Shown here piece after piece: positions 1-55,872 of a DNA stretch of 55,872 bases. Each line of letters begins with the position of its first letter. Within the stretch, counting starts at the first letter, position 1. Position numbers and translations under genes: made by a program. The notes beneath the pieces were generated by a model that saw only the letters and a program-made list of their open reading frames with translations, made no database searches and was not told the origin of the DNA. Source of the DNA: Candidatus Woesebacteria bacterium RIFCSPHIGHO2_01_FULL_39_32 (GTDB lineage Bacteria > Patescibacteriota > Microgenomatia > UBA8517); NCBI GenBank assembly GCA_001792345.1, contig MGGJ01000001.1, positions 358,688-414,559 of the forward strand. The letters run 5' to 3'.

Positions 1-552
1 TCAATAAAAGATTTGGGATTGACAGAAAGGATATATTCCGCCAGATTTGTTGAAGATAAAGGTTATTTGGTGACTTTCCGCCAGATTGATCCATTTTATG
101 TTCTTGATCTCACTGACCCAAGAAACCCGAAAAAGTCGGGAGAACTGAAAATTCCGGGTTTTTCTTCATATTTACACCCAATCACAAAAGATAAAATACT
201 GGGAGTTGGTAGGGAAGATGCTCAGGTTAAAATTTCGCTATTTGATGTTTCAAATCCTTCCAATCCAAAAGAAGTTGCTAAGTATAATCTTGATGAATTT
301 TGGAGCGAAATAGAAACTACACATCACGCCTTTTTACTCGATGACAAACACCAAGTTTTCTTCCTTCCCGCAGGAGCAAGCAGTTATATTTTCAGTTATT
401 CCGGGAATGAATTGAAATTACAGAGGGTAGTCAGTGATATTTCAGCCCAAAGAGCAGTCTATATTGACAATTATATGTACGTCATAGGAGATACAAAAAT
501 CGTAGTCTTAAATGAATCCGATTGGACAGAAGTAAACTCGTTAACCTTCTAA
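1..552 (+). CDS. Secreted beta-propeller domain protein, C-terminal fragment (5' end upstream of window)
   Basis: The frame is open from nt 1. Motifs RFVEDKGYLVTFRQIDPFYVLDLTDPRNP and HHAFLLD..VFFLP are typical of the bacterial/archaeal 'beta propeller domain' secreted family (PF09826-like). Stop at 550-552. Confidence 0.65.
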   Translation, partial: SIKDLGLTERIYSARFVEDKGYLVTFRQIDPFYVLDLTDPRNPKKSGELKIPGFSSYLHPITKDKILGVGREDAQVKISLFDVSNPSNPKEVAKYNLDEFWSEIETTHHAFLLDDKHQVFFLPAGASSYIFSYSGNELKLQRVVSDISAQRAVYIDNYMYVIGDTKIVVLNESDWTEVNSLTF

Positions 553-557
553 TTAAT

Positions 558-944
558 ATGACAGAGAAAGTAGTAGGCTATATATACATTATCGCCGGAA
601 CTATCTTAATGGTTTTGGCGCTAGTTTCTGTTTATATGGTTTTTACGAAGAAAATGGTGCCTGTTAATATTTTTAGTTTACCTGGAATATCAATAGATCT
701 AAGTAGTGTCGCACCGGAAGTACCCAAGGAATTGCAGGAAACACAAGGAGAAGCCGCATCAGGTCTTCAGACGGATCTTGTTGCTCCCGAAATTATAAAC
801 GCTCCTCTAAATCTGATTGCACACATAATATTAATGGGTTTTGTCCTTAATGTCGGTTTTAAGATCGCCTCACTTGGCGTCCAATTAGTAAGACCGATTA
901 AAGTTAATTTAAGAGGAGAACAAAAATCGGTGTTAGAACCTTAA
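558..944 (+). CDS. Hypothetical membrane protein (about 2 TM helices)
   Basis: Tracked ORF is 522-944. The in-frame ATG at 558 avoids overlap with the upstream gene. Hydrophobic segments are VVGYIYIIAGTILMVLALVSVYMVF and LIAHIILMGFVLNVGFKIASLGV. Confidence 0.45.
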   Translation: MTEKVVGYIYIIAGTILMVLALVSVYMVFTKKMVPVNIFSLPGISIDLSSVAPEVPKELQETQGEAASGLQTDLVAPEIINAPLNLIAHIILMGFVLNVGFKIASLGVQLVRPIKVNLRGEQKSVLEP

Positions 945-948
945 TTGT

Positions 949-1278
949 GTGGATTTAACCAAAATCAAATGCGTTCCTTGCCGAGGTGGTGAACCTACTC
1001 TTTCTTCGAGTGAGATTAAAAAATATTTAGGAGATCTAAAAAACGGCTGGAAGATTGAAACCCTACCCGATAAACTTGTCAAAGAATTTGAATTTAAAGA
1101 CTTCAAAGAAGCGATAAAATTTACCAATAAGGTAGCCGCTTTAGCGGAAGAAGAGGGACACCACCCAAATATTTACATCCACTCATATAAGAAAGTCAAA
1201 CTGGAATTGTGGACGCATAAAATCGGTGGACTTCACCAAAACGACTTCGTCATGGCAGCAAAAATTAATGAATTGTGA
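949..1278 (+). CDS. Pterin-4-alpha-carbinolamine dehydratase (PCD/DCoH family)
   Basis: GTG start. Contains the EEEGHHPNIYIHSYKKVKLELWTH core typical of 4a-hydroxytetrahydrobiopterin dehydratase, at about 109 aa. Ends in TGA. Confidence 0.85.
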   Translation: MDLTKIKCVPCRGGEPTLSSSEIKKYLGDLKNGWKIETLPDKLVKEFEFKDFKEAIKFTNKVAALAEEEGHHPNIYIHSYKKVKLELWTHKIGGLHQNDFVMAAKINEL

Positions 1279-1329
1279 TTTTGATTACAATACTTGACTC
1301 AATATTTTAATAATGGTTTACTTATATAT

Positions 1330-1473
1330 ATGGAGGAAGAAGCGGAAAATCAAAAAAATTCACAAACTTATTATAAAAAAAGGCCTTTATGGCAGTGGAT
1401 TTTAATTTATTTAGGCGTCGGAGGTGTTATTTACGGACTGATTTATTATTTCAAGCAAAACAAAACTTATTAA
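1330..1473 (+). CDS. Small single-pass membrane protein (47 aa, below the ORF-track cutoff)
   Basis: Hand translation gives MEEEAENQKNSQTYYKKRPLWQWILIYLGVGGVIYGLIYYFKQNKTY. It has an acidic/basic N-terminus followed by one TM helix. Its stop overlaps the stop of the convergent gene at 1470. Confidence 0.35.
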   Translation: MEEEAENQKNSQTYYKKRPLWQWILIYLGVGGVIYGLIYYFKQNKTY

Positions 1474-2276
1474 TCCTTTGCCCAGATTACGAATGTAAAA
1501 AGTTTATTTGATGCTCCAAGATCCCGCTCGAAAAGAGCAACATAACCGTTATTCCTAATTTCTTTACCCCATTCACTTCTATTTTCAAAATCAGAGTTTT
1601 TTGCCGATTCTGCTACCAATAAACCGAAGGGTAAATTTTGAGAACTGCTTTTAACAGAAGTGAGGGTATCAAGATGGGAATAAATTGTTTCCAGCTGTTC
1701 ATAATCGTGACTGTTAGGATGCTCGTTACTAGGCGGACCATCAGGATCCGAGGTGTAATCCATACAGGTACCGAGATTGGTGTTACCATAGTTCTCGTCC
1801 TGATGATCAAGTCCCAATGTGTGACCAGCTTCCTGACACATAACCAAATTCTTCCACGCTGATGTATTGTATTTAGCTAAGTTAAAATACGTATCATTAA
1901 CCTTTGTGACACCCTGAGTAATATGATTTCCGCTCGCCCAAATTTGTGCCAATCCAAGCCAACCGTTATTTCCATATTTGCTATTACATACTTCTACCCG
2001 TCCGCTACTGGCTCTACAGTTTCTAGGGTTTGTTCCGCCGGAAACGATAGTCGTATCGAGAACCGAAGAAACACTCCAGTCAGAGGATGTTGTTGCAAGA
2101 TACGGATCCCAGCTTGAGGATAAGTTATCACCCAACTTCAGCGTAAATGGGTTACTTGTACGTGCCCAATGATAATTTCCCCATGAATGACTTGCACGAA
2201 CTTCTGAAGAAAACGAAAATAAAAATAAAGCGATTCCAAAAAGTGATAAAAGAAGGCGCATCTTTGTAATATGCAT
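1470..2276 (-). CDS. Secreted metzincin-like protein with variant zinc motif QEAGHTLGLDH
   Basis: N-terminal signal peptide MRLLLSLFGIALFLFSFSSEVRA. The motif QEAGHTLGLDH fits HExxHxxGxxH except that Gln replaces the first His. Confidence 0.55.
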   Translation of the reverse strand: MHITKMRLLLSLFGIALFLFSFSSEVRASHSWGNYHWARTSNPFTLKLGDNLSSSWDPYLATTSSDWSVSSVLDTTIVSGGTNPRNCRASSGRVEVCNSKYGNNGWLGLAQIWASGNHITQGVTKVNDTYFNLAKYNTSAWKNLVMCQEAGHTLGLDHQDENYGNTNLGTCMDYTSDPDGPPSNEHPNSHDYEQLETIYSHLDTLTSVKSSSQNLPFGLLVAESAKNSDFENRSEWGKEIRNNGYVALFERDLGASNKLFTFVIWAKD

Positions 2277-2345
2277 TACAAACTTATATTAACAAAAATT
2301 TAATTATTTTGTCAAATACCGACATATATTAGAACTACAAATTAT

Positions 2346-3521
2346 TTAAAGTTCGCAGGAAGAAGTAGTTTCCCCGCCGATACAAGTATCTGTACCTGAG
2401 TTTCCCCGGAGATTATCAAGATCTAATCCGCCGTCGAGAAGATCGTCTCCAGAATTTCCTCTAATTTTGTCATCACCTGCCTCCCCATAAAGCTTATCGT
2501 TTCCGGATCCTCCCCTTATTTCGTCATTCTCGCTTCCGCCGTAAATTTCATCATCACCATCTCCGCCGTCGATATCGTCCTCGCCCTCATTTCCATATGC
2601 TAAATCGTTTCCGGATCCTACATCTATATCGTCGTTTCCAGTTCCTCCCCAAACTTTGTCATTTCCGGAACCACTCCTTATGCGATCGTTACCATTTCCA
2701 CCCAAATCAACGTCGTCTCCGGATCCAGAATAGATCCTGTCATTGCCTTCACCACCAACCACACAATCATGCCCGCCATTGGAATCTATTCTGTCATTGC
2801 CTCCCTTAGCTAATATAAACTCGTTTGCAATCGTGCCGTTGATGTTATCATTACCCTCAGTTCCCTCGATCACACTGGTAATTACTCCACTTAAGTGTTG
2901 ACACTCTGGAGGGAGTTCTATTCCAGGTGCGTCTGTTTGCCAGATTATATTGAAGATAACTCTCGCTTCTTGATATTCATTTCCCGCGCTCGACGGAAAC
3001 TTCACTTTAACTCTATAGCTTTTGTCTGCTCCAGCAGGGAAGTTTCCAAGATTAAATAGGGGAGCGTCAAAAAGAGCCTGAAGTTTACCGCTGAAGATTA
3101 AAGTTGAAGTAAGTTCGGTAACTTCTACGTCTAAAATACCTGCAAAAGCCTTGTATTCATCGGTTTTGACAAAATCCATCGTAACTGACTCATCCTCGCC
3201 TGAGTCATTTTTAACATTAAAGTCCTTTTGCTTTTCATCTCCCGGAAGCATATTTGTCACAACAAACATCGGTGGATTAGGTGGTGGTCCTTCTGGAGTA
3301 TAAGTTACTATAAGAGGATCAACAGCATATGTTTCTACACCTCTGGAGTTGTGTTGGCTATAAACAAAATAAAACCCATAAAAAACAAAGGGTAAAAGTA
3401 AAAATAACAAAAACCTCTTTTTGGTGAATTCTACAGCTCTATGTTGAAATGTAGAAAATAATACCTGTTCGGAGGATTTCTTGAAACTATTTATATAATA
3501 TTTTTTAATTAAGTTTTTCAT
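2346..3521 (-). CDS. Membrane-anchored TasA/camelysin-like domain protein fused to about 14 RTX (GGxGxD) calcium-binding repeats
   Basis: N-terminal TM helix FLLFLLLPFVFYGFYFVY. The middle domain has MLPGDEKQKDFNVKN ... SAGNEYQEARVIFNIIWQ (compare B. subtilis TasA LKPGDKLTKDFQFEN ... NKYQGNSIKLQFSFEATQ). The C-terminus carries GGNDRI / GEGNDRI / GSGDD / GNGNDRI ... nonapeptide repeats. Confidence 0.75.
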   Translation of the reverse strand: MKNLIKKYYINSFKKSSEQVLFSTFQHRAVEFTKKRFLLFLLLPFVFYGFYFVYSQHNSRGVETYAVDPLIVTYTPEGPPPNPPMFVVTNMLPGDEKQKDFNVKNDSGEDESVTMDFVKTDEYKAFAGILDVEVTELTSTLIFSGKLQALFDAPLFNLGNFPAGADKSYRVKVKFPSSAGNEYQEARVIFNIIWQTDAPGIELPPECQHLSGVITSVIEGTEGNDNINGTIANEFILAKGGNDRIDSNGGHDCVVGGEGNDRIYSGSGDDVDLGGNGNDRIRSGSGNDKVWGGTGNDDIDVGSGNDLAYGNEGEDDIDGGDGDDEIYGGSENDEIRGGSGNDKLYGEAGDDKIRGNSGDDLLDGGLDLDNLRGNSGTDTCIGGETTSSCEL

Positions 3522-3523
3522 AT

Positions 3524-4936
3524 TTAAGGAGGGCTATTCGCTGATTTTGGTGTTCCTCTATTTTCTATATCCTCGCCTGAGTCAAAACCTACAGATGTAT
3601 TGGCTGTATGCCAACTTCCTGAAATAGTTCCGTCACCCGGCGTACTATTTCTTTCCATGGAGTAAAACTTCTTTGGTTGGCTTACTTTATGATTACCAGC
3701 AAGAGGAGTACTCTTGTTCCCCGCGGTATCAATAAGTGTTCCACCAGTATCCCAATTACTCACAAATAGTCTTATTTGTAAAGCGGTGTTGCTTAGAGTA
3801 ACACTTGTTGATATCTCATCGGGAGTGACATTAAGAGCACTTCCGGGATCGCCGCTGGGAAACTGAGCGATAAGGAAAAATCCTCCCGGGGGTATAGATT
3901 TTCCGGCTGAAATAGTAAACATCAATTCTTCATGATCCGTTCCGGAAGTTACCCATTTTGTCAATTGCCATCCGCTAATATCTATTGTGTTGGATGTTGT
4001 GTTTCGAAGCTCTATCCACTCGTCAGAAGCACCCTTCGTACTTCCCATCCACATTAATTCGTTTATCACAACATCTCCAGGTTGAGGTCCTTGAGGTGCT
4101 TGCGACCATTCTCCGGCTTGGAAAAGATTTCCGATTGAGTTTTCGATATCAGAAAAAAATGAGGCAGTAAGTCCGAGGAAAACTATACTTGCTCCGAAAA
4201 TAGGAAGCAGAACAGAAACTTTTGGTATCCCTTTATCTTTATCTTTAAAGTTCTCTCCCTGCGAGGCAGTATACTCCGGTTCTATTTTTAATTTCCTTCT
4301 TTTAAATCTAGATTTAATTTTCGAAAAACCACTTTTCAGAAGTGTTCTTATTTCATTTAGAAGTGATTTTAGTTCTTCGTAGATAATTATCGTTGCGGGA
4401 ACAATTACCAAAAGCAGAAAACCGTATGGGGTTTTTGCGTAATTTGCTAAATACCCTAGGTAGGGGATATTGAGAATATTTTTCCCGAGAATGTATTCGT
4501 CCTTTATTTCCCAAGTATCAAAGTCCTCATTCGCATCACCGCCTGTAATATATCTGGCAGGGGAATCAGCTCCATCCGGATATAATTTAAATACAATTCT
4601 GTGGGTTATTAGCTTTTTGGAATCACCGTTGGGAGCAAAAGTTATCACATCCCCCTGAACATAATTTTCTGAGGGATATGAAACAACAACACTGCCAGTT
4701 TTAATCGCCGGTTCCATTGAACCCGATTGAACAATATAAAGTTTAGGAATCCTTGAAGCAAATCCCCGATAATTAAAGCTAATCATTCTCGGAGGTTGAA
4801 TACGTTGCAATATCGGGATTTTAGATATACTGTGTGAGGTTAAAAGAAGAACAGTAATAGTAAGGCCAAAAGAAAAACTAGCAATCCCTAGAATTACTAT
4901 TTTCAAAATGCTCCAAAGTTTCTTAGACTTATTCAT
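3524..4936 (-). CDS. ER/archaeal-type (SipW/Sec11-like) signal peptidase I fused to an internal SipW-class signal peptide and a lamin-tail domain
   Basis: Peptidase motifs SGSMEP, ITHRIV and GGDAN. The order is TM, basic linker, third TM, then SFFSDIENSIGNLFQAGEW, then the LTD motif VVINELMW..DEWIELRN..ISGWQL. Start is ATG at 4936; an alternative GTG lies at 4972. Confidence 0.8.
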   Translation of the reverse strand: MNKSKKLWSILKIVILGIASFSFGLTITVLLLTSHSISKIPILQRIQPPRMISFNYRGFASRIPKLYIVQSGSMEPAIKTGSVVVSYPSENYVQGDVITFAPNGDSKKLITHRIVFKLYPDGADSPARYITGGDANEDFDTWEIKDEYILGKNILNIPYLGYLANYAKTPYGFLLLVIVPATIIIYEELKSLLNEIRTLLKSGFSKIKSRFKRRKLKIEPEYTASQGENFKDKDKGIPKVSVLLPIFGASIVFLGLTASFFSDIENSIGNLFQAGEWSQAPQGPQPGDVVINELMWMGSTKGASDEWIELRNTTSNTIDISGWQLTKWVTSGTDHEELMFTISAGKSIPPGGFFLIAQFPSGDPGSALNVTPDEISTSVTLSNTALQIRLFVSNWDTGGTLIDTAGNKSTPLAGNHKVSQPKKFYSMERNSTPGDGTISGSWHTANTSVGFDSGEDIENRGTPKSANSPP

Positions 4937-5054
4937 CTCAGACCACTGCAGTCCTGAAAACCAAAACTGCACTAGACTGATCTTTAACCCTTCGTTTTGC
5001 GGTCAGGGTTCTAACCTCCGATAGCGGTCGGTTAGAGGGCTAAAGAAAAGTCTT

Positions 5055-6500
5055 TTAAGGAAATGGCTGGGTACCGCAAAACGTTTGGACTCCGTCCAAA
5101 TCATATGCGTCTGCCGTACTCTCAAATAAACTCTTATCGCTGACATCGGTTATCCTCAGTTGCGATGCCCAAGCCAATCCTGAAGTACCTAGATCCAAAA
5201 ATGCGTCTCGAGTAGCGCTCGCCGTAACTAGGAAAAAGTTAACTCCGTCCTGACTTGCTTCAACTTTTATTTTCTCATCAGGATATGTTCCTCCTGTTAC
5301 CTCAAACACCCTAAAATCAAAACCTGCCAAATCAACAATTGGGTTAGCAAAGCTCAGCACTATACTTCCTCCGCCAACATTACCGGCTCCAAATCCTAAG
5401 CTGAAAAATGAACCGAAAACAACAGGTGTATCCGAAGGCGTTCCGGTACTTTGCGGCGCGCCGAGTGCGTCAGTAGGATCGCTTCTGTCGGCTAAAACTG
5501 CAGTTCCGTTTTTACGCAATCCTTGAGCAGACGATGCTACACCAGTTGCATATCCAGGAATACATACTACTCCAGTAGGGGTTGGTGTTAGTGTTACTTC
5601 AGGCGGATTACATAGAAAACCACCATTGTGTCTTGATTGAACTGCTCTAAAACTTATATCGGCAGTCATGCTATCGGTTTGTGTTTGGTTATCTTCTCCG
5701 GATCCATCACAGTCAAACCCTGCGCCTCTCACATCCGGTCCATTAGAATCGAGTTGTCCGGGAGTACCTACTTGACCAAGATTATCTTGCACAACTGGGT
5801 TCGGAGTGGCGAGAGTTCCAAAACACCAAGCCTTGCCGATGTATTTAGTCTGCCCACCGGGGAATGGAGACGGTACCGGATCCCAAATGTTATTTTGGGA
5901 ATCAGCTAAGGCAACTGTAGCTGTTTCTCCAACTTCGAGATTTCCCAAAGGTCCTGCCGGCAAAAGGGTTTCATTTTGACAGGCCACCTCTGGTGCTGGA
6001 CCGCCGCCGGCCTGTTCACATATTTCAAATACGTTATCGCCATCATCATCCCACCATATAAAGTTGACACGCTCCGCAAGTTCACCGGCTCCAGCACCTC
6101 CACTAGAATTATCGCCGTCCAGTGCTTCAGGATTTGTTAAAACGTTTTCGTCATCACTGGTTAAAGTTACGTCAACACAAATCCAAGAGTCGTTCTCAAC
6201 GTGGAGGCTAATAGTATCTTCTCCAAAGTCTCCAGGTTTCAGATCTAGAAAGTTGAAGAATAGGTATTGACCCTGCGCGGGTCCATTTCCATCGTCGAGA
6301 TCGGCCAATTGAAGCCAACTTGTTCCGGGATTATAAACACCGTTATAGTAGCTACTGTTATCTATTTTCAGGTCCAGCTCACCTGCTTGGAAAATGTTAT
6401 CTTTCGATGTTTCTGTATCGGAGAAGAATGCATTGGTTACTCCCAATGTAATCAATCCGACAGCACTTAAAACTAATATACTTTTTAATATTTTTTTAAT
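5055..6500 (-). CDS. Large TasA-superfamily secreted protein with SipW-class signal peptide (paralog A); apparent ATT start
   Basis: Contains NAFFSDTETSKDNIFQAGELDLKIDN, DLKPGDFGEDTISLHV and WCFG. The tracked ORF starts at TTG 6455, inside the signal peptide. Extending to ATT at 6498-6500 gives MKKILKSILVLSAVGLITLGVTNAFFSD, with a GGGGTGA Shine-Dalgarno 6 nt upstream. Confidence 0.7.
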   Translation of the reverse strand: MKKILKSILVLSAVGLITLGVTNAFFSDTETSKDNIFQAGELDLKIDNSSYYNGVYNPGTSWLQLADLDDGNGPAQGQYLFFNFLDLKPGDFGEDTISLHVENDSWICVDVTLTSDDENVLTNPEALDGDNSSGGAGAGELAERVNFIWWDDDGDNVFEICEQAGGGPAPEVACQNETLLPAGPLGNLEVGETATVALADSQNNIWDPVPSPFPGGQTKYIGKAWCFGTLATPNPVVQDNLGQVGTPGQLDSNGPDVRGAGFDCDGSGEDNQTQTDSMTADISFRAVQSRHNGGFLCNPPEVTLTPTPTGVVCIPGYATGVASSAQGLRKNGTAVLADRSDPTDALGAPQSTGTPSDTPVVFGSFFSLGFGAGNVGGGSIVLSFANPIVDLAGFDFRVFEVTGGTYPDEKIKVEASQDGVNFFLVTASATRDAFLDLGTSGLAWASQLRITDVSDKSLFESTADAYDLDGVQTFCGTQPFP

Positions 6501-6583
6501 ATCTATTCACCCCGATTCTAAGCCAAAAGGCATTCTCAAAATCCTTATCCCGTTAGATGTTCCGCTGGAACTATCTAACTGGG

Positions 6584-6634
6584 AAGTGCTTTTTAGTGCT
6601 TGCAAAGACTAATGCTCTGCAAGCACTAGCACTT
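6584..6634. other. Long nested hairpin between the two large TasA-like paralogs
   Basis: AAGTGCT(tttt)AGTGCTTGCA, a 13-nt loop, then TGCAAGCACT-AGCACTT. That is 17 bp with one 4-nt bulge and no U-tract on the coding (minus) strand. Confidence 0.5.
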
Positions 6635-6701
6635 TTATTCAAATTCTGAATCCCTTCAGTCTGTTTAACCTCAACATACATGCGCTAAGGTTCAAAACAG
6701 C

Positions 6702-7835
6702 CTAGTTAGGGGCGCAGAGTGCGAAAACCGTTATGCTCTCGCCATCGTTATCATTCTGTACGACCCACCCTGTTTCAGGGGGTATGTAGGTATAGTGGGG
6801 ATAGACGGGATACAAAGGTTCCCCCGCCTTTGCTGGGCCTGAGAATTGCACAGTGGCTGTGCCAGGTTCGTATCCTCCTCCAACCACGTGTGTGTCTACT
6901 GGGCAAGACCATCCGCCCCATCCATTTGGACCAAAAGCTAACTCAGGCGATTCGACGCGAACCACCCACTCGGGTAACCAGGTATCGCAAGAAAAGTCAG
7001 GATTATTTCGTGACTGTTCGGCATAGAACTCCAGATCTCCAACTACACTGTCAGTTTGAGCCGCATTATCCACACTTGCGCCACTACAACTAAATCCTGT
7101 TCCTGCGTTAAGTGGACTTCTGGTTTCATCTTGAGGTCCGCTTGCGGGATCTACTGGAGTTTGGTTCACATCACCAAAACACCAATACTTTCCTATATAG
7201 AAAGTTGTTCCACCAGGAATCGGATTAGTTGCACCCAGAATACTACTTTGAGAATCGGCTAGCGTAATTTGACCTTGTTCATCAATTCCACTAATTGGTC
7301 CGCTTAAGAATGGAGTAGGTTCGCCAATTTCAAATACATTATCTCCATCATCAACCCAGAAAGCGAAATTGACTTCTTCGTCAAGTTCTCCGTCACCGCC
7401 AGGATCTTGACATGTTGGATCATCGGCATTTTCGGGATCCGTACAGGAATTATCCTGATCTTCAGTGATTTGCGCTGCTGCACACATCCAAGCGTCGTTA
7501 CTGCCGACGTGAACAGAGATTGTATCTTCTCCATAATCTCCCGGTTTAAGGTCGACAAAATCGAAGAACTTCTCAACTGTCAAATCTCTCAATTCCCAAG
7601 AAGTGTGTGTGCTTGCAACAAAGGCACCAGTTGGTTGAGGATATCCTGGAATGTTCCAGTCGATTGCATAGCTTTCATTATCGATCTGAAGATCAATGTC
7701 TCCTGCAACGAAAGTGTTACCAAGAGATGTTTCAGAGTCGGAGAAGAAAGCATTGGATACTGCAATTGCGACAATAGCAACAACGCCGATTGTAAACAAG
7801 CTTCCGAATATCCTTCTTAAATTAGTTTTTTTCAA
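6702..7835 (-). CDS. Large TasA-superfamily secreted protein with SipW-class signal peptide (paralog B)
   Basis: Starts MKKTNLRRIFGSLFTIGVVAIVAIAVSNAFFSDSETSLGNTFVAGDIDLQIDN, with DLKPGDYGEDTISVHV and YIGKYWCFG. It aligns with paralog A over about 270 aa. TTG start with a GGGGGTGA SD 6 nt upstream. Confidence 0.8.
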   Translation of the reverse strand: MKKTNLRRIFGSLFTIGVVAIVAIAVSNAFFSDSETSLGNTFVAGDIDLQIDNESYAIDWNIPGYPQPTGAFVASTHTSWELRDLTVEKFFDFVDLKPGDYGEDTISVHVGSNDAWMCAAAQITEDQDNSCTDPENADDPTCQDPGGDGELDEEVNFAFWVDDGDNVFEIGEPTPFLSGPISGIDEQGQITLADSQSSILGATNPIPGGTTFYIGKYWCFGDVNQTPVDPASGPQDETRSPLNAGTGFSCSGASVDNAAQTDSVVGDLEFYAEQSRNNPDFSCDTWLPEWVVRVESPELAFGPNGWGGWSCPVDTHVVGGGYEPGTATVQFSGPAKAGEPLYPVYPHYTYIPPETGWVVQNDNDGESITVFALCAPN

Positions 7836-7930
7836 ATATTCTCACCCCCTCTCCGGGCAATTTACCCTTTAATTGCCTCGGTGAGATGTCAAAGACTACC
7901 TCACCGGGACTATAAAAAGTAAACTTATGT

Positions 7931-8758
7931 TTACCTGCTGTCTTTACCAGTATTTACATACTGAATACACAGCCCTTGGTTGCTGAAACCATAAGCTTCC
8001 CAGCCACCATCTTTACAATCGTCTTTGGTAACAGGATTGAGGACCACTTCGTATTTCTCAGAATTATCAATTGCTAAGAAACCGAAATCGCTCGTCACAA
8101 ACCAACCATAACGATTGCCTCCAACCGTAGTACCAATAACATCAGTTGGATCAGACAACGTCCATGTATGTAAAACTGTTTCAGTACCATCCAATACATC
8201 CATGACTACTTCCAGTACTCCACTTCCGTCATCTTGGAAAGTGTGACGAAATGTGTACCAACCACTGGTGTCTACAAAGAACGGATCTCTCCCCGGATTT
8301 GATGGCCAGCCCGGAGCATTATTGCTAGCACTCATGGCAAATTGCCCTGTAACTAGTGGGTCTGTACCAACGCTAAAGATAAAGTCTCTTCTGTGTGAAC
8401 CCGCAGGATCATTTATCGCAGAAGAAAAATCAAATCTTTTATCAGTTGCAAGTACAGTATTCTCAGACATATCAAGGTAGATATCGACTTGAGTTACATA
8501 ACCGTTAGTAGGGAAAGCGCTTTCATATCCACCCCAACGTGTAAATGCTCCTGCATCAACTTCCGCGTGGAAATCTCCATCGGCAGAAGTTACACCGTTA
8601 CTTCCACTGGCAACTCTAACTATGTTTGTCCCGTCGGTAAACCAACCATCTGTGTCGACCTCAAAGCCGTTAAAAAAATTAGCGACTGCCAACGCGGAAC
8701 CAGTAGCTAGAAGCAAAGCAAAAGTGGAAACTATTACTGATTTTAATATTTTTTTCAT
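7931..8758 (-). CDS. Secreted protein of unknown function (beta-rich, lectin-like; C-terminal CKDGGWEAYGFSNQGLC motif)
   Basis: Signal peptide MKKILKSVIVSTFALLLATGSALA. GGAGGTGA SD lies 7 nt before the ATG. I recognise no catalytic motif. Confidence 0.6.
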   Translation of the reverse strand: MKKILKSVIVSTFALLLATGSALAVANFFNGFEVDTDGWFTDGTNIVRVASGSNGVTSADGDFHAEVDAGAFTRWGGYESAFPTNGYVTQVDIYLDMSENTVLATDKRFDFSSAINDPAGSHRRDFIFSVGTDPLVTGQFAMSASNNAPGWPSNPGRDPFFVDTSGWYTFRHTFQDDGSGVLEVVMDVLDGTETVLHTWTLSDPTDVIGTTVGGNRYGWFVTSDFGFLAIDNSEKYEVVLNPVTKDDCKDGGWEAYGFSNQGLCIQYVNTGKDSR

Positions 8759-8855
8759 ATATTTTTCACCTCCTAACTAACAAAGGGCAGTTTTACCCCT
8801 TAGGCAGCAGGACAATTCATCATCCTGCCTTAAAAAGGTAAAGATGTGCACAAAA

Positions 8856-8879
8856 AAACCAGACTTCAGGGTCTGGTTT
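8856..8879 (-). terminator. Intrinsic-terminator-like hairpin in the region upstream of the 7931-8758 gene
   Basis: The minus strand reads AAACCAGAC-CCTGAA-GTCTGGTTT followed by TTTTG. This is a 9-bp perfect stem plus a U-tract, located about 100 nt upstream of the start codon at 8758. Confidence 0.45.
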
Positions 8880-9027
8880 AATCGGATTATTTTTTAATTC
8901 GCAACAATTATTAAAAGTCATAGCATTATTTCTTTGCACACTAGGTGCGGGATTATAAAAACTGTATCAAAACCTTACGGGTTTGAGAGCTTCGCTAGTT
9001 TATATAATTGAGTTCAAATACTTATTC

Positions 9028-9062
9028 GTTGATTAATAATCAACTCTTTGATTTGAAATCAA
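9028..9062. promoter_or_regulatory. Tandem palindromes GTTGATT-AAT-AATCAAC and TTGATTT-G-AAATCAA (candidate operators)
   Basis: Two adjacent perfect 7-bp-arm inverted repeats share the half-site TTGATT. They lie in the 567-nt divergent intergenic region of the TasA-like locus. Confidence 0.4.
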
Positions 9063-9325
9063 TTATGGGGCAGGAAACTTAGGAAAGGTATTAGTAAATA
9101 GTAATTTTCTAAATTCTAATGTAATCAAGCTATCACCCTAATAATAACTTTTCAAGTAGAACTTTAAATATATTAATGTATCAAATTAAACAAATTAAAA
9201 AAATTCCCATAATAATTTAAACAAGTTGAAGTTTCCATTGACAATTCGGCTAATTCTGGGACAATTCTTGAACAGTGGAGAATTTTAGGGTCCTGCTCTT
9301 CCAGATACCCTCAGTTTCTAATTAA

Positions 9326-9997
9326 ATGATCAAGAGAATATTTATCTCGGCTCTCTTTTTGCTCGTGATATCTTCTTATAATAATATTTTTGCTGCCGAT
9401 AAGAATGTTGTCTGTAATAATTCCGGCTGCAGCGGTTTTTCCGGTAGTCTTTTTTCTGAATCCGGAATGCTCCCTGGTGATACTTTATCGAAAACTTTCA
9501 GCGTTAAAAACGAAAGAAATGAGCCTATTTCCTTAACTTTGGAATCGGAAGAAAATGCCGGCACCGATGAAATCTTCAAGCAAAAAATTGTCGCAGTAGT
9601 TTATGAAAATGGGGGTTTAATAAAATTCAGCGGCACTTTTGAAAACTTTTTAGTTTCAGATATAGCTCTCGGCAATTTAAGCCCAAATGAGACCAAAAAT
9701 TATGAGATTTCAATAAGTTTTCCGACAGATGCAGGAAATGAATATCAGGGTAAAGTTATAAACTTTGATTTAAGTATCACAATTACAGGTGATGATGGAA
9801 GCACAGAAGTTTTATCGAGTTCAACATCAAATACCAACTCGTCTTCAAATAATTCTTCTCGGCCAGGAAGCATTCTTGGAACAATTTTGGGATTATCAGA
9901 TACAGGTGGGGTTAAGTTAGTTCTGATTTTTGGTGGAATTGGAATTTTATTAACTTCAATCGGATTAAAACTTATACACTCTAATCGGCGTGGTTAA
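9326..9997 (+). CDS. TasA/camelysin-like secreted protein with C-terminal LPXTG-like sorting signal (LSDTG + TM + RRG)
   Basis: It has a signal peptide, then MLPGDTLSKTFSVKNERNE ... DAGNEYQGKVINFDLSITI, paralogous to the middle domain of 2346-3521. A Ser/Asn-rich linker follows, then GLSDTGGVKLVLIFGGIGILLTSIGLKLIHSNRRG. Confidence 0.7.
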   Translation: MIKRIFISALFLLVISSYNNIFAADKNVVCNNSGCSGFSGSLFSESGMLPGDTLSKTFSVKNERNEPISLTLESEENAGTDEIFKQKIVAVVYENGGLIKFSGTFENFLVSDIALGNLSPNETKNYEISISFPTDAGNEYQGKVINFDLSITITGDDGSTEVLSSSTSNTNSSSNNSSRPGSILGTILGLSDTGGVKLVLIFGGIGILLTSIGLKLIHSNRRG

Positions 9998-10055
9998 ACG
10001 CACAAGAGGTTTATTGTTTTAACTATTGTTTTGGAATTATAATCAATCTAACCTC

Positions 10056-11720
10056 ATGGCAAAAATTATGCTTCTAAATGGTAAAAAATATCCTTTTGTT
10101 AACGAACCAAGCTTAAAAAAGGCCGCTTTAAAATATAAAAATATTTTTAGCATAAAAAAAGAAGGAAATAATATAATTTCGATAGAAAATATAAAACCGT
10201 TTTATTGGAAAAAGTGGAGTATCAAAAAAGATCAAACGGTTAAAGATGGCGCAGGCGAACCTATTTATGATTTCGATATTATCTTTAAGGATATTGTTTT
10301 GGAAAAACTTGATACTAAACTAAATCCCAGAAAAAATACAACCGACGCCTCTATTAATCCTAATAAAAAAGAAATTTATACCTATTTATCTAGTAAATCA
10401 ATTTACATCACAAATTCAGAAATACGTTCTAGTTTTAATTTAAATGATTGTATTCTTATTTTTAATTTAGTTCTTGATAAAACAATTTTCAAAAAAGATT
10501 TCTCCGTAAATAATACAAAGTTTTACAGTAGACTTTACATAAGAAATGCAACTTTCAAAGATAAAGTTATTTTTAATAAGTGTTTATTTGAATGCGGTTT
10601 AACATTTAAAGGCTCTTTATTAAAAAATAATTTTAATATTTTAAATTCAGAGATAGTTGAAACCGATAAAGTAGATAAAATCGATGTTGATTTTAGTAAC
10701 ACATTATTTGAAAAAGATTTAATTCTAAAAAATATTTTTAATACATGGGGAAGATATGCATTCAAAGAAGCCATTATCAAAGGTGATGCATATTTTTCAA
10801 ATATCAATAATCTTAGCTTTTTAGATCTTCGCCTTTCTAACTTTGAAAAACAGTTATTTTTGGAACTTGGAAGTGTCGGTCAATATAAATATTTAACGCT
10901 AGCTCTTTACCAGTCTGATATAAATCATCTTCTTTGTGATCATGTACAGATTAAAAATGTAAAGGTAAAATCCGAAAGTTATTCAAAAACCTATATCGCC
11001 AGGTTTTATGGTATTAAAAAACCGAAAACCGTAAGTTTTATCAGAAAAGAATTAAATTTAAAAACTATAAAAAGATTAGGGCTAAAAGCATTATTTTTTG
11101 GAACACATGGCAGGAATTACCATATGAAGGATGAAAAAGGTTTATTAAGAGAAAAATTAATTATTATTCAAACTATTAGAGATATGCTGCCGATTTATAT
11201 TCATGAGATTCGATTACTTAGAAAAATTTTTAGTGAGTTAAATATCCGTGAAGCAGATGATGTTTATTTTGCAAAATTAATGAACGCGCAGCTGGAATTT
11301 GATAGATATTGCTATGAATATAAATCCTTTTCCAAAAGGTTTTCTTACTGGCTCAGAAGAATTGTGTTTAAGAATGTATTTGGTTGGGGAGTACACTTGC
11401 AAAATGTAATTTATTATTCTGCATTGGTAATACTTTTTTTTGCTCTAATCTTTCACAATTTTTTACCGAACGCGGTATTTGCAACGGTGGATGAAGTAAA
11501 TGGAGTAATAAGTAATGAGCTTGTGAGGATGATTAATTATTCTTTCTGGGACAAGATTTTTATATCCTTTCAAGGATTTTTTGGAATTCTACTTCCGGAT
11601 TTTTCAATTAAAATCATAAGTGCTCCCCTTAATATTTTAATTACTTTAGAGTCCGTCATCGGGCTTATTTTTGTAACGGTGATGGTTGCTGTTCTTTCTA
11701 GGAAGTTCATGAGAATGTAG
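10056..11720 (+). CDS. Beta-helix (pentapeptide-like) repeat protein with C-terminal 2-TM pore-loop channel-like domain
   Basis: Degenerate 5-residue periodicity appears in aa about 130-290 (for example NATFKDKVIFNKCLFECGLTFKGSLLKNNFNILNSEI). The C-terminus reads YYSALVILFFALIF ... SFWDKIFISFQGFFGILLPD ... LITLESVIGLIFVTVMVAVL. This resembles a K-channel pore module but lacks the TVGYG filter. The gene is very AT-rich. The tracked ORF starts at TTG 10026. Confidence 0.5.
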   Translation: MAKIMLLNGKKYPFVNEPSLKKAALKYKNIFSIKKEGNNIISIENIKPFYWKKWSIKKDQTVKDGAGEPIYDFDIIFKDIVLEKLDTKLNPRKNTTDASINPNKKEIYTYLSSKSIYITNSEIRSSFNLNDCILIFNLVLDKTIFKKDFSVNNTKFYSRLYIRNATFKDKVIFNKCLFECGLTFKGSLLKNNFNILNSEIVETDKVDKIDVDFSNTLFEKDLILKNIFNTWGRYAFKEAIIKGDAYFSNINNLSFLDLRLSNFEKQLFLELGSVGQYKYLTLALYQSDINHLLCDHVQIKNVKVKSESYSKTYIARFYGIKKPKTVSFIRKELNLKTIKRLGLKALFFGTHGRNYHMKDEKGLLREKLIIIQTIRDMLPIYIHEIRLLRKIFSELNIREADDVYFAKLMNAQLEFDRYCYEYKSFSKRFSYWLRRIVFKNVFGWGVHLQNVIYYSALVILFFALIFHNFLPNAVFATVDEVNGVISNELVRMINYSFWDKIFISFQGFFGILLPDFSIKIISAPLNILITLESVIGLIFVTVMVAVLSRKFMRM

Positions 11721-11767
11721 CTGCTTGACTAAACCCCAACCTATAACGATAATATCGGCAATAACTT

Positions 11768-12448
11768 ATGCAATATAGAACTGTCGATTACCTTAGAGAT
11801 AGTTATTGGTTTATAGAAATGCCCATTAATTTGTGGGAATTTCTAAAGCCCAGACTGAAAAAGTTTTTAGATAAGGCAATTGATTTTGAGTACGACAAAT
11901 ATATATTTCGTATTGCAGAAAATCTCCCTTACGCTTTGGTTATTTTATTTTTGGGACTTTTTGCTGTCCTAACTTTGGCTAAATACAGCGAAAAACAAAA
12001 CGGTATCCGAGTAACAACTATCACTACTAATTCCATGTATCCTGCAATTGCGCCCGGAAGCATAATTATTTCTACACCTACTTCGATTTACTCAAAGGGA
12101 GATATTATAACTTACAAAGAAATTAATCCAAAAACAGGCGTTGAAACAGGGCGGGCTATTACTCATAGGATAATTTCGGAAGGCGAGTCAGACAAGGATG
12201 TTATTTATGTGACACAAGGAGATGCAAATAAGCAGCCGGATCCTGGCAATATCAAAAAGGAACAAATTTTCGGAAAAGTATTTATGATTGTCCCTTTTCT
12301 CGGGTACTTTGACATCGTCGTTAAGACTCTTCCCGGATTTACTATTTTTATAGTAATTCCCGCACTACTACTTATCAGAAATGAATTAAATTTTCTCAAA
12401 GAGGAGAAAAGATACAGCCTAAAGAAGAGTGACTTCGTTGGTTTGTAA
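11768..12448 (+). CDS. ER/archaeal-type (SipW/Sec11-like) signal peptidase I, stand-alone
   Basis: Motifs TNSMYPAI (Ser), ITHRII (His) and QGDAN. One N-terminal TM helix follows a roughly 55-aa cytoplasmic extension, and there is a C-terminal TM helix. Confidence 0.8.
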   Translation: MQYRTVDYLRDSYWFIEMPINLWEFLKPRLKKFLDKAIDFEYDKYIFRIAENLPYALVILFLGLFAVLTLAKYSEKQNGIRVTTITTNSMYPAIAPGSIIISTPTSIYSKGDIITYKEINPKTGVETGRAITHRIISEGESDKDVIYVTQGDANKQPDPGNIKKEQIFGKVFMIVPFLGYFDIVVKTLPGFTIFIVIPALLLIRNELNFLKEEKRYSLKKSDFVGL

Positions 12449-13318
12449 ATCAATCTCGCATTGGTTTCCAGATTCAACTTCCGATGTAGGCTTTGGCGTA
12501 GAATCAATATCTTCGTACTTACAAATAAGCTTACTCGAATCCGCGGATAATCCCACAATCCCAAATCTCCTTATAACTCCTTCTGGAATAGTTCCAATTG
12601 TAAGGTTTTCTTCGCTTTTTGAACTAAGGACAAAGGAGTATATATTCACAGGAGAGGAGGAGGCAGCGGTATTTATGTAATAAATTTTACTTCCGTTACT
12701 TGCCCAAATACATCCTTGTCTATTCGGGCTTACCTCAGTAACCTCACTGCCGTCTACTCTTGATAAGTAAAGAGCAGGTTCCGGAGCTGGAGGCCATGAT
12801 TCAAAACATAAATTAGTGTTGTCTGGGGAAACTGTAACTTTTGCAAAACCCGTAATACCAGTTGATTCGTAATCGTCCTTATTTATTAGTATCTGTAGTT
12901 CAGTTCCGGGTTTATCGCTTACTACACTTCCATCTTGAATTTTGACCTGATCGGCACTAAATTCCGGTGTTGGCGAAATTTGATCCTGGGGTGTCTGATT
13001 GTCTCCCTCTTCGTCTTTTTCTATATTTCTATTCTGAAAATAAAGATATGCTACAACACCATAGATAATAACTATAATAACCAATGCAAAAATTACAAAA
13101 GTTCTAAATCCACCCGGTCGGCCTGTTAGGTTAGAAGTAGGTTTCATCAATGGACTAGAAGGTATAGGAAAAGGAGTCGGTGTTGGTGTTTTAGTTTCGC
13201 TAGGTGGATTTGGCGCTTGAGAACTAACAGATTCTTGATTTAATGGCGAGGTAGGAAGTGGAGTTGGAGGGACAACGGATGCTGTTTGACCTTCTTCATT
13301 TTGTTTTAGAGGATCCAT
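12419..13318 (-). CDS. Pro-rich, membrane-anchored TolB/WD40-like beta-propeller repeat protein
   Basis: Has a Pro/Thr/Ser-rich N-terminus, a TM helix FVIFALVIIVIIYGVVAYLYF, then PD40-like repeats (LYLSRVDGSEVTEVSP, SNGSKIYYIN). Start is ATG at 13318; the tracked TTG is at 13357. The 3' end overlaps the convergent gene by 30 nt. Confidence 0.5.
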   Translation of the reverse strand: MDPLKQNEEGQTASVVPPTPLPTSPLNQESVSSQAPNPPSETKTPTPTPFPIPSSPLMKPTSNLTGRPGGFRTFVIFALVIIVIIYGVVAYLYFQNRNIEKDEEGDNQTPQDQISPTPEFSADQVKIQDGSVVSDKPGTELQILINKDDYESTGITGFAKVTVSPDNTNLCFESWPPAPEPALYLSRVDGSEVTEVSPNRQGCIWASNGSKIYYINTAASSSPVNIYSFVLSSKSEENLTIGTIPEGVIRRFGIVGLSADSSKLICKYEDIDSTPKPTSEVESGNQCEIDLQTNEVTLL

Positions 13319-13387
13319 ACTAATTCTACTATACACTGCTTTCCATGAGCCTCGCAAGAGAGCAAATATGTGTTGATTTAGTATATA

Positions 13388-14140
13388 ATGGGCTTAACAA
13401 CAAAAATGTTAGATTTGCACATTAGTTTAAATAAAACCTCTGTAAATAAACTGCTTGCAATATTCCCTCACCCTGATGATGAATCTTTCTGCACGGCGGG
13501 TCTTTTCCAGCTAGCACAAAAAAATGACATAAAGACTACCTTAATTTGCCTAACAAAAGGTGAGAGAGGTACAAATTCACTTGGTGTCGGTAATTTAAAA
13601 AAAATTAGAACTAAAGAACTGGAACTAGCTGCGGAAGTTCTCGGAATCGACGAACTACTTAATTGGGATTTTCCAGATCTTAATTTGAAAGACACAAAAA
13701 AAATATGGTCTGAAAAGCTTAAAAGGAAGATTGATAAATTAAATCCAGACATTATCGTTACTTTTGACCACAGCGGTATTACAGGCCACCCGGATCACAT
13801 AGTAGTAAGCACAGAAGTTCTACATATATTGAAAGAAATGAAAAAGCCACCGAGCCTTTTGTGGAGGATACCAGATGAACAGGAAAAAGCTTTTTTTAGA
13901 GAAAATAGCTCATTGATATTTGCTAGCAAGCCAACCCATATTCTTAAATATGGGTTCTCAGAAACATTAAATAAAATAAAGGCGATTTATACTCACGCCA
14001 GCCAGATGAAGTCTTTTAGATTTAAAATACAAATTCTTGAATGGTTTTTGTTTGACCATAAGGAACTTTATTGTAAAGTTGATTTAAATAAAAAGTATAC
14101 TCACAAATTTGTTTTAAAGAAGCAAAGATTAATAATTTAA
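13388..14140 (+). CDS. PIG-L/LmbE family N-acetylglucosaminyl deacetylase
   Basis: AIFPHPDDESF and GITGHPDHIVV motifs. Confidence 0.8.
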   Translation: MGLTTKMLDLHISLNKTSVNKLLAIFPHPDDESFCTAGLFQLAQKNDIKTTLICLTKGERGTNSLGVGNLKKIRTKELELAAEVLGIDELLNWDFPDLNLKDTKKIWSEKLKRKIDKLNPDIIVTFDHSGITGHPDHIVVSTEVLHILKEMKKPPSLLWRIPDEQEKAFFRENSSLIFASKPTHILKYGFSETLNKIKAIYTHASQMKSFRFKIQILEWFLFDHKELYCKVDLNKKYTHKFVLKKQRLII

Positions 14141-14545
14141 ATGCTAAAGTTCACAATTACAACTTCAAAGGAGAAGGGAATTGTTGATATCACAAATCTT
14201 GTAAATGATCTTCTTATTAAAAACGGATTTGATGAGGGAGTCTGTATTCTTTTTGTTACACATACAACTTGTGCTTTGACAACCGCAGATCTTGACCCCG
14301 GTACAGATCAAGACTATCTGGATGCATACGGGGCAATGATTCCGAAACTAGACTATCGCCACCCACATGATCCCGGGCACGTGGGCGATCATATCGCCTC
14401 GTCAATGATAGGACCAGGATTGGCAATTCCTGTTACATCTGCTAATATGGTATTAGGCTCGTGGCAAAAGGTAATCCTGATAGAATTTTCAGGTCCAAAG
14501 GAGCGACACATAAGCCTGACTTTTTTATCAGAAGTTAAATCATGA
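14141..14545 (+). CDS. YjbQ/UPF0047 family protein (secondary thiamine-phosphate synthase-like)
   Basis: Motifs FVTHTTCALTTADLDPG and HPHDPGHVGDHIASSMIG, at about 134 aa. Confidence 0.8.
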   Translation: MLKFTITTSKEKGIVDITNLVNDLLIKNGFDEGVCILFVTHTTCALTTADLDPGTDQDYLDAYGAMIPKLDYRHPHDPGHVGDHIASSMIGPGLAIPVTSANMVLGSWQKVILIEFSGPKERHISLTFLSEVKS

Positions 14546-14745
14546 ACGCAATTGAACTTTTTTTAATACTATATTTTATCTCTGCAGGATTTATTTATGC
14601 GCTACAAAGTCAGACAGGAATACCATTTACTATCCCAGGAGACATATACATTCATATAGGTACAAAAAAAGTTTATATACCCATAGCCAGTTCACTTGTT
14701 TTAACAATAGTTTTATACTTAATACTCAATAGTTTTCGAAGATAA
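14542..14745 (+). CDS. Small membrane protein (2 TM)
   Basis: Its ATGA start overlaps the upstream stop. It has two hydrophobic helices and no recognisable family. Confidence 0.4.
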   Translation: MNAIELFLILYFISAGFIYALQSQTGIPFTIPGDIYIHIGTKKVYIPIASSLVLTIVLYLILNSFRR

Positions 14746-14746
14746 T

Positions 14747-15355
14747 ATGACATACTTACTTCCTAAGTTACCCTACTCATATAGTGCTCTTGAACCTTAT
14801 ATTGATAGGCGTACAATGAAAATTCATCATACCAAACATCACCAAGCGTATGTCGATAATTTAAATAAAGCTTTAGAAGGTCTAAAATATAAACCAAGCT
14901 CAGCTGAAGAAATTTTAAAAAATCTCAACAGAATTCCTCTTGATGTTCGTCAAGCAGTAATTAATAACGGGGGAGGTCATGTTAATCACACCTTTTTTTG
15001 GAACATCATGAGTCCCAAAAAATCGACGCCTTCAGGGAATCTATTAGAAATGTTAAATAAAAAATTTGGGTCGGTTGAAAAATTTAGGGAAAGCTTTACT
15101 CAAAAGGCTATGGGTTTATTTGGTAGCGGCTGGGCCTTTCTTGTTGTTACAAAAAGTGGTCAAATCAGCCTTAAAAGGCACTCTTTCCAAAACTCACCCT
15201 TAATGCAGGGAAACTTCCCGATTTTAGGAATTGATCTTTGGGAGCATGCTTACTATCTGAAATATCAAAACAGGAAAGCCGATTATATTAAAGCATGGTG
15301 GAATGTGATCAACTGGCCCGAAGTAGAGAAAAATTTTAAAGGGGCTTTAAAGTAA
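14747..15355 (+). CDS. Fe/Mn superoxide dismutase
   Basis: Motifs LPKLPYSYSALEPYID..MKIHHTKHHQAYV and DLWEHAYYLKYQNRKADYI. Confidence 0.95.
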   Translation: MTYLLPKLPYSYSALEPYIDRRTMKIHHTKHHQAYVDNLNKALEGLKYKPSSAEEILKNLNRIPLDVRQAVINNGGGHVNHTFFWNIMSPKKSTPSGNLLEMLNKKFGSVEKFRESFTQKAMGLFGSGWAFLVVTKSGQISLKRHSFQNSPLMQGNFPILGIDLWEHAYYLKYQNRKADYIKAWWNVINWPEVEKNFKGALK

Positions 15356-15452
15356 GTACCTATTTTCTAATCTTACTTCCTATATCTTAAATCATAAATC
15401 TTTTTTCCTCTTGCTTATTGCACATCAAATGATTTATGTTAGTATTGTTCCC

Positions 15453-16151
15453 ATGGCAGCAAAAAAATCAGCAGTAAAAAAAGGAGTAACCAAAAGTAAA
15501 CCTAAAAAAATAGTTGAAAAAGCTCCAACAGAAGTAAAATCTTCAAAATTCAGGAAGTTTACAAAAAATAAAAAGACTACAAAACTTCTGATTAAAGCGA
15601 TAGCGCTCTTACTATTACTTTTACTACTTTATCTTGGAAGAAGCCTCTTTGTAGCAGCAATTGTTGGAAATCGGCCCATTACTCGTATCTCACTTATCCA
15701 AGAGCTTGAAAAACAATCAGGTCAACAAGCACTGGATAATCTAATTACTAAAGAACTTATTTACCAGGAGGCGAGCAAACAAAACATAAATATCGGAAGC
15801 GAAGAGGTTACTGCAGAAATCGATAAAATAAAAAGTTCTCTTGAGTCTCAAGGAACGACACTTGATGCTGCTTTGTCTATGCAAGGCCAGACAAGAGAAA
15901 GTTTAGAAGAAAACATTCGAGTACAAAAAACACTGGAAAAAGTTCTTCAGAGTGATATAGAGGTGAGTGACGAAGAACTATCAAAATATTTTGAAGAAAA
16001 TAAATCTCTTTATGGAGAAGGCGCCAAATATGAAGATTTAAAAGAAAACATAAAGGAGCAACTTAAACAAGAGAAACTCTCAACTGTTTTTCAGACTTGG
16101 ATTGAAAAACTTCGTAGTGATACAAAAATTATTTACTTCGTCAACTATTAG
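15453..16151 (+). CDS. Membrane-anchored SurA-N/PrsA-like chaperone domain protein (no obvious PPIase domain)
   Basis: Has a Lys-rich N-terminus, a TM helix, then a helical domain with NRPITRISLIQELEKQSGQQALDNLITKELI, typical of the SurA N-terminal domain. ATG at 15453 is preferred over the tracked TTG at 15411. Confidence 0.55.
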   Translation: MAAKKSAVKKGVTKSKPKKIVEKAPTEVKSSKFRKFTKNKKTTKLLIKAIALLLLLLLLYLGRSLFVAAIVGNRPITRISLIQELEKQSGQQALDNLITKELIYQEASKQNINIGSEEVTAEIDKIKSSLESQGTTLDAALSMQGQTRESLEENIRVQKTLEKVLQSDIEVSDEELSKYFEENKSLYGEGAKYEDLKENIKEQLKQEKLSTVFQTWIEKLRSDTKIIYFVNY

Positions 16152-16251
16152 AATACTAGGCACTAGCTATTAGGCACTAGGCATTAGATTCTTTTTCTCT
16201 ATAATAACTTAAGCTTTCTTTCTACTAGCGCCTATTGCCTAGTCCCTATTC

Positions 16252-17031
16252 ATGTTTGATTCTCATTGTCATCTTAATTTTCAAGTATTTGACGATATAT
16301 ACAATCAAGTTATTGCCACAGCTAAAGAATCGGGTGTAACTCACTTGATGATCCCGGGAACCGACATTAGTACATCAGAAAAAGCTATAGAAATTACCAA
16401 GGATTATATAAACGTCCATGCAGCAGTCGGAGTTCATCCAACAAAAGATTTAGAAAATTTGGATATTAAAAAAACTCTTTTTCGCCTTGAAGAACTGGCG
16501 AGCGAAGAAAAGGTAAAAGCAATTGGAGAAATTGGACTTGATTATTACCACTTTAAGGCTCCAGCATCTTTACAAAAAAGATTTTTCTTGGAACAAATAA
16601 AACTTGCGGTTAAGTTAGATAAACCCATAATCATTCACAATCGCCATGCAGGAGTCGACGTTAGCGATTTAATTTCGACCAATTGGCAGCCAAGTTTTGA
16701 AAAAAGAATAGTTTTTCATTGCTGCGAACCAATCATGGCTATGCTTAGACTTGCAATTAAAAAACAGATATTCATCGGAGTCGATGGAGACGTGACATAC
16801 GACAAAGAAAAACTTGACTTTATTCAAAAGGTCCCGATAGATCTTCTTGTAATCGAAACTGACGCTCCTTATATTATTCCTGAACCAAAAAGAACCCAAA
16901 AAGTTTTTCCTAATCAACCGAAGTATTTATACTTGATCGCTCAAAAAGTTGCTGAGATTAAGAAAGTAAATTTGGAAACTCTGGTTAGAGAGACAACAAA
17001 AAATGCTCAGGAATTATTTCAATTGACATAG
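16252..17031 (+). CDS. tatD: TatD family metal-dependent DNase/hydrolase
   Basis: MFDSHCHLNF, GEIGLDYY, IIHNRHA and ETDAPY motifs. Confidence 0.9.
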   Translation: MFDSHCHLNFQVFDDIYNQVIATAKESGVTHLMIPGTDISTSEKAIEITKDYINVHAAVGVHPTKDLENLDIKKTLFRLEELASEEKVKAIGEIGLDYYHFKAPASLQKRFFLEQIKLAVKLDKPIIIHNRHAGVDVSDLISTNWQPSFEKRIVFHCCEPIMAMLRLAIKKQIFIGVDGDVTYDKEKLDFIQKVPIDLLVIETDAPYIIPEPKRTQKVFPNQPKYLYLIAQKVAEIKKVNLETLVRETTKNAQELFQLT

Positions 17032-17058
17032 ATTCGAAATATGATTAAATTATAAAGT

Positions 17059-17325
17059 ATGTTTTACAAAAATATGTTTGTAGGTGATCCTAGGTATGGT
17101 GGTTTTCCTACAATTTTATTTTTATTAGTTATCGCATGGTCAATGGTTTGGAAAGGACTGGCGCTTTGGAGGGCCGCAAGAAATAACCAAAGATATTGGT
17201 TTATTGCTATGTTAGTAGTTAGCTCTGTTGGAATTCTTGAAATTATTTATATTAAATTTTTTCAAAAGAAAATTCCTCTAGTTACTACTACTTCCAAAAC
17301 TACTTCAAAAAGAAAAAGTAAATAA
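17059..17325 (+). CDS. DUF5652-like small membrane protein
   Basis: The motif WKGLALWRAARNNQRYWFIAMLVVSSVGILEIIY fits a 2-TM family common in CPR genomes. Confidence 0.5.
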   Translation: MFYKNMFVGDPRYGGFPTILFLLVIAWSMVWKGLALWRAARNNQRYWFIAMLVVSSVGILEIIYIKFFQKKIPLVTTTSKTTSKRKSK

Positions 17326-17371
17326 TCAGTTTCTTTTGCATTAAGCTATCTTGCGTATATAATTGAATGTA

Positions 17372-17869
17372 ATGCTTATCTTAGGAATTGACCCCGGCAC
17401 TGCTACAACAGGATATGGATTAGTTGAATCAGACGGCAACGGAACTACTAAAGTAATCACTTGGGGACTAATTGAAACCGATAAAAATGGGTTTAAAGAA
17501 AAGCGCCTGGAAGTTATTTATAAGGAAATTTTGGCATTGATAAAAACCCACTCACCCGATCTTTTTGTTATGGAAAAAGTGTTTTTTGCTACAAATGCAA
17601 AAACAGCCATAGCAGTAGGACAAGCTCAGGGGGTTCTCTTGCTGGCTGCCTCAAAATCCAGAGTGCAAGTAGTTGAGTATGCTCCCGGAACAATCAAAAA
17701 AGTAATTGCAGGAGACGGCAGGGCGAAGAAAAAGGATATGCAAAAAGCAGTAAGAAAAATATTGGGCAGTCATGTTAAAAGTAAAGCGCATAAAAAGACT
17801 CATTTCGATAACGCCGCCGATGCTCTGGCAGTAGCCCTAACACATGCATTTAGTGTAAATAAATTCTAA
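17372..17869 (+). CDS. ruvC: Crossover junction endodeoxyribonuclease RuvC
   Basis: Starts MLILGIDPGTATTGYGLVE, with FVMEKVFF in the acidic catalytic set. The tracked TTG is at 17363; ATG at 17372 gives the canonical N-terminus. Confidence 0.9.
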   Translation: MLILGIDPGTATTGYGLVESDGNGTTKVITWGLIETDKNGFKEKRLEVIYKEILALIKTHSPDLFVMEKVFFATNAKTAIAVGQAQGVLLLAASKSRVQVVEYAPGTIKKVIAGDGRAKKKDMQKAVRKILGSHVKSKAHKKTHFDNAADALAVALTHAFSVNKF

Positions 17870-17913
17870 GTATTTTTTCTTTGCCTAACTTTCTTTTTGA
17901 AAAAGAAAGTTAG
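17870..17913. repeat. Intergenic palindromic element, copy 1 (GTATTTTTTCTTTGC + CTAACTTTCTTTTT/AAAAAGAAAGTTAG)
   Basis: A 14-bp-arm palindrome placed directly after the ruvC stop. It shares its prefix and palindrome core with the copy at 38918-38957. Confidence 0.6.
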
Positions 17914-17934
17914 AGACAAAGGAGGTGATAATAA

Positions 17935-18192
17935 ATGGCAGATTTTAAAGTCGGAAAAGTTACTCACTACTATGACAAAATAGGCGTGGCAATAGTAGAA
18001 TTAGACGCCGAACTTGGAGTTGGAGACAAGATTAAATTCGTCAGAGGCGGAGAAGAACTTTTCGAACAGGATGTTTCCTCTATCCAAGTAGAACATCAAA
18101 AAATAGATAAAGCTTCAAAAGGAGATGTAGTAGGTTTGAAGACGGAAAATGAAGTAAAGGAAGGAGCGGAAGTTTACAAACTTGTTGCTTAA
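17935..18192 (+). CDS. Small EF-Tu domain-2-like (translation elongation factor-like) beta-barrel protein
   Basis: The sequence VGKVTHYYDKIGVAIVELDAELGVGDKIKF..GDVVGLK is typical of an 85-aa family. AGGAGGTGA SD lies upstream. Confidence 0.5.
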   Translation: MADFKVGKVTHYYDKIGVAIVELDAELGVGDKIKFVRGGEELFEQDVSSIQVEHQKIDKASKGDVVGLKTENEVKEGAEVYKLVA

Positions 18193-18240
18193 TAAGTGTT
18201 GTTTGAGGTAAGACTATGAATATTCTGCCGATTTATTCTG

Positions 18241-18648
18241 ATGAGAAGAAAAAAATGGATTCACGTAGACTGGAAGCAAGCTTCTGATATCGAAAAGAGA
18301 GTTCTTCATTTAATAAAATCACTTGAGATGACTTGGATTGATATTCCAGCGATCTACTGTTTTCGCTCTAATAATTCAACATCCCGTGCCTATGCGCGAA
18401 TTTGGGGCTTAAGCAAAATTTGGCAACTTGCACTTAAGCATAAACCAGGATATGTAATTGAGGTTCTGGCTCAACGTTTTGATAAATTATCTGAAAGAGA
18501 ACAAGATAGAGTACTTCTACATGAACTTGCTCATATTCCTAAAAACTTTTCAGGGAGTTTACTACCTCACACGAAAAGTCGCGGTAAAAGAAATTTCCAT
18601 GACAGGGTTGACGAACTTTTTGCACAGTATTTACGATCAAAAGTATGA
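18241..18648 (+). CDS. Predicted small Zn-metallopeptidase (HExxH; COG4900-like)
   Basis: Has an HELAH motif within VLLHELAHIPKNFSG, at about 135 aa. The architecture is known mainly from archaea. Confidence 0.5.
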   Translation: MRRKKWIHVDWKQASDIEKRVLHLIKSLEMTWIDIPAIYCFRSNNSTSRAYARIWGLSKIWQLALKHKPGYVIEVLAQRFDKLSEREQDRVLLHELAHIPKNFSGSLLPHTKSRGKRNFHDRVDELFAQYLRSKV

Positions 18649-19316
18649 AAATAATTGTCCTTCACGGAGATAATGTGCTTGTTAGTTACAACAGATTACA
18701 AAAATTTATCGACGTTGCACAATCTCGTGGGTGGAAAGTACAAAGAGCAGATGTTTCGCAAAATTTAGGAGAAGTAATAGTCTCAGATACACTTTTTCAG
18801 GAAAAAAGACTAGTTATTGTGGAAGATTGCCGCTTAATAGTAAAAAGCGTTCTAAAATTGCTTAAATCGAAAAAGGAAGAGCTTGATATCACTTTAATTA
18901 TCTACCACCAAGGAACACTTACAAAAAATTTCTTAAAATCCCTTCCACAAATAGATAAAGTTGAAGAATTTAAACTTCCAAAGCTCATATGGAGTTTTCT
19001 AGAATCTTTTTATCCGGGAAATTCTAGAACTATTATTCAGGTTTTACACAAAATTATTGAAAAAGATCCAGTCGAATTCGTGTTCAGTTTGTTGTCTAAA
19101 CAACTAAGAGACCTTTACTGGATTAAGGTAGAACCAAGGAGCTTATATTATCCATCATGGAGAATCGGAAAGCTTAAAAGGCAAGCTTCAAAATATTCGG
19201 AAAACCAATTAGCTAATCTAATATCCGAATTCGCTGAGATAGACATAAAATCCAAAACCTCCCAGGGTCAATTAATTGATCTTCTTGATTTTATCATCGC
19301 CACCAAATTAGAATAG
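18645..19316 (+). CDS. Possible DNA polymerase III delta subunit (HolA-like, short)
   Basis: The N-terminus MKIIVLHGDN..L plus a helical C-terminus resembles short HolA proteins. This is only weak motif-level support. Confidence 0.35.
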   Translation: MKIIVLHGDNVLVSYNRLQKFIDVAQSRGWKVQRADVSQNLGEVIVSDTLFQEKRLVIVEDCRLIVKSVLKLLKSKKEELDITLIIYHQGTLTKNFLKSLPQIDKVEEFKLPKLIWSFLESFYPGNSRTIIQVLHKIIEKDPVEFVFSLLSKQLRDLYWIKVEPRSLYYPSWRIGKLKRQASKYSENQLANLISEFAEIDIKSKTSQGQLIDLLDFIIATKLE

Positions 19317-19323
19317 TCTTTGT

Positions 19324-20808
19324 ATGCAAGTAAATCCTTCAATTTTCAGAGAATATGATATAAGAGGAATTGCGGGAGAAGAATTTTCTGATAAAGCACT
19401 TCAAGAATATGAGAAATGGTATGGTAAATTTCCAGGAATAACAATAACTCCTGATGTTGCCATTGTTCTGGGTAAAGCATATGGGACCCAAATTAGGAAA
19501 AGGGGAGGTAAAAATATTATTATTGGGCATGAAGAAAGACAATATGGAGATGAACTTAAAAGATTATTTATTGACGGAATGCGGTCAACTGGCTGTGACA
19601 TTACGGACGCTGGAGTTTCTCTAACCCCAATTATTTACTTCTCTACCGCTTTTTATAAATTCGACGGTGGGGTAAATGTAACAGGCAGTCATAATATCTA
19701 CTTCTTTAACGGTTTCAAAATGATGGCAAAGGATGTTTATCCAGTTTATGGTGAAGAAATTCAGGAAATGAAAAATATTATAGAAAAAGATGATTATCAT
19801 CTAGATATCCAAGGAAATCTTACACAAAAAAACGTTTTTGATGACTACAAAAAATATCTCTTAGATCACAACAAGCTTAATAAAAAAATGAAAATTGTTC
19901 TAGATTGTGGAAACGGCTCTGCTGGACTTTTTGCTCCCAACTTATTACGAGAACTCGGTTGTGAAGTAATCGAGATGTATTCCGAAGTGGATGCTACATT
20001 TCCAAACCACGTTCCTGATCCAGAAGACAAATTTGTAATGCAGGAACTCGCGGGTAGGGTAGTTCAAGTAAAAGCAGACCTAGGGATAGGACTTGATGCA
20101 GACGGAGATAGATTCGGTTGCGTTGACGAAAAAGGGGAATTTATTTACGCAGACAGAATGATGCTGATTTTAGCAAAAGACATATTATCTAGAAATCCCG
20201 GCAAGAAAATATTATATGACGTCAAATGTACAAAATTAATGGAGGAACTTGTACCAAAATACGGAGGGGTACCATATATGCATGTAACCGGCCATGCTCC
20301 GATTAAAGCTACGCTAAGAAATGACCTAGAAGTAATTTTTGCTGGGGAAATTTCAGGGCATTTTTACTGGGTAGAAGATTATTTCAAAATAGATGACGGT
20401 GTTTATTCAGCCGCAAAAATACTTTCATTCATTTCTGGCCAGGATAAAAAACTATCTGAAATAATGAGTGAAGTTCCTGTCACTTCTATGACACCGGAGA
20501 TTAAACTTCCCTGCGCTGATGAAGTGAAAGTAAAAGTTGCCAATGACATTAAAGAAAAATTTGAAAAAACCTACAAAGTAATTACAATCGACGGAGCTCG
20601 AGTAGTTTTTTCGGACACGAGCTGGGCTTTAGTACGCCCTTCAAATACCAGTCCGTACCTGACTATAAGAGTTGAAGCCGATACAGACGAAGAAGTAATA
20701 AAAATAAAAAACATAATGCAAGACGAATTTGACAAATATCCAGAAATCGGCGACAAACTCGACCGCGGAAATGTAACCTCCCATACAGGAAAGCTAGGTT
20801 GGGTATGA
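19324..20808 (+). CDS. Phosphomannomutase/phosphoglucomutase family enzyme
   Basis: Has a VTGSHN..FNGFK phosphoserine loop, a GLDADGDRFG metal loop and GEISGH. Confidence 0.85.
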   Translation: MQVNPSIFREYDIRGIAGEEFSDKALQEYEKWYGKFPGITITPDVAIVLGKAYGTQIRKRGGKNIIIGHEERQYGDELKRLFIDGMRSTGCDITDAGVSLTPIIYFSTAFYKFDGGVNVTGSHNIYFFNGFKMMAKDVYPVYGEEIQEMKNIIEKDDYHLDIQGNLTQKNVFDDYKKYLLDHNKLNKKMKIVLDCGNGSAGLFAPNLLRELGCEVIEMYSEVDATFPNHVPDPEDKFVMQELAGRVVQVKADLGIGLDADGDRFGCVDEKGEFIYADRMMLILAKDILSRNPGKKILYDVKCTKLMEELVPKYGGVPYMHVTGHAPIKATLRNDLEVIFAGEISGHFYWVEDYFKIDDGVYSAAKILSFISGQDKKLSEIMSEVPVTSMTPEIKLPCADEVKVKVANDIKEKFEKTYKVITIDGARVVFSDTSWALVRPSNTSPYLTIRVEADTDEEVIKIKNIMQDEFDKYPEIGDKLDRGNVTSHTGKLGWV

Positions 20809-20887
20809 ACTTTCTTCATATTTAAATTCTGCAATTTGCCGGTAAAGATCTAGTGCTATTTTAACAATGAGATTATAATCAAGAGTA

Positions 20888-21694
20888 ATGAAGATTTTCA
20901 GAGAAGTTGGTAAAGACGCCGTTCTAAAAGCAGGAAAGCACTTGCTTGAGAAAAAAGATAAAGTCCAAAAAATTAAAGATAAATTTGACGGAGCGGATAT
21001 ATTAACAACTGCGGACAAAGAGTCGGAAGAAATTATTACAGAAATTATTCATAAAAACTTCCCAAACCATGCAATATTTTCAGAAGAATCAGGAGACATT
21101 TATGGAGGTAATGAATTCCAGTGGGTTATGGATCCTCTAGACGGTACAAAACATTATATAAAAGGATTGCCGTTTTTTGCAGTCAGTTTGGTTTTAAGAA
21201 ATCATGAAGAACCTTTAATTGCCTTCACATACATACCTATAACGAATGAGCTTTTTATTGCAGAAAAGGAGAAAGGTACAACTTATAACGAAAAGGTTTG
21301 TCGAGTATCTGATGAGAATAATCTGGCAAACGCAATTATCTATGTCGAGTTTCCTTCTACAAAATTTAAAGTTGAATGGAAAAGGCAAGATTACGATAAT
21401 GCTTGGAGAATGTATGAGAATTTAACACGGACCTGCTTTAGAACAAGAGCATATGGATCCGGTCCAATAGGAATGGCTTATACCGCAATGGGGGGATTTG
21501 ATGCATATGTCCGTTTTCAACCACTAAGCTACGAGGATGTTTTAGCTGGGTCTCTAATGATCAAAGAGGCTGGTGGAGTAATTACCGACCAAAATAATAA
21601 CCTTATTAAAATGAAAGGTAATGAATTAAATACAAGAGTTGTCGCTTCAAATGGCAAAATCCACGATCAAATACTTAACATTTTGAAGAAATAG
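20888..21694 (+). CDS. Inositol monophosphatase/fructose-1,6-bisphosphatase (IMPase) family protein
   Basis: FSEESG and WVMDPLDGTKHY motifs. Confidence 0.85.
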   Translation: MKIFREVGKDAVLKAGKHLLEKKDKVQKIKDKFDGADILTTADKESEEIITEIIHKNFPNHAIFSEESGDIYGGNEFQWVMDPLDGTKHYIKGLPFFAVSLVLRNHEEPLIAFTYIPITNELFIAEKEKGTTYNEKVCRVSDENNLANAIIYVEFPSTKFKVEWKRQDYDNAWRMYENLTRTCFRTRAYGSGPIGMAYTAMGGFDAYVRFQPLSYEDVLAGSLMIKEAGGVITDQNNNLIKMKGNELNTRVVASNGKIHDQILNILKK

Positions 21695-21710
21695 AGTTAT
21701 ATTAAACAAC

Positions 21711-21740
21711 CTCGGAGATTGATTAGCTTGCAATATCGGG
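21711..21740 (+). repeat. RAYT-associated hairpin motif, copy 1a (CTCGGAGATTGATTAGCTTGCAATATCGGG)
   Basis: Lies 24 nt upstream of RAYT copy 1. Matches 22481-22510 at 25 of 30 positions. The core TTGATTAGCTT[GC]CAA[TC]ATCGGG is shared with 48593-48615. Confidence 0.6.
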
Positions 21741-21764
21741 ATATAAAAATAATAATGATAAGTA

Positions 21765-22436
21765 ATGCCGAGGAGAAAAACTCCAATTGTTACAGGTCAG
21801 GTTTATCACATATTCAACCGTGGAGTTAATAAGCAACCAATCTTCTTTGCACCAAAAAATTACCAAAGGGCCACAGATACAATCCGCTACTATTTGATTC
21901 ACAAACCACCTTTAGCTTATTCAAAATTTATTAAACTTCCAGAGAATATTAAAAACGAAGTTATACTTAACTTGAGTAAAATGGAAAAGGGCGTAGAAAT
22001 AATTTCTTATGTATTAATGCCTAATCATTACCATCTTTTACTTAGACAACTAATCGATGGAGCAGCAATGGTATTCGTAAGGAATTTTCAAATAAGTATT
22101 ACCAAATACGTTAATAAAAGATTTGATCGTACGGGCCCTTTACTTCAAGGTCAATTTAAATCTGTTTTGATAGAAGATGACGAGCAGCTATTACATGTTA
22201 ATAGATATATTCATCTTAACCCTCATACTTCTTTTATCGTCAAGGATCTTGATGAATTAAGAAGTTATATGTGGTCATCGCTTCCCGAATATCTTGGATT
22301 AATAAAAGAAGGTTTTTGTTCAAATAAGTTAATTCTTTCCCATTTCCAAAATATAACCAAATATTGGGATTTTGTTTCAAACCAGGCTGATTATCAAAGG
22401 GAACTAGACAGAATAAAACATTTAGTCCTGGAATAG
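21765..22436 (+). CDS. RAYT / IS200-like Y1 (HUH) transposase family protein, copy 1
   Basis: YHIFNRGVNKQPIF, the HUH motif MPNHYHLLL and the Tyr motif NRYIHLNP. It is flanked by direct copies of a roughly 30-nt hairpin motif. Confidence 0.8.
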   Translation: MPRRKTPIVTGQVYHIFNRGVNKQPIFFAPKNYQRATDTIRYYLIHKPPLAYSKFIKLPENIKNEVILNLSKMEKGVEIISYVLMPNHYHLLLRQLIDGAAMVFVRNFQISITKYVNKRFDRTGPLLQGQFKSVLIEDDEQLLHVNRYIHLNPHTSFIVKDLDELRSYMWSSLPEYLGLIKEGFCSNKLILSHFQNITKYWDFVSNQADYQRELDRIKHLVLE

Positions 22437-22480
22437 ATAATTCGCCTAACGTTTGCTCCCGATGTTCCATCGTAATCAAT

Positions 22481-22509
22481 CTCGGAGAATGAATAGCTTG
22501 CATCATCGG
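22481..22509 (+). repeat. RAYT-associated hairpin motif, copy 1b (CTCGGAGAATGAATAGCTTGCATCATCGG)
   Basis: Direct repeat of copy 1a, located 45 nt downstream of the RAYT copy 1 stop. Confidence 0.55.
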
Positions 22510-22548
22510 TAATTTGATATGTTCAAATTTAATGTTTAAGATGTATTT

Positions 22549-23628
22549 ATGCCAATACTAAATAAATCCTCTGAAGAACTTTCCCTTGAAGAAAAATATA
22601 AACTTGTTGCTGCTACCATTCGGGCTTATCCGCTTCAGTTAAAACAGGCTTGGGAAGAGATAGATACTTTATACATACCTGACGCTTATAAAAACGTTGA
22701 TAATGTGGTTGTCAGCGGAATGGGAGGATCAGCTCTTGGAGCTAGAATTATAGATTCCTATATCGTAGATAAAATAAGACTTCCGATTGAGATTTACACG
22801 GAATATCATCTACCGAACTATGTAAGTAATAATACCTTAGTTATTTCTTACTCCTATTCTGGAAATACTGAAGAAACCATAAACGCAACGTTTGAAGCAA
22901 TAAAGCGAAAGGCTAAAGTATTTTGTATAACGACAGGAGGTAAACTGGCCGAACTCTCCCAAAAAGAAAAAATACCTGCATATGTATTTAACCCAATAAA
23001 TAATCCCTCAAAAGAACCACGAATGTCTTTAGGCTATTCAATCGGATCTTATTTCTCCTTATTTCATAAATTAGGTTTTATATCAATTGATAGAGAGACG
23101 ATTGACGAAGCTATTAATTCGATGTACGAATTTCTCACCGAGTTTACTGAAAATATAGAAAATGATAAAAATTTACCATATAAATACGCAACTTTGTTCA
23201 AAAACTATATTCCAGTTATAATTGCTTCGGAACATTTATACGGAATAGCCCACGCTATTAAAAATCAAATTAATGAAAACGCAAAAACTTTTGCTGTATT
23301 ATTTGATATTCCCGAGCTAAATCATCATTTATTAGAAGGTTTAAAAAACCCCATCAAAATTAAAAAGGATCTAAAATTCTTGTTTTTTAACTCCAATTTT
23401 TACTCGGAAAAAATACAAAAAAGATACAGGATTACATCCGAAGTTGTTCAAAAAAATGGCTATGATTATTTAATTTATAACCCTCGTTCGGAAACCAAAC
23501 TAAAACAGTTATTCGAAGTTTTTATACTAGGATCATTCGTTTCATATTATTTGGCTAAATTTTATAATGAAGACCCCCTGAAAATACCCTGGGTCGACTT
23601 TTTCAAAGACAAGCTTGCCAAAAAATAA
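22549..23628 (+). CDS. Bifunctional phosphoglucose/phosphomannose isomerase (SIS domain, archaeal-type PGI/PMI)
   Basis: VVVSGMGGSALGARI and YSYSGNTEET SIS motifs, at about 359 aa. Confidence 0.75.
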   Translation: MPILNKSSEELSLEEKYKLVAATIRAYPLQLKQAWEEIDTLYIPDAYKNVDNVVVSGMGGSALGARIIDSYIVDKIRLPIEIYTEYHLPNYVSNNTLVISYSYSGNTEETINATFEAIKRKAKVFCITTGGKLAELSQKEKIPAYVFNPINNPSKEPRMSLGYSIGSYFSLFHKLGFISIDRETIDEAINSMYEFLTEFTENIENDKNLPYKYATLFKNYIPVIIASEHLYGIAHAIKNQINENAKTFAVLFDIPELNHHLLEGLKNPIKIKKDLKFLFFNSNFYSEKIQKRYRITSEVVQKNGYDYLIYNPRSETKLKQLFEVFILGSFVSYYLAKFYNEDPLKIPWVDFFKDKLAKK

Positions 23629-23661
23629 ATTCTTCTGTAAAGTTATATAGTAATCTAAATT

Positions 23662-25932
23662 ATGACTGCTCGTCCTCTTGTTACTTTTTTTAAAGATATT
23701 GATAAACACGATCTCCCCTCTGTTGGTGGAAAAGGAGCAAATCTCGGAGAAATGACTCAAGCGCACTTTCCAGTGCCAAATGGTTTTGCAATTACGGTTT
23801 CTGCCTATGATCTTTTCCTGGAGCGAAATGAAATATCCAAAAAAATTAATGAAATATTAGCATCTATTGATGTGAACAAAAACGATGAGCTACAAGCTGC
23901 TTCAAAAAAAGTCGAACACATAATCACCCAAAGCCAAGTCCCACAAGAAATAACTAATGAGGTCGTCAAAGCATATAAACGACTATCAAAATTTTTACGA
24001 CCAGCGCTCGTTGCCGTTCGTTCTTCCGCAACGGCAGAAGATCTTCCTGGAGCTTCTTTTGCCGGCCAGCAGGCAACTTACCTTAACATCAAAGGCGATT
24101 CTAACCTTTTAGTTGCTGTCCGAGACTGTTGGGCATCACTTTTTACCGCCCGCGCAATTTTTTACAGAGAGCAAAATAAAATTCCTCATGATAAGGTCAA
24201 AATATCTGTTATCGTTCAAAAAATGGTCCAATCCGAAGTTTCGGGGGTTATGTTTACCATAGACCCGGTTACAAACGATAAAGACAAAATAATTATCGAG
24301 GCTGTCTGGGGACTTGGCGAAATGATTGTCCAAGGATCTGTCGTACCTGACAGATACGTCGTGCAAAAAGATACTTATGCAATTTTATCAAAGGAAATTT
24401 CCGATCAGTCTATACAACTAATCAAAAAGGGTAACAAAACACTTGAACATGAGGTTCCTCGAAAGCTGCGTGAGAAGCCAAAGCTTAACGATCAAGAGAT
24501 AATTAAAATTGCAAAAATTGGATATGGACTTCAAAAGCATTACTACTTCCCCCAGGACATTGAGTGGGCAAAAGAGAAAGGCAATTTATACATTGTACAA
24601 ACTAGACCGGTGACTACAATCAAGGAACCTAAAAAGGCAGCTAAATACGATATAAGAATCGGTGAAGTTCCTATATTAACCGGAGCTGGAGCTTCTCCAG
24701 GAATCGGTACCGGCACGGTAAAAGTGTTAAAAAGCCCTAAAGAAATAAATAAAGTTACTCCGGGAGATGTGCTTGTTGCCGAAATGACTTCTCCCGACTA
24801 TGTTCCTGCAATGAAAAAGGCTGTTGCGATCATAACAGACGAAGGAGGTCAAACCAGCCACGCCGCAATTGTTTCCAGAGAACTAGGAATTCCCTGTGTC
24901 GTAGGAACAAGACAAGCAACCAAAAAACTGAAAGATGAAACTGTCGTAACTGTTGACGGAAGTGAGGGATTAGTCTACCTAGGTTCAAATGTAAAAAAAT
25001 TAGAAGGGCTTAGTGAGAAAAAAGATGAAGAAAAAACTATTACACAAAAAACTGCGACCAGACTTTACGTAAACTTAGCCGAAAAAGAACGGGTGCATGA
25101 AGCTTCCAAGCTGAACGTCGAAGGCATCGGCTTATTGCGGGCTGAATTTATGATAGCCAACATAGGTATTCATCCCAAAGAGGCGATAAAACAAAAAAAA
25201 CAGGATATTTTTATCGAAAAACTTACTAACGATCTAGCCACTTTCTGCAAGGCATTCGACCCAAGACCTGTTGTATATAGAGCAACCGATTTTAAAACTA
25301 ACGAATATAGAAGCCTTCCAGGTGGAGCCAATTGGGAACCTGTTGAACCCAATCCAATGCTTGGGTTTAGAGGAGCGTATAGATATATTGCAAATCCAGA
25401 TGTATTTAATCTCGAAATCCAAGCTATCAAAAGGGTTAGGGAAAAACATAAAAACCTCTGGTTAATGATCCCCTTTGTTCGTTCCCCTAATGAATTAGCG
25501 ACTGTTAGAAGACTTGTTGCCGCCGAGGGTTTATTTAACTCTCCCACATTTAAATTCTGGATGATGGTCGAGATTCCTATTAACGTAATCCTCATCGAAA
25601 AGTTTATTGAAGTAGGTATTGATGGTGTTTCAATCGGATCAAACGATTTAACAATGTTGATTACAGGAACAGACAGGGACAACGCTGAAGTTTCTAAAGC
25701 GTTTGACGAACGCTCACCCGCGGTTTTATGGTCCTTAAGACGCGTAATTCGACACTGCAACAAACACAAAGTAACTTCGTCTATATGCGGCCAAGCGCCA
25801 TCGGAGTATCCCGAACTTGTTAAAAAACTTGTCAATTATGGAATAACCAGTATTTCCGTCAATCCCGATGCGGTTAACGAGTCACGCAAAATGATACTAG
25901 AAGCCGAAAAAGAACTTGCAAAAGGTAAGTAA
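23662..25932 (+). CDS. ppsA: Phosphoenolpyruvate synthase (pyruvate, water dikinase)
   Basis: VGGKGANLGEM, the phosphohistidine loop GGQTSHAAIVSRELGIPCVVG, and a C-terminal PEP-utilising TIM domain. Confidence 0.9.
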   Translation: MTARPLVTFFKDIDKHDLPSVGGKGANLGEMTQAHFPVPNGFAITVSAYDLFLERNEISKKINEILASIDVNKNDELQAASKKVEHIITQSQVPQEITNEVVKAYKRLSKFLRPALVAVRSSATAEDLPGASFAGQQATYLNIKGDSNLLVAVRDCWASLFTARAIFYREQNKIPHDKVKISVIVQKMVQSEVSGVMFTIDPVTNDKDKIIIEAVWGLGEMIVQGSVVPDRYVVQKDTYAILSKEISDQSIQLIKKGNKTLEHEVPRKLREKPKLNDQEIIKIAKIGYGLQKHYYFPQDIEWAKEKGNLYIVQTRPVTTIKEPKKAAKYDIRIGEVPILTGAGASPGIGTGTVKVLKSPKEINKVTPGDVLVAEMTSPDYVPAMKKAVAIITDEGGQTSHAAIVSRELGIPCVVGTRQATKKLKDETVVTVDGSEGLVYLGSNVKKLEGLSEKKDEEKTITQKTATRLYVNLAEKERVHEASKLNVEGIGLLRAEFMIANIGIHPKEAIKQKKQDIFIEKLTNDLATFCKAFDPRPVVYRATDFKTNEYRSLPGGANWEPVEPNPMLGFRGAYRYIANPDVFNLEIQAIKRVREKHKNLWLMIPFVRSPNELATVRRLVAAEGLFNSPTFKFWMMVEIPINVILIEKFIEVGIDGVSIGSNDLTMLITGTDRDNAEVSKAFDERSPAVLWSLRRVIRHCNKHKVTSSICGQAPSEYPELVKKLVNYGITSISVNPDAVNESRKMILEAEKELAKGK

Positions 25933-25971
25933 GAAGTAGTAAGTTTTAAGTGTAGTTTTTTTAATAACAAA

Positions 25972-27246
25972 ATGTCATCCAAAATTTCCAAAGTCTGGGC
26001 TAGACAAATTTTAGATTCCCGAGGAATACCAACCGTTGAAGCTGCATGTCAGCTAGACACTGGAGAAATTTCTGTAGCTTCAGTTCCTTCAGGAACATCC
26101 ACAGGTACACACGAAGCATTAGAACTCAGGGATAACGATCCGCAAAATTATCTTGGAAAAAGCGTTTATAAGGCGGTATCTAATGTTAATGAAATTCTAG
26201 GACCAGGAGTTTGGGGTTTGGACGTCGAAGACCAAGAAAAAGTAGATAAACGCTTGATAGAACTCGATGGAACGGAAAATAAATCCAAGTATGGAGCTAA
26301 CGCGATTCTTTCTGTTTCGGTAGTTTCTGTAAAGGCAGCAAGTCTTGCCACAAGGCAGCCTCTTTATTTGTGGATAAATACACTTGCAAAAAGAGTTGGC
26401 ATAAAAGAAGAAGTAAAAGTTCCGACCCCTGTTTTCGTCATGATAGAAGGCGGTCTTCATGGAGCGGGGAATTTGGATTTCCAAGAATTCCATATAATCC
26501 CTGCAAGCAGCAAAAAATACAGCGAGTCATTAAAAATAGGCGTTGAAATATTTTTGGTACTAGGAACCGATCTTGAAAGAAGGGGTGCAATTCACTCTTT
26601 CGGTCAGGAAGGTGGATATGCCCCAAATCTTTTTACTAACGCAGACGCTCTCGAGGTTCTATACGATTCGATTAAACAAACTTCATACCAGGTCGGCAGA
26701 GATGTATTTTTCGGCCTGGACGTTGCACCTAGTGTATTTTACAAAGGTGGCGAATATACAATACGCGATAAATCCGCACCCTTATCTGATGACGCCCTCT
26801 TAGAATATTACAAATATGTAAATAGCCAATATCACCTCGCTCTACTTGAAGATCCCTTCCATGAAGATGCCTGGGATAGCTGGAAAAAAATATTTGCCGA
26901 AATGAGTGATCAGCTAACAATCGTTGGCGATGATCTTCTTACAACAAATGCTCAAAGATTAGAAAAAGCAGTATCAGAAAAAGCTTGTAATGGTATACTT
27001 GTCAAACCAAATCAAGCAGGAACTGTTACTGAGACACTAAAGGTTATTAAAATGGCGCGCGATGCAAATTGGAAGATTAATACATCCCACAGGGGAGGAG
27101 AAACAAATGATTGGTTTATTGCTGATTTTGCTTGCGGTATAGGAAGCGACTACGCAAAGTTCGGCGCTCCCAGTAGAGGAGAGAGAGTCGTAAAATACAA
27201 TAGACTTTTATCAATCGAGGCAGAACTCCTGCAGAAAAAACAATGA
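25972..27246 (+). CDS. eno: Enolase
   Basis: ARQILDSRGIPTVEA, LVKPNQAGTVTE and SHRGGETND motifs. Confidence 0.95.
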   Translation: MSSKISKVWARQILDSRGIPTVEAACQLDTGEISVASVPSGTSTGTHEALELRDNDPQNYLGKSVYKAVSNVNEILGPGVWGLDVEDQEKVDKRLIELDGTENKSKYGANAILSVSVVSVKAASLATRQPLYLWINTLAKRVGIKEEVKVPTPVFVMIEGGLHGAGNLDFQEFHIIPASSKKYSESLKIGVEIFLVLGTDLERRGAIHSFGQEGGYAPNLFTNADALEVLYDSIKQTSYQVGRDVFFGLDVAPSVFYKGGEYTIRDKSAPLSDDALLEYYKYVNSQYHLALLEDPFHEDAWDSWKKIFAEMSDQLTIVGDDLLTTNAQRLEKAVSEKACNGILVKPNQAGTVTETLKVIKMARDANWKINTSHRGGETNDWFIADFACGIGSDYAKFGAPSRGERVVKYNRLLSIEAELLQKKQ

Positions 27247-28910
27247 CTTCTCCTTTTAAGCCTAAGTTTGTCGTTCTTGCAATCTTGGACGGTTGGGGAA
27301 TTGCTCCAGACGGCCCAGGAAACGCAATAACCCAATCTAATACTCCGAATATGAATAAGTTCTGGCTATCATACCCGCACGCAGAGCTTGAAACATCAGG
27401 GGAGTCCGTAGGCTTACCAAGAGGCGAAGACGGAAATACGGAAACGGGTCATTTAAATTTAGGCGCAGGAAAAATTGTTTATCAAGACCTGGAAAGAATA
27501 AATATGGCGATCGCCGAGGGTAGTTTTTTCCAGAATGAAGTGCTTATTTCAGCAATAGAACATGCTAAGAAAAATAATTCCAATTTACATCTAATGGGTC
27601 TCGTCGGTGCAGGAGGGGTTCATTCAAACATAGATCATCTTTTTGCGTTAATTCAACTAGCAAAAAGATCTAACTTTAAAAACGTTTTTATACACGTATT
27701 TACTGATGGACGTGATTCTCCCCCCACTGCCGCAAAGACATACATCGACCTTTTAGAAAAAGTTGTAAGAAAAGAAGAAGTTGGAACAATTGCATCTATT
27801 ATGGGCCGATACTGGGCAATGGACAGGGACCAGCGCTGGGAACGTACCGCTAAAGCTTACTTTGCGCTAACTCGTGGAATAGGTAACTTGGTTGAAAAAC
27901 CGTCAGATGCAATAGATAAATCTTACTCCGAAGGAAGAACAGATGAATTTATCGAACCTTCTCTAATAATGGGGAGGGACGGAAAACCTATTGCAACAAT
28001 TTCCGACAACGACGCCATCATTTTTTTTAACTTCAGAATTGATCGGCCCAGACAATTAACCAAAGCATTCGTTTTTAACGACTTTTCCAAAGCAAACATT
28101 ACTTTTGTTTTTGACCCTTTTAAAGTGAAGTACGAAAGCACTCATTTAAACTCCCATGAAACGAAAGCTGTGGAACCATTTGAAAGAGGAAAACGCCTTA
28201 ATAATTTATTTTTTGTAACTATGACCGAATATGGGAAACCTATAAGCCAAGAAGGTGCTAATCCATCATTTCCTCCAGAAATGGTTGAGATGCCTCTCTC
28301 AGGAGTGATTTCAGAATCTGGCTTAACACAATTGAAACTTACCGAGAGCGAAAAAGAGCGTTTTGTTACATTTTATTTTAATGGATTAAGAGAAAAAGCA
28401 TATCCCCTGGAGGACAGAATTATCATTCAATCTCCAAAAGTTCCTACATATGATCAAAAACCGGAAATGGCTGCTCTTGAAATAACGGAAACATTATTAA
28501 AAAAGCTCGCTGCAAGTAGTTATTCTTTCGTACTTGTTAATTATCCTAATCCTGATATGGTTGGACACACAGGCAATATTGGTGCAACGGTTAAAGCAGT
28601 CGAGGTTGTTGACGAGTGTATCGGAAGGGTAGCAAATTTTGTCTTAGCTTATGAAGGCATGCTTCTCATAACCGCTGATCATGGAAACGCGGAAGAACTG
28701 ATAAACGCGTTAACTGGCGAAATTGATACTGAGCACAGCACAAACCACGTTCCATTTATAGCAATTTCTCGCACATTACTCGGAAAGTCCCAAAAACTAA
28801 AAAACGGAATGTTAGCCGATGTAGCTCCGACTATAATTGAGCTTTTAGAACTTCAATTACCAACTACAATGACCGGGCATAACCTTTTGGCAGAAATTCC
28901 AGAATACTAA
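27243..28910 (+). CDS. gpmI: 2,3-bisphosphoglycerate-independent phosphoglycerate mutase
   Basis: ILDGWG, GNTETGHLNLGAG, TDGRDSPP, NYPNPDMVGHTG and TADHGNAE motifs. Confidence 0.95.
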   Translation: MTSPFKPKFVVLAILDGWGIAPDGPGNAITQSNTPNMNKFWLSYPHAELETSGESVGLPRGEDGNTETGHLNLGAGKIVYQDLERINMAIAEGSFFQNEVLISAIEHAKKNNSNLHLMGLVGAGGVHSNIDHLFALIQLAKRSNFKNVFIHVFTDGRDSPPTAAKTYIDLLEKVVRKEEVGTIASIMGRYWAMDRDQRWERTAKAYFALTRGIGNLVEKPSDAIDKSYSEGRTDEFIEPSLIMGRDGKPIATISDNDAIIFFNFRIDRPRQLTKAFVFNDFSKANITFVFDPFKVKYESTHLNSHETKAVEPFERGKRLNNLFFVTMTEYGKPISQEGANPSFPPEMVEMPLSGVISESGLTQLKLTESEKERFVTFYFNGLREKAYPLEDRIIIQSPKVPTYDQKPEMAALEITETLLKKLAASSYSFVLVNYPNPDMVGHTGNIGATVKAVEVVDECIGRVANFVLAYEGMLLITADHGNAEELINALTGEIDTEHSTNHVPFIAISRTLLGKSQKLKNGMLADVAPTIIELLELQLPTTMTGHNLLAEIPEY

Positions 28911-29530
28911 TTCTTGAAGTATTTTCGTATAAGTCCAACGACTTTACCTTGAATCTTGACGTTTTTGACAAAAATTGGACTCATTTTTGCATTAGCCGGT
29001 TCAAGACGAACACGAGTAGCTTCCTTGAAAAATCTTTTTAAAGTTGCCATTCCGTTATCAAGAAGTGCAACAACAATGTCGCCGTTTAACGCATTTTCCG
29101 TTTGTTCTATGATAACGAAATCACCGTCGCGAATTTGTTCTTCGATCATAGAATCACCTTTTACCTGTAAAACAAAAGTTCGTCTCTTGCCCGAAACAAA
29201 ACTGTTAGGTATTTCCATTTCGGCATTTGGATCGGTGTATGGTTCAATTGGGGATCCTGCAGCTATATATCCTAAAATAGGCACTGCTATCCCTTCTGAA
29301 GACATTGCAAAATCAGCCTCTACCAATTCTATTGCTCTTGTCTTTCCTGTTTTTCTTTTAATAAGTTTTTTTGCCTCCAGTGTAGTTAAATGTTCATGAA
29401 CGGTTGCCAAAGAAGAAACTCCTATGGCTTCTGCAATCTGGCGAAGTGTTGGAGCGCTGCCCGTCGATTGGATAAACTGTTTGATGAAATCTAAAATTTG
29501 TTGTTGACGTCTGTAGATAATCGGTGCCAT
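28907..29530 (-). CDS. lexA: LexA repressor
   Basis: Has an N-terminal wHTH (PTLRQIAEAIGVSSLATVHEHL), a cleavage-region AAG, an S24 domain with VKGDSMIEE..DGD, and a Lys near the C-terminus. Confidence 0.9.
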   Translation of the reverse strand: MAPIIYRRQQQILDFIKQFIQSTGSAPTLRQIAEAIGVSSLATVHEHLTTLEAKKLIKRKTGKTRAIELVEADFAMSSEGIAVPILGYIAAGSPIEPYTDPNAEMEIPNSFVSGKRRTFVLQVKGDSMIEEQIRDGDFVIIEQTENALNGDIVVALLDNGMATLKRFFKEATRVRLEPANAKMSPIFVKNVKIQGKVVGLIRKYFKN

Positions 29531-29557
29531 ATATTCGTGTTTTATTTATACGAATAT
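29531..29557. promoter_or_regulatory. Candidate LexA operator: ATATTCGT-N11-ACGAATAT perfect inverted repeat
   Basis: The palindrome abuts the lexA start codon. Its arms bracket the predicted lexA -10 in the divergent lexA/uvrB intergenic region. Confidence 0.45.
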
Positions 29558-29573
29558 ATCCCGAAGATGTCAA
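29545..29573 (-). promoter_or_regulatory. Predicted lexA promoter (TTGACA-17 nt-TATAAA)
   Basis: On the minus strand, TTGACA (29568-29573) is followed by a 17-nt spacer and TATAAA (29545-29550), 14 nt before the ATG. Confidence 0.5.
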
Positions 29574-29607
29574 GTACCATTTTAAATATGATGTAAAATA
29601 GTAACTC

Positions 29608-31680
29608 ATGAACAAATTTAAACTAGTCTCTCCTTATAAACCAATTCCTGACCAAAAAAAGGCTGTTGAATCTTTGGTTTCCGGAAACAAAAATAATATT
29701 AATCACCAAGTTCTTCTTGGAGTGACAGGTTCCGGAAAAACGTTCACCGTAGCCAATGTAATTGAGAAATTACAAAAACCTACTCTTATTATCTCGCATA
29801 ATAAAACACTTGCCGCTCAGCTTTATCAAGAGTTTAGAGATTTTTTTCCAGAAAATGCTGTTTCCTATTTTGTTTCGTATTACGACTTTTACCAGCCTGA
29901 GGCTTACATACCCTCAACCGACACTTATATTGAAAAAGATGCTGATATTAATGAGCTTATTGATAAGTTACGACTTGCAGCAACCACGAACTTGCTCACA
30001 AGACGGGATACAATCGTTGTTGCTTCGGTTTCCTGTATTTACAATATCGGATCTCCCCGCCAGTACGGTCATTTTGTTTTTGAAATAGGCAGGGGCGTCA
30101 AAATTCATAGAAGACAAATTATTGATAGACTAATCGATCTTCAATACGAAAGAGGAGATTTTGGCTTTCACCGTGGTACTTTTAGAGTGATGGGAGATTA
30201 CATAGATGTTTATCCAGCATATCAAGATGAAGCAGTCAGAATAATTCTCGGAAACGATGCAATTGCCGATATTGAAATTTTCGATCCTGTTTCAGGTTCG
30301 TTAATTGCAAATCACGAGTCACCACCCTCTAACTTTGTTTTATACCCTGCCAAACACTATATTACTGATCCTAGTCAACATGAAGATGCATTTACCCAAA
30401 TACAAAAGGATCTTTTTGAACAAGTTAAAAAACTTAAAGCTTCCGGAAAAGAGTTGGAAGCATATCGGTTAAAAACTAGAGTTAAGTTCGATTTAGACAT
30501 GATAAAGGAAGTTGGGTATGTCAAAGGTATCGAGAATTATTCGCGTTATTTTGACGGAAGAGCGCCAGGAGAAGCTCCTTATAGCCTTCTTGATTATTTT
30601 GGCTTTCCTTATGGAAACGATTGGTTAGTCTTTGTAGATGAATCGCACATTACTTTTCCACAAATTAGGGGAATGTATGCGGGAGATCTATCAAGAAAAC
30701 AAACGCTTGTAGATTATGGTTTTAGACTCCCTTCTGCTTATGACAACCGACCATTAAAGTTTGATGAGTTTTTGCGAAGAATTCCAAATTTCATCGCAAC
30801 TTCAGCAACTCCGTCTGAGTGGGAAATTAGCATGGCACAGGAAAGTGCAAAAAGAAGCAATAAACAAAAAACAATGAGCAAAATTAATATAGGTGTAGTT
30901 GAGCAACTACTTCGTCCGACTGGAATACCCGATCCCGAAATAGAAATCCGCCCTGTTACAGGAGAAGTTAAAGACGTTATAGAAGAAATTAAAAAAGTGG
31001 CCAAAAAGGGTCAACGCACGCTTGTTACAACTTTGACAAAGAAAACTGCAGAGGACTTAAGCCAGTATTTAACCGAACAGGGAATGAAAGTTCACTATCT
31101 ACACTCCGACGTTGCAACATTGGAGCGAAGTGACATCCTCGATGACCTAAGACGAGGTAATTATGAAGCTCTTATCGGAGTTAACTTATTAAGAGAAGGC
31201 CTTGACCTTCCTGAAGTCGCGCTTGTTGCAATACTAGACGCCGATAAAGAGGGATTTTTACGTTCCGAGGTGTCACTTATCCAAACAATGGGAAGGGCCG
31301 CGAGACACGTCGAAGGACACGTAATTCTATATGCCGACAATGTTACAGGATCAATGCAAAGAGCAATTGGAGAGGTAGGGCGACGCCGTGCTTATCAAAT
31401 AGCAATGAATAAAAAATTGGCAATTGTACCTAGCTCGATTACAAAACCAATTCGGGAGAGAGTTATCGCTGAAGAAGAAAAAGGAACCATTGAGAAACTT
31501 TTTAGGCAGGAAGTACGATCATTCGCCCAGCTACCTGAAATTGATATAACATCGTTAACACCAATGGACAAAAGGAAACTTATCGTGAGACTTCGCAGAG
31601 AAATGAAAATTACTGCACAGGATTTGAATTTTGAACTAGCAGCTGAAATCAGAGACAAAATCCGACAAATCGAGGCCTAA
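29608..31680 (+). CDS. uvrB: Excinuclease ABC subunit B
   Basis: GVTGSGKTFT, DESH, helicase motifs and a C-terminal UVR domain (AAEIRDKIRQIE). Confidence 0.95.
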   Translation: MNKFKLVSPYKPIPDQKKAVESLVSGNKNNINHQVLLGVTGSGKTFTVANVIEKLQKPTLIISHNKTLAAQLYQEFRDFFPENAVSYFVSYYDFYQPEAYIPSTDTYIEKDADINELIDKLRLAATTNLLTRRDTIVVASVSCIYNIGSPRQYGHFVFEIGRGVKIHRRQIIDRLIDLQYERGDFGFHRGTFRVMGDYIDVYPAYQDEAVRIILGNDAIADIEIFDPVSGSLIANHESPPSNFVLYPAKHYITDPSQHEDAFTQIQKDLFEQVKKLKASGKELEAYRLKTRVKFDLDMIKEVGYVKGIENYSRYFDGRAPGEAPYSLLDYFGFPYGNDWLVFVDESHITFPQIRGMYAGDLSRKQTLVDYGFRLPSAYDNRPLKFDEFLRRIPNFIATSATPSEWEISMAQESAKRSNKQKTMSKINIGVVEQLLRPTGIPDPEIEIRPVTGEVKDVIEEIKKVAKKGQRTLVTTLTKKTAEDLSQYLTEQGMKVHYLHSDVATLERSDILDDLRRGNYEALIGVNLLREGLDLPEVALVAILDADKEGFLRSEVSLIQTMGRAARHVEGHVILYADNVTGSMQRAIGEVGRRRAYQIAMNKKLAIVPSSITKPIRERVIAEEEKGTIEKLFRQEVRSFAQLPEIDITSLTPMDKRKLIVRLRREMKITAQDLNFELAAEIRDKIRQIEA

Positions 31681-32024
31681 AGAGTTGGTATTTCAAATCG
31701 TGTAAAGTCGATCCCGAAAAAGTTACTAGCAAAGGAAAGAAATACCCAAGTTGAAAAAACAATAACTAACCCCAAAAAGGCATTTATAAGCTGCCTTTTT
31801 GCTTCATCGAATTTTTCCCCACGTCCGCCGGACAAAATAAACTTAATTCCACCCAGCAAAAGCGAGAAAACAAAAAGAAGCACTGCAATAATTAATATGA
31901 TGTTAACTGCCGCGCTAATAAGCCCGGAAATACTAACTTGCTGCAAGGGGCTAAACTGCCCACGAGGGACAATCTGAAAAAAATCTACTTGTGCTTTCGC
32001 TTCCATATATGCGTATTTTACCAA
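31677..32024 (-). CDS. Small 2-TM membrane protein, TrbC/VirB2-like (T4SS-pilin-like family common in CPR)
   Basis: Has two TM helices separated by GGIKFILSGGRGEKFDEAKRQLINAFLGLVIV, which resembles the CPR 'type IV secretion system pilin' family. Confidence 0.45.
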   Translation of the reverse strand: MVKYAYMEAKAQVDFFQIVPRGQFSPLQQVSISGLISAAVNIILIIAVLLFVFSLLLGGIKFILSGGRGEKFDEAKRQLINAFLGLVIVFSTWVFLSFASNFFGIDFTRFEIPTL

Positions 32025-32100
32025 ATTAAGGTTATTATTCCAAAATCATGTATAATGGTCTCTGCCACGGTTTCCCGCTGGCGAATTTGCGTGGCGAACT

Positions 32101-35064
32101 ATGGAAAACGTAATTAAAATTAGGGGTGCAAGACAGCATAATCTTAAAAATATTGATGTAGATATTCCCAAAAACAAACTCGTTTGCTTAACGGGAGTAT
32201 CCGGCAGCGGTAAAAGTTCTCTTGCATTCGACACAGTTTATGCTGAAGGGCAGAGGCGCTACGTCGAAAGTTTATCAACCTACGCTAGGCAATTTCTTGG
32301 AATTATGGAAAAACCTGACGTTGACTTGATTGAAGGACTATCACCAGCTATCTCGATTGATCAAAAAACTACCTCTAGAAATCCGCGCTCTACGGTTGGA
32401 ACGATTACGGAAATTTATGACTACATGAGGCTTTTATTTGCTCGTATTGGACACCCCCATTGTCCGATCTGCGGACGGGAAATTTCAAGTCAGTCACTTG
32501 ATGAAATTGTTAAGAATGTTAGCGACTTGATAGAAAAAACAGCAAAAGAAAAACGTAAAGCCAGGTTTATGATTTTATCTCCAATTATTATTGACAAAAA
32601 GGGGGAATTCTCGAAGCTTTTTGATAACTTAAAAGCAAAAGGAATTAGATATGTACGCGTTGACAGAATCATCAAAGAGGTAGCAGAAGATTTTCTACTA
32701 ATAAAAACTAATAAACACACGATAGAAGCTGTAGTAGATAGAATCTCTTTAAGCCCAAAAGATCTGAAAAGTCAAATCTTTCTGGAAAATCTTAAAACAA
32801 GACTTACCGAATCTATTGAATCTGGTTTAAAACTTTCAAACGGACAGGTTTTCGTTGGTGAGGTGCTCGATGAAGAACTTAGCATGCCAGAGTTTCCGAA
32901 AAAATTTCTGGATCATCTTTTTAGCGAGCGGTTTGCTTGTCCAGTTGACAATATTAGCTTGCCTGATATCGAGCCGAGAAGTTTCTCTTTTAATTCTCCA
33001 CACGGAGCATGCCCAACTTGTAACGGAATAGGAAGAATTCTGAAAGTAGATACCGATAGAATGCTTTCCGGCGAGATTTCGATTACAGAAGGTGGAATTT
33101 TACCTTTTGCAAATATTTTTGAACACGATACTTGGTATGCAAGATTAATTTTAACTGTTTGTCAAGAGTATGGGATTAATCCAAAAACTCCTATAAAAAA
33201 TCTCGCAGATGATCAAAAAAACATACTCCTTTATGGTTCTGGCGATCGGGAATATAAAGTACAAGGGACAAATAGATTCGGTCGTCTAACATTTATTTAC
33301 GAAATTTTTAATGGTGTAATAAAAGAGCTTGAGGAAAGACACGCATCAACCGAGTCCGACTGGATAAGGAGTGAGATAGAAAAATATATGCGTGAACAGG
33401 TCTGTCTAGAGTGTAACGGTACCAGGTTGAAAAAAGAAGCGCTTGGAGTAACTATCAACAATCTTTCCATTGCTAAAACTTCTTCATTCTCAATTAAGGT
33501 TTGTTTAAATTGGGTAAATCTTCTTTTAGATATAAACAAATCCCCACTGGCTGCTCGTGAAAAAGAAATCGGAAATTTAATACTAAAAGAAATTTTAGCA
33601 AGATTATCTTTTTTGATATCTGTTGGTCTTGACTATCTTACTCTTGATAGAAGCGCAGGTACCCTTTCTGGAGGGGAGGCACAAAGAATTCGTTTGGCAT
33701 CTCAAATTGGTTCGGGACTAACGGGGGTTTTGTATGTCCTGGATGAGCCGACGATCGGACTTCATCAGAAAGACAATCAAAGACTTATTAACACATTGAA
33801 AAAACTGCGTGACTTGGGAAATACGGTAGTAGTTGTCGAACACGACGCTCAAACAATTAGTCAGTCCGATTACGTGGTTGATTTTGGTCCTGGAGCAGGG
33901 AAACTTGGAGGTAAAGTTGTAGCAGCGGGAACTCCCAAAGAAATTGCCGAGAATCCAAAATCTTTGACAGGACTTTATTTAAGCGGCAAGAGAAAGATCA
34001 AAGTTTCAAAAGGTACCTCAGCTAATGCAAGTATCATAGGCTTATTAAGTAACAAATCACCAGTCACAAATCACCAATCACTTACTTTATTTGGCTGTTC
34101 TCAATTCAATCTCAAAAATATCGATGTAAGTTTTCCGTTAGGTAAATTTGTCGTTATTACGGGTGTATCCGGAAGTGGAAAATCTACCCTTCTGGTGGAA
34201 ACTTTGTATCCCACTCTCGAAACTAAGTTAAATTTTCGTTTTCGAGGTGAAGCGGGAGCTCATAGGGAGTTAGAGGGAATAGAAAATGTTGATAAGAGCA
34301 TCTTGATTGACCAATCACCAATCGGACGAACACCAAGAAGTAATCCCGCTACTTATACAAAACTTTTCGATCCGATACGAGAAATTTTCGCACTTACTCG
34401 TGAAGCACGCTCAGCCGGGTTTAAAAAGGGAAGGTTCTCATTTAATGTAAAAGGGGGCCGATGTGAAGCGTGTGAAGGTCAAGGACAAATAAAGATCGAG
34501 ATGCAGTTCATGAGCGATATCTGGGTAACATGTGAGGTTTGTCAAGGTAAAAGATATAACGCACAAACTCTGGAAGTTTCTTTTAGAGGTAAAAATATTG
34601 CAGAAGTACTTTCTTTAACGGTAACAGAAGCGATTGAATTTTTTCACTCAATTGCCTCTGTACTATCTAAACTTCACACACTTTCGGATGTTGGTTTAGG
34701 CTATATGGAACTCGGACAATCTGCAACGACTCTTTCGGGAGGAGAAGCCCAAAGGGTTAAGTTGGCTACAGAGCTCAGTAAGAAAGACACCGGAAGGACA
34801 GTATATATTTTAGATGAACCCACAACAGGTTTACATTTCGCGGACGTAGATAAACTTCTCAAAGTTCTAAGGCTTTTAGTTGGCAGAGGAAATAGTGTTT
34901 TTATTATCGAACACAACCTGGATGTGATCAAAAACGCGGACTGGATCATTGACCTTGGGCCTGATGGGGGAGATGCGGGTGGAAATGTCGTTGCAGCAGG
35001 AACAGTTAGTGATTTGATTAAAAATAAAAATTCATATACGGCCCAGTTTTTGTCTAAAGTCTAA
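32101..35064 (+). CDS. uvrA: Excinuclease ABC subunit A
   Basis: Two ABC ATPase modules (GVSGSGKSSL, GVSGSGKSTL, LSGGEAQR twice) plus Zn-finger CxxC pairs. Confidence 0.95.
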   Translation: MENVIKIRGARQHNLKNIDVDIPKNKLVCLTGVSGSGKSSLAFDTVYAEGQRRYVESLSTYARQFLGIMEKPDVDLIEGLSPAISIDQKTTSRNPRSTVGTITEIYDYMRLLFARIGHPHCPICGREISSQSLDEIVKNVSDLIEKTAKEKRKARFMILSPIIIDKKGEFSKLFDNLKAKGIRYVRVDRIIKEVAEDFLLIKTNKHTIEAVVDRISLSPKDLKSQIFLENLKTRLTESIESGLKLSNGQVFVGEVLDEELSMPEFPKKFLDHLFSERFACPVDNISLPDIEPRSFSFNSPHGACPTCNGIGRILKVDTDRMLSGEISITEGGILPFANIFEHDTWYARLILTVCQEYGINPKTPIKNLADDQKNILLYGSGDREYKVQGTNRFGRLTFIYEIFNGVIKELEERHASTESDWIRSEIEKYMREQVCLECNGTRLKKEALGVTINNLSIAKTSSFSIKVCLNWVNLLLDINKSPLAAREKEIGNLILKEILARLSFLISVGLDYLTLDRSAGTLSGGEAQRIRLASQIGSGLTGVLYVLDEPTIGLHQKDNQRLINTLKKLRDLGNTVVVVEHDAQTISQSDYVVDFGPGAGKLGGKVVAAGTPKEIAENPKSLTGLYLSGKRKIKVSKGTSANASIIGLLSNKSPVTNHQSLTLFGCSQFNLKNIDVSFPLGKFVVITGVSGSGKSTLLVETLYPTLETKLNFRFRGEAGAHRELEGIENVDKSILIDQSPIGRTPRSNPATYTKLFDPIREIFALTREARSAGFKKGRFSFNVKGGRCEACEGQGQIKIEMQFMSDIWVTCEVCQGKRYNAQTLEVSFRGKNIAEVLSLTVTEAIEFFHSIASVLSKLHTLSDVGLGYMELGQSATTLSGGEAQRVKLATELSKKDTGRTVYILDEPTTGLHFADVDKLLKVLRLLVGRGNSVFIIEHNLDVIKNADWIIDLGPDGGDAGGNVVAAGTVSDLIKNKNSYTAQFLSKV

Positions 35065-35083
35065 TTTACAGTATACTTTCTTC

Positions 35084-36952
35084 ATGATACGAGCATACGT
35101 ATTGTTATTATCTTTATTACTCCTTTCTTTGATTATCGCACCCAACGTTGCCGCTTCCGAAAATTTTACAGTAGATGCCAATGTTGAATATAAAATTCAG
35201 GAAAGTGGTGTTACAACAGTCACAAATACATTTTCGGTAAAAAACAATACTTCCGAGTTATTTAGTAAAAATTATGTATTAAACTTAACCGGTGTAAATC
35301 CTAAAAATTTAAAAGCTTTCGAGGGAGGCGATCAACTTTCCGTTTTTAGCCAACAGGAGAATGATTATATTTCGGTCAGAATTGAATTCCCAAATCCTGT
35401 TACCGGAATAGGTAAAGAAAGAACTTTTGTCATTACTTATGAAGAAAGCTCTTTTGCTCTCAAAACGGGAGAGGTATGGGAGATTTCTATTCCAAAGTTA
35501 GAAAGTGCTGAAAGTTTTCGAGAGTATAACGTATATATTTCTATCCCGGATAGCTTCGGTGAAGAAGCATACATCTCTCCAGAACCTAGAGAAATCAGAA
35601 ATCAGGATAGTAGAAAAATTTATCTTTTTAAAAAGGATGATATTAAAAAAGTGGGCGTAACGGGAGGGTTCGGTAAATTCCAGGTTTTTTCTTTTACAAT
35701 AAATTACCATCTTGAAAACACGTCAAATGAAAAGACAACTTCCCAAATCGCATTACCACCAGATACATCTACGCAGGAAATGTTTTATCAAGAAATTACT
35801 CCTGTACCCTTAAATGTTTTGGTCGATGAAGATGGAAACTGGCTAGCAGAATATAATCTTTCGCCAAGGCAACGGCTTGACGTTAAAGTGACTGGAAGAG
35901 TTTCCGTTTTTGCAAAGCCCAGAAAGATAATTAGCCCATCACCCTCAACTTTGTTATCTGACCTAAAACCGACCAAATATTGGCAATCTGACGATCCAAA
36001 AATAAGCGATCTTGCTAAGAGCCTCGGAACACCACAGAAAATGTATGAATATATAACACAAACTCTCAGTTATAACTACGATCGGGTTACGCCAAATGTT
36101 GAAAGGCTGGGCGCTAAATCCGCATTAGATAATCCAGGCAACGCCATTTGTATGGAATTTACTGATCTTTTTGTTGCACTAGCCAGGGCAAATGGTATTC
36201 CCGCCCGCGAGATAAACGGTTTTGCTTATTCAGAAAATCCCAAAATTCAACCACTGTCTCTTGTTGCAGACGTTTTACACTCTTGGCCCGAATATTGGGA
36301 CAAGGATACTGGTACCTGGATTCCGATTGATCCGACGTGGGGGACGACTAGCCAGAGAGATTACTTCAACAAACTAGATTTACGTCACTTTGCATTCGTT
36401 ATCCACGGTACAAGTGACACCTCACCCGTCTCTGCCGGTTCTTACAAACTTGGTACAAATCCTCAGAAAGATGTTTTTGTGAGCCTAGGAACATCCCACC
36501 CGAAAAGCCAAAGTAAAATAGATATTGGAGTTTCTTATCCCAATAAATTCGAGCTTTTTAAAAAAACGGCCAACGTTAGAATTGTAAATAACGGATTAAT
36601 TGCTGTTTATGATATAACTACTCAGATACTTTTTGACGAAACCTCTATCTACTCTGAATACTTTCCAGTATTACCTCCGAATGCGCATGTAGATAAACAA
36701 GTTGAAATTCCTTTAGGAGTTTTAGGCTTGAAAGCTCCCTTAAACGTCAAAGTTTTAGCATACCGTACTGAGAAAGCTCTTTCTACACAAAAGAGCCAGG
36801 TTATAATCTATCAGATTTTGCTATTATCATTTATCTTTATCGCTGTTGTTATTTTTGCTTCTTACAAAATGCGAAAAGGCAGGTCGACTTTTCTTGAAAG
36901 AATATATGCAAAAATTAAAAAAACAAAAGATAACCCGAAAGCTTATCAGTAG
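35084..36952 (+). CDS. Secreted/membrane-anchored transglutaminase-like domain protein
   Basis: Signal peptide, then a transglutaminase core (NAICMEFTDLFVALARANGIPAR ... HSWPEYW ... IDPTWG) and a C-terminal TM helix. Confidence 0.75.
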   Translation: MIRAYVLLLSLLLLSLIIAPNVAASENFTVDANVEYKIQESGVTTVTNTFSVKNNTSELFSKNYVLNLTGVNPKNLKAFEGGDQLSVFSQQENDYISVRIEFPNPVTGIGKERTFVITYEESSFALKTGEVWEISIPKLESAESFREYNVYISIPDSFGEEAYISPEPREIRNQDSRKIYLFKKDDIKKVGVTGGFGKFQVFSFTINYHLENTSNEKTTSQIALPPDTSTQEMFYQEITPVPLNVLVDEDGNWLAEYNLSPRQRLDVKVTGRVSVFAKPRKIISPSPSTLLSDLKPTKYWQSDDPKISDLAKSLGTPQKMYEYITQTLSYNYDRVTPNVERLGAKSALDNPGNAICMEFTDLFVALARANGIPAREINGFAYSENPKIQPLSLVADVLHSWPEYWDKDTGTWIPIDPTWGTTSQRDYFNKLDLRHFAFVIHGTSDTSPVSAGSYKLGTNPQKDVFVSLGTSHPKSQSKIDIGVSYPNKFELFKKTANVRIVNNGLIAVYDITTQILFDETSIYSEYFPVLPPNAHVDKQVEIPLGVLGLKAPLNVKVLAYRTEKALSTQKSQVIIYQILLLSFIFIAVVIFASYKMRKGRSTFLERIYAKIKKTKDNPKAYQ

Positions 36953-38225
36953 AATCCCGCTTGATCCAGGTATATACATTTTTTGGGATGAAAAAGGAAA
37001 ACCAATATACGTCGGTAAATCGTTAAGTCTGAAAGGTAGGGTCAAATCCTACTTTTTGAAAAATCTTGCACCCAAAACCGCGCAAATGGTTAGGCAAGCT
37101 TTCTACCTTTCAACAATAAGGGTAAACTCCGAACTTGAAGCGCTTTTACTGGAAGCACGTCTTGTAAATAAACTCCAAACCAAATTCAATAGTCAACTGA
37201 AGGATGATAAACATCCTCTTTATATCCGAATAACAGCGTCAGAATTCCCTCAAGTTTTAACTGCAAGAAAAATTGATTCTCATGAAAAAAATCTTGCATT
37301 TTTTGGACCATATCCCAGCTCAAAGAATGTGAAAAACGTACTTAAAATGCTTAGGAGCATATTTCCGTATGCTCAACATAAACCAGGCAAAAGAGGGTGT
37401 TTTTATAGTCAAATACGTTTATGTAATCCGTGTCCCTCCCAAATAGTAAAAATAAAAGATGATAAAGTCTATTTTAGATTAAGAAAAAATTATAGAAAAA
37501 ATATCACCAATATAAAGTGGGTTCTGTCAGGAAAATTAGGAAAGCTTCGAAATTCTCTCAATAAACAGATGGACGGATACTCAAAAGAAGAAAATTTCGA
37601 GGAAGCCGTAATAATACGGGATCGGTTGCGTTTGTTAGATTACATCACACAACCTATAACGCCAATACAAGAATTTTTGAAAAACCCTAACCTTGTAGTT
37701 GATATTAGACAAGAAGAAATTTCGGCCCTTGAAGAAATACTTTCGCAATTTTATAACCTGCCTGATGGTTTGCGTCGGATCGAGTGTTATGATGTTGCCC
37801 ATATTTCTGGTGCAAAACCAACCGCTTCCATGGTTACATTTATAAATGGAGAGGCTGATAAAACATTCTATCGGCATTTCAGAATCAGACAAGAGAAAGG
37901 TGCTGATGATATAGCGAGCTTAAGGGAAGTAGCAAAAAGACGTATAAAACATTTTTCGGATTGGGGAATTCCCAATCTGATCCTAGTTGATGGTGGCCGT
38001 GGACAAGTAAATGTTTTCAATAGTGTAATGCAGGAATCAAATATCCCGGTCGTCGGGTTGGCTAAACGTTTTGAAACTTTAATTATTCCGCAGCCTAGTT
38101 CCTTATTTAAGGAAATAAGAGTCACTGGATCTGAACTTAATCTCCTTCAAAGATTACGCAACGAAGCTCACAGATTTGCCCGAAGGTATCACCATAAACT
38201 AATTCAAAAATCTTTGATACCGTAA
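36906..38225 (+). CDS. uvrC: Excinuclease ABC subunit C (short form, no obvious C-terminal (HhH)2)
   Basis: GIY-YIG domain (PGIYIFWDEKGKPIYVGKS), UVR domain (EENFEEAVIIRDRLRLL) and an endonuclease V-like domain. ATG at 36906 sits in the tracked ORF 36846-38225 and overlaps the upstream gene by 47 nt. Confidence 0.85.
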   Translation: MQKLKKQKITRKLISRIPLDPGIYIFWDEKGKPIYVGKSLSLKGRVKSYFLKNLAPKTAQMVRQAFYLSTIRVNSELEALLLEARLVNKLQTKFNSQLKDDKHPLYIRITASEFPQVLTARKIDSHEKNLAFFGPYPSSKNVKNVLKMLRSIFPYAQHKPGKRGCFYSQIRLCNPCPSQIVKIKDDKVYFRLRKNYRKNITNIKWVLSGKLGKLRNSLNKQMDGYSKEENFEEAVIIRDRLRLLDYITQPITPIQEFLKNPNLVVDIRQEEISALEEILSQFYNLPDGLRRIECYDVAHISGAKPTASMVTFINGEADKTFYRHFRIRQEKGADDIASLREVAKRRIKHFSDWGIPNLILVDGGRGQVNVFNSVMQESNIPVVGLAKRFETLIIPQPSSLFKEIRVTGSELNLLQRLRNEAHRFARRYHHKLIQKSLIP

Positions 38226-38268
38226 AAATATCTTGTCAATTATCACCAACCACTTGTATACTTAATCA

Positions 38269-38670
38269 ATGAAAAGAATACTACGCCACTATATAATCGA
38301 TACCTTCTCTCTTTGGGTTATTTCTCAAACTTCCCAAGGGTTAGTTTTCCAACAAGGATTCAAAAGCTTATTCATTGCAGGAGTTGGACTAATGGCAGTG
38401 TCGCTTTTAGCCAAACCAATTATTAATATGCTGCTCATCCCCCTGAACCTTATAACCTTTGGTTTGTTTAGGTGGGTTTCTTCAGCAGTGGTTTTATATA
38501 TAGTCACTTTGTTGGTTAAAGACTTCAAAGTCGTAGCCTTTAATTTTGTGGGGTTCTCAAATAAGTGGATAGAAATACCAAGTATGTATTTTCAAGGATT
38601 CTGGGCATATGTCGCTTTTGCTTTCTTGCTTTCCATAATTACTTCTTTTATTTATTGGGTTATTAAGTGA
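38269..38670 (+). CDS. Four-TM membrane protein (phage-holin-4_2/YvlD-like topology)
   Basis: 133 aa with four hydrophobic helices. The family assignment is tentative. Confidence 0.4.
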   Translation: MKRILRHYIIDTFSLWVISQTSQGLVFQQGFKSLFIAGVGLMAVSLLAKPIINMLLIPLNLITFGLFRWVSSAVVLYIVTLLVKDFKVVAFNFVGFSNKWIEIPSMYFQGFWAYVAFAFLLSIITSFIYWVIK

Positions 38671-38698
38671 TAATCCTGTATAATATCTTTTGACAAAA

Positions 38699-38917
38699 AT
38701 GCAAAGCGCACTGCTGCTATTACAAATTATTTTTTCACTATCACTGACAATAATGATATTAGTTCAAACGAGAGGAACAGGCTTTGGACGTGCCTTCGGT
38801 GGTGGAGGAAGCTCTGCTTCTTTTACGCGAAGAGGGTTAGAAAGAGTGGTTTTCCGTACGACATTTATCGTCTCCGGGTTATTCCTTATAATATCAATTC
38901 TCTCTTTAAGTATTTAG
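38699..38917 (+). CDS. secG: Preprotein translocase subunit SecG
   Basis: Two TM helices flank the Gly-rich loop TRGTGFGRAFGGGGSSASFTRRG. ATG at 38699; the tracked TTG is at 38690. Confidence 0.75.
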   Translation: MQSALLLLQIIFSLSLTIMILVQTRGTGFGRAFGGGGSSASFTRRGLERVVFRTTFIVSGLFLIISILSLSI

Positions 38918-38957
38918 TATTTTTCTTTGCCAAACTTTCTTTCCTAAAGAAAGTTTG
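38918..38957. repeat. Intergenic palindromic element, copy 2 (GTATTTTTCTTTGC + CAAACTTTCTTT-CCT-AAAGAAAGTTTG)
   Basis: A 12-bp-arm palindrome placed directly after the secG stop. Same prefix and AACTTTCTTT/AAAGAAAGTT core as copy 1. Confidence 0.6.
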
Positions 38958-38960
38958 AAA

Positions 38961-40289
38961 ATGGTTATGTCCATTAGATATTACGTAAGGCTTACTGGTG
39001 CATACCTTACACGTCTTAAGGGAACAATTGTAGTAGGAATCCTCTTGGGGTTTGTCATTTTTTCCATAGTTAGTGTTCTTGCTCCGGCATTTTTTAAAAG
39101 AAGTGATGAGAGGATAGGAGTACAAGGGCGCTATCATACTAACGAGTTGCCAACGGAGATATTAGATTTAATTGGTGATGGGTTAACGAAGGTGGGTGAA
39201 GACTCAATGGTAGAACCCGACCTGGCTACAAGTTGGGACACACCCGACAAAGGTAAAACTTGGATTTTCCATCTTAAGGATGATATTGCCTGGCAAGATG
39301 AAGTCGCTTTTACAAGTAATTCGATAAATTATGAATTTGAAAATGTCACAATCGAAAAACCGGACGAAAAAACTATTATATTTAAACTTGAGGAAAATCT
39401 ATATTCTCCTTTTCCTTCTGTCCTCTCGAAACCTGTATTTAGGAAGGGTCTTTTGGGCACAGGAGAGTGGAAAGTTGACAAAATTACTACAATTAGCGGA
39501 AGTTATGTCCATGAACTAATATTGGTTGATAAAAATAAAAACAGGAAACTCTTTAAATTTTATCCAACACTTGAACGTACAAAGTTGGCATTTAAACTCG
39601 GAGAAATAGACAAAATAGAAAACATAATCGAACCGACCCCGTTTTTAGAATGGAATACGGCCCAGGTTATCCCTAAAACAAATCTTAACCAAGTCGTTGT
39701 TCTGTTTTTTAATAATACCGACCCAAAGTTATCCGATAAGACACTACGTCGAGCCTTAATATATGCAATTGATAAAGACTCGCTGGGTGCTCGAGCTCTT
39801 GGTCCAATTTCTCCCGTGTCCTGGGCGTTTAATCCCCAGGTAAAACCTTACGCTTACGACACGAATCATGCTAAAGATCTTATTAATGAACTTTCAGACG
39901 AACAAACAAAAGATTTAGAATTAAAGATTGTAACAAGCCCAGTACTTTTGTCATCAGCTGAAAAAATTGCAAAAAATTGGATTGAGCTAGGGATTAAAAC
40001 CCAAGTTCAAATTACTTCCGTCGTCCCTGAAGAATTCCAGGCATATTTAACGATATTCGATATGCCCAAAGATCCAGACCAATATCCACTTTGGCACACT
40101 ACACAAAAAAATTCGAATATCACAAATTATACGAGTCCAAGAATTGACTCATTACTAGAGGAAGGTAGACGTCAACTTGACATTGAGGAACGCAGAAAAA
40201 TTTATCTTGATTTTCAAAGATTCCTCCTGGAAGATGCACCTGCGGCTTTTCTATACCACCCAACTTACTATACAATAACAAGAAAGTAA
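38961..40289 (+). CDS. Membrane-anchored ABC-type substrate-binding protein, family 5 (peptide/nickel type), orphan
   Basis: N-terminal TM helix, then EPDLATSWDTPDKGKTWIFHLKDDIAWQD, typical of SBP_bac_5. No permease or ATPase genes are adjacent. Confidence 0.65.
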   Translation: MVMSIRYYVRLTGAYLTRLKGTIVVGILLGFVIFSIVSVLAPAFFKRSDERIGVQGRYHTNELPTEILDLIGDGLTKVGEDSMVEPDLATSWDTPDKGKTWIFHLKDDIAWQDEVAFTSNSINYEFENVTIEKPDEKTIIFKLEENLYSPFPSVLSKPVFRKGLLGTGEWKVDKITTISGSYVHELILVDKNKNRKLFKFYPTLERTKLAFKLGEIDKIENIIEPTPFLEWNTAQVIPKTNLNQVVVLFFNNTDPKLSDKTLRRALIYAIDKDSLGARALGPISPVSWAFNPQVKPYAYDTNHAKDLINELSDEQTKDLELKIVTSPVLLSSAEKIAKNWIELGIKTQVQITSVVPEEFQAYLTIFDMPKDPDQYPLWHTTQKNSNITNYTSPRIDSLLEEGRRQLDIEERRKIYLDFQRFLLEDAPAAFLYHPTYYTITRK

Positions 40290-40296
40290 GTTTAAA

Positions 40297-42018
40297 TTAC
40301 TCCGGAGGGAGCTCCACAACTTCTTCTTTCTTTTCTCTCAAAAAGCTAGTCCATTCCTCAAATATTTCTATGATATTTTTAAGCGGGACCTCTATAAGAA
40401 GATCGAGAATTGCTGTAAAAAAGTTAATCTTGCTTAAACCTTTTGATAGAAAAAAGCCAAGGTTAAGGAAAGGAAGAGTAAGATAACCTACCAAATGTCC
40501 TATAAAACCTTCCTTATCAGAATCTACTTTTAACTGATTTGCGTTATAACGTACTCGAAATGCAAAGAGCATAACCAATGAAAGAAATGCAAAAAATATG
40601 AGAATTCCAAAAACTGTAAAGTTGAGTAATGTAAGCGCATAAGTAATACTGCCAAAAACCAATAAGAAGAGAATTGCATAAAATATTCCAAATATGGGAG
40701 CTATTGATGAATTTTTTTGTGTCTTTATCAAAGAAAAAGCCTGTTTAGTTTTTTCTTCACTTTCATAGACTACTGAATGAAGTCTTTCTACAATGCCTTC
40801 TGTATTTTTAGCACCCGGAACCCGAATAGAGAATCCTACCAACCACATCATCATAGGAGGTATTAATATATTAATTGTTAAGGGTAAATACCTAACCTCC
40901 TCGAAAAGAATTACTTCATAAGGGATCTCAATAATTAATGCAATGAAAACCTTGGTAAGAAAGATATAAATAATGCTTCTTACAATTCCGGTACTAACCC
41001 TTTGTTTTATCTGCTTATATTTCGATTCACAAACGCTACGAATTTTCTCCTCAAATTTAGATTTATCTTTGACCAAATCCCTAATATTGCCTTTCTCCTG
41101 CCTGACAATTTCCCTAAAAATTTCAAATGCCGCCGCGTGCTTCTGAATCTTACGGTAAAGAGTGAATCGGCTCGCGTAATTTAAATGAGATTCGATTTCC
41201 GAGTAAACTTTGGGAAATTGCATAATCAACTGATTGATTTGACTAATGTCAGCATGTTTCCACTTAGGAACTTCTTTCAAAAGTAGGTGATATCGCATAA
41301 TGGATTCATCGGATTTAGTATATGCACGGTGAATCGCCAAATAGATTTGCACTTCTTTGTCGTGATCATTTATATTTGTGTCTATCCACTCAAACTTTGA
41401 AGTAAACCAAGTGTACATAAGTTGAACGTAAAGTTCTCTATAAGAAGGGTCCAACACGTCTTCGATCTCACTTGAAGCAACACCCCACATCCAAGAACGA
41501 ACTTTTGGCAAAGAAATACCCGAAGGCAAGTTATCTAGATTTTTCAAAAAATAGATATACTTTTCTACAATTTTTTCAACACGGTCAACCTTGTGTCCGG
41601 AAATTGAATTGTTGGGTAAGTATCGAGCCCATATTAATTCTTTAATAAGAGTTTCGGAAACTCTGCGATAATTTACATCGCTTCTAACACTTTCCTGTTC
41701 CCAAACAAGGCGCTTCAATATCCTCTCAGTAGCGTTTCTCCGAAGTACGTGCTCACCTTTATATTCAACCGTCGTACGAATTCTCTCGTAAACCCGAGCA
41801 ATTCCTCCAAGTACCTCGCTGACTTGGAATTTTGCCTCCCCCCCATCTTTTTCTCTCTTCAGTTTTTTTTCATGCCGGCTAACAAATTTTTCCATATAAA
41901 AGGAGAGTCCTTCCTTGTCGGAGGGTTCAATTTTAGGTTTTTCGGACTCCTTAATTGCTTCGCTTTCCTTAAGCTTACTATCCGTGGCGTTGTTTTCGTA
42001 AATTGTAATCATTCTCAA
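40297..42018 (-). CDS. Large membrane protein of unknown function (about 330-aa helical cytoplasmic N-domain plus 4-6 TM helices)
   Basis: Long uninterrupted ORF of 573 aa, with hydrophobic helices from about aa 345. I recognise no catalytic motif. Confidence 0.5.
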   Translation of the reverse strand: MRMITIYENNATDSKLKESEAIKESEKPKIEPSDKEGLSFYMEKFVSRHEKKLKREKDGGEAKFQVSEVLGGIARVYERIRTTVEYKGEHVLRRNATERILKRLVWEQESVRSDVNYRRVSETLIKELIWARYLPNNSISGHKVDRVEKIVEKYIYFLKNLDNLPSGISLPKVRSWMWGVASSEIEDVLDPSYRELYVQLMYTWFTSKFEWIDTNINDHDKEVQIYLAIHRAYTKSDESIMRYHLLLKEVPKWKHADISQINQLIMQFPKVYSEIESHLNYASRFTLYRKIQKHAAAFEIFREIVRQEKGNIRDLVKDKSKFEEKIRSVCESKYKQIKQRVSTGIVRSIIYIFLTKVFIALIIEIPYEVILFEEVRYLPLTINILIPPMMMWLVGFSIRVPGAKNTEGIVERLHSVVYESEEKTKQAFSLIKTQKNSSIAPIFGIFYAILFLLVFGSITYALTLLNFTVFGILIFFAFLSLVMLFAFRVRYNANQLKVDSDKEGFIGHLVGYLTLPFLNLGFFLSKGLSKINFFTAILDLLIEVPLKNIIEIFEEWTSFLREKKEEVVELPPE

Positions 42019-42076
42019 TTAATATCCCATTATACCATTGAGTAAGGCTGAATATATGAGTTAATATTAGGTAGGT

Positions 42077-42892
42077 GTGAGAAACATATTAGCTAATCAA
42101 AAAGTACGAATGCTTTTAGCATTAACATTTCTTTCTTTAATAGCCATCGCTTCCTTCTCTAATCCTTTAGAAGCACTTGCAAGATTAATTTTAATTCTTG
42201 CAGTTACATTAACTAGTGAATATGCTCTTAGCTTCTATCGAAAAGCTATCACTGGTAAGCCTATTTCCGCAATAATTACGGCAGAAGTTTTATTTTTAAT
42301 TTCCAATCCAGATTCTTCAATTTTCCAAATATTTCTAGCTATTGTTATTGCCGTTACTATAAACCATTATCTTAAACCATTAGGCAGACATATTTTTAAC
42401 CCCGCAGCTGCGGGGCTTTTTATTGCTAGTTTTTTCGGCTTAAAGTTAACATGGTGGGGGCTTTTACCCGGAGTTATTTTCTCGACACTAACAATTTTGC
42501 TAGCAGGGTCTGTGACTATATACACACTTCGACAGGAAAAAATTATTGCTCCCTTTATAGCAACAGTCCTAGGGATGACTCTTTTCGTGACGAGAAATGC
42601 ATATCTAACATTTACTCAATTTTTAATTGGAGGGTTTTGGTTTTTTTCTTTAGTAATGCTACCTGAAGAAACTTCCTCACCAATTTTCTCGAAGAATAAG
42701 GTTCTTTATGGTATAACGGTCGCGATCTTTTCGTTTATGATTCCGAAAGTCGGACTAACAACAGAGCCGCTTCTAACGTCTTTATTGATTGGTAATTTCT
42801 TATTTTGGTATCTAGAAGCTAAAAGGTCAATGAAAGAGAAAAAACTTGCGGCTAAGCTCCCTTTAGCATCTAAGTTACTGCCTTCTGAATAA
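42077..42892 (+). CDS. Polytopic membrane protein, possibly NqrB/RnfD-like
   Basis: About 8 TM helices. The GRHIFNPAAAGLFIA motif resembles the FNPA motif of the NQR2/RnfD/RnfE family. GTG start. Confidence 0.35.
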   Translation: MRNILANQKVRMLLALTFLSLIAIASFSNPLEALARLILILAVTLTSEYALSFYRKAITGKPISAIITAEVLFLISNPDSSIFQIFLAIVIAVTINHYLKPLGRHIFNPAAAGLFIASFFGLKLTWWGLLPGVIFSTLTILLAGSVTIYTLRQEKIIAPFIATVLGMTLFVTRNAYLTFTQFLIGGFWFFSLVMLPEETSSPIFSKNKVLYGITVAIFSFMIPKVGLTTEPLLTSLLIGNFLFWYLEAKRSMKEKKLAAKLPLASKLLPSE

Positions 42893-42940
42893 TACTTGGT
42901 TCAAAAGTTATTTTTTGGTAAAATAGACTTTGTATTTATT

Positions 42941-43088
42941 CAAAATTGCTTTGCAATTTTGAAAGGAGCAACCGACAAGTGGTCGAAGTTACGAGCTAAG
43001 CGGGTAACGAAAGAGACCACGTCGCGTTGCGACGTGGTGGCTGTAGGAAAACAGTAGTTTTCGTAGCATCCACCTGCACTTTCGTTAT
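42941..43088 (+). ncRNA. Candidate structured RNA / processed leader upstream of tRNA-His
   Basis: A TGGTAAAAT extended -10-like element lies at 42917-42925. Perfect hairpins are at 42941-42961 and 43016-43038. A competing helix pairs GTGGTC 42979-84 with GACCAC 43015-20. No ORF is present. Confidence 0.3.
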
Positions 43089-43166
43089 GGTGGCTGTAGC
43101 TCAGTTGGTTAGAGCGCGAGCTTGTGGAGCTTGAGGTCGGGGGTTCGAGACCCCTCAGCCACCCCA
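43089..43166 (+). tRNA. tRNA-His (GTG) with encoded G-1 and CCA
   Basis: Hand-folded cloverleaf. G-1 pairs with C73, the anticodon loop is TTGTGGA, the T-loop is GGTTCGAGACC, and the 3' end is CCACC-CCA. Confidence 0.9.
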
Positions 43167-43247
43167 AGTTTTTAGCCTCGAATAAATATATCAAACTATC
43201 ATTACCCACTACCGAATTCGAACCTTTGGTATAATCATTCCATAAAC

Positions 43248-43811
43248 GTGACTACTAATCTGCACGCCATTGCTGCACTTCAAGAGATCCATGTTCGTAA
43301 TGATGTAAAACTACGTCCACTTCGCAGCACTGACGCTGAACGTTTACTAGAAATACTGGCTGCTGATAACTCCATTCGTGATAAGGTAACAGTCGCTTCG
43401 CTCTTTCATACACCTGAAGATGTAACAACTGAAGTTAAGCGTTACCACGAAGATTTTGGTCTTATTCGTTATACTCTTCTTAAAAAGAACAATCCTATTG
43501 GGCTCGTATCTTTGTGGAGAGATGAAGGTTATTTTGGTACACCACCGCAACCTGACGACTATGGATTTGGCTATTTACTCGATCCTAAAGAACGAGGCAA
43601 GGGGCTAGTCACAAGTGCTGTACAAAGTCTTATGGATACTACTGCTAAAAGTCTTCATGTTAATCAATTCGTGGCATTTTGTGATGACAAAAATACCGAA
43701 AGTATCGCTGTTCTAACAAAACTAGGTTTTAAACCAACCAATGAAACCTTTCCTGAACCATTACACGGATGGATTGAGAGAAAATATGTAAAACCCAAAC
43801 AACAGCGTTAG
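43248..43811 (+). CDS. GNAT family N-acetyltransferase (RimJ/RimL-like)
   Basis: LRPLRSTDAERLLEIL in the N-terminus and a GKGLVTSAV acetyl-CoA loop. GTG start. Confidence 0.7.
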   Translation: MTTNLHAIAALQEIHVRNDVKLRPLRSTDAERLLEILAADNSIRDKVTVASLFHTPEDVTTEVKRYHEDFGLIRYTLLKKNNPIGLVSLWRDEGYFGTPPQPDDYGFGYLLDPKERGKGLVTSAVQSLMDTTAKSLHVNQFVAFCDDKNTESIAVLTKLGFKPTNETFPEPLHGWIERKYVKPKQQR

Positions 43812-43937
43812 TTATAAACTTGCAAAGGCTGTGTAACAAAATACTAGCTGTTGGGGAGAAAGAATACTATAATAAGTCCGAACATCGTTCGATAGACTAC
43901 CCAGAAAATTGTAGGAGTTTCGTTTCTTTAAAAAATC

Positions 43938-44453
43938 TTATTTCTCAGGCACCAATATTTTAAACCTTTTTCTGTTTTGACAAATCAAGTCATATTCTTG
44001 TCTAGCAGTCAAACGATCATTTTTAAAATTATTATCTGTAATGTTAGTATCCGGACCAATTGGTAATGCTTTATCAACAAAATCCAAAAAAGGGGTAGCT
44101 TCTTCTTCTACTAGGCCATCATTTGTTACCAAAAATGATGTTATCTGTGCACTCTGATAACGTACAAAATCCGAACCAAAGATGGTTGCAGCAAGACTGA
44201 GTATACTTTTTGCTTTTAACGGTTCGTTTAGTGCAGATAAACAATCATACGAAGCTCCAACTATCAATTTTAGACTTACGTCTTTATCATATTCAATGCC
44301 TAAGTTTTGATTTCTTATAACTTCAACATCTATTATATGCTGAACAATAGTTAGGGGATCTGATTCAACAATAAATGCAATCTCGCCTGCTTCCCTAAAG
44401 AAAGAGGGGGGTCTTATTTTAGCTGATTGTAGCTTGACAGCCTCGACAAACAT
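43938..44453 (-). CDS. Hypothetical protein (171 aa, no recognisable motif)
   Basis: Clean ORF with a TATAAT-like element 13 nt upstream of the ATG. Cytoplasmic composition. Confidence 0.45.
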   Translation of the reverse strand: MFVEAVKLQSAKIRPPSFFREAGEIAFIVESDPLTIVQHIIDVEVIRNQNLGIEYDKDVSLKLIVGASYDCLSALNEPLKAKSILSLAATIFGSDFVRYQSAQITSFLVTNDGLVEEEATPFLDFVDKALPIGPDTNITDNNFKNDRLTARQEYDLICQNRKRFKILVPEK

Positions 44454-44552
44454 ACTAAACGCATATTATAAAATATTTTTAGATTTTTATATGATAATTT
44501 TAATATTTAATATTTGACAAACGCCGTTAAATTATCACACAATGTATATAAC

Positions 44553-45449
44553 ATGGTAGCGAAGAATAAATCTACAAAACCCAAAATTAGAGTTGAGGAA
44601 ATAGAAGAACCTGAGGTTGAAGAAGAAGTGACCGAGGAACCGGAAGAAAAAGTAGAGGTAAAAGCTCCTGAGAAATCAGTATTAGATGAAACTTCAAAAT
44701 CATTAGAAGAAGAAAATCCACCAGCTGACGCAGATGTGAAAAGAAGTATTTTAGAACCTCCAAAAGTTAGTACTTTCAGTCAACTTGATACTCCACCACC
44801 ACCTTCTGGCGAAGAAAAAGCGGTAACTGAACCGGAAAAAATTTGGGAAGAAGAAAATAAAGAGTCAGATAAGGAAACACCAAGTAAAGGTAAGCCTGAA
44901 ACTTCTTCTGAAGAAGTTAAAGAATGGTTAAAAGAGGTTCGACCCGACACTACCAAAGAAGTAGAGAAAGGTAATGGTCCCAACGCCAAAGTAGTAGTGT
45001 TGATTGTAGTAATTCTTTTAATTTTGGGAGCAATCGTCGGAGGCTTTTTCTATTACAGACAATCTGTATCTGAACCTATACAGGAACCCGTACCCACGCC
45101 ATCCGTACCGACCGTTTCTCCAACTGCACTTCCAATAAAAGTCGATCTTAAAACACTTAGTGTTAATGTATTAAACGGTTCGGGCATAACAGGTGAAGCT
45201 GGTAGAGTGAAAGCCTTGTTAACAAAAGAGGAAGGGTTTGCTGCAGACAAAGTTACAACGGGAAATGATACTTCGTCCGATCATAAAGAAACCTCTGTCC
45301 AGCTAAAGAAGGACACATCCGAAACCGTCTTTGAAAGCATAAAAGAAATGCTCGGTGAAACCTACGATGTTATTAAATCCGAAGAAGCACTCGAAGAAGA
45401 CTCCAAATACGACGTTGTCATCACAGTCGGAGCTAAGAAATCTTCTTAA
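44553..45449 (+). CDS. Membrane-anchored LytR_C (LytR/CpsA/Psr C-terminal) domain protein with acidic low-complexity N-terminus
   Basis: Has a Glu/Pro/Lys-rich region and a TM helix VVVLIVVILLILGAIVGGFFYY, followed by LSVNVLNGSGITGEAGRVKALL. ATG at 44553 is preferred over the tracked TTG at 44514. Confidence 0.6.
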   Translation: MVAKNKSTKPKIRVEEIEEPEVEEEVTEEPEEKVEVKAPEKSVLDETSKSLEEENPPADADVKRSILEPPKVSTFSQLDTPPPPSGEEKAVTEPEKIWEEENKESDKETPSKGKPETSSEEVKEWLKEVRPDTTKEVEKGNGPNAKVVVLIVVILLILGAIVGGFFYYRQSVSEPIQEPVPTPSVPTVSPTALPIKVDLKTLSVNVLNGSGITGEAGRVKALLTKEEGFAADKVTTGNDTSSDHKETSVQLKKDTSETVFESIKEMLGETYDVIKSEEALEEDSKYDVVITVGAKKSS

Positions 45450-45574
45450 TCTCCTCGAAGCGGGGTAATCAAAGCTTGCCCCTTATTTAAAATGTTCAGA
45501 CCGGGATAGGGGAATCGACAATTTTGTAATCAAAATTGGTTATTCTCCCCTCTTCTTAAGTATGCGCTTATTTG

Positions 45575-45645
45575 AGCGGGCAGGGGGAATCGAACCCCCA
45601 TTCTCAGCTTGGAAAGCTGATGTTGGGCCATTCAACTATGCCCGC
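45575..45645 (-). tRNA. tRNA-Gly (TCC)
   Basis: Hand fold: acceptor GCGGGCA/TGCCCGC, anticodon stem TCAGC/GCTGA with loop TTTCCAA, 4-nt variable loop, T-arm GGGGG-TTCGATT-CCCCC, discriminator T. Confidence 0.85.
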
Positions 45646-45658
45646 ATTTCGAGATGTG

Positions 45659-45730
45659 TCGGGGACCAGGGAATTGAACCCTGTGCCTCTCGGTCCCAAA
45701 CCGAGCGTTCTACCGGCGAACTCGTCCCCG
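45659..45730 (-). tRNA. tRNA-Pro (TGG)
   Basis: Hand fold: acceptor CGGGGAC/GTCCCCG, anticodon loop TTTGGGA, T-arm CAGGG-TTCAATT-CCCTG. Confidence 0.9.
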
Positions 45731-45737
45731 ATTACAG

Positions 45738-45823
45738 TGCCGAAGGCGGGAGTCGAACCCGCACGTCACATACGTGACAAGGGCTCTTAAGGCCCTCGCG
45801 TCTGCCAATTCCGCCACCTCGGC
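45738..45823 (-). tRNA. tRNA-Leu (TAA), type II
   Basis: Hand fold: acceptor GCCGAGG/CTTCGGC, anticodon loop CTTAAGA, long variable arm TGTCACGTATGTGACGT. Confidence 0.9.
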
Positions 45824-45994
45824 GTACCTGTATATTATATTATTTATTAACAATGGCTTCAATGAAGAATATATTTTCTTCATATAAATTGCTGTAAGGT
45901 TTCAAGACTAAGCATATAAGTTAGTTTTGATACAATCCTTATTACTAATTGACAACTATAAGATTAGCAGATAAGCTGAATTTCCAGGAGTCGA

Positions 45995-47275
45995 ATGAAA
46001 CACGAGGCCCTGGAAAATTTTCCCCCTGGATGGGGAGAAAGACTATCCAATAGATATAATAGTGATTTCTTTAAATTCGCCGAACGAATTTGGAACGAAC
46101 CCAATTTACCCGAAAAGGTTACATCTATACCTTTTATATACGATTACAGGATTTTAGATCCGCTGCGTACAGCAACTTACTTACAATTTAGGAATAGACG
46201 ACAAAATGACGACGCAATGAGAACAAATGGATTGGAACTACGTATAAATTTAGCTAATTTTCCTAAAGATATCCCGCCCCCTAGAATAATTCTAATAGAC
46301 ACCCCAGAATCAAGAGCGATGCAAACAGGTAGATGGAAGGTTTTCCCTAATGGGCAAATATTTTTCTGCCCCCCACGCTTGGATCTGGGTATTCCTGCGC
46401 AACATGATATTAGAGAATTAACTACTCAATTAGCACAAACTCAATGTTTCTTAAGGACAATTGAAGATCTAGGTGATATAGAATCGGAAATGGTTATAGT
46501 CGATTTAGTTAGAGATCCTAGAATCGAACTTCAAGACGCAATATATTCTCTTTACGGAAAAACTGTCCCCAGAACCCAAGTCGACGTTCACCACGTCAAT
46601 GATGATTCACTTGATAACCCATTCAAACGTTATCCGGCGGATATAAACGATCTCAAAATGGAGGGGGTTAATCCGACCTGTTGTAAGGTAATAATAGACT
46701 GTGACCCTAGTGCTTCTGGAATGCAGATGGAAAAAGCCGATGAAAAACTTCTCGAAGTAATTAGACGACAAAATGGAGGCGTAAATAATATTTCTAAGGT
46801 AGTATTTTTTTCCCCCATATCTACACTTGAAGCAGTCTCTATTAATGCTTTAAGTCTAGCTGAAGATGGAATTGCCTTGACTGTTTTTTCATCAATAAGC
46901 ATAAATCATGCGACCAAACCGCTCATGTACTGGTGTCCTCCTTTTTATAACCAGGATCATCTGATTACAGATCCGAAGGTGTTGAGAATAACTGAAGCGA
47001 TATATGGCGATTTAGCATATGTTCTAGATCCTTGGTGTAACTGGGCTGCTAAAAGATTATCTCCCGCGCAAGCACTCAAAGATTCTGAAAAATTCGAGTT
47101 ATCAGAACATGGCCTAAAAAACGAAGATATTCTAAATAATGCCTTATCTATTACGCCTGAAAGAATGATCAACGAATTTAATCTCGATCCGAGAGACTTT
47201 GTCAGCTTTGCAACTATTGAAGAAGCTTCGCTATTCGGCCGACTTGAAGAATTAAATAGGATTATTAATTCCTGA
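45995..47275 (+). CDS. Orphan 426-aa protein; possible type-I phosphoribosyltransferase-like C-terminal half
   Basis: Long clean ORF lying between two tRNA groups. KVIIDCDPSASG resembles the PRPP-binding loop of UPRT (LLLDPMLATGGS). Beyond that I recognise nothing. Confidence 0.5.
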   Translation: MKHEALENFPPGWGERLSNRYNSDFFKFAERIWNEPNLPEKVTSIPFIYDYRILDPLRTATYLQFRNRRQNDDAMRTNGLELRINLANFPKDIPPPRIILIDTPESRAMQTGRWKVFPNGQIFFCPPRLDLGIPAQHDIRELTTQLAQTQCFLRTIEDLGDIESEMVIVDLVRDPRIELQDAIYSLYGKTVPRTQVDVHHVNDDSLDNPFKRYPADINDLKMEGVNPTCCKVIIDCDPSASGMQMEKADEKLLEVIRRQNGGVNNISKVVFFSPISTLEAVSINALSLAEDGIALTVFSSISINHATKPLMYWCPPFYNQDHLITDPKVLRITEAIYGDLAYVLDPWCNWAAKRLSPAQALKDSEKFELSEHGLKNEDILNNALSITPERMINEFNLDPRDFVSFATIEEASLFGRLEELNRIINS

Positions 47276-47303
47276 TAAACTAACATGTAATCCTTCCTCG
47301 AAA

Positions 47304-47350
47304 AATTAGCTCTGTGCCTCTGGAGTGAATAGAACCCAATCCCTTGTATG
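47304..47350 (-). repeat. Decayed duplicate of the tRNA-Arg(TCG) 3' half plus trailer
   Basis: AATTAGCTCTGTGC at 47304-47317 is identical to 47357-47370. The next 20 nt match the tRNA T-arm region at 15 of 20 positions (CTCTGGAGTGAATAGAACCC versus GCCTGGGGGGAATCGAACCC). Confidence 0.6.
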
Positions 47351-47367
47351 TTCAATAATTAGCTCTG

Positions 47368-47439
47368 TGCGCCTGGGGGGAATCGAACCCTCATTCCCTG
47401 TTCCGAAGACAGGTGCTCTATCCGTTGAGCTACAGGCGC
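47368..47439 (-). tRNA. tRNA-Arg (TCG)
   Basis: Hand fold: acceptor GCGCCTG/CAGGCGC, anticodon loop CTTCGGA, T-loop TTCGATT. There is one A-C mismatch in the T stem. Confidence 0.85.
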
Positions 47440-47490
47440 ATAATTCAGCAAACCTAAGAAATTATATAATTTTTTAGATATAATTTCAGC

Positions 47491-48567
47491 ATGAGTACGA
47501 TTGAAGAACAAATAGAAGCTATTGAAAAAGAGATCAGAGAAACTCCTTATCACAAAGCCACAGAGCACCATGTCGGAAAATTAAGAGCCAGACTTTCTAA
47601 ACTTAGGGATAAAATACAAGAGTCTTCAAATAGAAAAGGTGGTGGGGGAGGAGGATATGCAGTCAAAAAACAAGGCGACGCAACAGTTATTCTAATCGGC
47701 CCTCCTTCTGCGGGTAAATCCACTCTAATTAATAAATTAACAAACGCTCAAAGTAGAGTTGCTCCCTATTCATTCACCACCGTTAGCGTGATCCCGGGAA
47801 TGATGGTATACAAAAATGCACGAATTCAGATACTTGATGTCCCGGGACTTATCGAAGGAGCAGAGGAAGGGAAGGGGAGAGGGCGAGAAGTTCTATCTGT
47901 CGCCCGAGGAGCCGATTTAATTATTTTGATGACAGATGTCGAAAGATACGAAGCTATAGAAAGAATTAAAAAAGCACTCGAAAGAAACGGAATCCGTCTC
48001 GATATTGTGCGACCAAATGTGATTATAAACAAAAAAGTATCAGGTGGAATAATTCTTCACTCGAACATCAAGCAAGATCTGGACAAAGAAACAATTAAAA
48101 GTGTCATTATGGAACTAGGAATTAAAAATGCTGAGATAACGATAAATGAAAAATTGTCATTGGATCGATTAATTGATGCTTTTTCACCCAATCGTGTTTA
48201 CGTACCTTCAATTTCATTGATCAACAAAATCGATCAGATTGAGAAATTAGCCATAGACAATCAGCCATTAACCATTAAAATTAGTGCAGAAAAAAACATA
48301 GGCCTTGTGGTATTAAAAGAAAAAATTTGGGAAACACTCAAATTTGTTAATGTTTATCTGGTTCATCCCAATGAACAACCGACTTTTGATAATCCTATTG
48401 TGATGAAAAAAGGACAAACGCTTTTAGATGTAACTCAAGAAATCGGAACAGAATTTTCGGAAGGGAAAACTCACGCCAAAATTTGGGGAACAGGTGCAAA
48501 GTTTTCAGGCCAAGAGGTATCTTTATCCACCGAAGTCCAAGAGGGCATGCAAGTCAGATTTATCTAA
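47491..48567 (+). CDS. DRG-family (developmentally regulated GTP-binding protein-like) Obg-type GTPase with C-terminal TGS domain
   Basis: DRG-type N-terminal helix (ETPYHKATEHHVGKLRARLSKLR), a Gly-rich loop, G1 GPPSAGKST, G3 DVPGLIEGA, and a TGS-like C-terminus. Confidence 0.85.
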   Translation: MSTIEEQIEAIEKEIRETPYHKATEHHVGKLRARLSKLRDKIQESSNRKGGGGGGYAVKKQGDATVILIGPPSAGKSTLINKLTNAQSRVAPYSFTTVSVIPGMMVYKNARIQILDVPGLIEGAEEGKGRGREVLSVARGADLIILMTDVERYEAIERIKKALERNGIRLDIVRPNVIINKKVSGGIILHSNIKQDLDKETIKSVIMELGIKNAEITINEKLSLDRLIDAFSPNRVYVPSISLINKIDQIEKLAIDNQPLTIKISAEKNIGLVVLKEKIWETLKFVNVYLVHPNEQPTFDNPIVMKKGQTLLDVTQEIGTEFSEGKTHAKIWGTGAKFSGQEVSLSTEVQEGMQVRFI

Positions 48568-48581
48568 TTATTCTTATTACT

Positions 48582-48616
48582 TAACACCGGGTGTTGATTA
48601 GCTTCCAACATCGGGT
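48582..48616 (+). repeat. REP-like palindrome TAACACCGGGTGTT overlapping the RAYT-associated hairpin motif (copy 2)
   Basis: AACACC-G-GGTGTT is a palindrome at 48583-48595. The hairpin ACCGGGTGTTG-ATTAGCTTC-CAACATCGGGT spans 48586-48616, 13 nt before the RAYT copy 2 ATG. Confidence 0.6.
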
Positions 48617-48629
48617 ATAAACTGTATTG

Positions 48630-49301
48630 ATGCCACTTCGCAACCAGGTTTTAGCTACAAATGAAGTTTATCATGTTGTTAATCGAGGAGTTGCTTCTCT
48701 TCCAATATTTAGAAGTCTTAAAGATTATAAAAGGTTCCTTGATTTAGTAAATTTTTATCGATTTACAGATGTTAAACTCAGCTTTTCAGCTTTTCTAGAT
48801 TTGAACCTGGGCCTACGGAGTGGTTATTTAGTTAAACTTAATAGAGAATCAAAACAAACACTCCAGATATATGCCTATTCCTTAATGCCAAATCATTTCC
48901 ATTTTTTAGTTAAGCAACTTGAAGATGGGGGGATTAAGTCAACTTTCGCACGAATCCAAAACGCTTATGCAAAATATTTTAATTTAAAAAACAAAAGATC
49001 AGGACCCCTTTTTCAATCACGCTTTAAAGCTAAATGGATTGAAAAAGATGAAATTTTATTACATGTATCTAGATATATTCATTTAAATCCATGTACGTCT
49101 TATATAGTTGAGCCGCTAGAACTAAGCAATTACATATGGTCATCTTATCCTGAATATTTAGGATTACGAAAGCCAATTTTTGCTAATCTAGATCTGATAT
49201 TAAAAATCGCAGGGGGAATCGATAACTATAAAAAATTTGTCTTAAATCAGGTAGATTACCAAAGAGAGCTTGGAAAAATAAAGCATCTAGTTCTCGACTA
49301 A
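48630..49301 (+). CDS. RAYT / IS200-like Y1 (HUH) transposase family protein, copy 2
   Basis: YHVVNRGVASLPIF, the HUH motif MPNHFHFLV and SRYIHLNP. The C-terminal YQRELGKIKHLVLD parallels copy 1. It is flanked by inverted TAACACCSGGTGTT palindromes. Confidence 0.8.
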   Translation: MPLRNQVLATNEVYHVVNRGVASLPIFRSLKDYKRFLDLVNFYRFTDVKLSFSAFLDLNLGLRSGYLVKLNRESKQTLQIYAYSLMPNHFHFLVKQLEDGGIKSTFARIQNAYAKYFNLKNKRSGPLFQSRFKAKWIEKDEILLHVSRYIHLNPCTSYIVEPLELSNYIWSSYPEYLGLRKPIFANLDLILKIAGGIDNYKKFVLNQVDYQRELGKIKHLVLD

Positions 49302-49323
49302 ACACCCATTGTTTGAACGTACC

Positions 49324-49338
49324 TAACACCCGGTGTTA
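49324..49338 (+). repeat. REP-like palindrome TAACACCCGGTGTTA (inverted copy of 48582-48595)
   Basis: Contains the exact reverse complement of TAACACCGGGTGTT, 23 nt downstream of the RAYT copy 2 stop. Confidence 0.6.
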
Positions 49339-49350
49339 TTTTCCCTCTAG

Positions 49351-49404
49351 TTAAGTCCATGACTTCTCTTTGTTATCTAAATTTTTAGCAACAATTTCTA
49401 CCAT
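49351..49404 (-). pseudogene. 17-codon remnant ORF (MVEIVAKNLDNKEKSWT) behind a complete promoter module; probably a truncated gene
   Basis: The ATG lies exactly 6 nt after a TGATATACT -10, the same geometry as the two intact neighbours. The reading frame ends 13 nt before the REP-like palindrome at 49324-49338. Confidence 0.3.
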
Positions 49405-49462
49405 AATTGAAGTATATCAGGTTCAAAGGAGATTAGTTGACGAAGCACTCACTTAATTAGTC
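49405..49462 (-). promoter_or_regulatory. Promoter/junction module C (TGATATACT -10, 6 nt, ATG)
   Basis: The minus strand reads GACTAATTAAGTGAGTGCTTCGTCAACTAATCTCCTTTGAACCTGATATACTTCAATT-ATG. It aligns with modules A and B. Confidence 0.5.
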
Positions 49463-49880
49463 TTTTACTAAAGTAACCTAGTGAAGAACCCTCTGGAAAA
49501 TCATCCAGCTTACCATACAACTTGTACCCTAACTTTTTGTAAAACTCCGGAGCTTGCCACGGAAAAGTATTCGTATACGCGATGGTACAACCTCTTTTTA
49601 TTGCTTCTTCCTCAACAGCCTGCATCAGCTTTCGTCCCCACCCTCGTTTTCTTATCGACTCATCAACCCAAAGTGAATTTATTTCCATACCATTCCAAAG
49701 AAAAGTAACAATAACCGTCCCTAAGACCTTTTTGTTTTCATCCTTCAAGAGTATAGAATAGGTCTCTGATTTTCTCGGATGTCCGCTTTTTGCATGATGA
49801 GAAAGTAAACCCTCCACCATAACTTTTTTATCTTCGGGATTCGGTTCGCCCTCACTCGCCACCAGTCTTAGATTGTTCAT
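49449..49880 (-). CDS. GNAT family N-acetyltransferase
   Basis: WVDESIRKRGWGRKLMQAVEEEAIKRGC is an acetyl-CoA binding motif (R/Q-x-x-G-x-G/A). 143 aa. Confidence 0.8.
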   Translation of the reverse strand: MNNLRLVASEGEPNPEDKKVMVEGLLSHHAKSGHPRKSETYSILLKDENKKVLGTVIVTFLWNGMEINSLWVDESIRKRGWGRKLMQAVEEEAIKRGCTIAYTNTFPWQAPEFYKKLGYKLYGKLDDFPEGSSLGYFSKRLIK

Positions 49881-49937
49881 AAACTAATTATATCAGTTCG
49901 GAAGAGCAAGTTGTCGAAGTACTCACTTAATCAAGTC
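49881..49937 (-). promoter_or_regulatory. Promoter/junction module A (TGATATAAT -10, 6 nt, ATG of GNAT gene)
   Basis: The minus strand reads TGACTTGATTAAGTGAGTACTTCGACAACTTGCTCTTCCGAACTGATATAATTAGTTT-ATG. Confidence 0.55.
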
Positions 49938-49977
49938 AAAACTTAAATTACAGTTTTATTTTCTATAGCAGGGAAGA

Positions 49978-50607
49978 TCATCTTGCCACATCTACTATTT
50001 CCACCCAATTGTCTTTAACATGCACATATTGATTATCTGTAAGTAAAAGTAGGGGAACCTGATCAGTTTTGTATGCTATTTTCAACCTTTTATTAAGATA
50101 CTTATCTCTAAAATCTTTTGAGCCCCAATGTGGTACGACAGTAAAATTGACAAAACCATACCCGCTTCTGTTTTCAAGGGCAAGAGTATCCTTTTTTTCC
50201 AACAAATAATCCGGACATTTTGCACCTGCAATAATTGATCCTGCGCTAGTTCCAATATATATTTTTCCTTTTTTAACAATTAAATTTTTTATTACTTCAA
50301 CAAAACCCGTTTTTTGAGATTGTTGCAAAAGATAAAATGTATTTCCGCCGGAAAGGTATATGTATTCAAAATCCTCTAAGTATTTTTCAAGTTGTTTTTT
50401 GGTCTTACCTGTTATTGTATAATCCGAAACATCAAATCCCGCCTCAACCAAAGCTTTTCGATCATTTTTAAGCCAGGTTTTATCGCCTTCTTCAACCTCT
50501 GCCGGAGTATCGATAAAAACAAGCTTATTACCTTTTGAAAAATCAACGCGTTTGGCAATATCATAAGCAACAGCATGCACACTTGAAGTCAAGAAAAGTT
50601 TTTTCAT
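49978..50607 (-). CDS. Peptidase E / S51 family (type-1 glutamine amidotransferase-like)
   Basis: YLSGGNTFYLL and IYIGTSAGSII (nucleophile Ser) motifs. Confidence 0.75.
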   Translation of the reverse strand: MKKLFLTSSVHAVAYDIAKRVDFSKGNKLVFIDTPAEVEEGDKTWLKNDRKALVEAGFDVSDYTITGKTKKQLEKYLEDFEYIYLSGGNTFYLLQQSQKTGFVEVIKNLIVKKGKIYIGTSAGSIIAGAKCPDYLLEKKDTLALENRSGYGFVNFTVVPHWGSKDFRDKYLNKRLKIAYKTDQVPLLLLTDNQYVHVKDNWVEIVDVAR

Positions 50608-50665
50608 ATTTCAATTATATCAAGTTCGATAGAGAAAGTTCACGAAGCGCTCACCTAGTCAAGTT
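50608..50665 (-). promoter_or_regulatory. Promoter/junction module B (TGATATAAT -10, 6 nt, ATG of peptidase E gene)
   Basis: The minus strand reads AACTTGACTAGGTGAGCGCTTCGTGAACTTTCTCTATCGAACTTGATATAATTGAAAT-ATG. Confidence 0.55.
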
Positions 50666-50760
50666 AATCCTTGGTAAAAGTTTTTTGTAGTTTTTAACCT
50701 TTTCTGCCTTGCTCATTATTGCATATCGTGGGGAGGTTGTTGACGTAGACCTTCTCAAAC

Positions 50761-50895
50761 TTATTCTGTGGATTCAGGTAATTCAGGAGTAGGAATCGCA
50801 AGTCTATTTACCAAACTATTATATTGCTCCTTTGTTGCTTCAATTTGATCTTCAGATGCACTACCTCTGTCTTTAACTTCTTGTGAAATTCCCAT
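50761..50895 (-). CDS. Possible small acidic protein (44 aa, below the ORF-track cutoff)
   Basis: Hand translation gives MGISQEVKDRGSASEDQIEATKEQYNSLVNRLAIPTPELPESTE. It is preceded by a TGGTATAAT extended -10 lying 7 nt before the ATG. Confidence 0.25.
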   Translation of the reverse strand: MGISQEVKDRGSASEDQIEATKEQYNSLVNRLAIPTPELPESTE

Positions 50896-51046
50896 ATCTT
50901 GTATTATACCAAATTGTAATTCTGTCGAAGTAAAAACTTATTGGGCATTATTCTAATAAGTTATGAGTAGTTTTCGACGGCTTTTTTGATCACACGATTG
51001 TATATTTTTCAAATTCTTCGACAACATGATATGATAATATCAATTA

Positions 51047-51274
51047 ATGAAAAATAGTCTTCTACTCATCTTTATTTCAATTTTAATAGGCTTAATTATT
51101 GGTTATTTTCTCGGCCGAAGTAATACATTTAATATTAGTGATCTGAATATTGATAAAGCAAACTGTTTATATAAAGGCCAGACATACAAACATGGAGAGG
51201 GTTTTAAGGATGAATGTAACTCCTGCTCTTGTCAAAACGGACAGGTTGCTTGCACATTAATGGCATGTGAGTAA
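51047..51274 (+). CDS. Membrane-anchored Cys-rich miniprotein with VWC/chordin-like cysteine pattern
   Basis: N-terminal TM helix followed by CLYKGQTYKHGEGFKDECNSCSCQNGQVACTLMAC, which fits C-x3-G-x2-Y-x9-C-x2-C-x-C-x2-G-x3-C-x4-C. Confidence 0.55.
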   Translation: MKNSLLLIFISILIGLIIGYFLGRSNTFNISDLNIDKANCLYKGQTYKHGEGFKDECNSCSCQNGQVACTLMACE

Positions 51275-51391
51275 CCCCTTGGGTTTATTCCCCTTCCCAG
51301 TATTTCAAGAGACCGAGTCGTAAACAATTAAATCTTCATTGGATATTTTTAGCAAACATGCTCTCATTTAGTTTATTGAACAGAGAATGTT

Positions 51392-51400
51392 TGATATAAT
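51392..51400 (+). promoter_or_regulatory. Extended -10 promoter element TGATATAAT upstream of the tRNA-Leu/Leu/Val group
   Basis: Perfect TGnTATAAT, 18 nt before the tRNA-Leu 5' end. Confidence 0.5.
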
Positions 51401-51418
51401 TACAAAGATTTCAGTTAC

Positions 51419-51503
51419 GCCCTCGTGGCGGAATTGGCAGACGCGCAGCGTTCAGAACGCTGTCTCGTTTAACGAGGTAGAGGTTCAAATCCTCTCGAGG
51501 GCA
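51419..51503 (+). tRNA. tRNA-Leu (CAG), type II
   Basis: Hand fold: acceptor GCCCTCG/CGAGGGC, anticodon loop TTCAGAA, long variable arm TCTCGTTTAACGAGGT. Confidence 0.9.
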
Positions 51504-51508
51504 CCTAA

Positions 51509-51590
51509 GCGCGGGTGGTGAAACTGGTATACACGTAGTCTTGAGGAGGCTATGCCGAAAGGCGTGCAGGTTCAAGTCCTGTCCCGCGCA
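51509..51590 (+). tRNA. tRNA-Leu (GAG), type II
   Basis: Hand fold: acceptor GCGCGGG/CCCGCGC, anticodon loop TTGAGGA, variable arm TGCCGAAAGGCGT. Confidence 0.85.
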
Positions 51591-51599
51591 CATTTAGGG

Positions 51600-51673
51600 G
51601 GATCCATAGCTCAGTTGGTTAGAGCGTTCGGTTTACATCCGAAAGGTCGTAGGTTCGAGTCCTACTGGATCCA
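51600..51673 (+). tRNA. tRNA-Val (TAC)
   Basis: Hand fold: acceptor GGATCCA/TGGATCC, anticodon loop TTTACAT, T-arm GTAGG-TTCGAGT-CCTAC. Confidence 0.9.
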
Positions 51674-51680
51674 CAAGATT

Positions 51681-51689
51681 TGATATAAT
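51681..51689 (+). promoter_or_regulatory. Extended -10 promoter element TGATATAAT upstream of the tRNA-Phe/Gly pair
   Basis: Perfect TGnTATAAT, 65 nt before tRNA-Phe. A strong hairpin (51703-51737) lies in between. Confidence 0.45.
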
Positions 51690-51754
51690 TATTCCTTAAG
51701 CCGAGATAAGAACCTGCTTTGAGCAGAACCTTGTCTCACCAAAATAGTAATTTT

Positions 51755-51830
51755 GCCGAGATAGCCAAGGTGGTCACGGCGGGCGCCTGAAGAGCGTCAG
51801 ATGTGTGTTCGACTCACACTCTCGGCACCA
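51755..51830 (+). tRNA. tRNA-Phe (GAA) with encoded CCA; atypical 3-bp D stem and 11-nt D loop
   Basis: Hand fold: acceptor GCCGAGA/TCTCGGC, anticodon loop CTGAAGA, T-arm GTGTG-TTCGACT-CACAC, 3' end ACCA. Confidence 0.75.
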
Positions 51831-51831
51831 A

Positions 51832-51904
51832 GCGGGAATAGCTCAGTTGGTAGAGCGTCTCGTTGCCAACGAGAAGGTCGCGGGTTCGAATCCCGTTTCC
51901 CGCT
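51832..51904 (+). tRNA. tRNA-Gly (GCC)
   Basis: Hand fold: acceptor GCGGGAA/TTCCCGC, anticodon loop TTGCCAA, discriminator T. Confidence 0.9.
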
Positions 51905-51961
51905 CATATTCGTTATAACATTCTCAGTGGGCTAAGAGCTCACGGTTTCCTTGAAATTGCT

Positions 51962-52489
51962 ATGAAAATAAAAACGAACCTCGACTGGGAAAAAATCCAC
52001 AGATTTCAGAAAAAGGCAGGTTGGTGCGGACCGGCTGTAATCCAAATGATTCTTCTTGCGGCGGGAATACGAAAATCTCAACGCTCGATTGCACAGGCTG
52101 TTTACAAGGAGTGGTGGGGAACCGATCAGCAAATGATTGTTGCATATCTCAGCAAATTCTTTAATCACATAAGTTATAAATCAAATGCGTCTATAACGGA
52201 TATCAAACGAAGGCTGAAAAAGGATTATGTGGTTTTGGTGGATTGGTGGGACGATTTTGATGCAAGCGATCCGGACGGCCACTATACACTCGTGATTGGT
52301 TACGATACAGAGAAAGAATTGCTTAAGATGTCCGACCCCTCAAATGAAAGAAAAGGAATTTGGGAAATGGACAAAGACGAATTCAAAAAGCGTTGGTATG
52401 ATGCTCTCGATACCCAAGGAAGAAAATGGATAAACGGCTGGATGCTTTGGGTCGATCCCAAATCAAAAATTTCTCAAAAATCTAACTAG
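51962..52489 (+). CDS. Papain-like cysteine peptidase, C39-like (Peptidase_C39_2-type)
   Basis: KAGWCGPAVIQMIL (nucleophile Cys) and DGHYTLVIGYD (His). ATG at 51962. The tracked ORF start at 51863 lies inside tRNA-Gly. Confidence 0.65.
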   Translation: MKIKTNLDWEKIHRFQKKAGWCGPAVIQMILLAAGIRKSQRSIAQAVYKEWWGTDQQMIVAYLSKFFNHISYKSNASITDIKRRLKKDYVVLVDWWDDFDASDPDGHYTLVIGYDTEKELLKMSDPSNERKGIWEMDKDEFKKRWYDALDTQGRKWINGWMLWVDPKSKISQKSN

Positions 52490-53540
52490 GAAGCGGTAGT
52501 CTTTCCTTACCTTCTGCATCTCTCATTGTGTTAAGAAGCAATCTTTTTAATATTTCATAAAAAGAAATTCCATATAAATCGAGGATTGTAGAAATCGCGA
52601 CGTCAAGTTCCTTGGGACCAAAAGCCGGGTTACAATTGGCATCGATAAAAAAGTATCTTCCTGATTGGTCCAGTCGAACATCAAATTTTCCATAGTCGTA
52701 CATTCTACTAACATCAAATGCTTTTTTAACGTATTCCCGAAGAAGTGGATCTTCATATTTTGCGTAATGGTACGCGGAATCATCCTTACTTAACCACTGG
52801 TCTTCAAAAGTTGCAAAAATATACTTTTCCTCAGGTTTTGTAAATACCTTTTCAGCTAGGTATACCTTTTTATTCAAACCTTCTAAAAGTATCCCGGTAA
52901 CTTCTCTTCCGACAATAAATTCTTCGACTAAGACAGGTTGTTTATACGTTTGTATCAAAAATTTAAGTCTCTCCCTCAAATGCTTTTCATCATCCGATAC
53001 GGCGTCCTTCGTAATTTCAACACCTCCGTGAATTTCATTCAATTTTGAGATGAGAGGAAAACGTAAAGTAGGATCAAGATAGTCTGTAGAAGCGTTGAAA
53101 AGTTGATAATCGGGAATAGGTACACCGTTTTGTTGCAAAAGTTTTTTTATCAAAAATTTATTGGTATCAAGCGACATTCCCAAAATATCCGCTCCTGTGT
53201 AAGGAATCTCTAAAAGTTCTAAAAGCGCAGGAATAGTGGAAGCTAAACTTTCATAACCTTTTACCGAATCTACTAAATTAATTACCAGTTCTGGTCTGTC
53301 TTTTTTCAGTTTTTCAGGTAGGAGTGCATTTCCAGGATAGAGATTTACTTTTGTTCCAAGATTCTCCAAATATTTCGCGATCAGCTTTGCGTCTTCATCC
53401 GCATTTTTCTCGGTAATATATTGCTCTTCTGTCGGAAAGTATTCTCTTTTAACGTCGCTAAAAAGTATTCCAACTTTTTTAGGAAGATCAAAACCGTTTT
53501 TCAGTAAGGGTGTAGTTAAATTGCCGGCAGGTTCAACCAT
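52482..53540 (-). CDS. ATP-grasp ligase, D-alanine--D-alanine ligase family-like
   Basis: PVLVEEFIVGREVTGILLEG and FDVRLDQSGRYFFIDANCNPAFGP (compare Ddl E..G.E and R.D....G....E.N..PG). Overlaps the convergent gene by 8 nt. Confidence 0.7.
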   Translation of the reverse strand: MVEPAGNLTTPLLKNGFDLPKKVGILFSDVKREYFPTEEQYITEKNADEDAKLIAKYLENLGTKVNLYPGNALLPEKLKKDRPELVINLVDSVKGYESLASTIPALLELLEIPYTGADILGMSLDTNKFLIKKLLQQNGVPIPDYQLFNASTDYLDPTLRFPLISKLNEIHGGVEITKDAVSDDEKHLRERLKFLIQTYKQPVLVEEFIVGREVTGILLEGLNKKVYLAEKVFTKPEEKYIFATFEDQWLSKDDSAYHYAKYEDPLLREYVKKAFDVSRMYDYGKFDVRLDQSGRYFFIDANCNPAFGPKELDVAISTILDLYGISFYEILKRLLLNTMRDAEGKERLPLPS

Positions 53541-53621
53541 ACAAATAAAAAGATACTCTTTTCAAAATTATTATTCAATAATTAGAAAGAAAGTCAACAA
53601 TAAATTGAAGATAAGCTTTTG

Positions 53622-53694
53622 TGACCCAGGGTGGAGTCGAACCACCAACCTCTTCCTTAGAAGGGAATTGCTCTATCCATTGAGCTACTGGGCC
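53622..53694 (-). tRNA. tRNA-Arg (TCT)
   Basis: Hand fold: acceptor GGCCCAG/CTGGGTC, anticodon loop CTTCTAA, T-arm GGTGG-TTCGACT-CCACC. Confidence 0.9.
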
Positions 53695-53767
53695 TTAACT
53701 TCAATATATTCTATCAAAAATGCTTTAGATTTTCATTTCAACTTTCCTCAACTGGTACAATAGTGGC

Positions 53768-55024
53768 ATGAGAAGAATATTTGTATTACTTGTAATATCT
53801 GTTGCTTTTTTCTTTGGTGGAGTTCCAACGGCAAAAGCAATTGTTGATCCTCTTACACCGGACAACAATCCTTTCGGAATTCATATATTGGATGAAAGTG
53901 ATTTGGAGGATGCGGCAAAACTGGTAAATTCATCGGGCGGGAACTGGGGATATGTAACACTAGTCATAAGGGCTGATGAGCGCGATTCTAAGCGCTGGCA
54001 GAGTGCTTTCAATAAAATGAGGGAACTTCACCTCATCCCGATTGTTAGAATTGCAACAAAAATGTCTGAAGATAGTTGGGAAAAGCCAAACCTGGATGAA
54101 CTAGACGGTTGGGTTTCATTTCTCTCTGAACTTAACTGGGTTACTCAAAATCGCTATATTATCATTGGTAATGAACCCAATCATGCCAAAGAATGGGGAG
54201 GAGAAGTGAAACCTGATGAATATGCAAAGTATCTTGAGACCTTTTCCAAAAAATTAAAGGAGGGTTCCAAAGACTTTTTTATTCTCTCCGCAGGCTTTGA
54301 TGCATCCGCACCAAACGGCAAAGAAACGATGAGCGAGAACGATTTTTTGACAAAGATGATTTCCAATAATCCTAATGTTTTTGAAAACGTTGACGGCTGG
54401 TCATCGCACTCTTATCCGAATCCAAATTTTTCGGGATCCCAAGATGATGAAGGCAGAGGAACTGTAAAAACTTTTGAATGGGAATTACGGGTCCTAAAGA
54501 ATTTGGGCGTCACAAAAACTTTACCCGTTTTTATAACAGAAACTGGTTGGATACACGATAAAGGCGGTGAAAAAAGTGGTCCGAAAGAGGTAGGAGAAGT
54601 CGCAACTCGTCTCAAGGCATCCTACGAACTGGCATGGAATGATGAAAGAATTGTTGCAATTACACCCTTTGTACTAAACTACCAAGATCCTCCATTTGAT
54701 ATTTTTTCCTGGAAGAGGCAAGATGGAAATTTTTATCAGTTTTATTACGAGGTCAAAGATCTTCCGAAGTCAGAGGGAAAGCCGAAACAAATTGTTGCCG
54801 TTGACGTTCTCACATTACTTTTCCCCCCCTTAATACCCAATAGTGGCTGGATGACGGGGATCATTGCTTTAAAAAATACGGGGCAGTCTATTTGGGAAGG
54901 AACAGAAAAAATATATGCTTCATACCACGGTTTTGAGATTATCATAGAACCGAGGGTCCTTTTTTCTGATATCAAGCCAGGAGAACGAACACTTGCAGTA
55001 ATCAAAATTAAACTATTTAAGTGA
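53768..55024 (+). CDS. Secreted clan GH-A (TIM-barrel, GH5/GH39-like) glycoside hydrolase
   Basis: Signal peptide, then IIIGNEPNH (acid/base Glu in an NEP motif) and VFITETGW (nucleophile Glu). Confidence 0.65.
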   Translation: MRRIFVLLVISVAFFFGGVPTAKAIVDPLTPDNNPFGIHILDESDLEDAAKLVNSSGGNWGYVTLVIRADERDSKRWQSAFNKMRELHLIPIVRIATKMSEDSWEKPNLDELDGWVSFLSELNWVTQNRYIIIGNEPNHAKEWGGEVKPDEYAKYLETFSKKLKEGSKDFFILSAGFDASAPNGKETMSENDFLTKMISNNPNVFENVDGWSSHSYPNPNFSGSQDDEGRGTVKTFEWELRVLKNLGVTKTLPVFITETGWIHDKGGEKSGPKEVGEVATRLKASYELAWNDERIVAITPFVLNYQDPPFDIFSWKRQDGNFYQFYYEVKDLPKSEGKPKQIVAVDVLTLLFPPLIPNSGWMTGIIALKNTGQSIWEGTEKIYASYHGFEIIIEPRVLFSDIKPGERTLAVIKIKLFK

Positions 55025-55182
55025 GAATTTTGTGAACTTTTTTTAAAAATATTCGAAAGACGGTTTGACTACATTTACGCAACACAAATCTTGAAAAGGA
55101 AAAACAATAGCAATATTTTGAACACATCGTGATTCAAAAAGCTTTATAATATAGACAGAAATATTAAATTCTGAATTTAATT

Positions 55183-55529
55183 ATGGCCAATTTAAAAACT
55201 TATCGAAGATATTATCTGGATCAGTTTTACTTTGGGTACTTTGTAATTTTGCTAATTCTTTTTTGTCCGCAGCACTAGAAGGACTTTATTTCTCGCAGCG
55301 GGTAGTAATCGACAATAGTTCTCCAGATATTTGGTATGGAGAAACTTTCTCAGCGGCAACATTGTTGCTGTTGATAACCGCACCATTTTTGGGTGCTTGA
55401 GCTGATGCTCATGGAAGAAATATGCCATTCCTCAAATGGTCAGCATTAGTCATGGTCATTTTTGAATATTACTAGGAACTGTTTCTAACTCTTTTCTTCC
55501 AGCCGCCATATTATTTGTGCTCTTGATAA
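55183..55529 (+). pseudogene. Remnant of an MFS transporter gene (UMF1/Atg22-like N-terminus) with frameshift and in-frame TGA/TAG
   Basis: Frame 3 reads ..LLWVLCNFANSFLSAALEGLYFSQ..ITAPFLGA*ADAHGRNMPFLKWSALVMVIFEYY*.. The ATG at 55183 is in a different frame. The TGA is at 55398-55400. Only about 115 codons remain. Confidence 0.55.
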
Positions 55530-55568
55530 ACTGTGCTATACTGCAAATGTATAGAGGAGGTGATGATA

Positions 55569-55872
55569 ATGAAAAAGTTGACGTTTGTATTCCTTTTCGC
55601 ATTGTTGGGCATACTTTTAACCCCTGAAAAAGCTTCTGCAGTAACTTATCAAAAACAAGCATGCTATACTTATAAAGAGGGTGGGGTTAAGCAATGGAAA
55701 CATTGCCAAACAGCCAAATATAATTGGGATACATCAACGCATAAAGTGAAATGTGTTTCAGGTTTTCCAGTTGGTACTTTTACCCGTTATACCGGTTCGT
55801 GGCAGGCATATCTTTTCTCAAAGGGTTGTCAGTATAGTACCTGGTCAACTACTGGAAAAACTTGGCATACTT
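55569..55872 (+). CDS. Secreted Cys-containing protein, N-terminal fragment (runs off window end; absent from ORF track)
   Basis: AGGAGG at 55555-55560 lies 8 nt before the ATG. Hand translation gives MKKLTFVFLFALLGILLTPEKASAVTYQKQACYTYKEGGVKQWKHCQ..., open to nt 55872. Confidence 0.6.
   Translation, partial: MKKLTFVFLFALLGILLTPEKASAVTYQKQACYTYKEGGVKQWKHCQTAKYNWDTSTHKVKCVSGFPVGTFTRYTGSWQAYLFSKGCQYSTWSTTGKTWHT

What the first reader, a model, noticed from the sequence alone, without database searches (positions are those of the whole stretch)
1470..12448. SipW/TasA-type surface-fibre locus: four TasA-superfamily proteins plus two ER/archaeal-type signal peptidases
About 11 kb encodes six related components.
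- Two large paralogs (5055-6500, 6702-7835) have N-termini matching the SipW-cognate signal-peptide class: (A/S)NAFFSD(T/S)ETS..N.F.AG..DL.IDN, followed by DLKPGD.GEDTIS.HV.
- Two smaller proteins (2346-3521, 9326-9997) carry TasA-like LPGD...F.VKN and AGNEYQ....F...W/I motifs.
- Two Sec11/SipW-type Ser-His signal peptidases are present (3524-4936, 11768-12448).

In Bacillus, the tapA-sipW-tasA operon builds donor-strand-exchanged biofilm fibres, and TasA-like subunits also build archaeal bundling pili. This locus is more elaborate. It contains an RTX-fused member, a member with a sortase-like signal (a possible anchor), a peptidase-substrate fusion, a metzincin-like protease and a lectin-like secreted protein.

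The hypothesis is a multi-subunit TasA-like filament or adhesin system in a probable CPR episymbiont, where attachment structures matter biologically. I do not recall such a system being characterised in this lineage.
Basis: partly seen in the sequence, partly recalled or inferred. Interest (0 to 1): 0.85.

Follow-up and report, generated by a model that had tools for sequence, protein, structure and literature searches.

The report
TasA-like surface fibre operon in CPR
An ultra-small groundwater bacterium carries a widely conserved operon for TasA-like surface proteins and their dedicated signal peptidase, which probably builds a cell-surface fibre or adhesin that nobody has studied in this group.

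Summary
On the minus strand, E (6702-7835) and D (5055-6500) are 41% identical paralogs. Both carry the SipW-cognate signal peptide (TIGR04088, above cut-off). E's predicted core has only TasA structures as significant fold matches. C (3524-4936) and I (11768-12448) are archaeal/ER-type SipW peptidases.

C is a real peptidase-substrate fusion: SipW, then an internal signal peptide with the same FFSD.E.S..N.FQAG motif, then a lamin-tail domain. More than 100 protein clusters share this layout.

B and G share a small domain whose best fold matches are AbpA and TasA, at borderline significance. B adds RTX repeats. G adds a sortase-type LSDTG sorting signal.

In 79 CPR loci, every one of the 67 with enough downstream sequence has the order (D/E)x1-4, then SipW(-LTD), then, in 17 loci, the small domain(-RTX).

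The zincin-like A, secreted F and pentapeptide protein H are not conserved parts.

My best reading is a SipW-processed, donor-strand-exchange fibre or adhesin, with the released lamin-tail protein acting like TapA as nucleator. Fibre formation is inferred, not shown.

TasA homologs in Patescibacteria were noted in a 2022 survey, so this is a new variant of a known kind.

The parts
6702..7835 (-). E: TasA-like subunit (377 aa). It has a SipW-class signal peptide, a conserved post-cleavage segment FFSDSETSLGNTFVAGDIDLQIDN, an acidic jelly-roll core of about 260 aa, and an 87-aa C-terminal extension of unknown fold.
   Evidence: TIGR04088 22.4 bits against cut-off 19. AlphaFold pLDDT above 90 for most of the core. 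Its only significant PDB fold matches are TasA 8AUR and 5OF1. It has at least 837 homologous clusters, mostly CPR. The mature core has pI 4.05 and 18.8% Asp+Glu.
6584..6634 (-). Stable RNA stem-loop in the E-D intergenic region, with no T-run. It may be a transcript-stabilising or attenuating hairpin after the first subunit gene.
   Evidence: MFE -34.1 kcal/mol, z = -5.3, with 0 of 200 shuffles as stable. The role is inferred. Conservation was not tested.
5055..6500 (-). D: TasA-like subunit (481 aa from the ATT start). It has a SipW-class signal peptide, a TasA-like core, and a 180-aa C-terminal domain that weakly resembles discoidin/CBM32.
   Evidence: TIGR04088 29.6 bits and PF12389 26.6 bits over residues 8-50. 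It is 41% identical to E. The ATT aligns with the family's Met and is the same in 3 assemblies. The C-terminal domain is found in 20 of 79 loci, with 3 of 21 copies hitting F5_F8_type_C at up to 2.6e-4.
3524..4936 (-). C: SipW-type signal peptidase fused to its own substrate. The catalytic domain lies between two TM segments and is followed by a basic cytoplasmic linker, a third TM that acts as a signal peptide, the cognate motif, a Pro-rich linker and a lamin-tail domain.
   Evidence: TIGR02228 77.3 bits against 51.85, NF046067 SipW 8.2e-25, and LTD 4.9e-14. The fusion recurs in 113 of the 120 best homolog clusters and in 28 of 68 SipW ORFs in related loci.
4103..4207 (-). Internal signal peptide and donor-strand-like motif of C: VSVLLPIFGASIVFLGLTA|SFFSDIENSIGNLFQAGEW.
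   Evidence: It aligns to the D/E signal and N-terminal region over 32 columns at 44% identity (hhalign prob 84.6%, E 6.7e-6). It is one of only three ORFs in the 55.9-kb window with the motif. TIGR04088 itself did not score it.
3761..4087 (-). Lamin-tail (LTD, Ig-like) passenger domain of C.
   Evidence: PF00932 4.9e-14, 53.1 bits against cut-off 34.3.
2346..3521 (-). B: N-terminal TM or signal anchor, a small TasA/AbpA-like domain (aa 66-200), RTX Ca-binding repeats (aa about 212-385), and a C-terminal Cys-x10-CEL end. It starts 2 nt after C.
   Evidence: PF00353 4.7e-35. It is 30% identical to G over the small domain. The same gene order and architecture occur in 8-17 related loci.
9326..9997 (+). 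G: signal peptide, a small TasA/AbpA-like domain, a Ser-rich stalk, and LSDTG followed by a TM and a basic tail (a sortase-type sorting signal). It is transcribed divergently from the main operon.
   Evidence: AlphaFold pLDDT 87.5. The top PDB fold matches are AbpA 7UEG (1.0e-3) and TasA 5OF1 (1.1e-3). The family has 2428 representatives, and 13 of 129 hit PF12389 at E up to 0.01; the five examined scored below threshold. C-terminal L(S/A)(D/N)TG-type signals recur in the family.
11768..12448 (+). I: second, stand-alone SipW-type signal peptidase (226 aa).
   Evidence: TIGR02228 90.4 bits against 51.85. It is 37% identical to the peptidase part of C. A divergently placed second SipW is also present in L001.
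7931..8758 (-). F: secreted acidic 275-aa protein directly upstream of E. It is a possible extra SipW substrate and a lineage-specific neighbour, not a conserved part.
   Evidence: It has no family or PDB hit. Its N-terminal 43 aa align weakly to the D/E signal region (hhalign prob 69.8%). It is found in only 1 of 79 loci.
1470..2276 (-). A: secreted zincin-like protein (QEAGHTLGLDH) with its own promoter-like site. It is a neighbour, not a conserved part.
   Evidence: There are only sub-threshold Reprolysin_4/5 hits (E 0.021 and 0.069). It is found in 1 of 79 loci. A promoter-like site lies at 2315-2286.

Best explanation
The minus-strand operon E-D-C-B is one copy of a gene cluster conserved across the CPR. 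It makes a SipW-dependent, TasA-like surface fibre or adhesin.

**Shown here**
- E and D are exported with a SipW-class signal peptide.
- Their cores have a TasA-type jelly-roll.
- They sit next to a dedicated archaeal/ER-type signal peptidase.

**Inferred mechanism**
1. The peptidase cleaves just before or within NA|FFSD. This exposes a conserved N-terminal segment homologous to the TasA donor strand (TasA residues 28-38).
2. That strand inserts into the next subunit, giving chaperone-free donor-strand exchange.
3. The C-terminal modules of the subunits decorate the polymer as binding modules. These are discoidin-like in D, unknown in E, and beta-helix in relatives.
4. The peptidase C carries in cis a second signal peptide with the same motif, followed by a lamin-tail domain. 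Cleavage would release a 'donor-strand-only' protein, one per peptidase molecule. It can fill an acceptor groove but cannot accept a strand, so it could nucleate or cap the fibre as TapA does for TasA.
5. B and G belong to a smaller TasA/AbpA-like family. B is membrane-anchored with RTX repeats. G has a sortase-type sorting signal. They are the likely cell-proximal anchor or accessory subunits.
6. Calcium probably stabilises the assembly. The subunits are very acidic, they carry an invariant DDGDN motif, and B has RTX repeats.
For: - **Signal class and peptidases:**
- **Fold:** E's only significant PDB fold matches are TasA fibre and monomer. G's top two matches are AbpA and TasA. Thirteen of 129 relatives of G hit PF12389, one of them over model positions 14-174 of 196.
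- **Conserved N-terminus:** the post-cleavage segment is invariant in 120 homologs, and residues 33-42 have pLDDT below 50 in the monomer model. PF12389 aligns D residues 8-50 to model positions 9-51, which are the signal peptide and first mature residues.
- **Precedent in TasA:** the first mature residues, 28-38, are the donor strand, and TapA shares that N-terminus and nucleates the fibre (PMC9674648).
- **Synteny:** 67 of 67 informative loci have 1-4 tandem D/E genes followed by SipW on the same strand. LTD follows in 18 loci and the small domain in 17.
- **Fusion:** it is conserved together with its internal motif. In the window only E, D and C carry the motif.
- **Anchoring:** sorting-signal-like C-termini recur in G's family.
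- **Acidity:** pI about 4.05 and 16-19% Asp+Glu. The AbpX clade of the TasA superfamily is similar and is calcium-responsive (bioRxiv 10.64898/2026.01.04.697558).
Against:
- Fold matches are modest (TM-score 0.42-0.47 on the target). For G they are borderline and are followed closely by generic beta-sandwiches.
- Profile searches of both families against PDB sequences found no TasA.
- hhalign links B/G to D/E over only 21 columns.
- Both D/E copies in this window carry C-terminal extra domains, so no plain 'major subunit' of about 290 aa is seen here, unlike in most related loci.
- No sortase gene lies in the 55.9-kb window.
- TIGR04088 does not score C's internal motif.
- The cleavage site and cleavage of the fusion are predicted only.
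Confidence: 0.6

Rival explanations
1. The proteins are SipW-processed, TasA-fold surface or secreted proteins that act as monomers, for example as glycan- or host-binding adhesins or scaffolds for their C-terminal modules. No fibre forms. The conserved N-terminus would serve only as a recognition element for the peptidase.
For: Both D and E here carry C-terminal cargo domains, and relatives carry beta-helix and other modules. The monomer model folds completely with a high-confidence core. No polymer evidence exists.
Against: The invariant residues extend about 25 positions past the cleavage site. That is further than a peptidase site needs, and it matches the TasA donor-strand region. Tandem paralogs plus a donor-only protein fused to the peptidase fit a polymer better.
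Confidence: 0.22
2. The SipW-type enzymes are the organism's general signal peptidases, and the region is simply a cluster of unrelated secreted proteins. The apparent system would be an artefact of a secretome island.
For: Nearly all genes from 1470 to 12448 encode exported or membrane proteins. A, F and H are not conserved with the rest. No LepB-type peptidase is seen in the window.
Against: The gene order D/E then SipW is kept in 67 of 67 informative loci across many CPR lineages. The cognate motif occurs in only three ORFs of the 55.9-kb window, all in this operon. The peptidase is physically fused to a motif-bearing substrate in over 100 clusters.
Confidence: 0.08
3. D and E are camelysin-type (MEROPS M73) metalloproteases, and the operon is a secreted protease system together with the zincin-like A.
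For: D passes the Pfam gathering score of Peptidase_M73. Conserved His, Glu and Asp residues exist (H109, E103, D104). A zincin-like gene lies next to the operon.
Against: The PF12389 match covers only the signal peptide and first mature residues. There is no HEXXH-type site. The structurally characterised members of PF12389 are fibre subunits (PMC9674648). A is not conserved with the operon and has Gln in place of the first zinc-binding His.
Confidence: 0.05

Closest known systems
Bacillus subtilis tapA-sipW-tasA (and B. cereus sipW-tasA-calY) biofilm fibre operon
   Same: It has a dedicated archaeal/ER-type signal peptidase next to its substrates and the same class of signal peptide (TIGR04088). 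The subunit is a TasA-type jelly-roll. The N-terminus exposed by cleavage is homologous to the TasA donor strand. A second SipW substrate shares that N-terminus but has a different beta-sandwich body (TapA there, the LTD passenger here).
   Different: Here there are 1-4 tandem subunit paralogs, often with C-terminal binding modules. The TapA-like partner is an LTD domain translationally fused to the peptidase. There is an extra small TasA/AbpA-like protein with RTX repeats or a sortase signal. The subunits are strongly acidic with an invariant DDGDN motif. The host is a CPR bacterium. Sequence identity to TasA in the fold alignment is 13-14%.
Archaeal TasA-superfamily filaments: AbpA bundling pili (7UEG), AbpX, CanA cannulae
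   Same: They have a jelly-roll subunit and chaperone-free donor-strand complementation. AbpX loci also contain signal peptidase I, accessory and minor or tip components. AbpX-like proteins are acidic (pI about 4) and calcium-responsive. G's best fold match is AbpA.
   Different: E matches TasA itself, not AbpA, AbpX or CanA, in the PDB fold search. The AbpA operon lacks a dedicated peptidase. No archaeal example of a peptidase-substrate fusion was found in the papers read.
Chaperone-usher pili of Gram-negative bacteria
   Same: Donor-strand exchange between Ig-like subunits, ordered minor and tip subunits, and a terminator or nucleator that lacks one half of the interaction. Weak fold matches to EcpA, FimH and PapD appear in the lists.
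   Different: They are not homologous. This locus has no chaperone, usher or outer membrane.

Membership tests
TasA/camelysin family (Pfam PF12389) within the TasA superfamily: D and E | Sequence match to the family profile at the curated threshold | tested here: inconclusive
   D scores 26.6 bits against the 22.5 gathering score, but only over residues 8-50. E scores 15.2 bits, below threshold. About 40% of the 120 best homologs carry a precomputed PF12389 hit.
TasA/camelysin family (Pfam PF12389) within the TasA superfamily: D and E | SipW-dependent-type signal peptide (TIGR04088) | tested here: met
   D 29.6 bits and E 22.4 bits against cut-off 19. The motif is invariant in 120 homologs.
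TasA/camelysin family (Pfam PF12389) within the TasA superfamily: D and E | TasA-type jelly-roll fold of the mature domain | tested here: met
   The model of E has a core pLDDT mostly above 90. Its only PDB matches with E below 1e-3 are TasA 8AUR_A (9.6e-5) and 5OF1_A (4.3e-4), both prob 1.00 and target TM-score 0.42-0.47. D was not modelled; its fold is inferred from 41% identity to E.
TasA/camelysin family (Pfam PF12389) within the TasA superfamily: D and E | Polymerisation by N-terminal donor-strand exchange | not testable with these tools
   Only monomer prediction was available and both jobs are used. Indirect support comes from the conserved N-terminal segment, its low pLDDT at residues 33-42 in the monomer model, and its homology to TasA residues 28-38.
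TasA/camelysin family (Pfam PF12389) within the TasA superfamily: D and E | Genomic linkage to a SipW-type peptidase | tested here: met
   67 of 67 informative related loci, and this window.
TasA superfamily: small domain of B and G | Jelly-roll fold related to TasA/AbpA | tested here: inconclusive
   The model of G has pLDDT 87.5. Its top matches are AbpA 7UEG_A (1.0e-3) and TasA 5OF1_B (1.1e-3, rmsd 4.5 over 169 columns), but lectins and pilins follow at 1.6-3e-3.
TasA superfamily: small domain of B and G | Sequence relationship to PF12389 or to D/E | tested here: inconclusive
   G and B themselves give no hit. Thirteen of 129 relatives hit PF12389 at E up to 0.01 (best 4.1e-5). The five examined scored 16-22 bits, below the 22.5 cut-off, one of them over model positions 14-174 of 196. 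hhalign against D/E gives 21 columns at prob 59%.
TasA superfamily: small domain of B and G | SipW-class signal peptide | tested here: not met
   There is no TIGR04088 hit. The family N-termini are ordinary signal peptides followed by A.D..V.C...GC or AVDPL.V.Y, not FFSD.
SipW / archaeal-ER-type signal peptidase I (TIGR02228): C and I | Profile match at the curated threshold | tested here: met
   C 77.3 bits and I 90.4 bits against 51.85. Both also match the Bacillus SipW model NF046067 (8.2e-25 and 8.5e-20), though below its equivalog cut-off of 190.
SipW / archaeal-ER-type signal peptidase I (TIGR02228): C and I | Catalytic Ser (S-M-x-P) and His (T-H-R) of the Ser-His type | tested here: met
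   C has SGSMEPA and ITHRIV. I has TNSMYPA and ITHRII. The two align with each other. That these are the catalytic residues follows from established knowledge of the family. Activity is not testable here.
Sortase substrates (LPXTG-type sorting signal): G | C-terminal pentapeptide motif, then a hydrophobic segment, then a basic tail | tested here: met
   G ends in LGLSDTGG-VKLVLIFGGIGILLTSIGLKL-IHSNRRG. Relatives show LSDTG, LANTG, LAATG, LPKTG and LPATG before a TM and a basic tail, and 68 of 129 have a C-terminal TM.
Sortase substrates (LPXTG-type sorting signal): G | A cognate sortase in the genome | tested here: inconclusive
   No sortase is found in the 55.9-kb window. The rest of the contig of at least 417 kb could not be examined.
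Metzincin / zincin metalloprotease: A | HEXXHXXGXXH zinc site and a family profile match | tested here: not met
   The motif is QEAGHTLGLDH, with Gln in place of the first His. Reprolysin_4 and Reprolysin_5 score 14.9 and 13.8 bits against cut-offs of 22 and 27. There is no meaningful PDB sequence match.

The most novel reading that the evidence does not exclude
A CPR-wide, chaperone-free donor-strand-exchange fibre in which the dedicated signal peptidase is translationally fused to the fibre's own nucleator or cap. That partner is a lamin-tail domain carrying only a donor strand, so processing and nucleation would be coupled one-to-one at the membrane. Such fibres, carrying glycan-binding modules, could account for part of the 'pili-like appendages' seen by cryo-TEM between ultra-small groundwater cells and their hosts. 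Those appendages are so far attributed to type IV pili.
Probability: 0.3. Interest if true: 0.8.

Novelty: new variant of a known kind. Interest (0 to 1): 0.55.

Why it matters
CPR/Patescibacteria are thought to live attached to host cells. Type IV pili are the only attachment appendage studied in them so far.

This operon is conserved across many CPR lineages. The scan found 255 relatives among species-representative genomes, and there are at least 837 subunit protein clusters. It offers a second, unrelated candidate for a surface fibre or adhesin.

It would also extend the TasA superfamily of biofilm fibres, known in Bacillus and in archaea, into this large and poorly understood radiation.

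The recurrent fusion of a signal peptidase to its own substrate is unusual, and public records label these proteins only as 'signal peptidase I'. If the released lamin-tail protein nucleates the fibre, it would be a compact way to couple secretion, processing and assembly in cells with very small genomes.

The prediction can be tested with recombinant proteins, without cultivating the organism.

Tried and rejected
- **PDB by sequence.** Single-sequence and profile searches for E, the D/E family, the B/G family, A and F gave no meaningful hit. Only fold comparison linked the proteins to TasA and AbpA.
- **B/G against D/E.** hhalign matched only 21 columns around the PGD motif, so I do not claim close kinship between the two families.
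- **C's internal motif.** TIGR04088 did not score C's passenger. The link rests on hhalign to the D/E alignment and on conservation across the fusion family.
- **Homologs of G.** The word-indexed search found only 6 proteins. The exhaustive representative search was needed.
- **Promoters and terminators.** The scan gave counts at chance level, so I drew no operon boundaries from it.
- **Sortase or LepB.** I looked across the rest of the window and found none.
- **Genetic code.** I considered a recoded-stop (code 25) explanation for D's missing start. I rejected it because all other ORFs read normally in table 11, and the ATT aligns exactly with the family's initiator Met.
- **Fusion artefact.** I considered that C is an assembly or frameshift artefact. 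I rejected it because the same architecture is found in over 100 independent clusters.
- **Literature.** I found no paper that analyses SipW or TasA-like genes in CPR beyond a one-line survey mention.

Full report
**1. What is in the sequence**

The region holds nine ORFs.

On the minus strand, in transcription order:
- F, 7931-8758
- E, 6702-7835
- D, 5055-6500
- C, 3524-4936 (an alternative GTG start lies at 4972)
- B, 2346-3521
- A, 1470-2276

On the plus strand, divergent from F:
- G, 9326-9997
- H, 10026-11720
- I, 11768-12448

The window is identical to part of GCA_001793105.1, contig MGHH01000007.1 (417 kb), and to two JGI metagenome contigs. Its closest relatives are Woesebacteria and Microgenomates MAGs, so a CPR origin is confirmed.

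The rest of the window is ordinary housekeeping: glycolysis, UvrABC, LexA and tRNAs.

**2. Checking the observation**

*D and E.* They are paralogs, 41% identical over about 300 aa (E 3e-62). Both pass the curated threshold of TIGR04088, the SipW-dependent signal peptide model. D also passes the gathering score of PF12389 (camelysin/TasA), but only over residues 8-50.

*D's start codon.* D's signal peptide is complete only if translation starts at the ATT at 6500. The canonical TTG at 6455 would remove the n- and h-regions. The ATT aligns with the initiator Met of the family consensus MKKILxS, and it is the same in three assemblies.

*C and I.* Both pass TIGR02228 (archaeal-type signal peptidase I) and match the Bacillus SipW model. 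Both have the S-M-x-P serine and T-H-R histidine motifs.

*B and G.* B carries RTX repeats (4.7e-35) and C carries a lamin-tail domain (4.9e-14). B and G share a domain of about 140 aa (30% identity, E 2e-13), including the LPGD and AGNEYQ motifs.

**3. Are D and E TasA-like beyond the signal peptide?**

E has at least 837 homologous clusters, mostly labelled CPR. Most are proteins of about 290 aa. Some have C-terminal beta-helix or other modules.

In an alignment of 120 of them (A1), these features are invariant:
- the segment after the predicted cleavage site, (A)FFSD.ETS..N.F.AG.IDL.IDN
- KPGD.GEDT
- FW.DDGDN
- two invariant Cys (C118, C250), with two more (C219, C283) in at least 90% of sequences

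The AlphaFold model of E has a core pLDDT mostly above 90. Residues 33-42 have pLDDT below 50, and so does most of the C-terminal 87 aa.

A Foldseek search of the PDB gave only two matches with E below 1e-3. Both are TasA: the fibre 8AUR (9.6e-5) and the monomer 5OF1 (4.3e-4). Sequence and profile searches of the PDB found nothing, so the relationship is remote but specific.

The mature cores are very acidic, with pI about 4.05 and 16-19% Asp+Glu.

**4. The small domain of B and G**

The word-indexed search found almost no relatives of G. The exhaustive search with a B/G profile found 2428 representatives at E up to 1e-3.

Among 129 of them, the matching Pfam families were:

| Pfam family | Members matching |
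|---|---|
| fn3 | 21 |
| PF12389 | 13 |
| RTX | 12 |
| LTD | 9 |

In the five members examined, the PF12389 matches score below threshold (16-22 bits against 22.5). They cover model positions 29-86, and in one case 14-174 of 196.

G's model (pLDDT 87.5) has AbpA (7UEG, 1.0e-3) and TasA (5OF1, 1.1e-3) as its top two PDB fold matches. Generic beta-sandwich lectins and pilins follow closely.

hhalign links this family to D/E over only 21 columns. Its N-termini are ordinary signal peptides without the FFSD motif.

I therefore call B and G probable, compact members of the TasA superfamily, not proven ones.

Many members, including G, end in L(S/A)(D/N)TG or LP.TG, followed by a hydrophobic segment and a basic tail. 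This is the layout of a sortase sorting signal. No sortase gene lies in the window.

**5. Synteny**

A scan of one genome per GTDB species found 255 relatives of E. The best 79 loci were fetched, and by record title they are mostly from many CPR lineages.

tblastn with the window's proteins gave these results:
- There are 1-4 tandem D/E paralogs per locus; three is the commonest number.
- A SipW-type gene lies downstream on the same strand in 67 loci, with a median gap of 270 nt.
- The other 12 loci all end within 1.3 kb of the last D/E gene. Every informative locus therefore has the peptidase.
- An LTD follows the peptidase in 18 loci.
- The B/G-type domain follows in 17 loci, 8 of them with RTX.
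- D's C-terminal domain recurs in 20 loci.
- A and F each recur in one locus. H recurs in none.

The conserved unit is therefore (D/E)n, then SipW(-LTD), then the small domain(-RTX). That is E-D-C-B in this window. A has its own promoter-like site. A, F and H are lineage-specific neighbours.

G and I form a second, divergently transcribed pair of a small-domain protein and a SipW. A similarly placed second SipW is seen in L001.

**6. The peptidase-substrate fusion**

C has this layout:
- a SipW domain between two TM segments
- a basic linker
- a third TM
- the sequence LGLTA|SFFSDIENSIGNLFQAGEW
- a Pro-rich linker
- the LTD

The topology is that of a peptidase followed by a preprotein.

The motif region aligns to the D/E signal and N-terminal region over 32 columns at 44% identity (E 6.7e-6). 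In the whole window only E, D and C carry the motif.

In related loci, 28 of 68 SipW ORFs are long fusions, and essentially all carry an internal TM plus the motif. A homolog search found 466 clusters. Of the best 120, 113 are such fusions. Sources name them only 'signal peptidase I', from Woesebacteria, Gottesmanbacteria, Chisholmbacteria and other CPR.

The fusion is therefore genuine and conserved. TIGR04088 did not score it.

**7. Mechanism**

*Established for TasA (PMC9674648).* SipW cleavage exposes residues 28-38. These insert as a donor strand into the next subunit. TapA shares this N-terminus and is thought to supply the first donor strand.

*Shown here.* This locus has the same class of signal peptide, a homologous conserved N-terminus, a TasA-type fold, a dedicated peptidase, tandem subunit paralogs, and a second substrate that has the N-terminus but a different body.

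*Inferred.*
- E and D polymerise by donor-strand exchange.
- Their C-terminal modules act as binding modules along or at the end of the fibre. D's module weakly resembles discoidin/CBM32.
- The LTD passenger is released from C and acts as a donor-only nucleator or cap.
- B and G anchor or accessorise the structure. B is membrane-anchored with an RTX module. G is anchored by its sorting signal.
- Calcium probably stabilises the assembly. The evidence is the acidity, the DDGDN motif and the RTX repeats, and the parallel is the calcium-responsive AbpX clade.
- A very stable hairpin lies between E and D (-34 kcal/mol, z = -5.3). It may raise E's expression relative to downstream genes. I did not test whether it is conserved.

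*Rivals.* The alternatives are monomeric adhesins, a generic secretome island, and M73 proteases. I weigh them in the Rival explanations section. None fits the synteny, the long invariant N-terminus and the fusion as well.

**8. Comparison with what is known, and novelty**

The TasA superfamily now comprises TasA, AbpA, AbpX, CanA, Sulfolobus threads and Tafi. The loci of some of these include signal peptidase I and minor components.

A 2022 AnnoTree survey listed Patescibacteria among the phyla with PF12389 hits, without further analysis (PMC9245690). The most recent superfamily map, built from RefSeq, has no CPR cluster.

No paper in the searchable library treats SipW or TasA-like genes in CPR.

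Pili-like appendages on ultra-small groundwater cells have been imaged (PMC7906910). Work on cultivated Saccharibacteria has implicated type IV pili in host attachment (titles listed).

I rate this a new variant of a known kind. The family and principle are known. What is new:
- the breadth across CPR
- the operon grammar
- the cargo-bearing paralogs
- the small RTX- or sortase-linked relative
- above all, the peptidase-nucleator fusion

**9. Verdict**

| Claim | Confidence |
|---|---|
| SipW-processed operon of TasA-superfamily surface proteins | about 0.85 |
| It forms a donor-strand-exchange fibre as described | about 0.6 |

Interest: 0.55.

Noticed in passing
window 6498-6500 (minus strand): Gene D appears to start at an ATT codon. 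It aligns with the initiator Met of the family consensus (MKKILxS against IKKILKS), lies 9 nt after a GGGGTGA Shine-Dalgarno-like run, and is the same in three assemblies. Public gene calls start 15-18 codons later and so cut off the signal peptide.
   Followed up: partly
window 6584-6634 (minus strand): A very stable stem-loop lies between E and D (-34.1 kcal/mol, z = -5.3), with no T-run after it. It may control relative expression of the subunit genes.
   Followed up: partly
window 2346-2400 (minus strand), and L002, L004, L027, L030, L032, L046: The RTX-bearing B-type proteins all end in a conserved two-Cys tail, ...(T)D.C-x8-11-CEL (or CEI) followed by the stop. I know of no named motif like it.
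   Followed up: no
window 10001-12000 against 2001-8000: There is a marked composition contrast. The H region has 28% GC, the E-D-C-B operon has 41-44%, and the window averages about 37%. This suggests different histories for the two halves of the locus.
   Followed up: no
window 10026-11720 (+): H is a 564-aa protein with a Pentapeptide_3 repeat and C-terminal TM segments. It sits between G and the second SipW. It has no counterpart in any of the 79 related loci.
   Followed up: partly
window 8856-8879 (minus strand): A terminator-like hairpin with a T-run lies in the F-G divergent intergenic region, upstream of F on F's own strand. It has no obvious gene to terminate.
   Followed up: no
window 21765-22436 and 48627-49301 (+): Two ORFs of 223-224 aa both give weak IS200-like Y1 transposase hits (PF01797, about 3e-6). 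They may be REP-associated tyrosine transposase-like paralogs.
   Followed up: no
window 35084-36952 (+): A 622-aa transglutaminase-core protein is inserted between uvrA (32101-35064) and uvrC (36846-38225). It overlaps the uvrC ORF by about 100 nt. LexA lies just upstream of uvrB.
   Followed up: no
window 18241-18648 and 38269-38670 (+): There are isolated phage-type genes among housekeeping genes: PhageMetallopep (PF18894) and a superfamily IV holin (PF04020).
   Followed up: no
window 12419-13357 (minus strand): A 312-aa protein with a Pro/Ser/Thr-rich N-terminus and one TM has no family hit. It overlaps the 3' end of the second SipW gene by 30 nt on the opposite strand.
   Followed up: no
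L041, L063, L066 (SipW ORFs): In some Parcubacteria-type loci the passenger fused to SipW is not an LTD. After the motif it continues as ...AG.LD.xIS, which looks like the start of another D/E-like domain.
   Followed up: no

Follow-up and report, generated by a model that had tools for sequence, protein, structure and literature searches.

Signal peptidases cleave the N-terminal signal peptides off other proteins. In the genome of Candidatus Woesebacteria bacterium RIFCSPHIGHO2_01_FULL_39_32, an ultra-small groundwater bacterium of the CPR, a single intact open reading frame (sipW::LTD) encodes a peptidase of the Sec11/SipW type followed by what looks like one of its own substrates, which raises the questions of whether the two are truly joined, whether the internal signal would be cut and what a cut would release. 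We addressed these questions in a 55,872-nucleotide stretch of contig MGGJ01000001.1 (positions 358,688 to 414,559; hereafter the window), together with homologous loci from public assemblies.

One reading frame joins a SipW-like peptidase to a lamin-tail protein

The product of sipW::LTD is 470 amino acids long, or 482 if an in-frame GTG at 4972, upstream of the ATG, is used (Table 1). Its parts are arranged in the order TM1, Sec11/SipW-type peptidase, TM2, a K/R-rich linker, TM3, TAS↓FFSDIENSIGNLFQAGEW (the arrow marking the predicted scissile bond) and a lamin-tail Ig domain. The initial annotation had described one ORF with a peptidase, an internal signal and a lamin tail, and this description is upheld by the ORF, the domain matches and three hydrophobic segments, which hydropathy places at about residues 13-31, 172-190 and 240-258 and with which the helices of an AlphaFold2 (AF2) model coincide (the first helix spanning residues 2-39). 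The SGSMEP, THR and GDAN motifs attributed to the peptidase are all present. Of the interval 4106-4222 that had been assigned to the cleavage-region motif, only 4106-4159 corresponds to the motif, the rest being TM3 (4160-4219).

Table 1. Coordinates of sipW::LTD, its parts and nearby genes in the window
Feature	Position (nt)	Strand	Description	Basis
Fused gene sipW::LTD	3524..4936	(-)	470 aa from ATG 4936; stop 3524-3526	
TM1	4844..4900	(-)	Residues ~13-31; predicted N-in signal anchor after MNKSKK	Hydropathy, charge
Sec11/SipW-type (S26B) catalytic domain	4433..4750	(-)	Residues ~63-168	
Catalytic residues	Ser73 4718-4720; His112 4601-4603; Asp134 4535-4537; Asp140 4517-4519	(-)		
TM2	4367..4423	(-)	Residues ~172-190; holds conserved PATIIIYEE; predicted out-to-in	Hydropathy, conservation, AF2
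Basic linker, predicted cytoplasmic	4220..4366	(-)	Residues 191-239	Charge count; disordered in AF2
TM3, internal signal-peptide h/c-region	4160..4219	(-)	Residues 240-259; VSVLLPIFGASIVFLGLTAS	
Donor-strand-like, putative SipW-cognate motif	4106..4159	(-)	Residues 260-277; FFSDIENSIGNLFQAGEW; predicted N-terminus of released product	
Lamin-tail (Ig-like) domain	3554..4087	(-)	Residues ~284-461	PF00932, AF2, Foldseek
TM-anchored TasA-like gene	2346..3521	(-)	N-terminal TM; jelly-roll without FFSD donor strand; C-terminal RTX Ca-binding repeats	
TasA/camelysin-like subunit 2	5055..6500	(-)	Signal ...LGVTNA↓FFSDTETSKDNIFQAG; probable ATT start 6498-6500	TIGR04088, PF12389
TasA/camelysin-like subunit 1	6702..7835	(-)	Signal ...AIAVSNA↓FFSDSETSLGNTFVAG	TIGR04088; AF2 and Foldseek
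Unfused SipW-type peptidase paralogue	11768..12448	(+)	226 aa; divergent from operon	TIGR02228, 90.4 bits

The peptidase half scores 77.3 bits on TIGR02228 (NCBIfam, archaeal-type signal peptidase I; cut-off 51.85), and all of 70 homologues retain S73, H112, D134 and D140 (470-aa numbering), the catalytic Ser and His and the two Asp of Sec11-type enzymes. SEC11 is its best match by both sequence profile and fold: searched against the PDB, a profile of this half found SEC11C (E 7e-16) and SEC11A (E 2e-14), the SEC11A/C matches spanning E 1e-14 to 1e-16, and Foldseek matched the domain to 7p2q with a probability of 1.00. Against NF046067, the Bacillus SipW equivalog model, sipW::LTD scored 87.5 bits and missed the cut-off of 190; judged by these profile scores, the fused peptidase is SipW-like and not a SipW equivalog. 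The lamin-tail domain (LTD) at the other end matches PF00932 (Pfam LTD; 53.1 bits, cut-off 34.3), is complete in the AF2 model at pLDDT>90 and was matched by Foldseek to the Ig folds of lamins A/C and B1 (1ifr, 3umn and others) with a probability of 1.00.

The fusion is conserved, ancient and matched by split gene pairs

An identical 470-aa protein is encoded in two other public groundwater assemblies with two nucleotide differences, both synonymous, and the fused frame and layout are kept in more than 100 homologues at 35-66% identity (NCBI, JGI, ENA and Logan). In a neighbour-joining tree of the peptidase domain the fused forms all fall in one Microgenomates clade, indicating that the fusion is ancient; the option of a recent fusion, left open by the initial annotation, does not fit an arrangement that defines a whole clade. 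The search for a missed stop or frameshift likewise came out in favour of one gene, with comparison across these assemblies excluding either error to the extent that assembled sequences can.

In Berkelbacteria, Parcubacteria and Moranbacteria (loci L036, L044, L046, L047, L052, L055 and L057) the same parts are encoded by two separate, adjacent genes in different frames, a peptidase ORF being followed by a second one whose product begins with a signal peptide and contains a YFSD motif and an LTD. These split pairs, which are unannotated and uncharacterised, share with the fusion the orthology of the parts, their order and the operon context, and differ from it in having two genes and a normal N-terminal signal peptide. 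Residues 65-230 of the sipW::LTD product are colinear with the split peptidase and residues 233-391 with residues 1-164 of the downstream protein; the peptidases are 41-46% and the LTD parts 27-31% identical between the two states, and the site TGA↓YFSD of the split pairs aligns with TAS↓FFSD of the fusion. The alignments thus show the C-terminal half of sipW::LTD to be orthologous to standalone preproteins. The comparison of split and fused orthologues that had been proposed at the outset therefore found both states, and lends support to the core of the original reading, namely that a peptidase is fused to a bearer of the signal and cleavage motif of its class.

Read-through under an alternative genetic code was also considered as the cause of the split state and is ruled out, since the split genes lie in different frames; nor, given these frames, could misreading any single stop codon turn them into the fusion. 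An erroneous joining of two genes by a frameshift, an overlooked stop or assembly chimerism, a notion to which the split versions and the separate overlapping LTD ORFs of loci L003 and L024 (where local frameshifts evidently do occur) might lend some colour, can be practically dismissed given the identical protein in two other assemblies, the more than 100 fused homologues in four sequence collections and the frames of the split genes.

The internal segment resembles the signals of neighbouring TasA-like proteins

TIGR04088, the curated model of SipW-cognate signal peptides, detects both TasA-like neighbours (25.7 and 26.3 bits), but finds no match in residues 225-286 of sipW::LTD even at E<=10. 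Since this model was silent on the internal segment, we built a family-specific HMM from the internal sites of the homologues, leaving out the window protein, and tried it on the neighbours. It matched the N-termini of subunit 2 (ORF 5058-6506, E=1.8e-11) and subunit 1 (ORF 6705-7841, E=1.9e-10); among the 319 ORFs of the window, the runner-up reached only E=0.009. The likeness of the internal site to the neighbours' signals is thus far beyond chance, and the motif is shared with both TasA-like proteins as initially claimed. Column by column, positions +1 to +16 of the internal sites agree with those of N-terminal sites, with motif conservation of D97/E91/S86/N96%.

On the other side of the predicted bond, which lies after Ser259 (Thr257 at -3, Ser259 at -1), counts over the HMM columns of 103 sites gave S/T/A at -3 in 98% and S/A/G at -1 in 97%, with -2 variable. 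Small residues that follow a hydrophobic h-region and a basic n-region correspond to the classical signal-peptidase rule, and we infer a cut between Ser259 and Phe260. TM3 aligns to the h-region of the standalone LTD preproteins, and in the alignment to the split genes the linker is made up of the SipW C-terminal tail and the n-region of the former signal peptide, so that a signal that is N-terminal in the split orthologues lies at residues 240-259 in the fusion. A conserved Met ahead of TM3 is absent (Met in 13 of 88 homologues), indicating that the C-terminal part cannot be made separately.

The family assignment of the neighbours draws on several lines of evidence. PF12389 matches 5055-6455 just above threshold (22.9 against 22.5) and covers its N-terminus only, hhalign relates subunit 2 to the subunit-1 family at 100%, and many homologues of subunit 1 at 60-70% identity carry PF12389. 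A sequence search of PDB chains with a TasA-like neighbour returned a chance match only, so that structure prediction and Foldseek were needed; the top three matches of the subunit 1 model were TasA (5of1), the TasA fibre (8aur) and AbpA (7ueg), a modest fold match with TM-scores to target of 0.31-0.41. For the gene at 2346-3521, single-sequence hhalign against the TasA-like profile found nothing (nor did it for 9326-9997), but profile-profile comparison using 70 sequences from the fetched loci placed it with the TasA-like proteins at 95% (E=2.8e-8). Genes of this type are kept directly downstream in fused and split loci, giving a conserved operon order of two to three tasA-like genes, sipW::LTD and the donor-less TasA-like gene, and by analogy the latter is a candidate for anchoring or terminating the fibre as an acceptor only.

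The active site and the internal site are predicted to face the same side

The linker is net positive in all 88 homologues (14 K/R against 5 D/E in sipW::LTD, counted over residues 196-241), and the 30 residues past the internal site are net zero or negative in the same 88. By the positive-inside rule these charges argue strongly for a topology with the N-terminus in, the catalytic domain out, TM2, the linker in, TM3, and the motif and LTD out, which would place the active site and TAS↓FFSD on the same side of the membrane. In each of the 88 homologues the charge bias locates the catalytic Ser on the outer face together with the site, so the topology check, posed from the start as decisive for the fusion, came out in its favour. 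The pTM of the AF2 model is 0.48, and the model is therefore silent on the docking of TM3 to the enzyme. In this model the motif residues lie outside the LTD fold and are disordered (pLDDT<50), as is the motif in the model of the TasA-like neighbour.

Comparison with known systems

[quoted passage not shown] The donor strand of TasA consists of its first 11 mature residues (PMC9674648), and TapA combines a complete Ig fold with a homologous strand at its own N-terminus, its residues 44-57 alone being needed (PMC10151520). Because the conserved motif corresponds to this donor strand, a released part is more aptly regarded as a TapA-like fibre initiator than simply as some secreted protein with an LTD. 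It would, like TapA, be an accessory Ig-like protein with an N-terminal strand homologous to that of the major subunit, the motif of the LTD part matching that of the neighbours; the likeness is meant as a functional analogy, and membership of the TapA family is not claimed since the domain is an LTD. The two systems differ in that peptidase and accessory protein form one polypeptide here, with the peptidase N-terminal, which makes the signal peptide an internal one that would remain on the enzyme. In addition, the Ig domain is a lamin tail and not the TapA fold, the host is a CPR bacterium, and the operon has one further member, a TM-anchored TasA-like protein that lacks a donor strand and carries RTX repeats.

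Other relatives share single aspects of the arrangement. SEC11 works in a multi-subunit complex and, to our knowledge, is never fused to a substrate. The eukaryotic and archaeal SEC11 enzymes (PDB 7p2p, 7p2q) have the fold and the Ser-His(-Asp) active site of the fused peptidase, with one TM helix against three in sipW::LTD. The SipA protein of Streptococcus pyogenes is non-catalytic and serves sortase-built pili. This SipA/LepA-type protein resembles the fusion as a signal-peptidase fold dedicated to surface-fibre assembly, being described as a signal-peptidase homologue essential for pilus polymerisation (entry title of PDB 4n31, which was among the Foldseek matches of sipW::LTD); it differs from the fusion, which has invariant catalytic residues and accompanies a TasA-type fibre. 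AbpA of the archaeal bundling pili of Pyrobaculum calidifontis, the third fold match of subunit 1, is a TasA-fold subunit assembled by donor-strand exchange, with AbpB as the proposed TapA-like initiator (PMC9245690), but unlike the sipW::LTD operon that of AbpA/AbpB lacks both a dedicated peptidase and a fusion.

In the literature on SipW, LTD, TasA/camelysin, TIGR04088 and CPR/Patescibacteria we found no published description of a peptidase-LTD fusion; the fusion is new as a variant of the SipW/TasA system, which is itself known. It offers Rosetta-stone evidence on the clients of a SipW-type peptidase in uncultivated CPR bacteria, and it would imply an unusual reaction, a cut at an internal signal peptide that stays part of the enzyme. 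With its proteins of three kinds (donor-only, donor-plus-acceptor and acceptor-only), the operon would supply every part needed to build a TasA-type fibre by donor-strand exchange in Microgenomates, a group whose surface structures and modes of host attachment have been little described.

A model for release of a fibre initiator

We consider it reasonably probable that sipW::LTD is an ancient in-frame fusion within a TasA-type fibre operon, and that its product is processed to set free a TapA-like initiator or tip that contributes only a donor strand. The gene of a Sec11/SipW-type peptidase would have been joined to the gene just downstream, whose product would have been a small secreted protein in which a signal peptide of the SipW class was followed by an N-terminal donor strand like that of TasA and by a lamin-tail Ig domain. 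The bond between Ser259 and Phe260 would be cut in cis, in trans by a second copy of the fusion, or by the unfused paralogue, leaving a peptidase with three TM helices that keeps the former signal peptide as its last helix and releasing an LTD protein of ~211 aa with the donor strand FFSDIENSIGN as its new N-terminus. More speculatively, and by analogy with the systems above, the released donor-only protein might insert its strand into the first TasA-like subunit (the subunit genes being 6702-7835 and 5055-6500) and so nucleate or tip the fibre, and the TM-anchored, donor-less protein (2346-3521) might take the last strand, in an acceptor-only role that would anchor or end it. Every new peptidase would then come with one initiator at the site of subunit processing, a further step that is equally speculative.

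A more specific form of this proposal, which we think unlikely to hold in full, is an obligate one-shot device in which each newly inserted peptidase cuts itself in cis, frees a single donor-strand primer, tipped or not by an LTD, where the TasA-like subunits will emerge, and keeps its third helix as a gate. The retained helix, with its conserved Pro and Gly, would tune or gate the access of later substrates, and with one primer per peptidase the number of fibres would be set by peptidase synthesis. We know of no such stoichiometric coupling of enzyme and initiator in any signal peptidase.

Is the internal site cut, and what would a cut release?

Several properties of TM3 bear on whether it is a signal peptide or a permanent helix. 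A Pro (90%) and a Gly (86%) are conserved in it and absent from ordinary signal peptides, and -1 is Ser in 49% of the internal sites as compared with Ala in 96% of N-terminal sites, which together suggest a retained role for TM3 and slow or no cutting. The fusion could accordingly be read as real but uncleaved, with TM3 as a permanent helix and the tethered strand, with or without the LTD, making the enzyme an anchor or nucleation site for the fibre. The failure of TIGR04088 to recognise the internal segment points the same way, as do the fused homologues that lack the LTD and end 19-50 aa past the site, where a tethered strand would be as useful as a free peptide. We nevertheless regard this reading as unlikely, because small residues at -3 and -1 kept beside a variable -2 have no obvious reason if the site is never cut, the catalytic residues are invariant, the standalone orthologues use the same segment as an N-terminal signal peptide, and the strand would begin right at the membrane surface with little room for insertion into a subunit.

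If the protein is cleaved, the product might still have nothing to do with fibres. The LTD would then be an independent secreted adhesin or a binder of nucleic acid or polysaccharide, and FFSD...GN would serve as a recognition determinant of the peptidase only. The link between the LTD and the TasA-like subunits is an indirect one, LTDs are found in secreted bacterial proteins of many unrelated kinds (the matches included LTD plus dockerin), and the cargo past the motif varies, homologues P0085 and P0105 carrying a 400-aa Cys-rich domain. This possibility appears decidedly unlikely to us, since 16 constrained residues on the mature side are rare for signal peptidases, and the constrained stretch is the donor strand in TasA and is sufficient by itself in TapA. 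Moreover, the LTD-less variants keep the strand, which is all that remains where the LTD is lost, and synteny with the TasA-like and donor-less TasA-like genes is strict in fused and split loci; in locus L030, the gene directly after an LTD-less fused homologue is of the 2346-3521 type. Such variants, with a strand of ~20 residues only, parallel the sufficiency of the 14-residue TapA peptide in Bacillus and agree with the initiator model.

Finally, the internal site could be a pseudo-substrate that blocks its own enzyme, or be cut once with TM3 then plugging the groove, in either case regulating the processing of the subunits. A cleaved signal peptide that is covalently part of the enzyme cannot leave it, the conserved Pro and Gly of TM3 would fit a specific intramolecular contact, and a conserved unfused paralogue nearby could do the bulk processing. 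Such regulation seems very improbable, given that the low interdomain confidence of the AF2 model provides no structural support and that most fused loci have no second peptidase within 10 kb, which makes the fused enzyme probably the working one. The same unfused paralogue, divergent from the operon as in the window, is found in loci L001, L002, L004 and L012.

A single SipW-type peptidase and lamin-tail reading frame

As the initial annotation had claimed (470-482 aa), the peptidase and the lamin-tail domain (LTD) share one uninterrupted open frame at window 3524..4972(-), with 482 codons from a GTG and 470 from the ATG at 4936, from which residues are numbered here. Against TIGR02228 the peptidase half scores 77.3 bits (cut-off 51.85); against PF00932 the LTD reaches 53.1 bits (cut-off 34.3). 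Across an alignment of 70 homologues, S71-G-S73-M-x-P, H112-R, G-D134-x-N and D140 are invariant, so S73, H112, D134 and D140 correspond to the Ser/His/Asp/Asp set of Sec11-type enzymes; the fusion-family profile also matched the PDB entries of human SEC11C and SEC11A. Judged by its sequence, the peptidase half is an active-looking enzyme. An AlphaFold2 model (mean pLDDT 84.6) resembles SEC11 in its N-terminal domain and lamin Ig folds in its C-terminal domain. Since pLDDT falls below 50 in the motif (263-280), as it does in the linker (217-236), and exceeds 90 in the LTD, the motif is predicted to be a flexible extension and not a strand of the LTD.

Predicted layout of the sipW::LTD fusion protein
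Feature	Residues	Sequence or description
N-terminus	1-6	MNKSKK
TM1	~13-31	
Peptidase domain	~63-168	archaeal/ER-type signal peptidase
TM2	~172-190	
Linker	191-239	Lys/Arg-rich
TM3	240-258	VSVLLPIFGASIVFLGLTA
Motif	259-277	S259, then F260-FSDIENSIGNLFQAGEW
Spacer	~278-283	short, Pro/Gly-rich
Lamin-tail Ig domain	~284-461	

The fusion is real and conserved. A database search found the identical 470-aa protein in two further groundwater assemblies, whose DNA differs from that of the window by two synonymous changes in 1413 nt, and homologues from NCBI, JGI, ENA and Logan have the same continuous layout (one orthologue of 66% identity and about 100 remoter ones of 35-55%), which by sequence comparison rules out an assembly artefact.

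Active site and internal site predicted on one side of the membrane

The positive-inside rule relates the charge flanking membrane helices to their orientation. The N-terminus is Lys-rich, residues 196-241, which make up most of the TM2-TM3 linker, hold 14 K/R vs 5 D/E, and the 39 residues following TM3 hold 0 K/R vs 5 D/E. All 88 fused homologues examined have a net positive linker, and in all 88 the 30 residues past the predicted site (the Ser259|Phe260 junction) are neutral or negative. By this rule, the charge distribution places both the catalytic domain and the motif with its LTD outside, which strongly argues that the active site and the internal site face the same side; the opposite-side arrangement that the initial annotation had named as refuting its reading does not apply. 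A Met near the start of TM3 is present in only 13/88 fused homologues, and the C-terminal half therefore lacks a conserved start of its own.

The internal site resembles the signal peptides of neighbouring TasA-like proteins

TIGR04088, the curated model of SipW-cognate signal peptides, detects the N-termini of the upstream genes 6702-7835(-) and 5055-6455(-), and does not match the internal segment of the fusion. An HMM was trained on internal segments taken from 48 homologues, excluding the window protein, and run against all 319 stop-to-stop ORFs in the window. Apart from the fusion it matched only the N-termini of these two neighbours (E=1.8e-11 and 1.9e-10; next-ranked ORF, E=0.009), bearing out the earlier proposal that the internal motif is the cleavage-region motif of the TasA-like neighbours. 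Column counts over 103 internal sites and 119 N-terminal sites of the TasA-like family are alike at +1 (F/Y), +2 (F), +13 (F/L) and +15 (A), and residues invariant at N-terminal sites are nearly so internally: +4 D (97% vs 100%), +6 E (91% vs 100%), +8 S (86% vs 100%) and +11 N (96% vs 100%). At +16, internal sites have A/G/S and N-terminal sites an invariant G. The motif of the fusion is the one that its TasA-like neighbours carry.

The main rival to the presumed cleavage, which may occur in cis or in trans, is that the site stays uncut, with the peptidase itself as the tether of the donor strand, the TasA-like N-terminal motif that directly follows the site. This is favored by the -1 position, at which 49% of internal sites have Ser and 96% of N-terminal sites have Ala, and by TM3, in which the fusion family conserves Pro (90%) and Gly (86%) at alignment columns 12 and 15, both absent from the ordinary signal peptides of the operon. 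These residues appear in the h-region (window 4160-4219) as ...LLPIFGA..., and a conserved G-L-P-K immediately upstream likewise has no counterpart in the N-terminal signals of TasA-like proteins. Together, Pro, Gly and G-L-P-K suggest that the helix may have kept a structural role. Against an uncut site stands the strictness with which internal sites obey the signal-peptidase rule (n=103), with S/T/A at -3 in 98%, S/A/G at -1 in 97% and a variable -2. The determinants of cleavage thus very probably persist at the internal site.

Fused and split loci

Scanning GTDB at one genome per species yielded 60 loci, 58 of them titled as CPR lineages or 'uncultured' placeholder taxa; the two exceptions are Bacillota and Syntrophomonadaceae records. 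Mapping peptidase, motif and LTD profiles onto six-frame ORFs identified the full fusion at 17 loci (Woese-, Chisholm- and Amesbacteria and unnamed Patescibacteria). A split state was found at 19, where a separate peptidase of ~185-240 aa is directly followed by an LTD ORF in a different frame, often overlapping it by a few bases. Named split loci are from Berkel-, Moran- and Beckwithbacteria and the Parcubacteria-group, the remainder being titled only Patescibacteria-group or placeholder. The motif HMM detected an N-terminal signal in the LTD ORF at 9/19 split loci, of the type M-K/R...hydrophobic...TGA|YFSDxxxVSGNxF.

The window protein is colinear with split pairs, residues 65-230 aligning with the peptidase (41-46% identity) and residues 233-391 with residues 1-164 of the downstream protein (27-31%), such that TM3 falls on the h-region of the split signal peptide and TAS|FFSD on TGS|YFSD. 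These alignments identify the C-terminal half as a homologue of standalone SipW-type preproteins. Since the SipW tail and the signal-peptide n-region are both cytoplasmic, the genes could have been joined without a change in topology. On a rough neighbour-joining tree of the peptidase domain, fused forms are one clade and split forms are basal, which fits a single old fusion event and counts against the recent fusion that the initial annotation had offered as an option. At two loci (L003 918-2304 and L024 9854-11057) the LTD continues past the motif in an overlapping ORF of its own, which could reflect a frameshift, a nascent pseudogene or an assembly error.

Peptidase, TM3 and motif occur without an LTD at 14 loci and in many database proteins. 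The stretch past the predicted site spans 21-434 residues in fused homologues (median 197); the protein of locus L030 has 19 residues past the site and is directly followed by the next operon gene, and in database homologues P0085 and P0105 a ~400-aa Cys-rich domain without a Pfam match replaces the LTD. Most family members carry an LTD, and the cargo differs in P0085, P0105, P0107, L030, L025 and L027; some homologues have only a ~20-residue strand or a Pro/Thr-rich tail past the site. Because the cargo varies while TM3, site and strand are kept, the invariant element is this three-part unit.

A putative three-role fibre operon

Homologues of gene 6702-7835 (60-70% identity) often carry PF12389 (camelysin/TasA). 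The best three PDB matches to its model, with modest TM-scores, were the TasA monomer (5of1), the TasA fibre (8aur) and the archaeal bundling pilin AbpA (7ueg). Gene 5055-6500 is its paralogue (hhalign 100%). No ATG, GTG or TTG lies upstream of the signal peptide of this second gene; its frame opens past a TGA (6507-6509, -) and reads I-D-I-K-K-I-L-K-S..., and ORF calling shortens the gene to 5055-6455. The start is probably the ATT at 6498-6500(-), given its position 6-7 nt past GGGGTGA and its alignment with the Met in homologues, whose consensus is MxKILLS. Downstream, gene 2346-3521(-) begins 3 nt past the fusion's stop codon and encodes an N-terminal TM segment, a TasA-like jelly-roll domain and seven RTX Ca-binding repeats. 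The profile built for the family of this domain aligns with the TasA-like profile (95%, E=2.8e-8) starting only at ...AGxLxI..., so the FFSD strand is missing. At split loci the corresponding N-terminus resembles an ordinary AxA signal peptide. Fused and split loci share a recurring order of two to three tasA-like genes, sipW::LTD (or sipW then LTD) and the donor-less TasA-like gene.

The donor strand in the TasA fibre is formed by the first 11 residues of mature TasA, which starts directly past the SipW site (PMC9674648). TapA, which initiates the fibre, combines a full Ig fold with a homologous strand at its N-terminus; its residues 44-57 alone are needed, and tapA overlaps sipW (PMC10151520). 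By analogy with TapA, we infer that the LTD protein, once released, would be a donor-only fibre initiator or tip, the TasA-like proteins (6702-7835, 5055-6500) would form the polymer, and the 2346-3521 product would be an acceptor-only membrane anchor or terminator, a candidate cap.

The system is of the known SipW/TasA type. TasA homologues have been reported in Patescibacteria without mention of the fusion (PMC9245690), a literature search turned up neither the fusion nor an internal SipW-type site, and the public database name of the fusion proteins is only 'signal peptidase I'. Putatively new are the covalent joining of enzyme and substrate, a signal peptide that is internal and would be retained, and, in CPR bacteria, an operon with three proposed roles.

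Further genes in the window

A 268-aa secreted protein (1470-2276(-)), with no Pfam or NCBIfam match, contains QEAGHTLGLDH, which resembles a metzincin/snapalysin zinc site with Gln replacing the first His. Residues ~42-149 of a 223-aa secreted protein (9326-9997(+)) match regions matched by the 2346-3521 N-domain in other loci; its C-terminus (...LGLSDTGG, a hydrophobic stretch, SNRRG) looks like an LPXTG-type sorting signal for sortase. G+C is 41-44% in the putative fibre operon (2000-8000) and 28% in the adjacent region of a pentapeptide-repeat membrane protein (10000-12000). Finally, a second, unfused SipW-type peptidase (11768-12448(+); TIGR02228, 90.4 bits) has its Ser/His/Asp intact, and divergent unfused paralogues in the same relative position at four scanned loci (L001, L002, L004 and L012) form their own clade.
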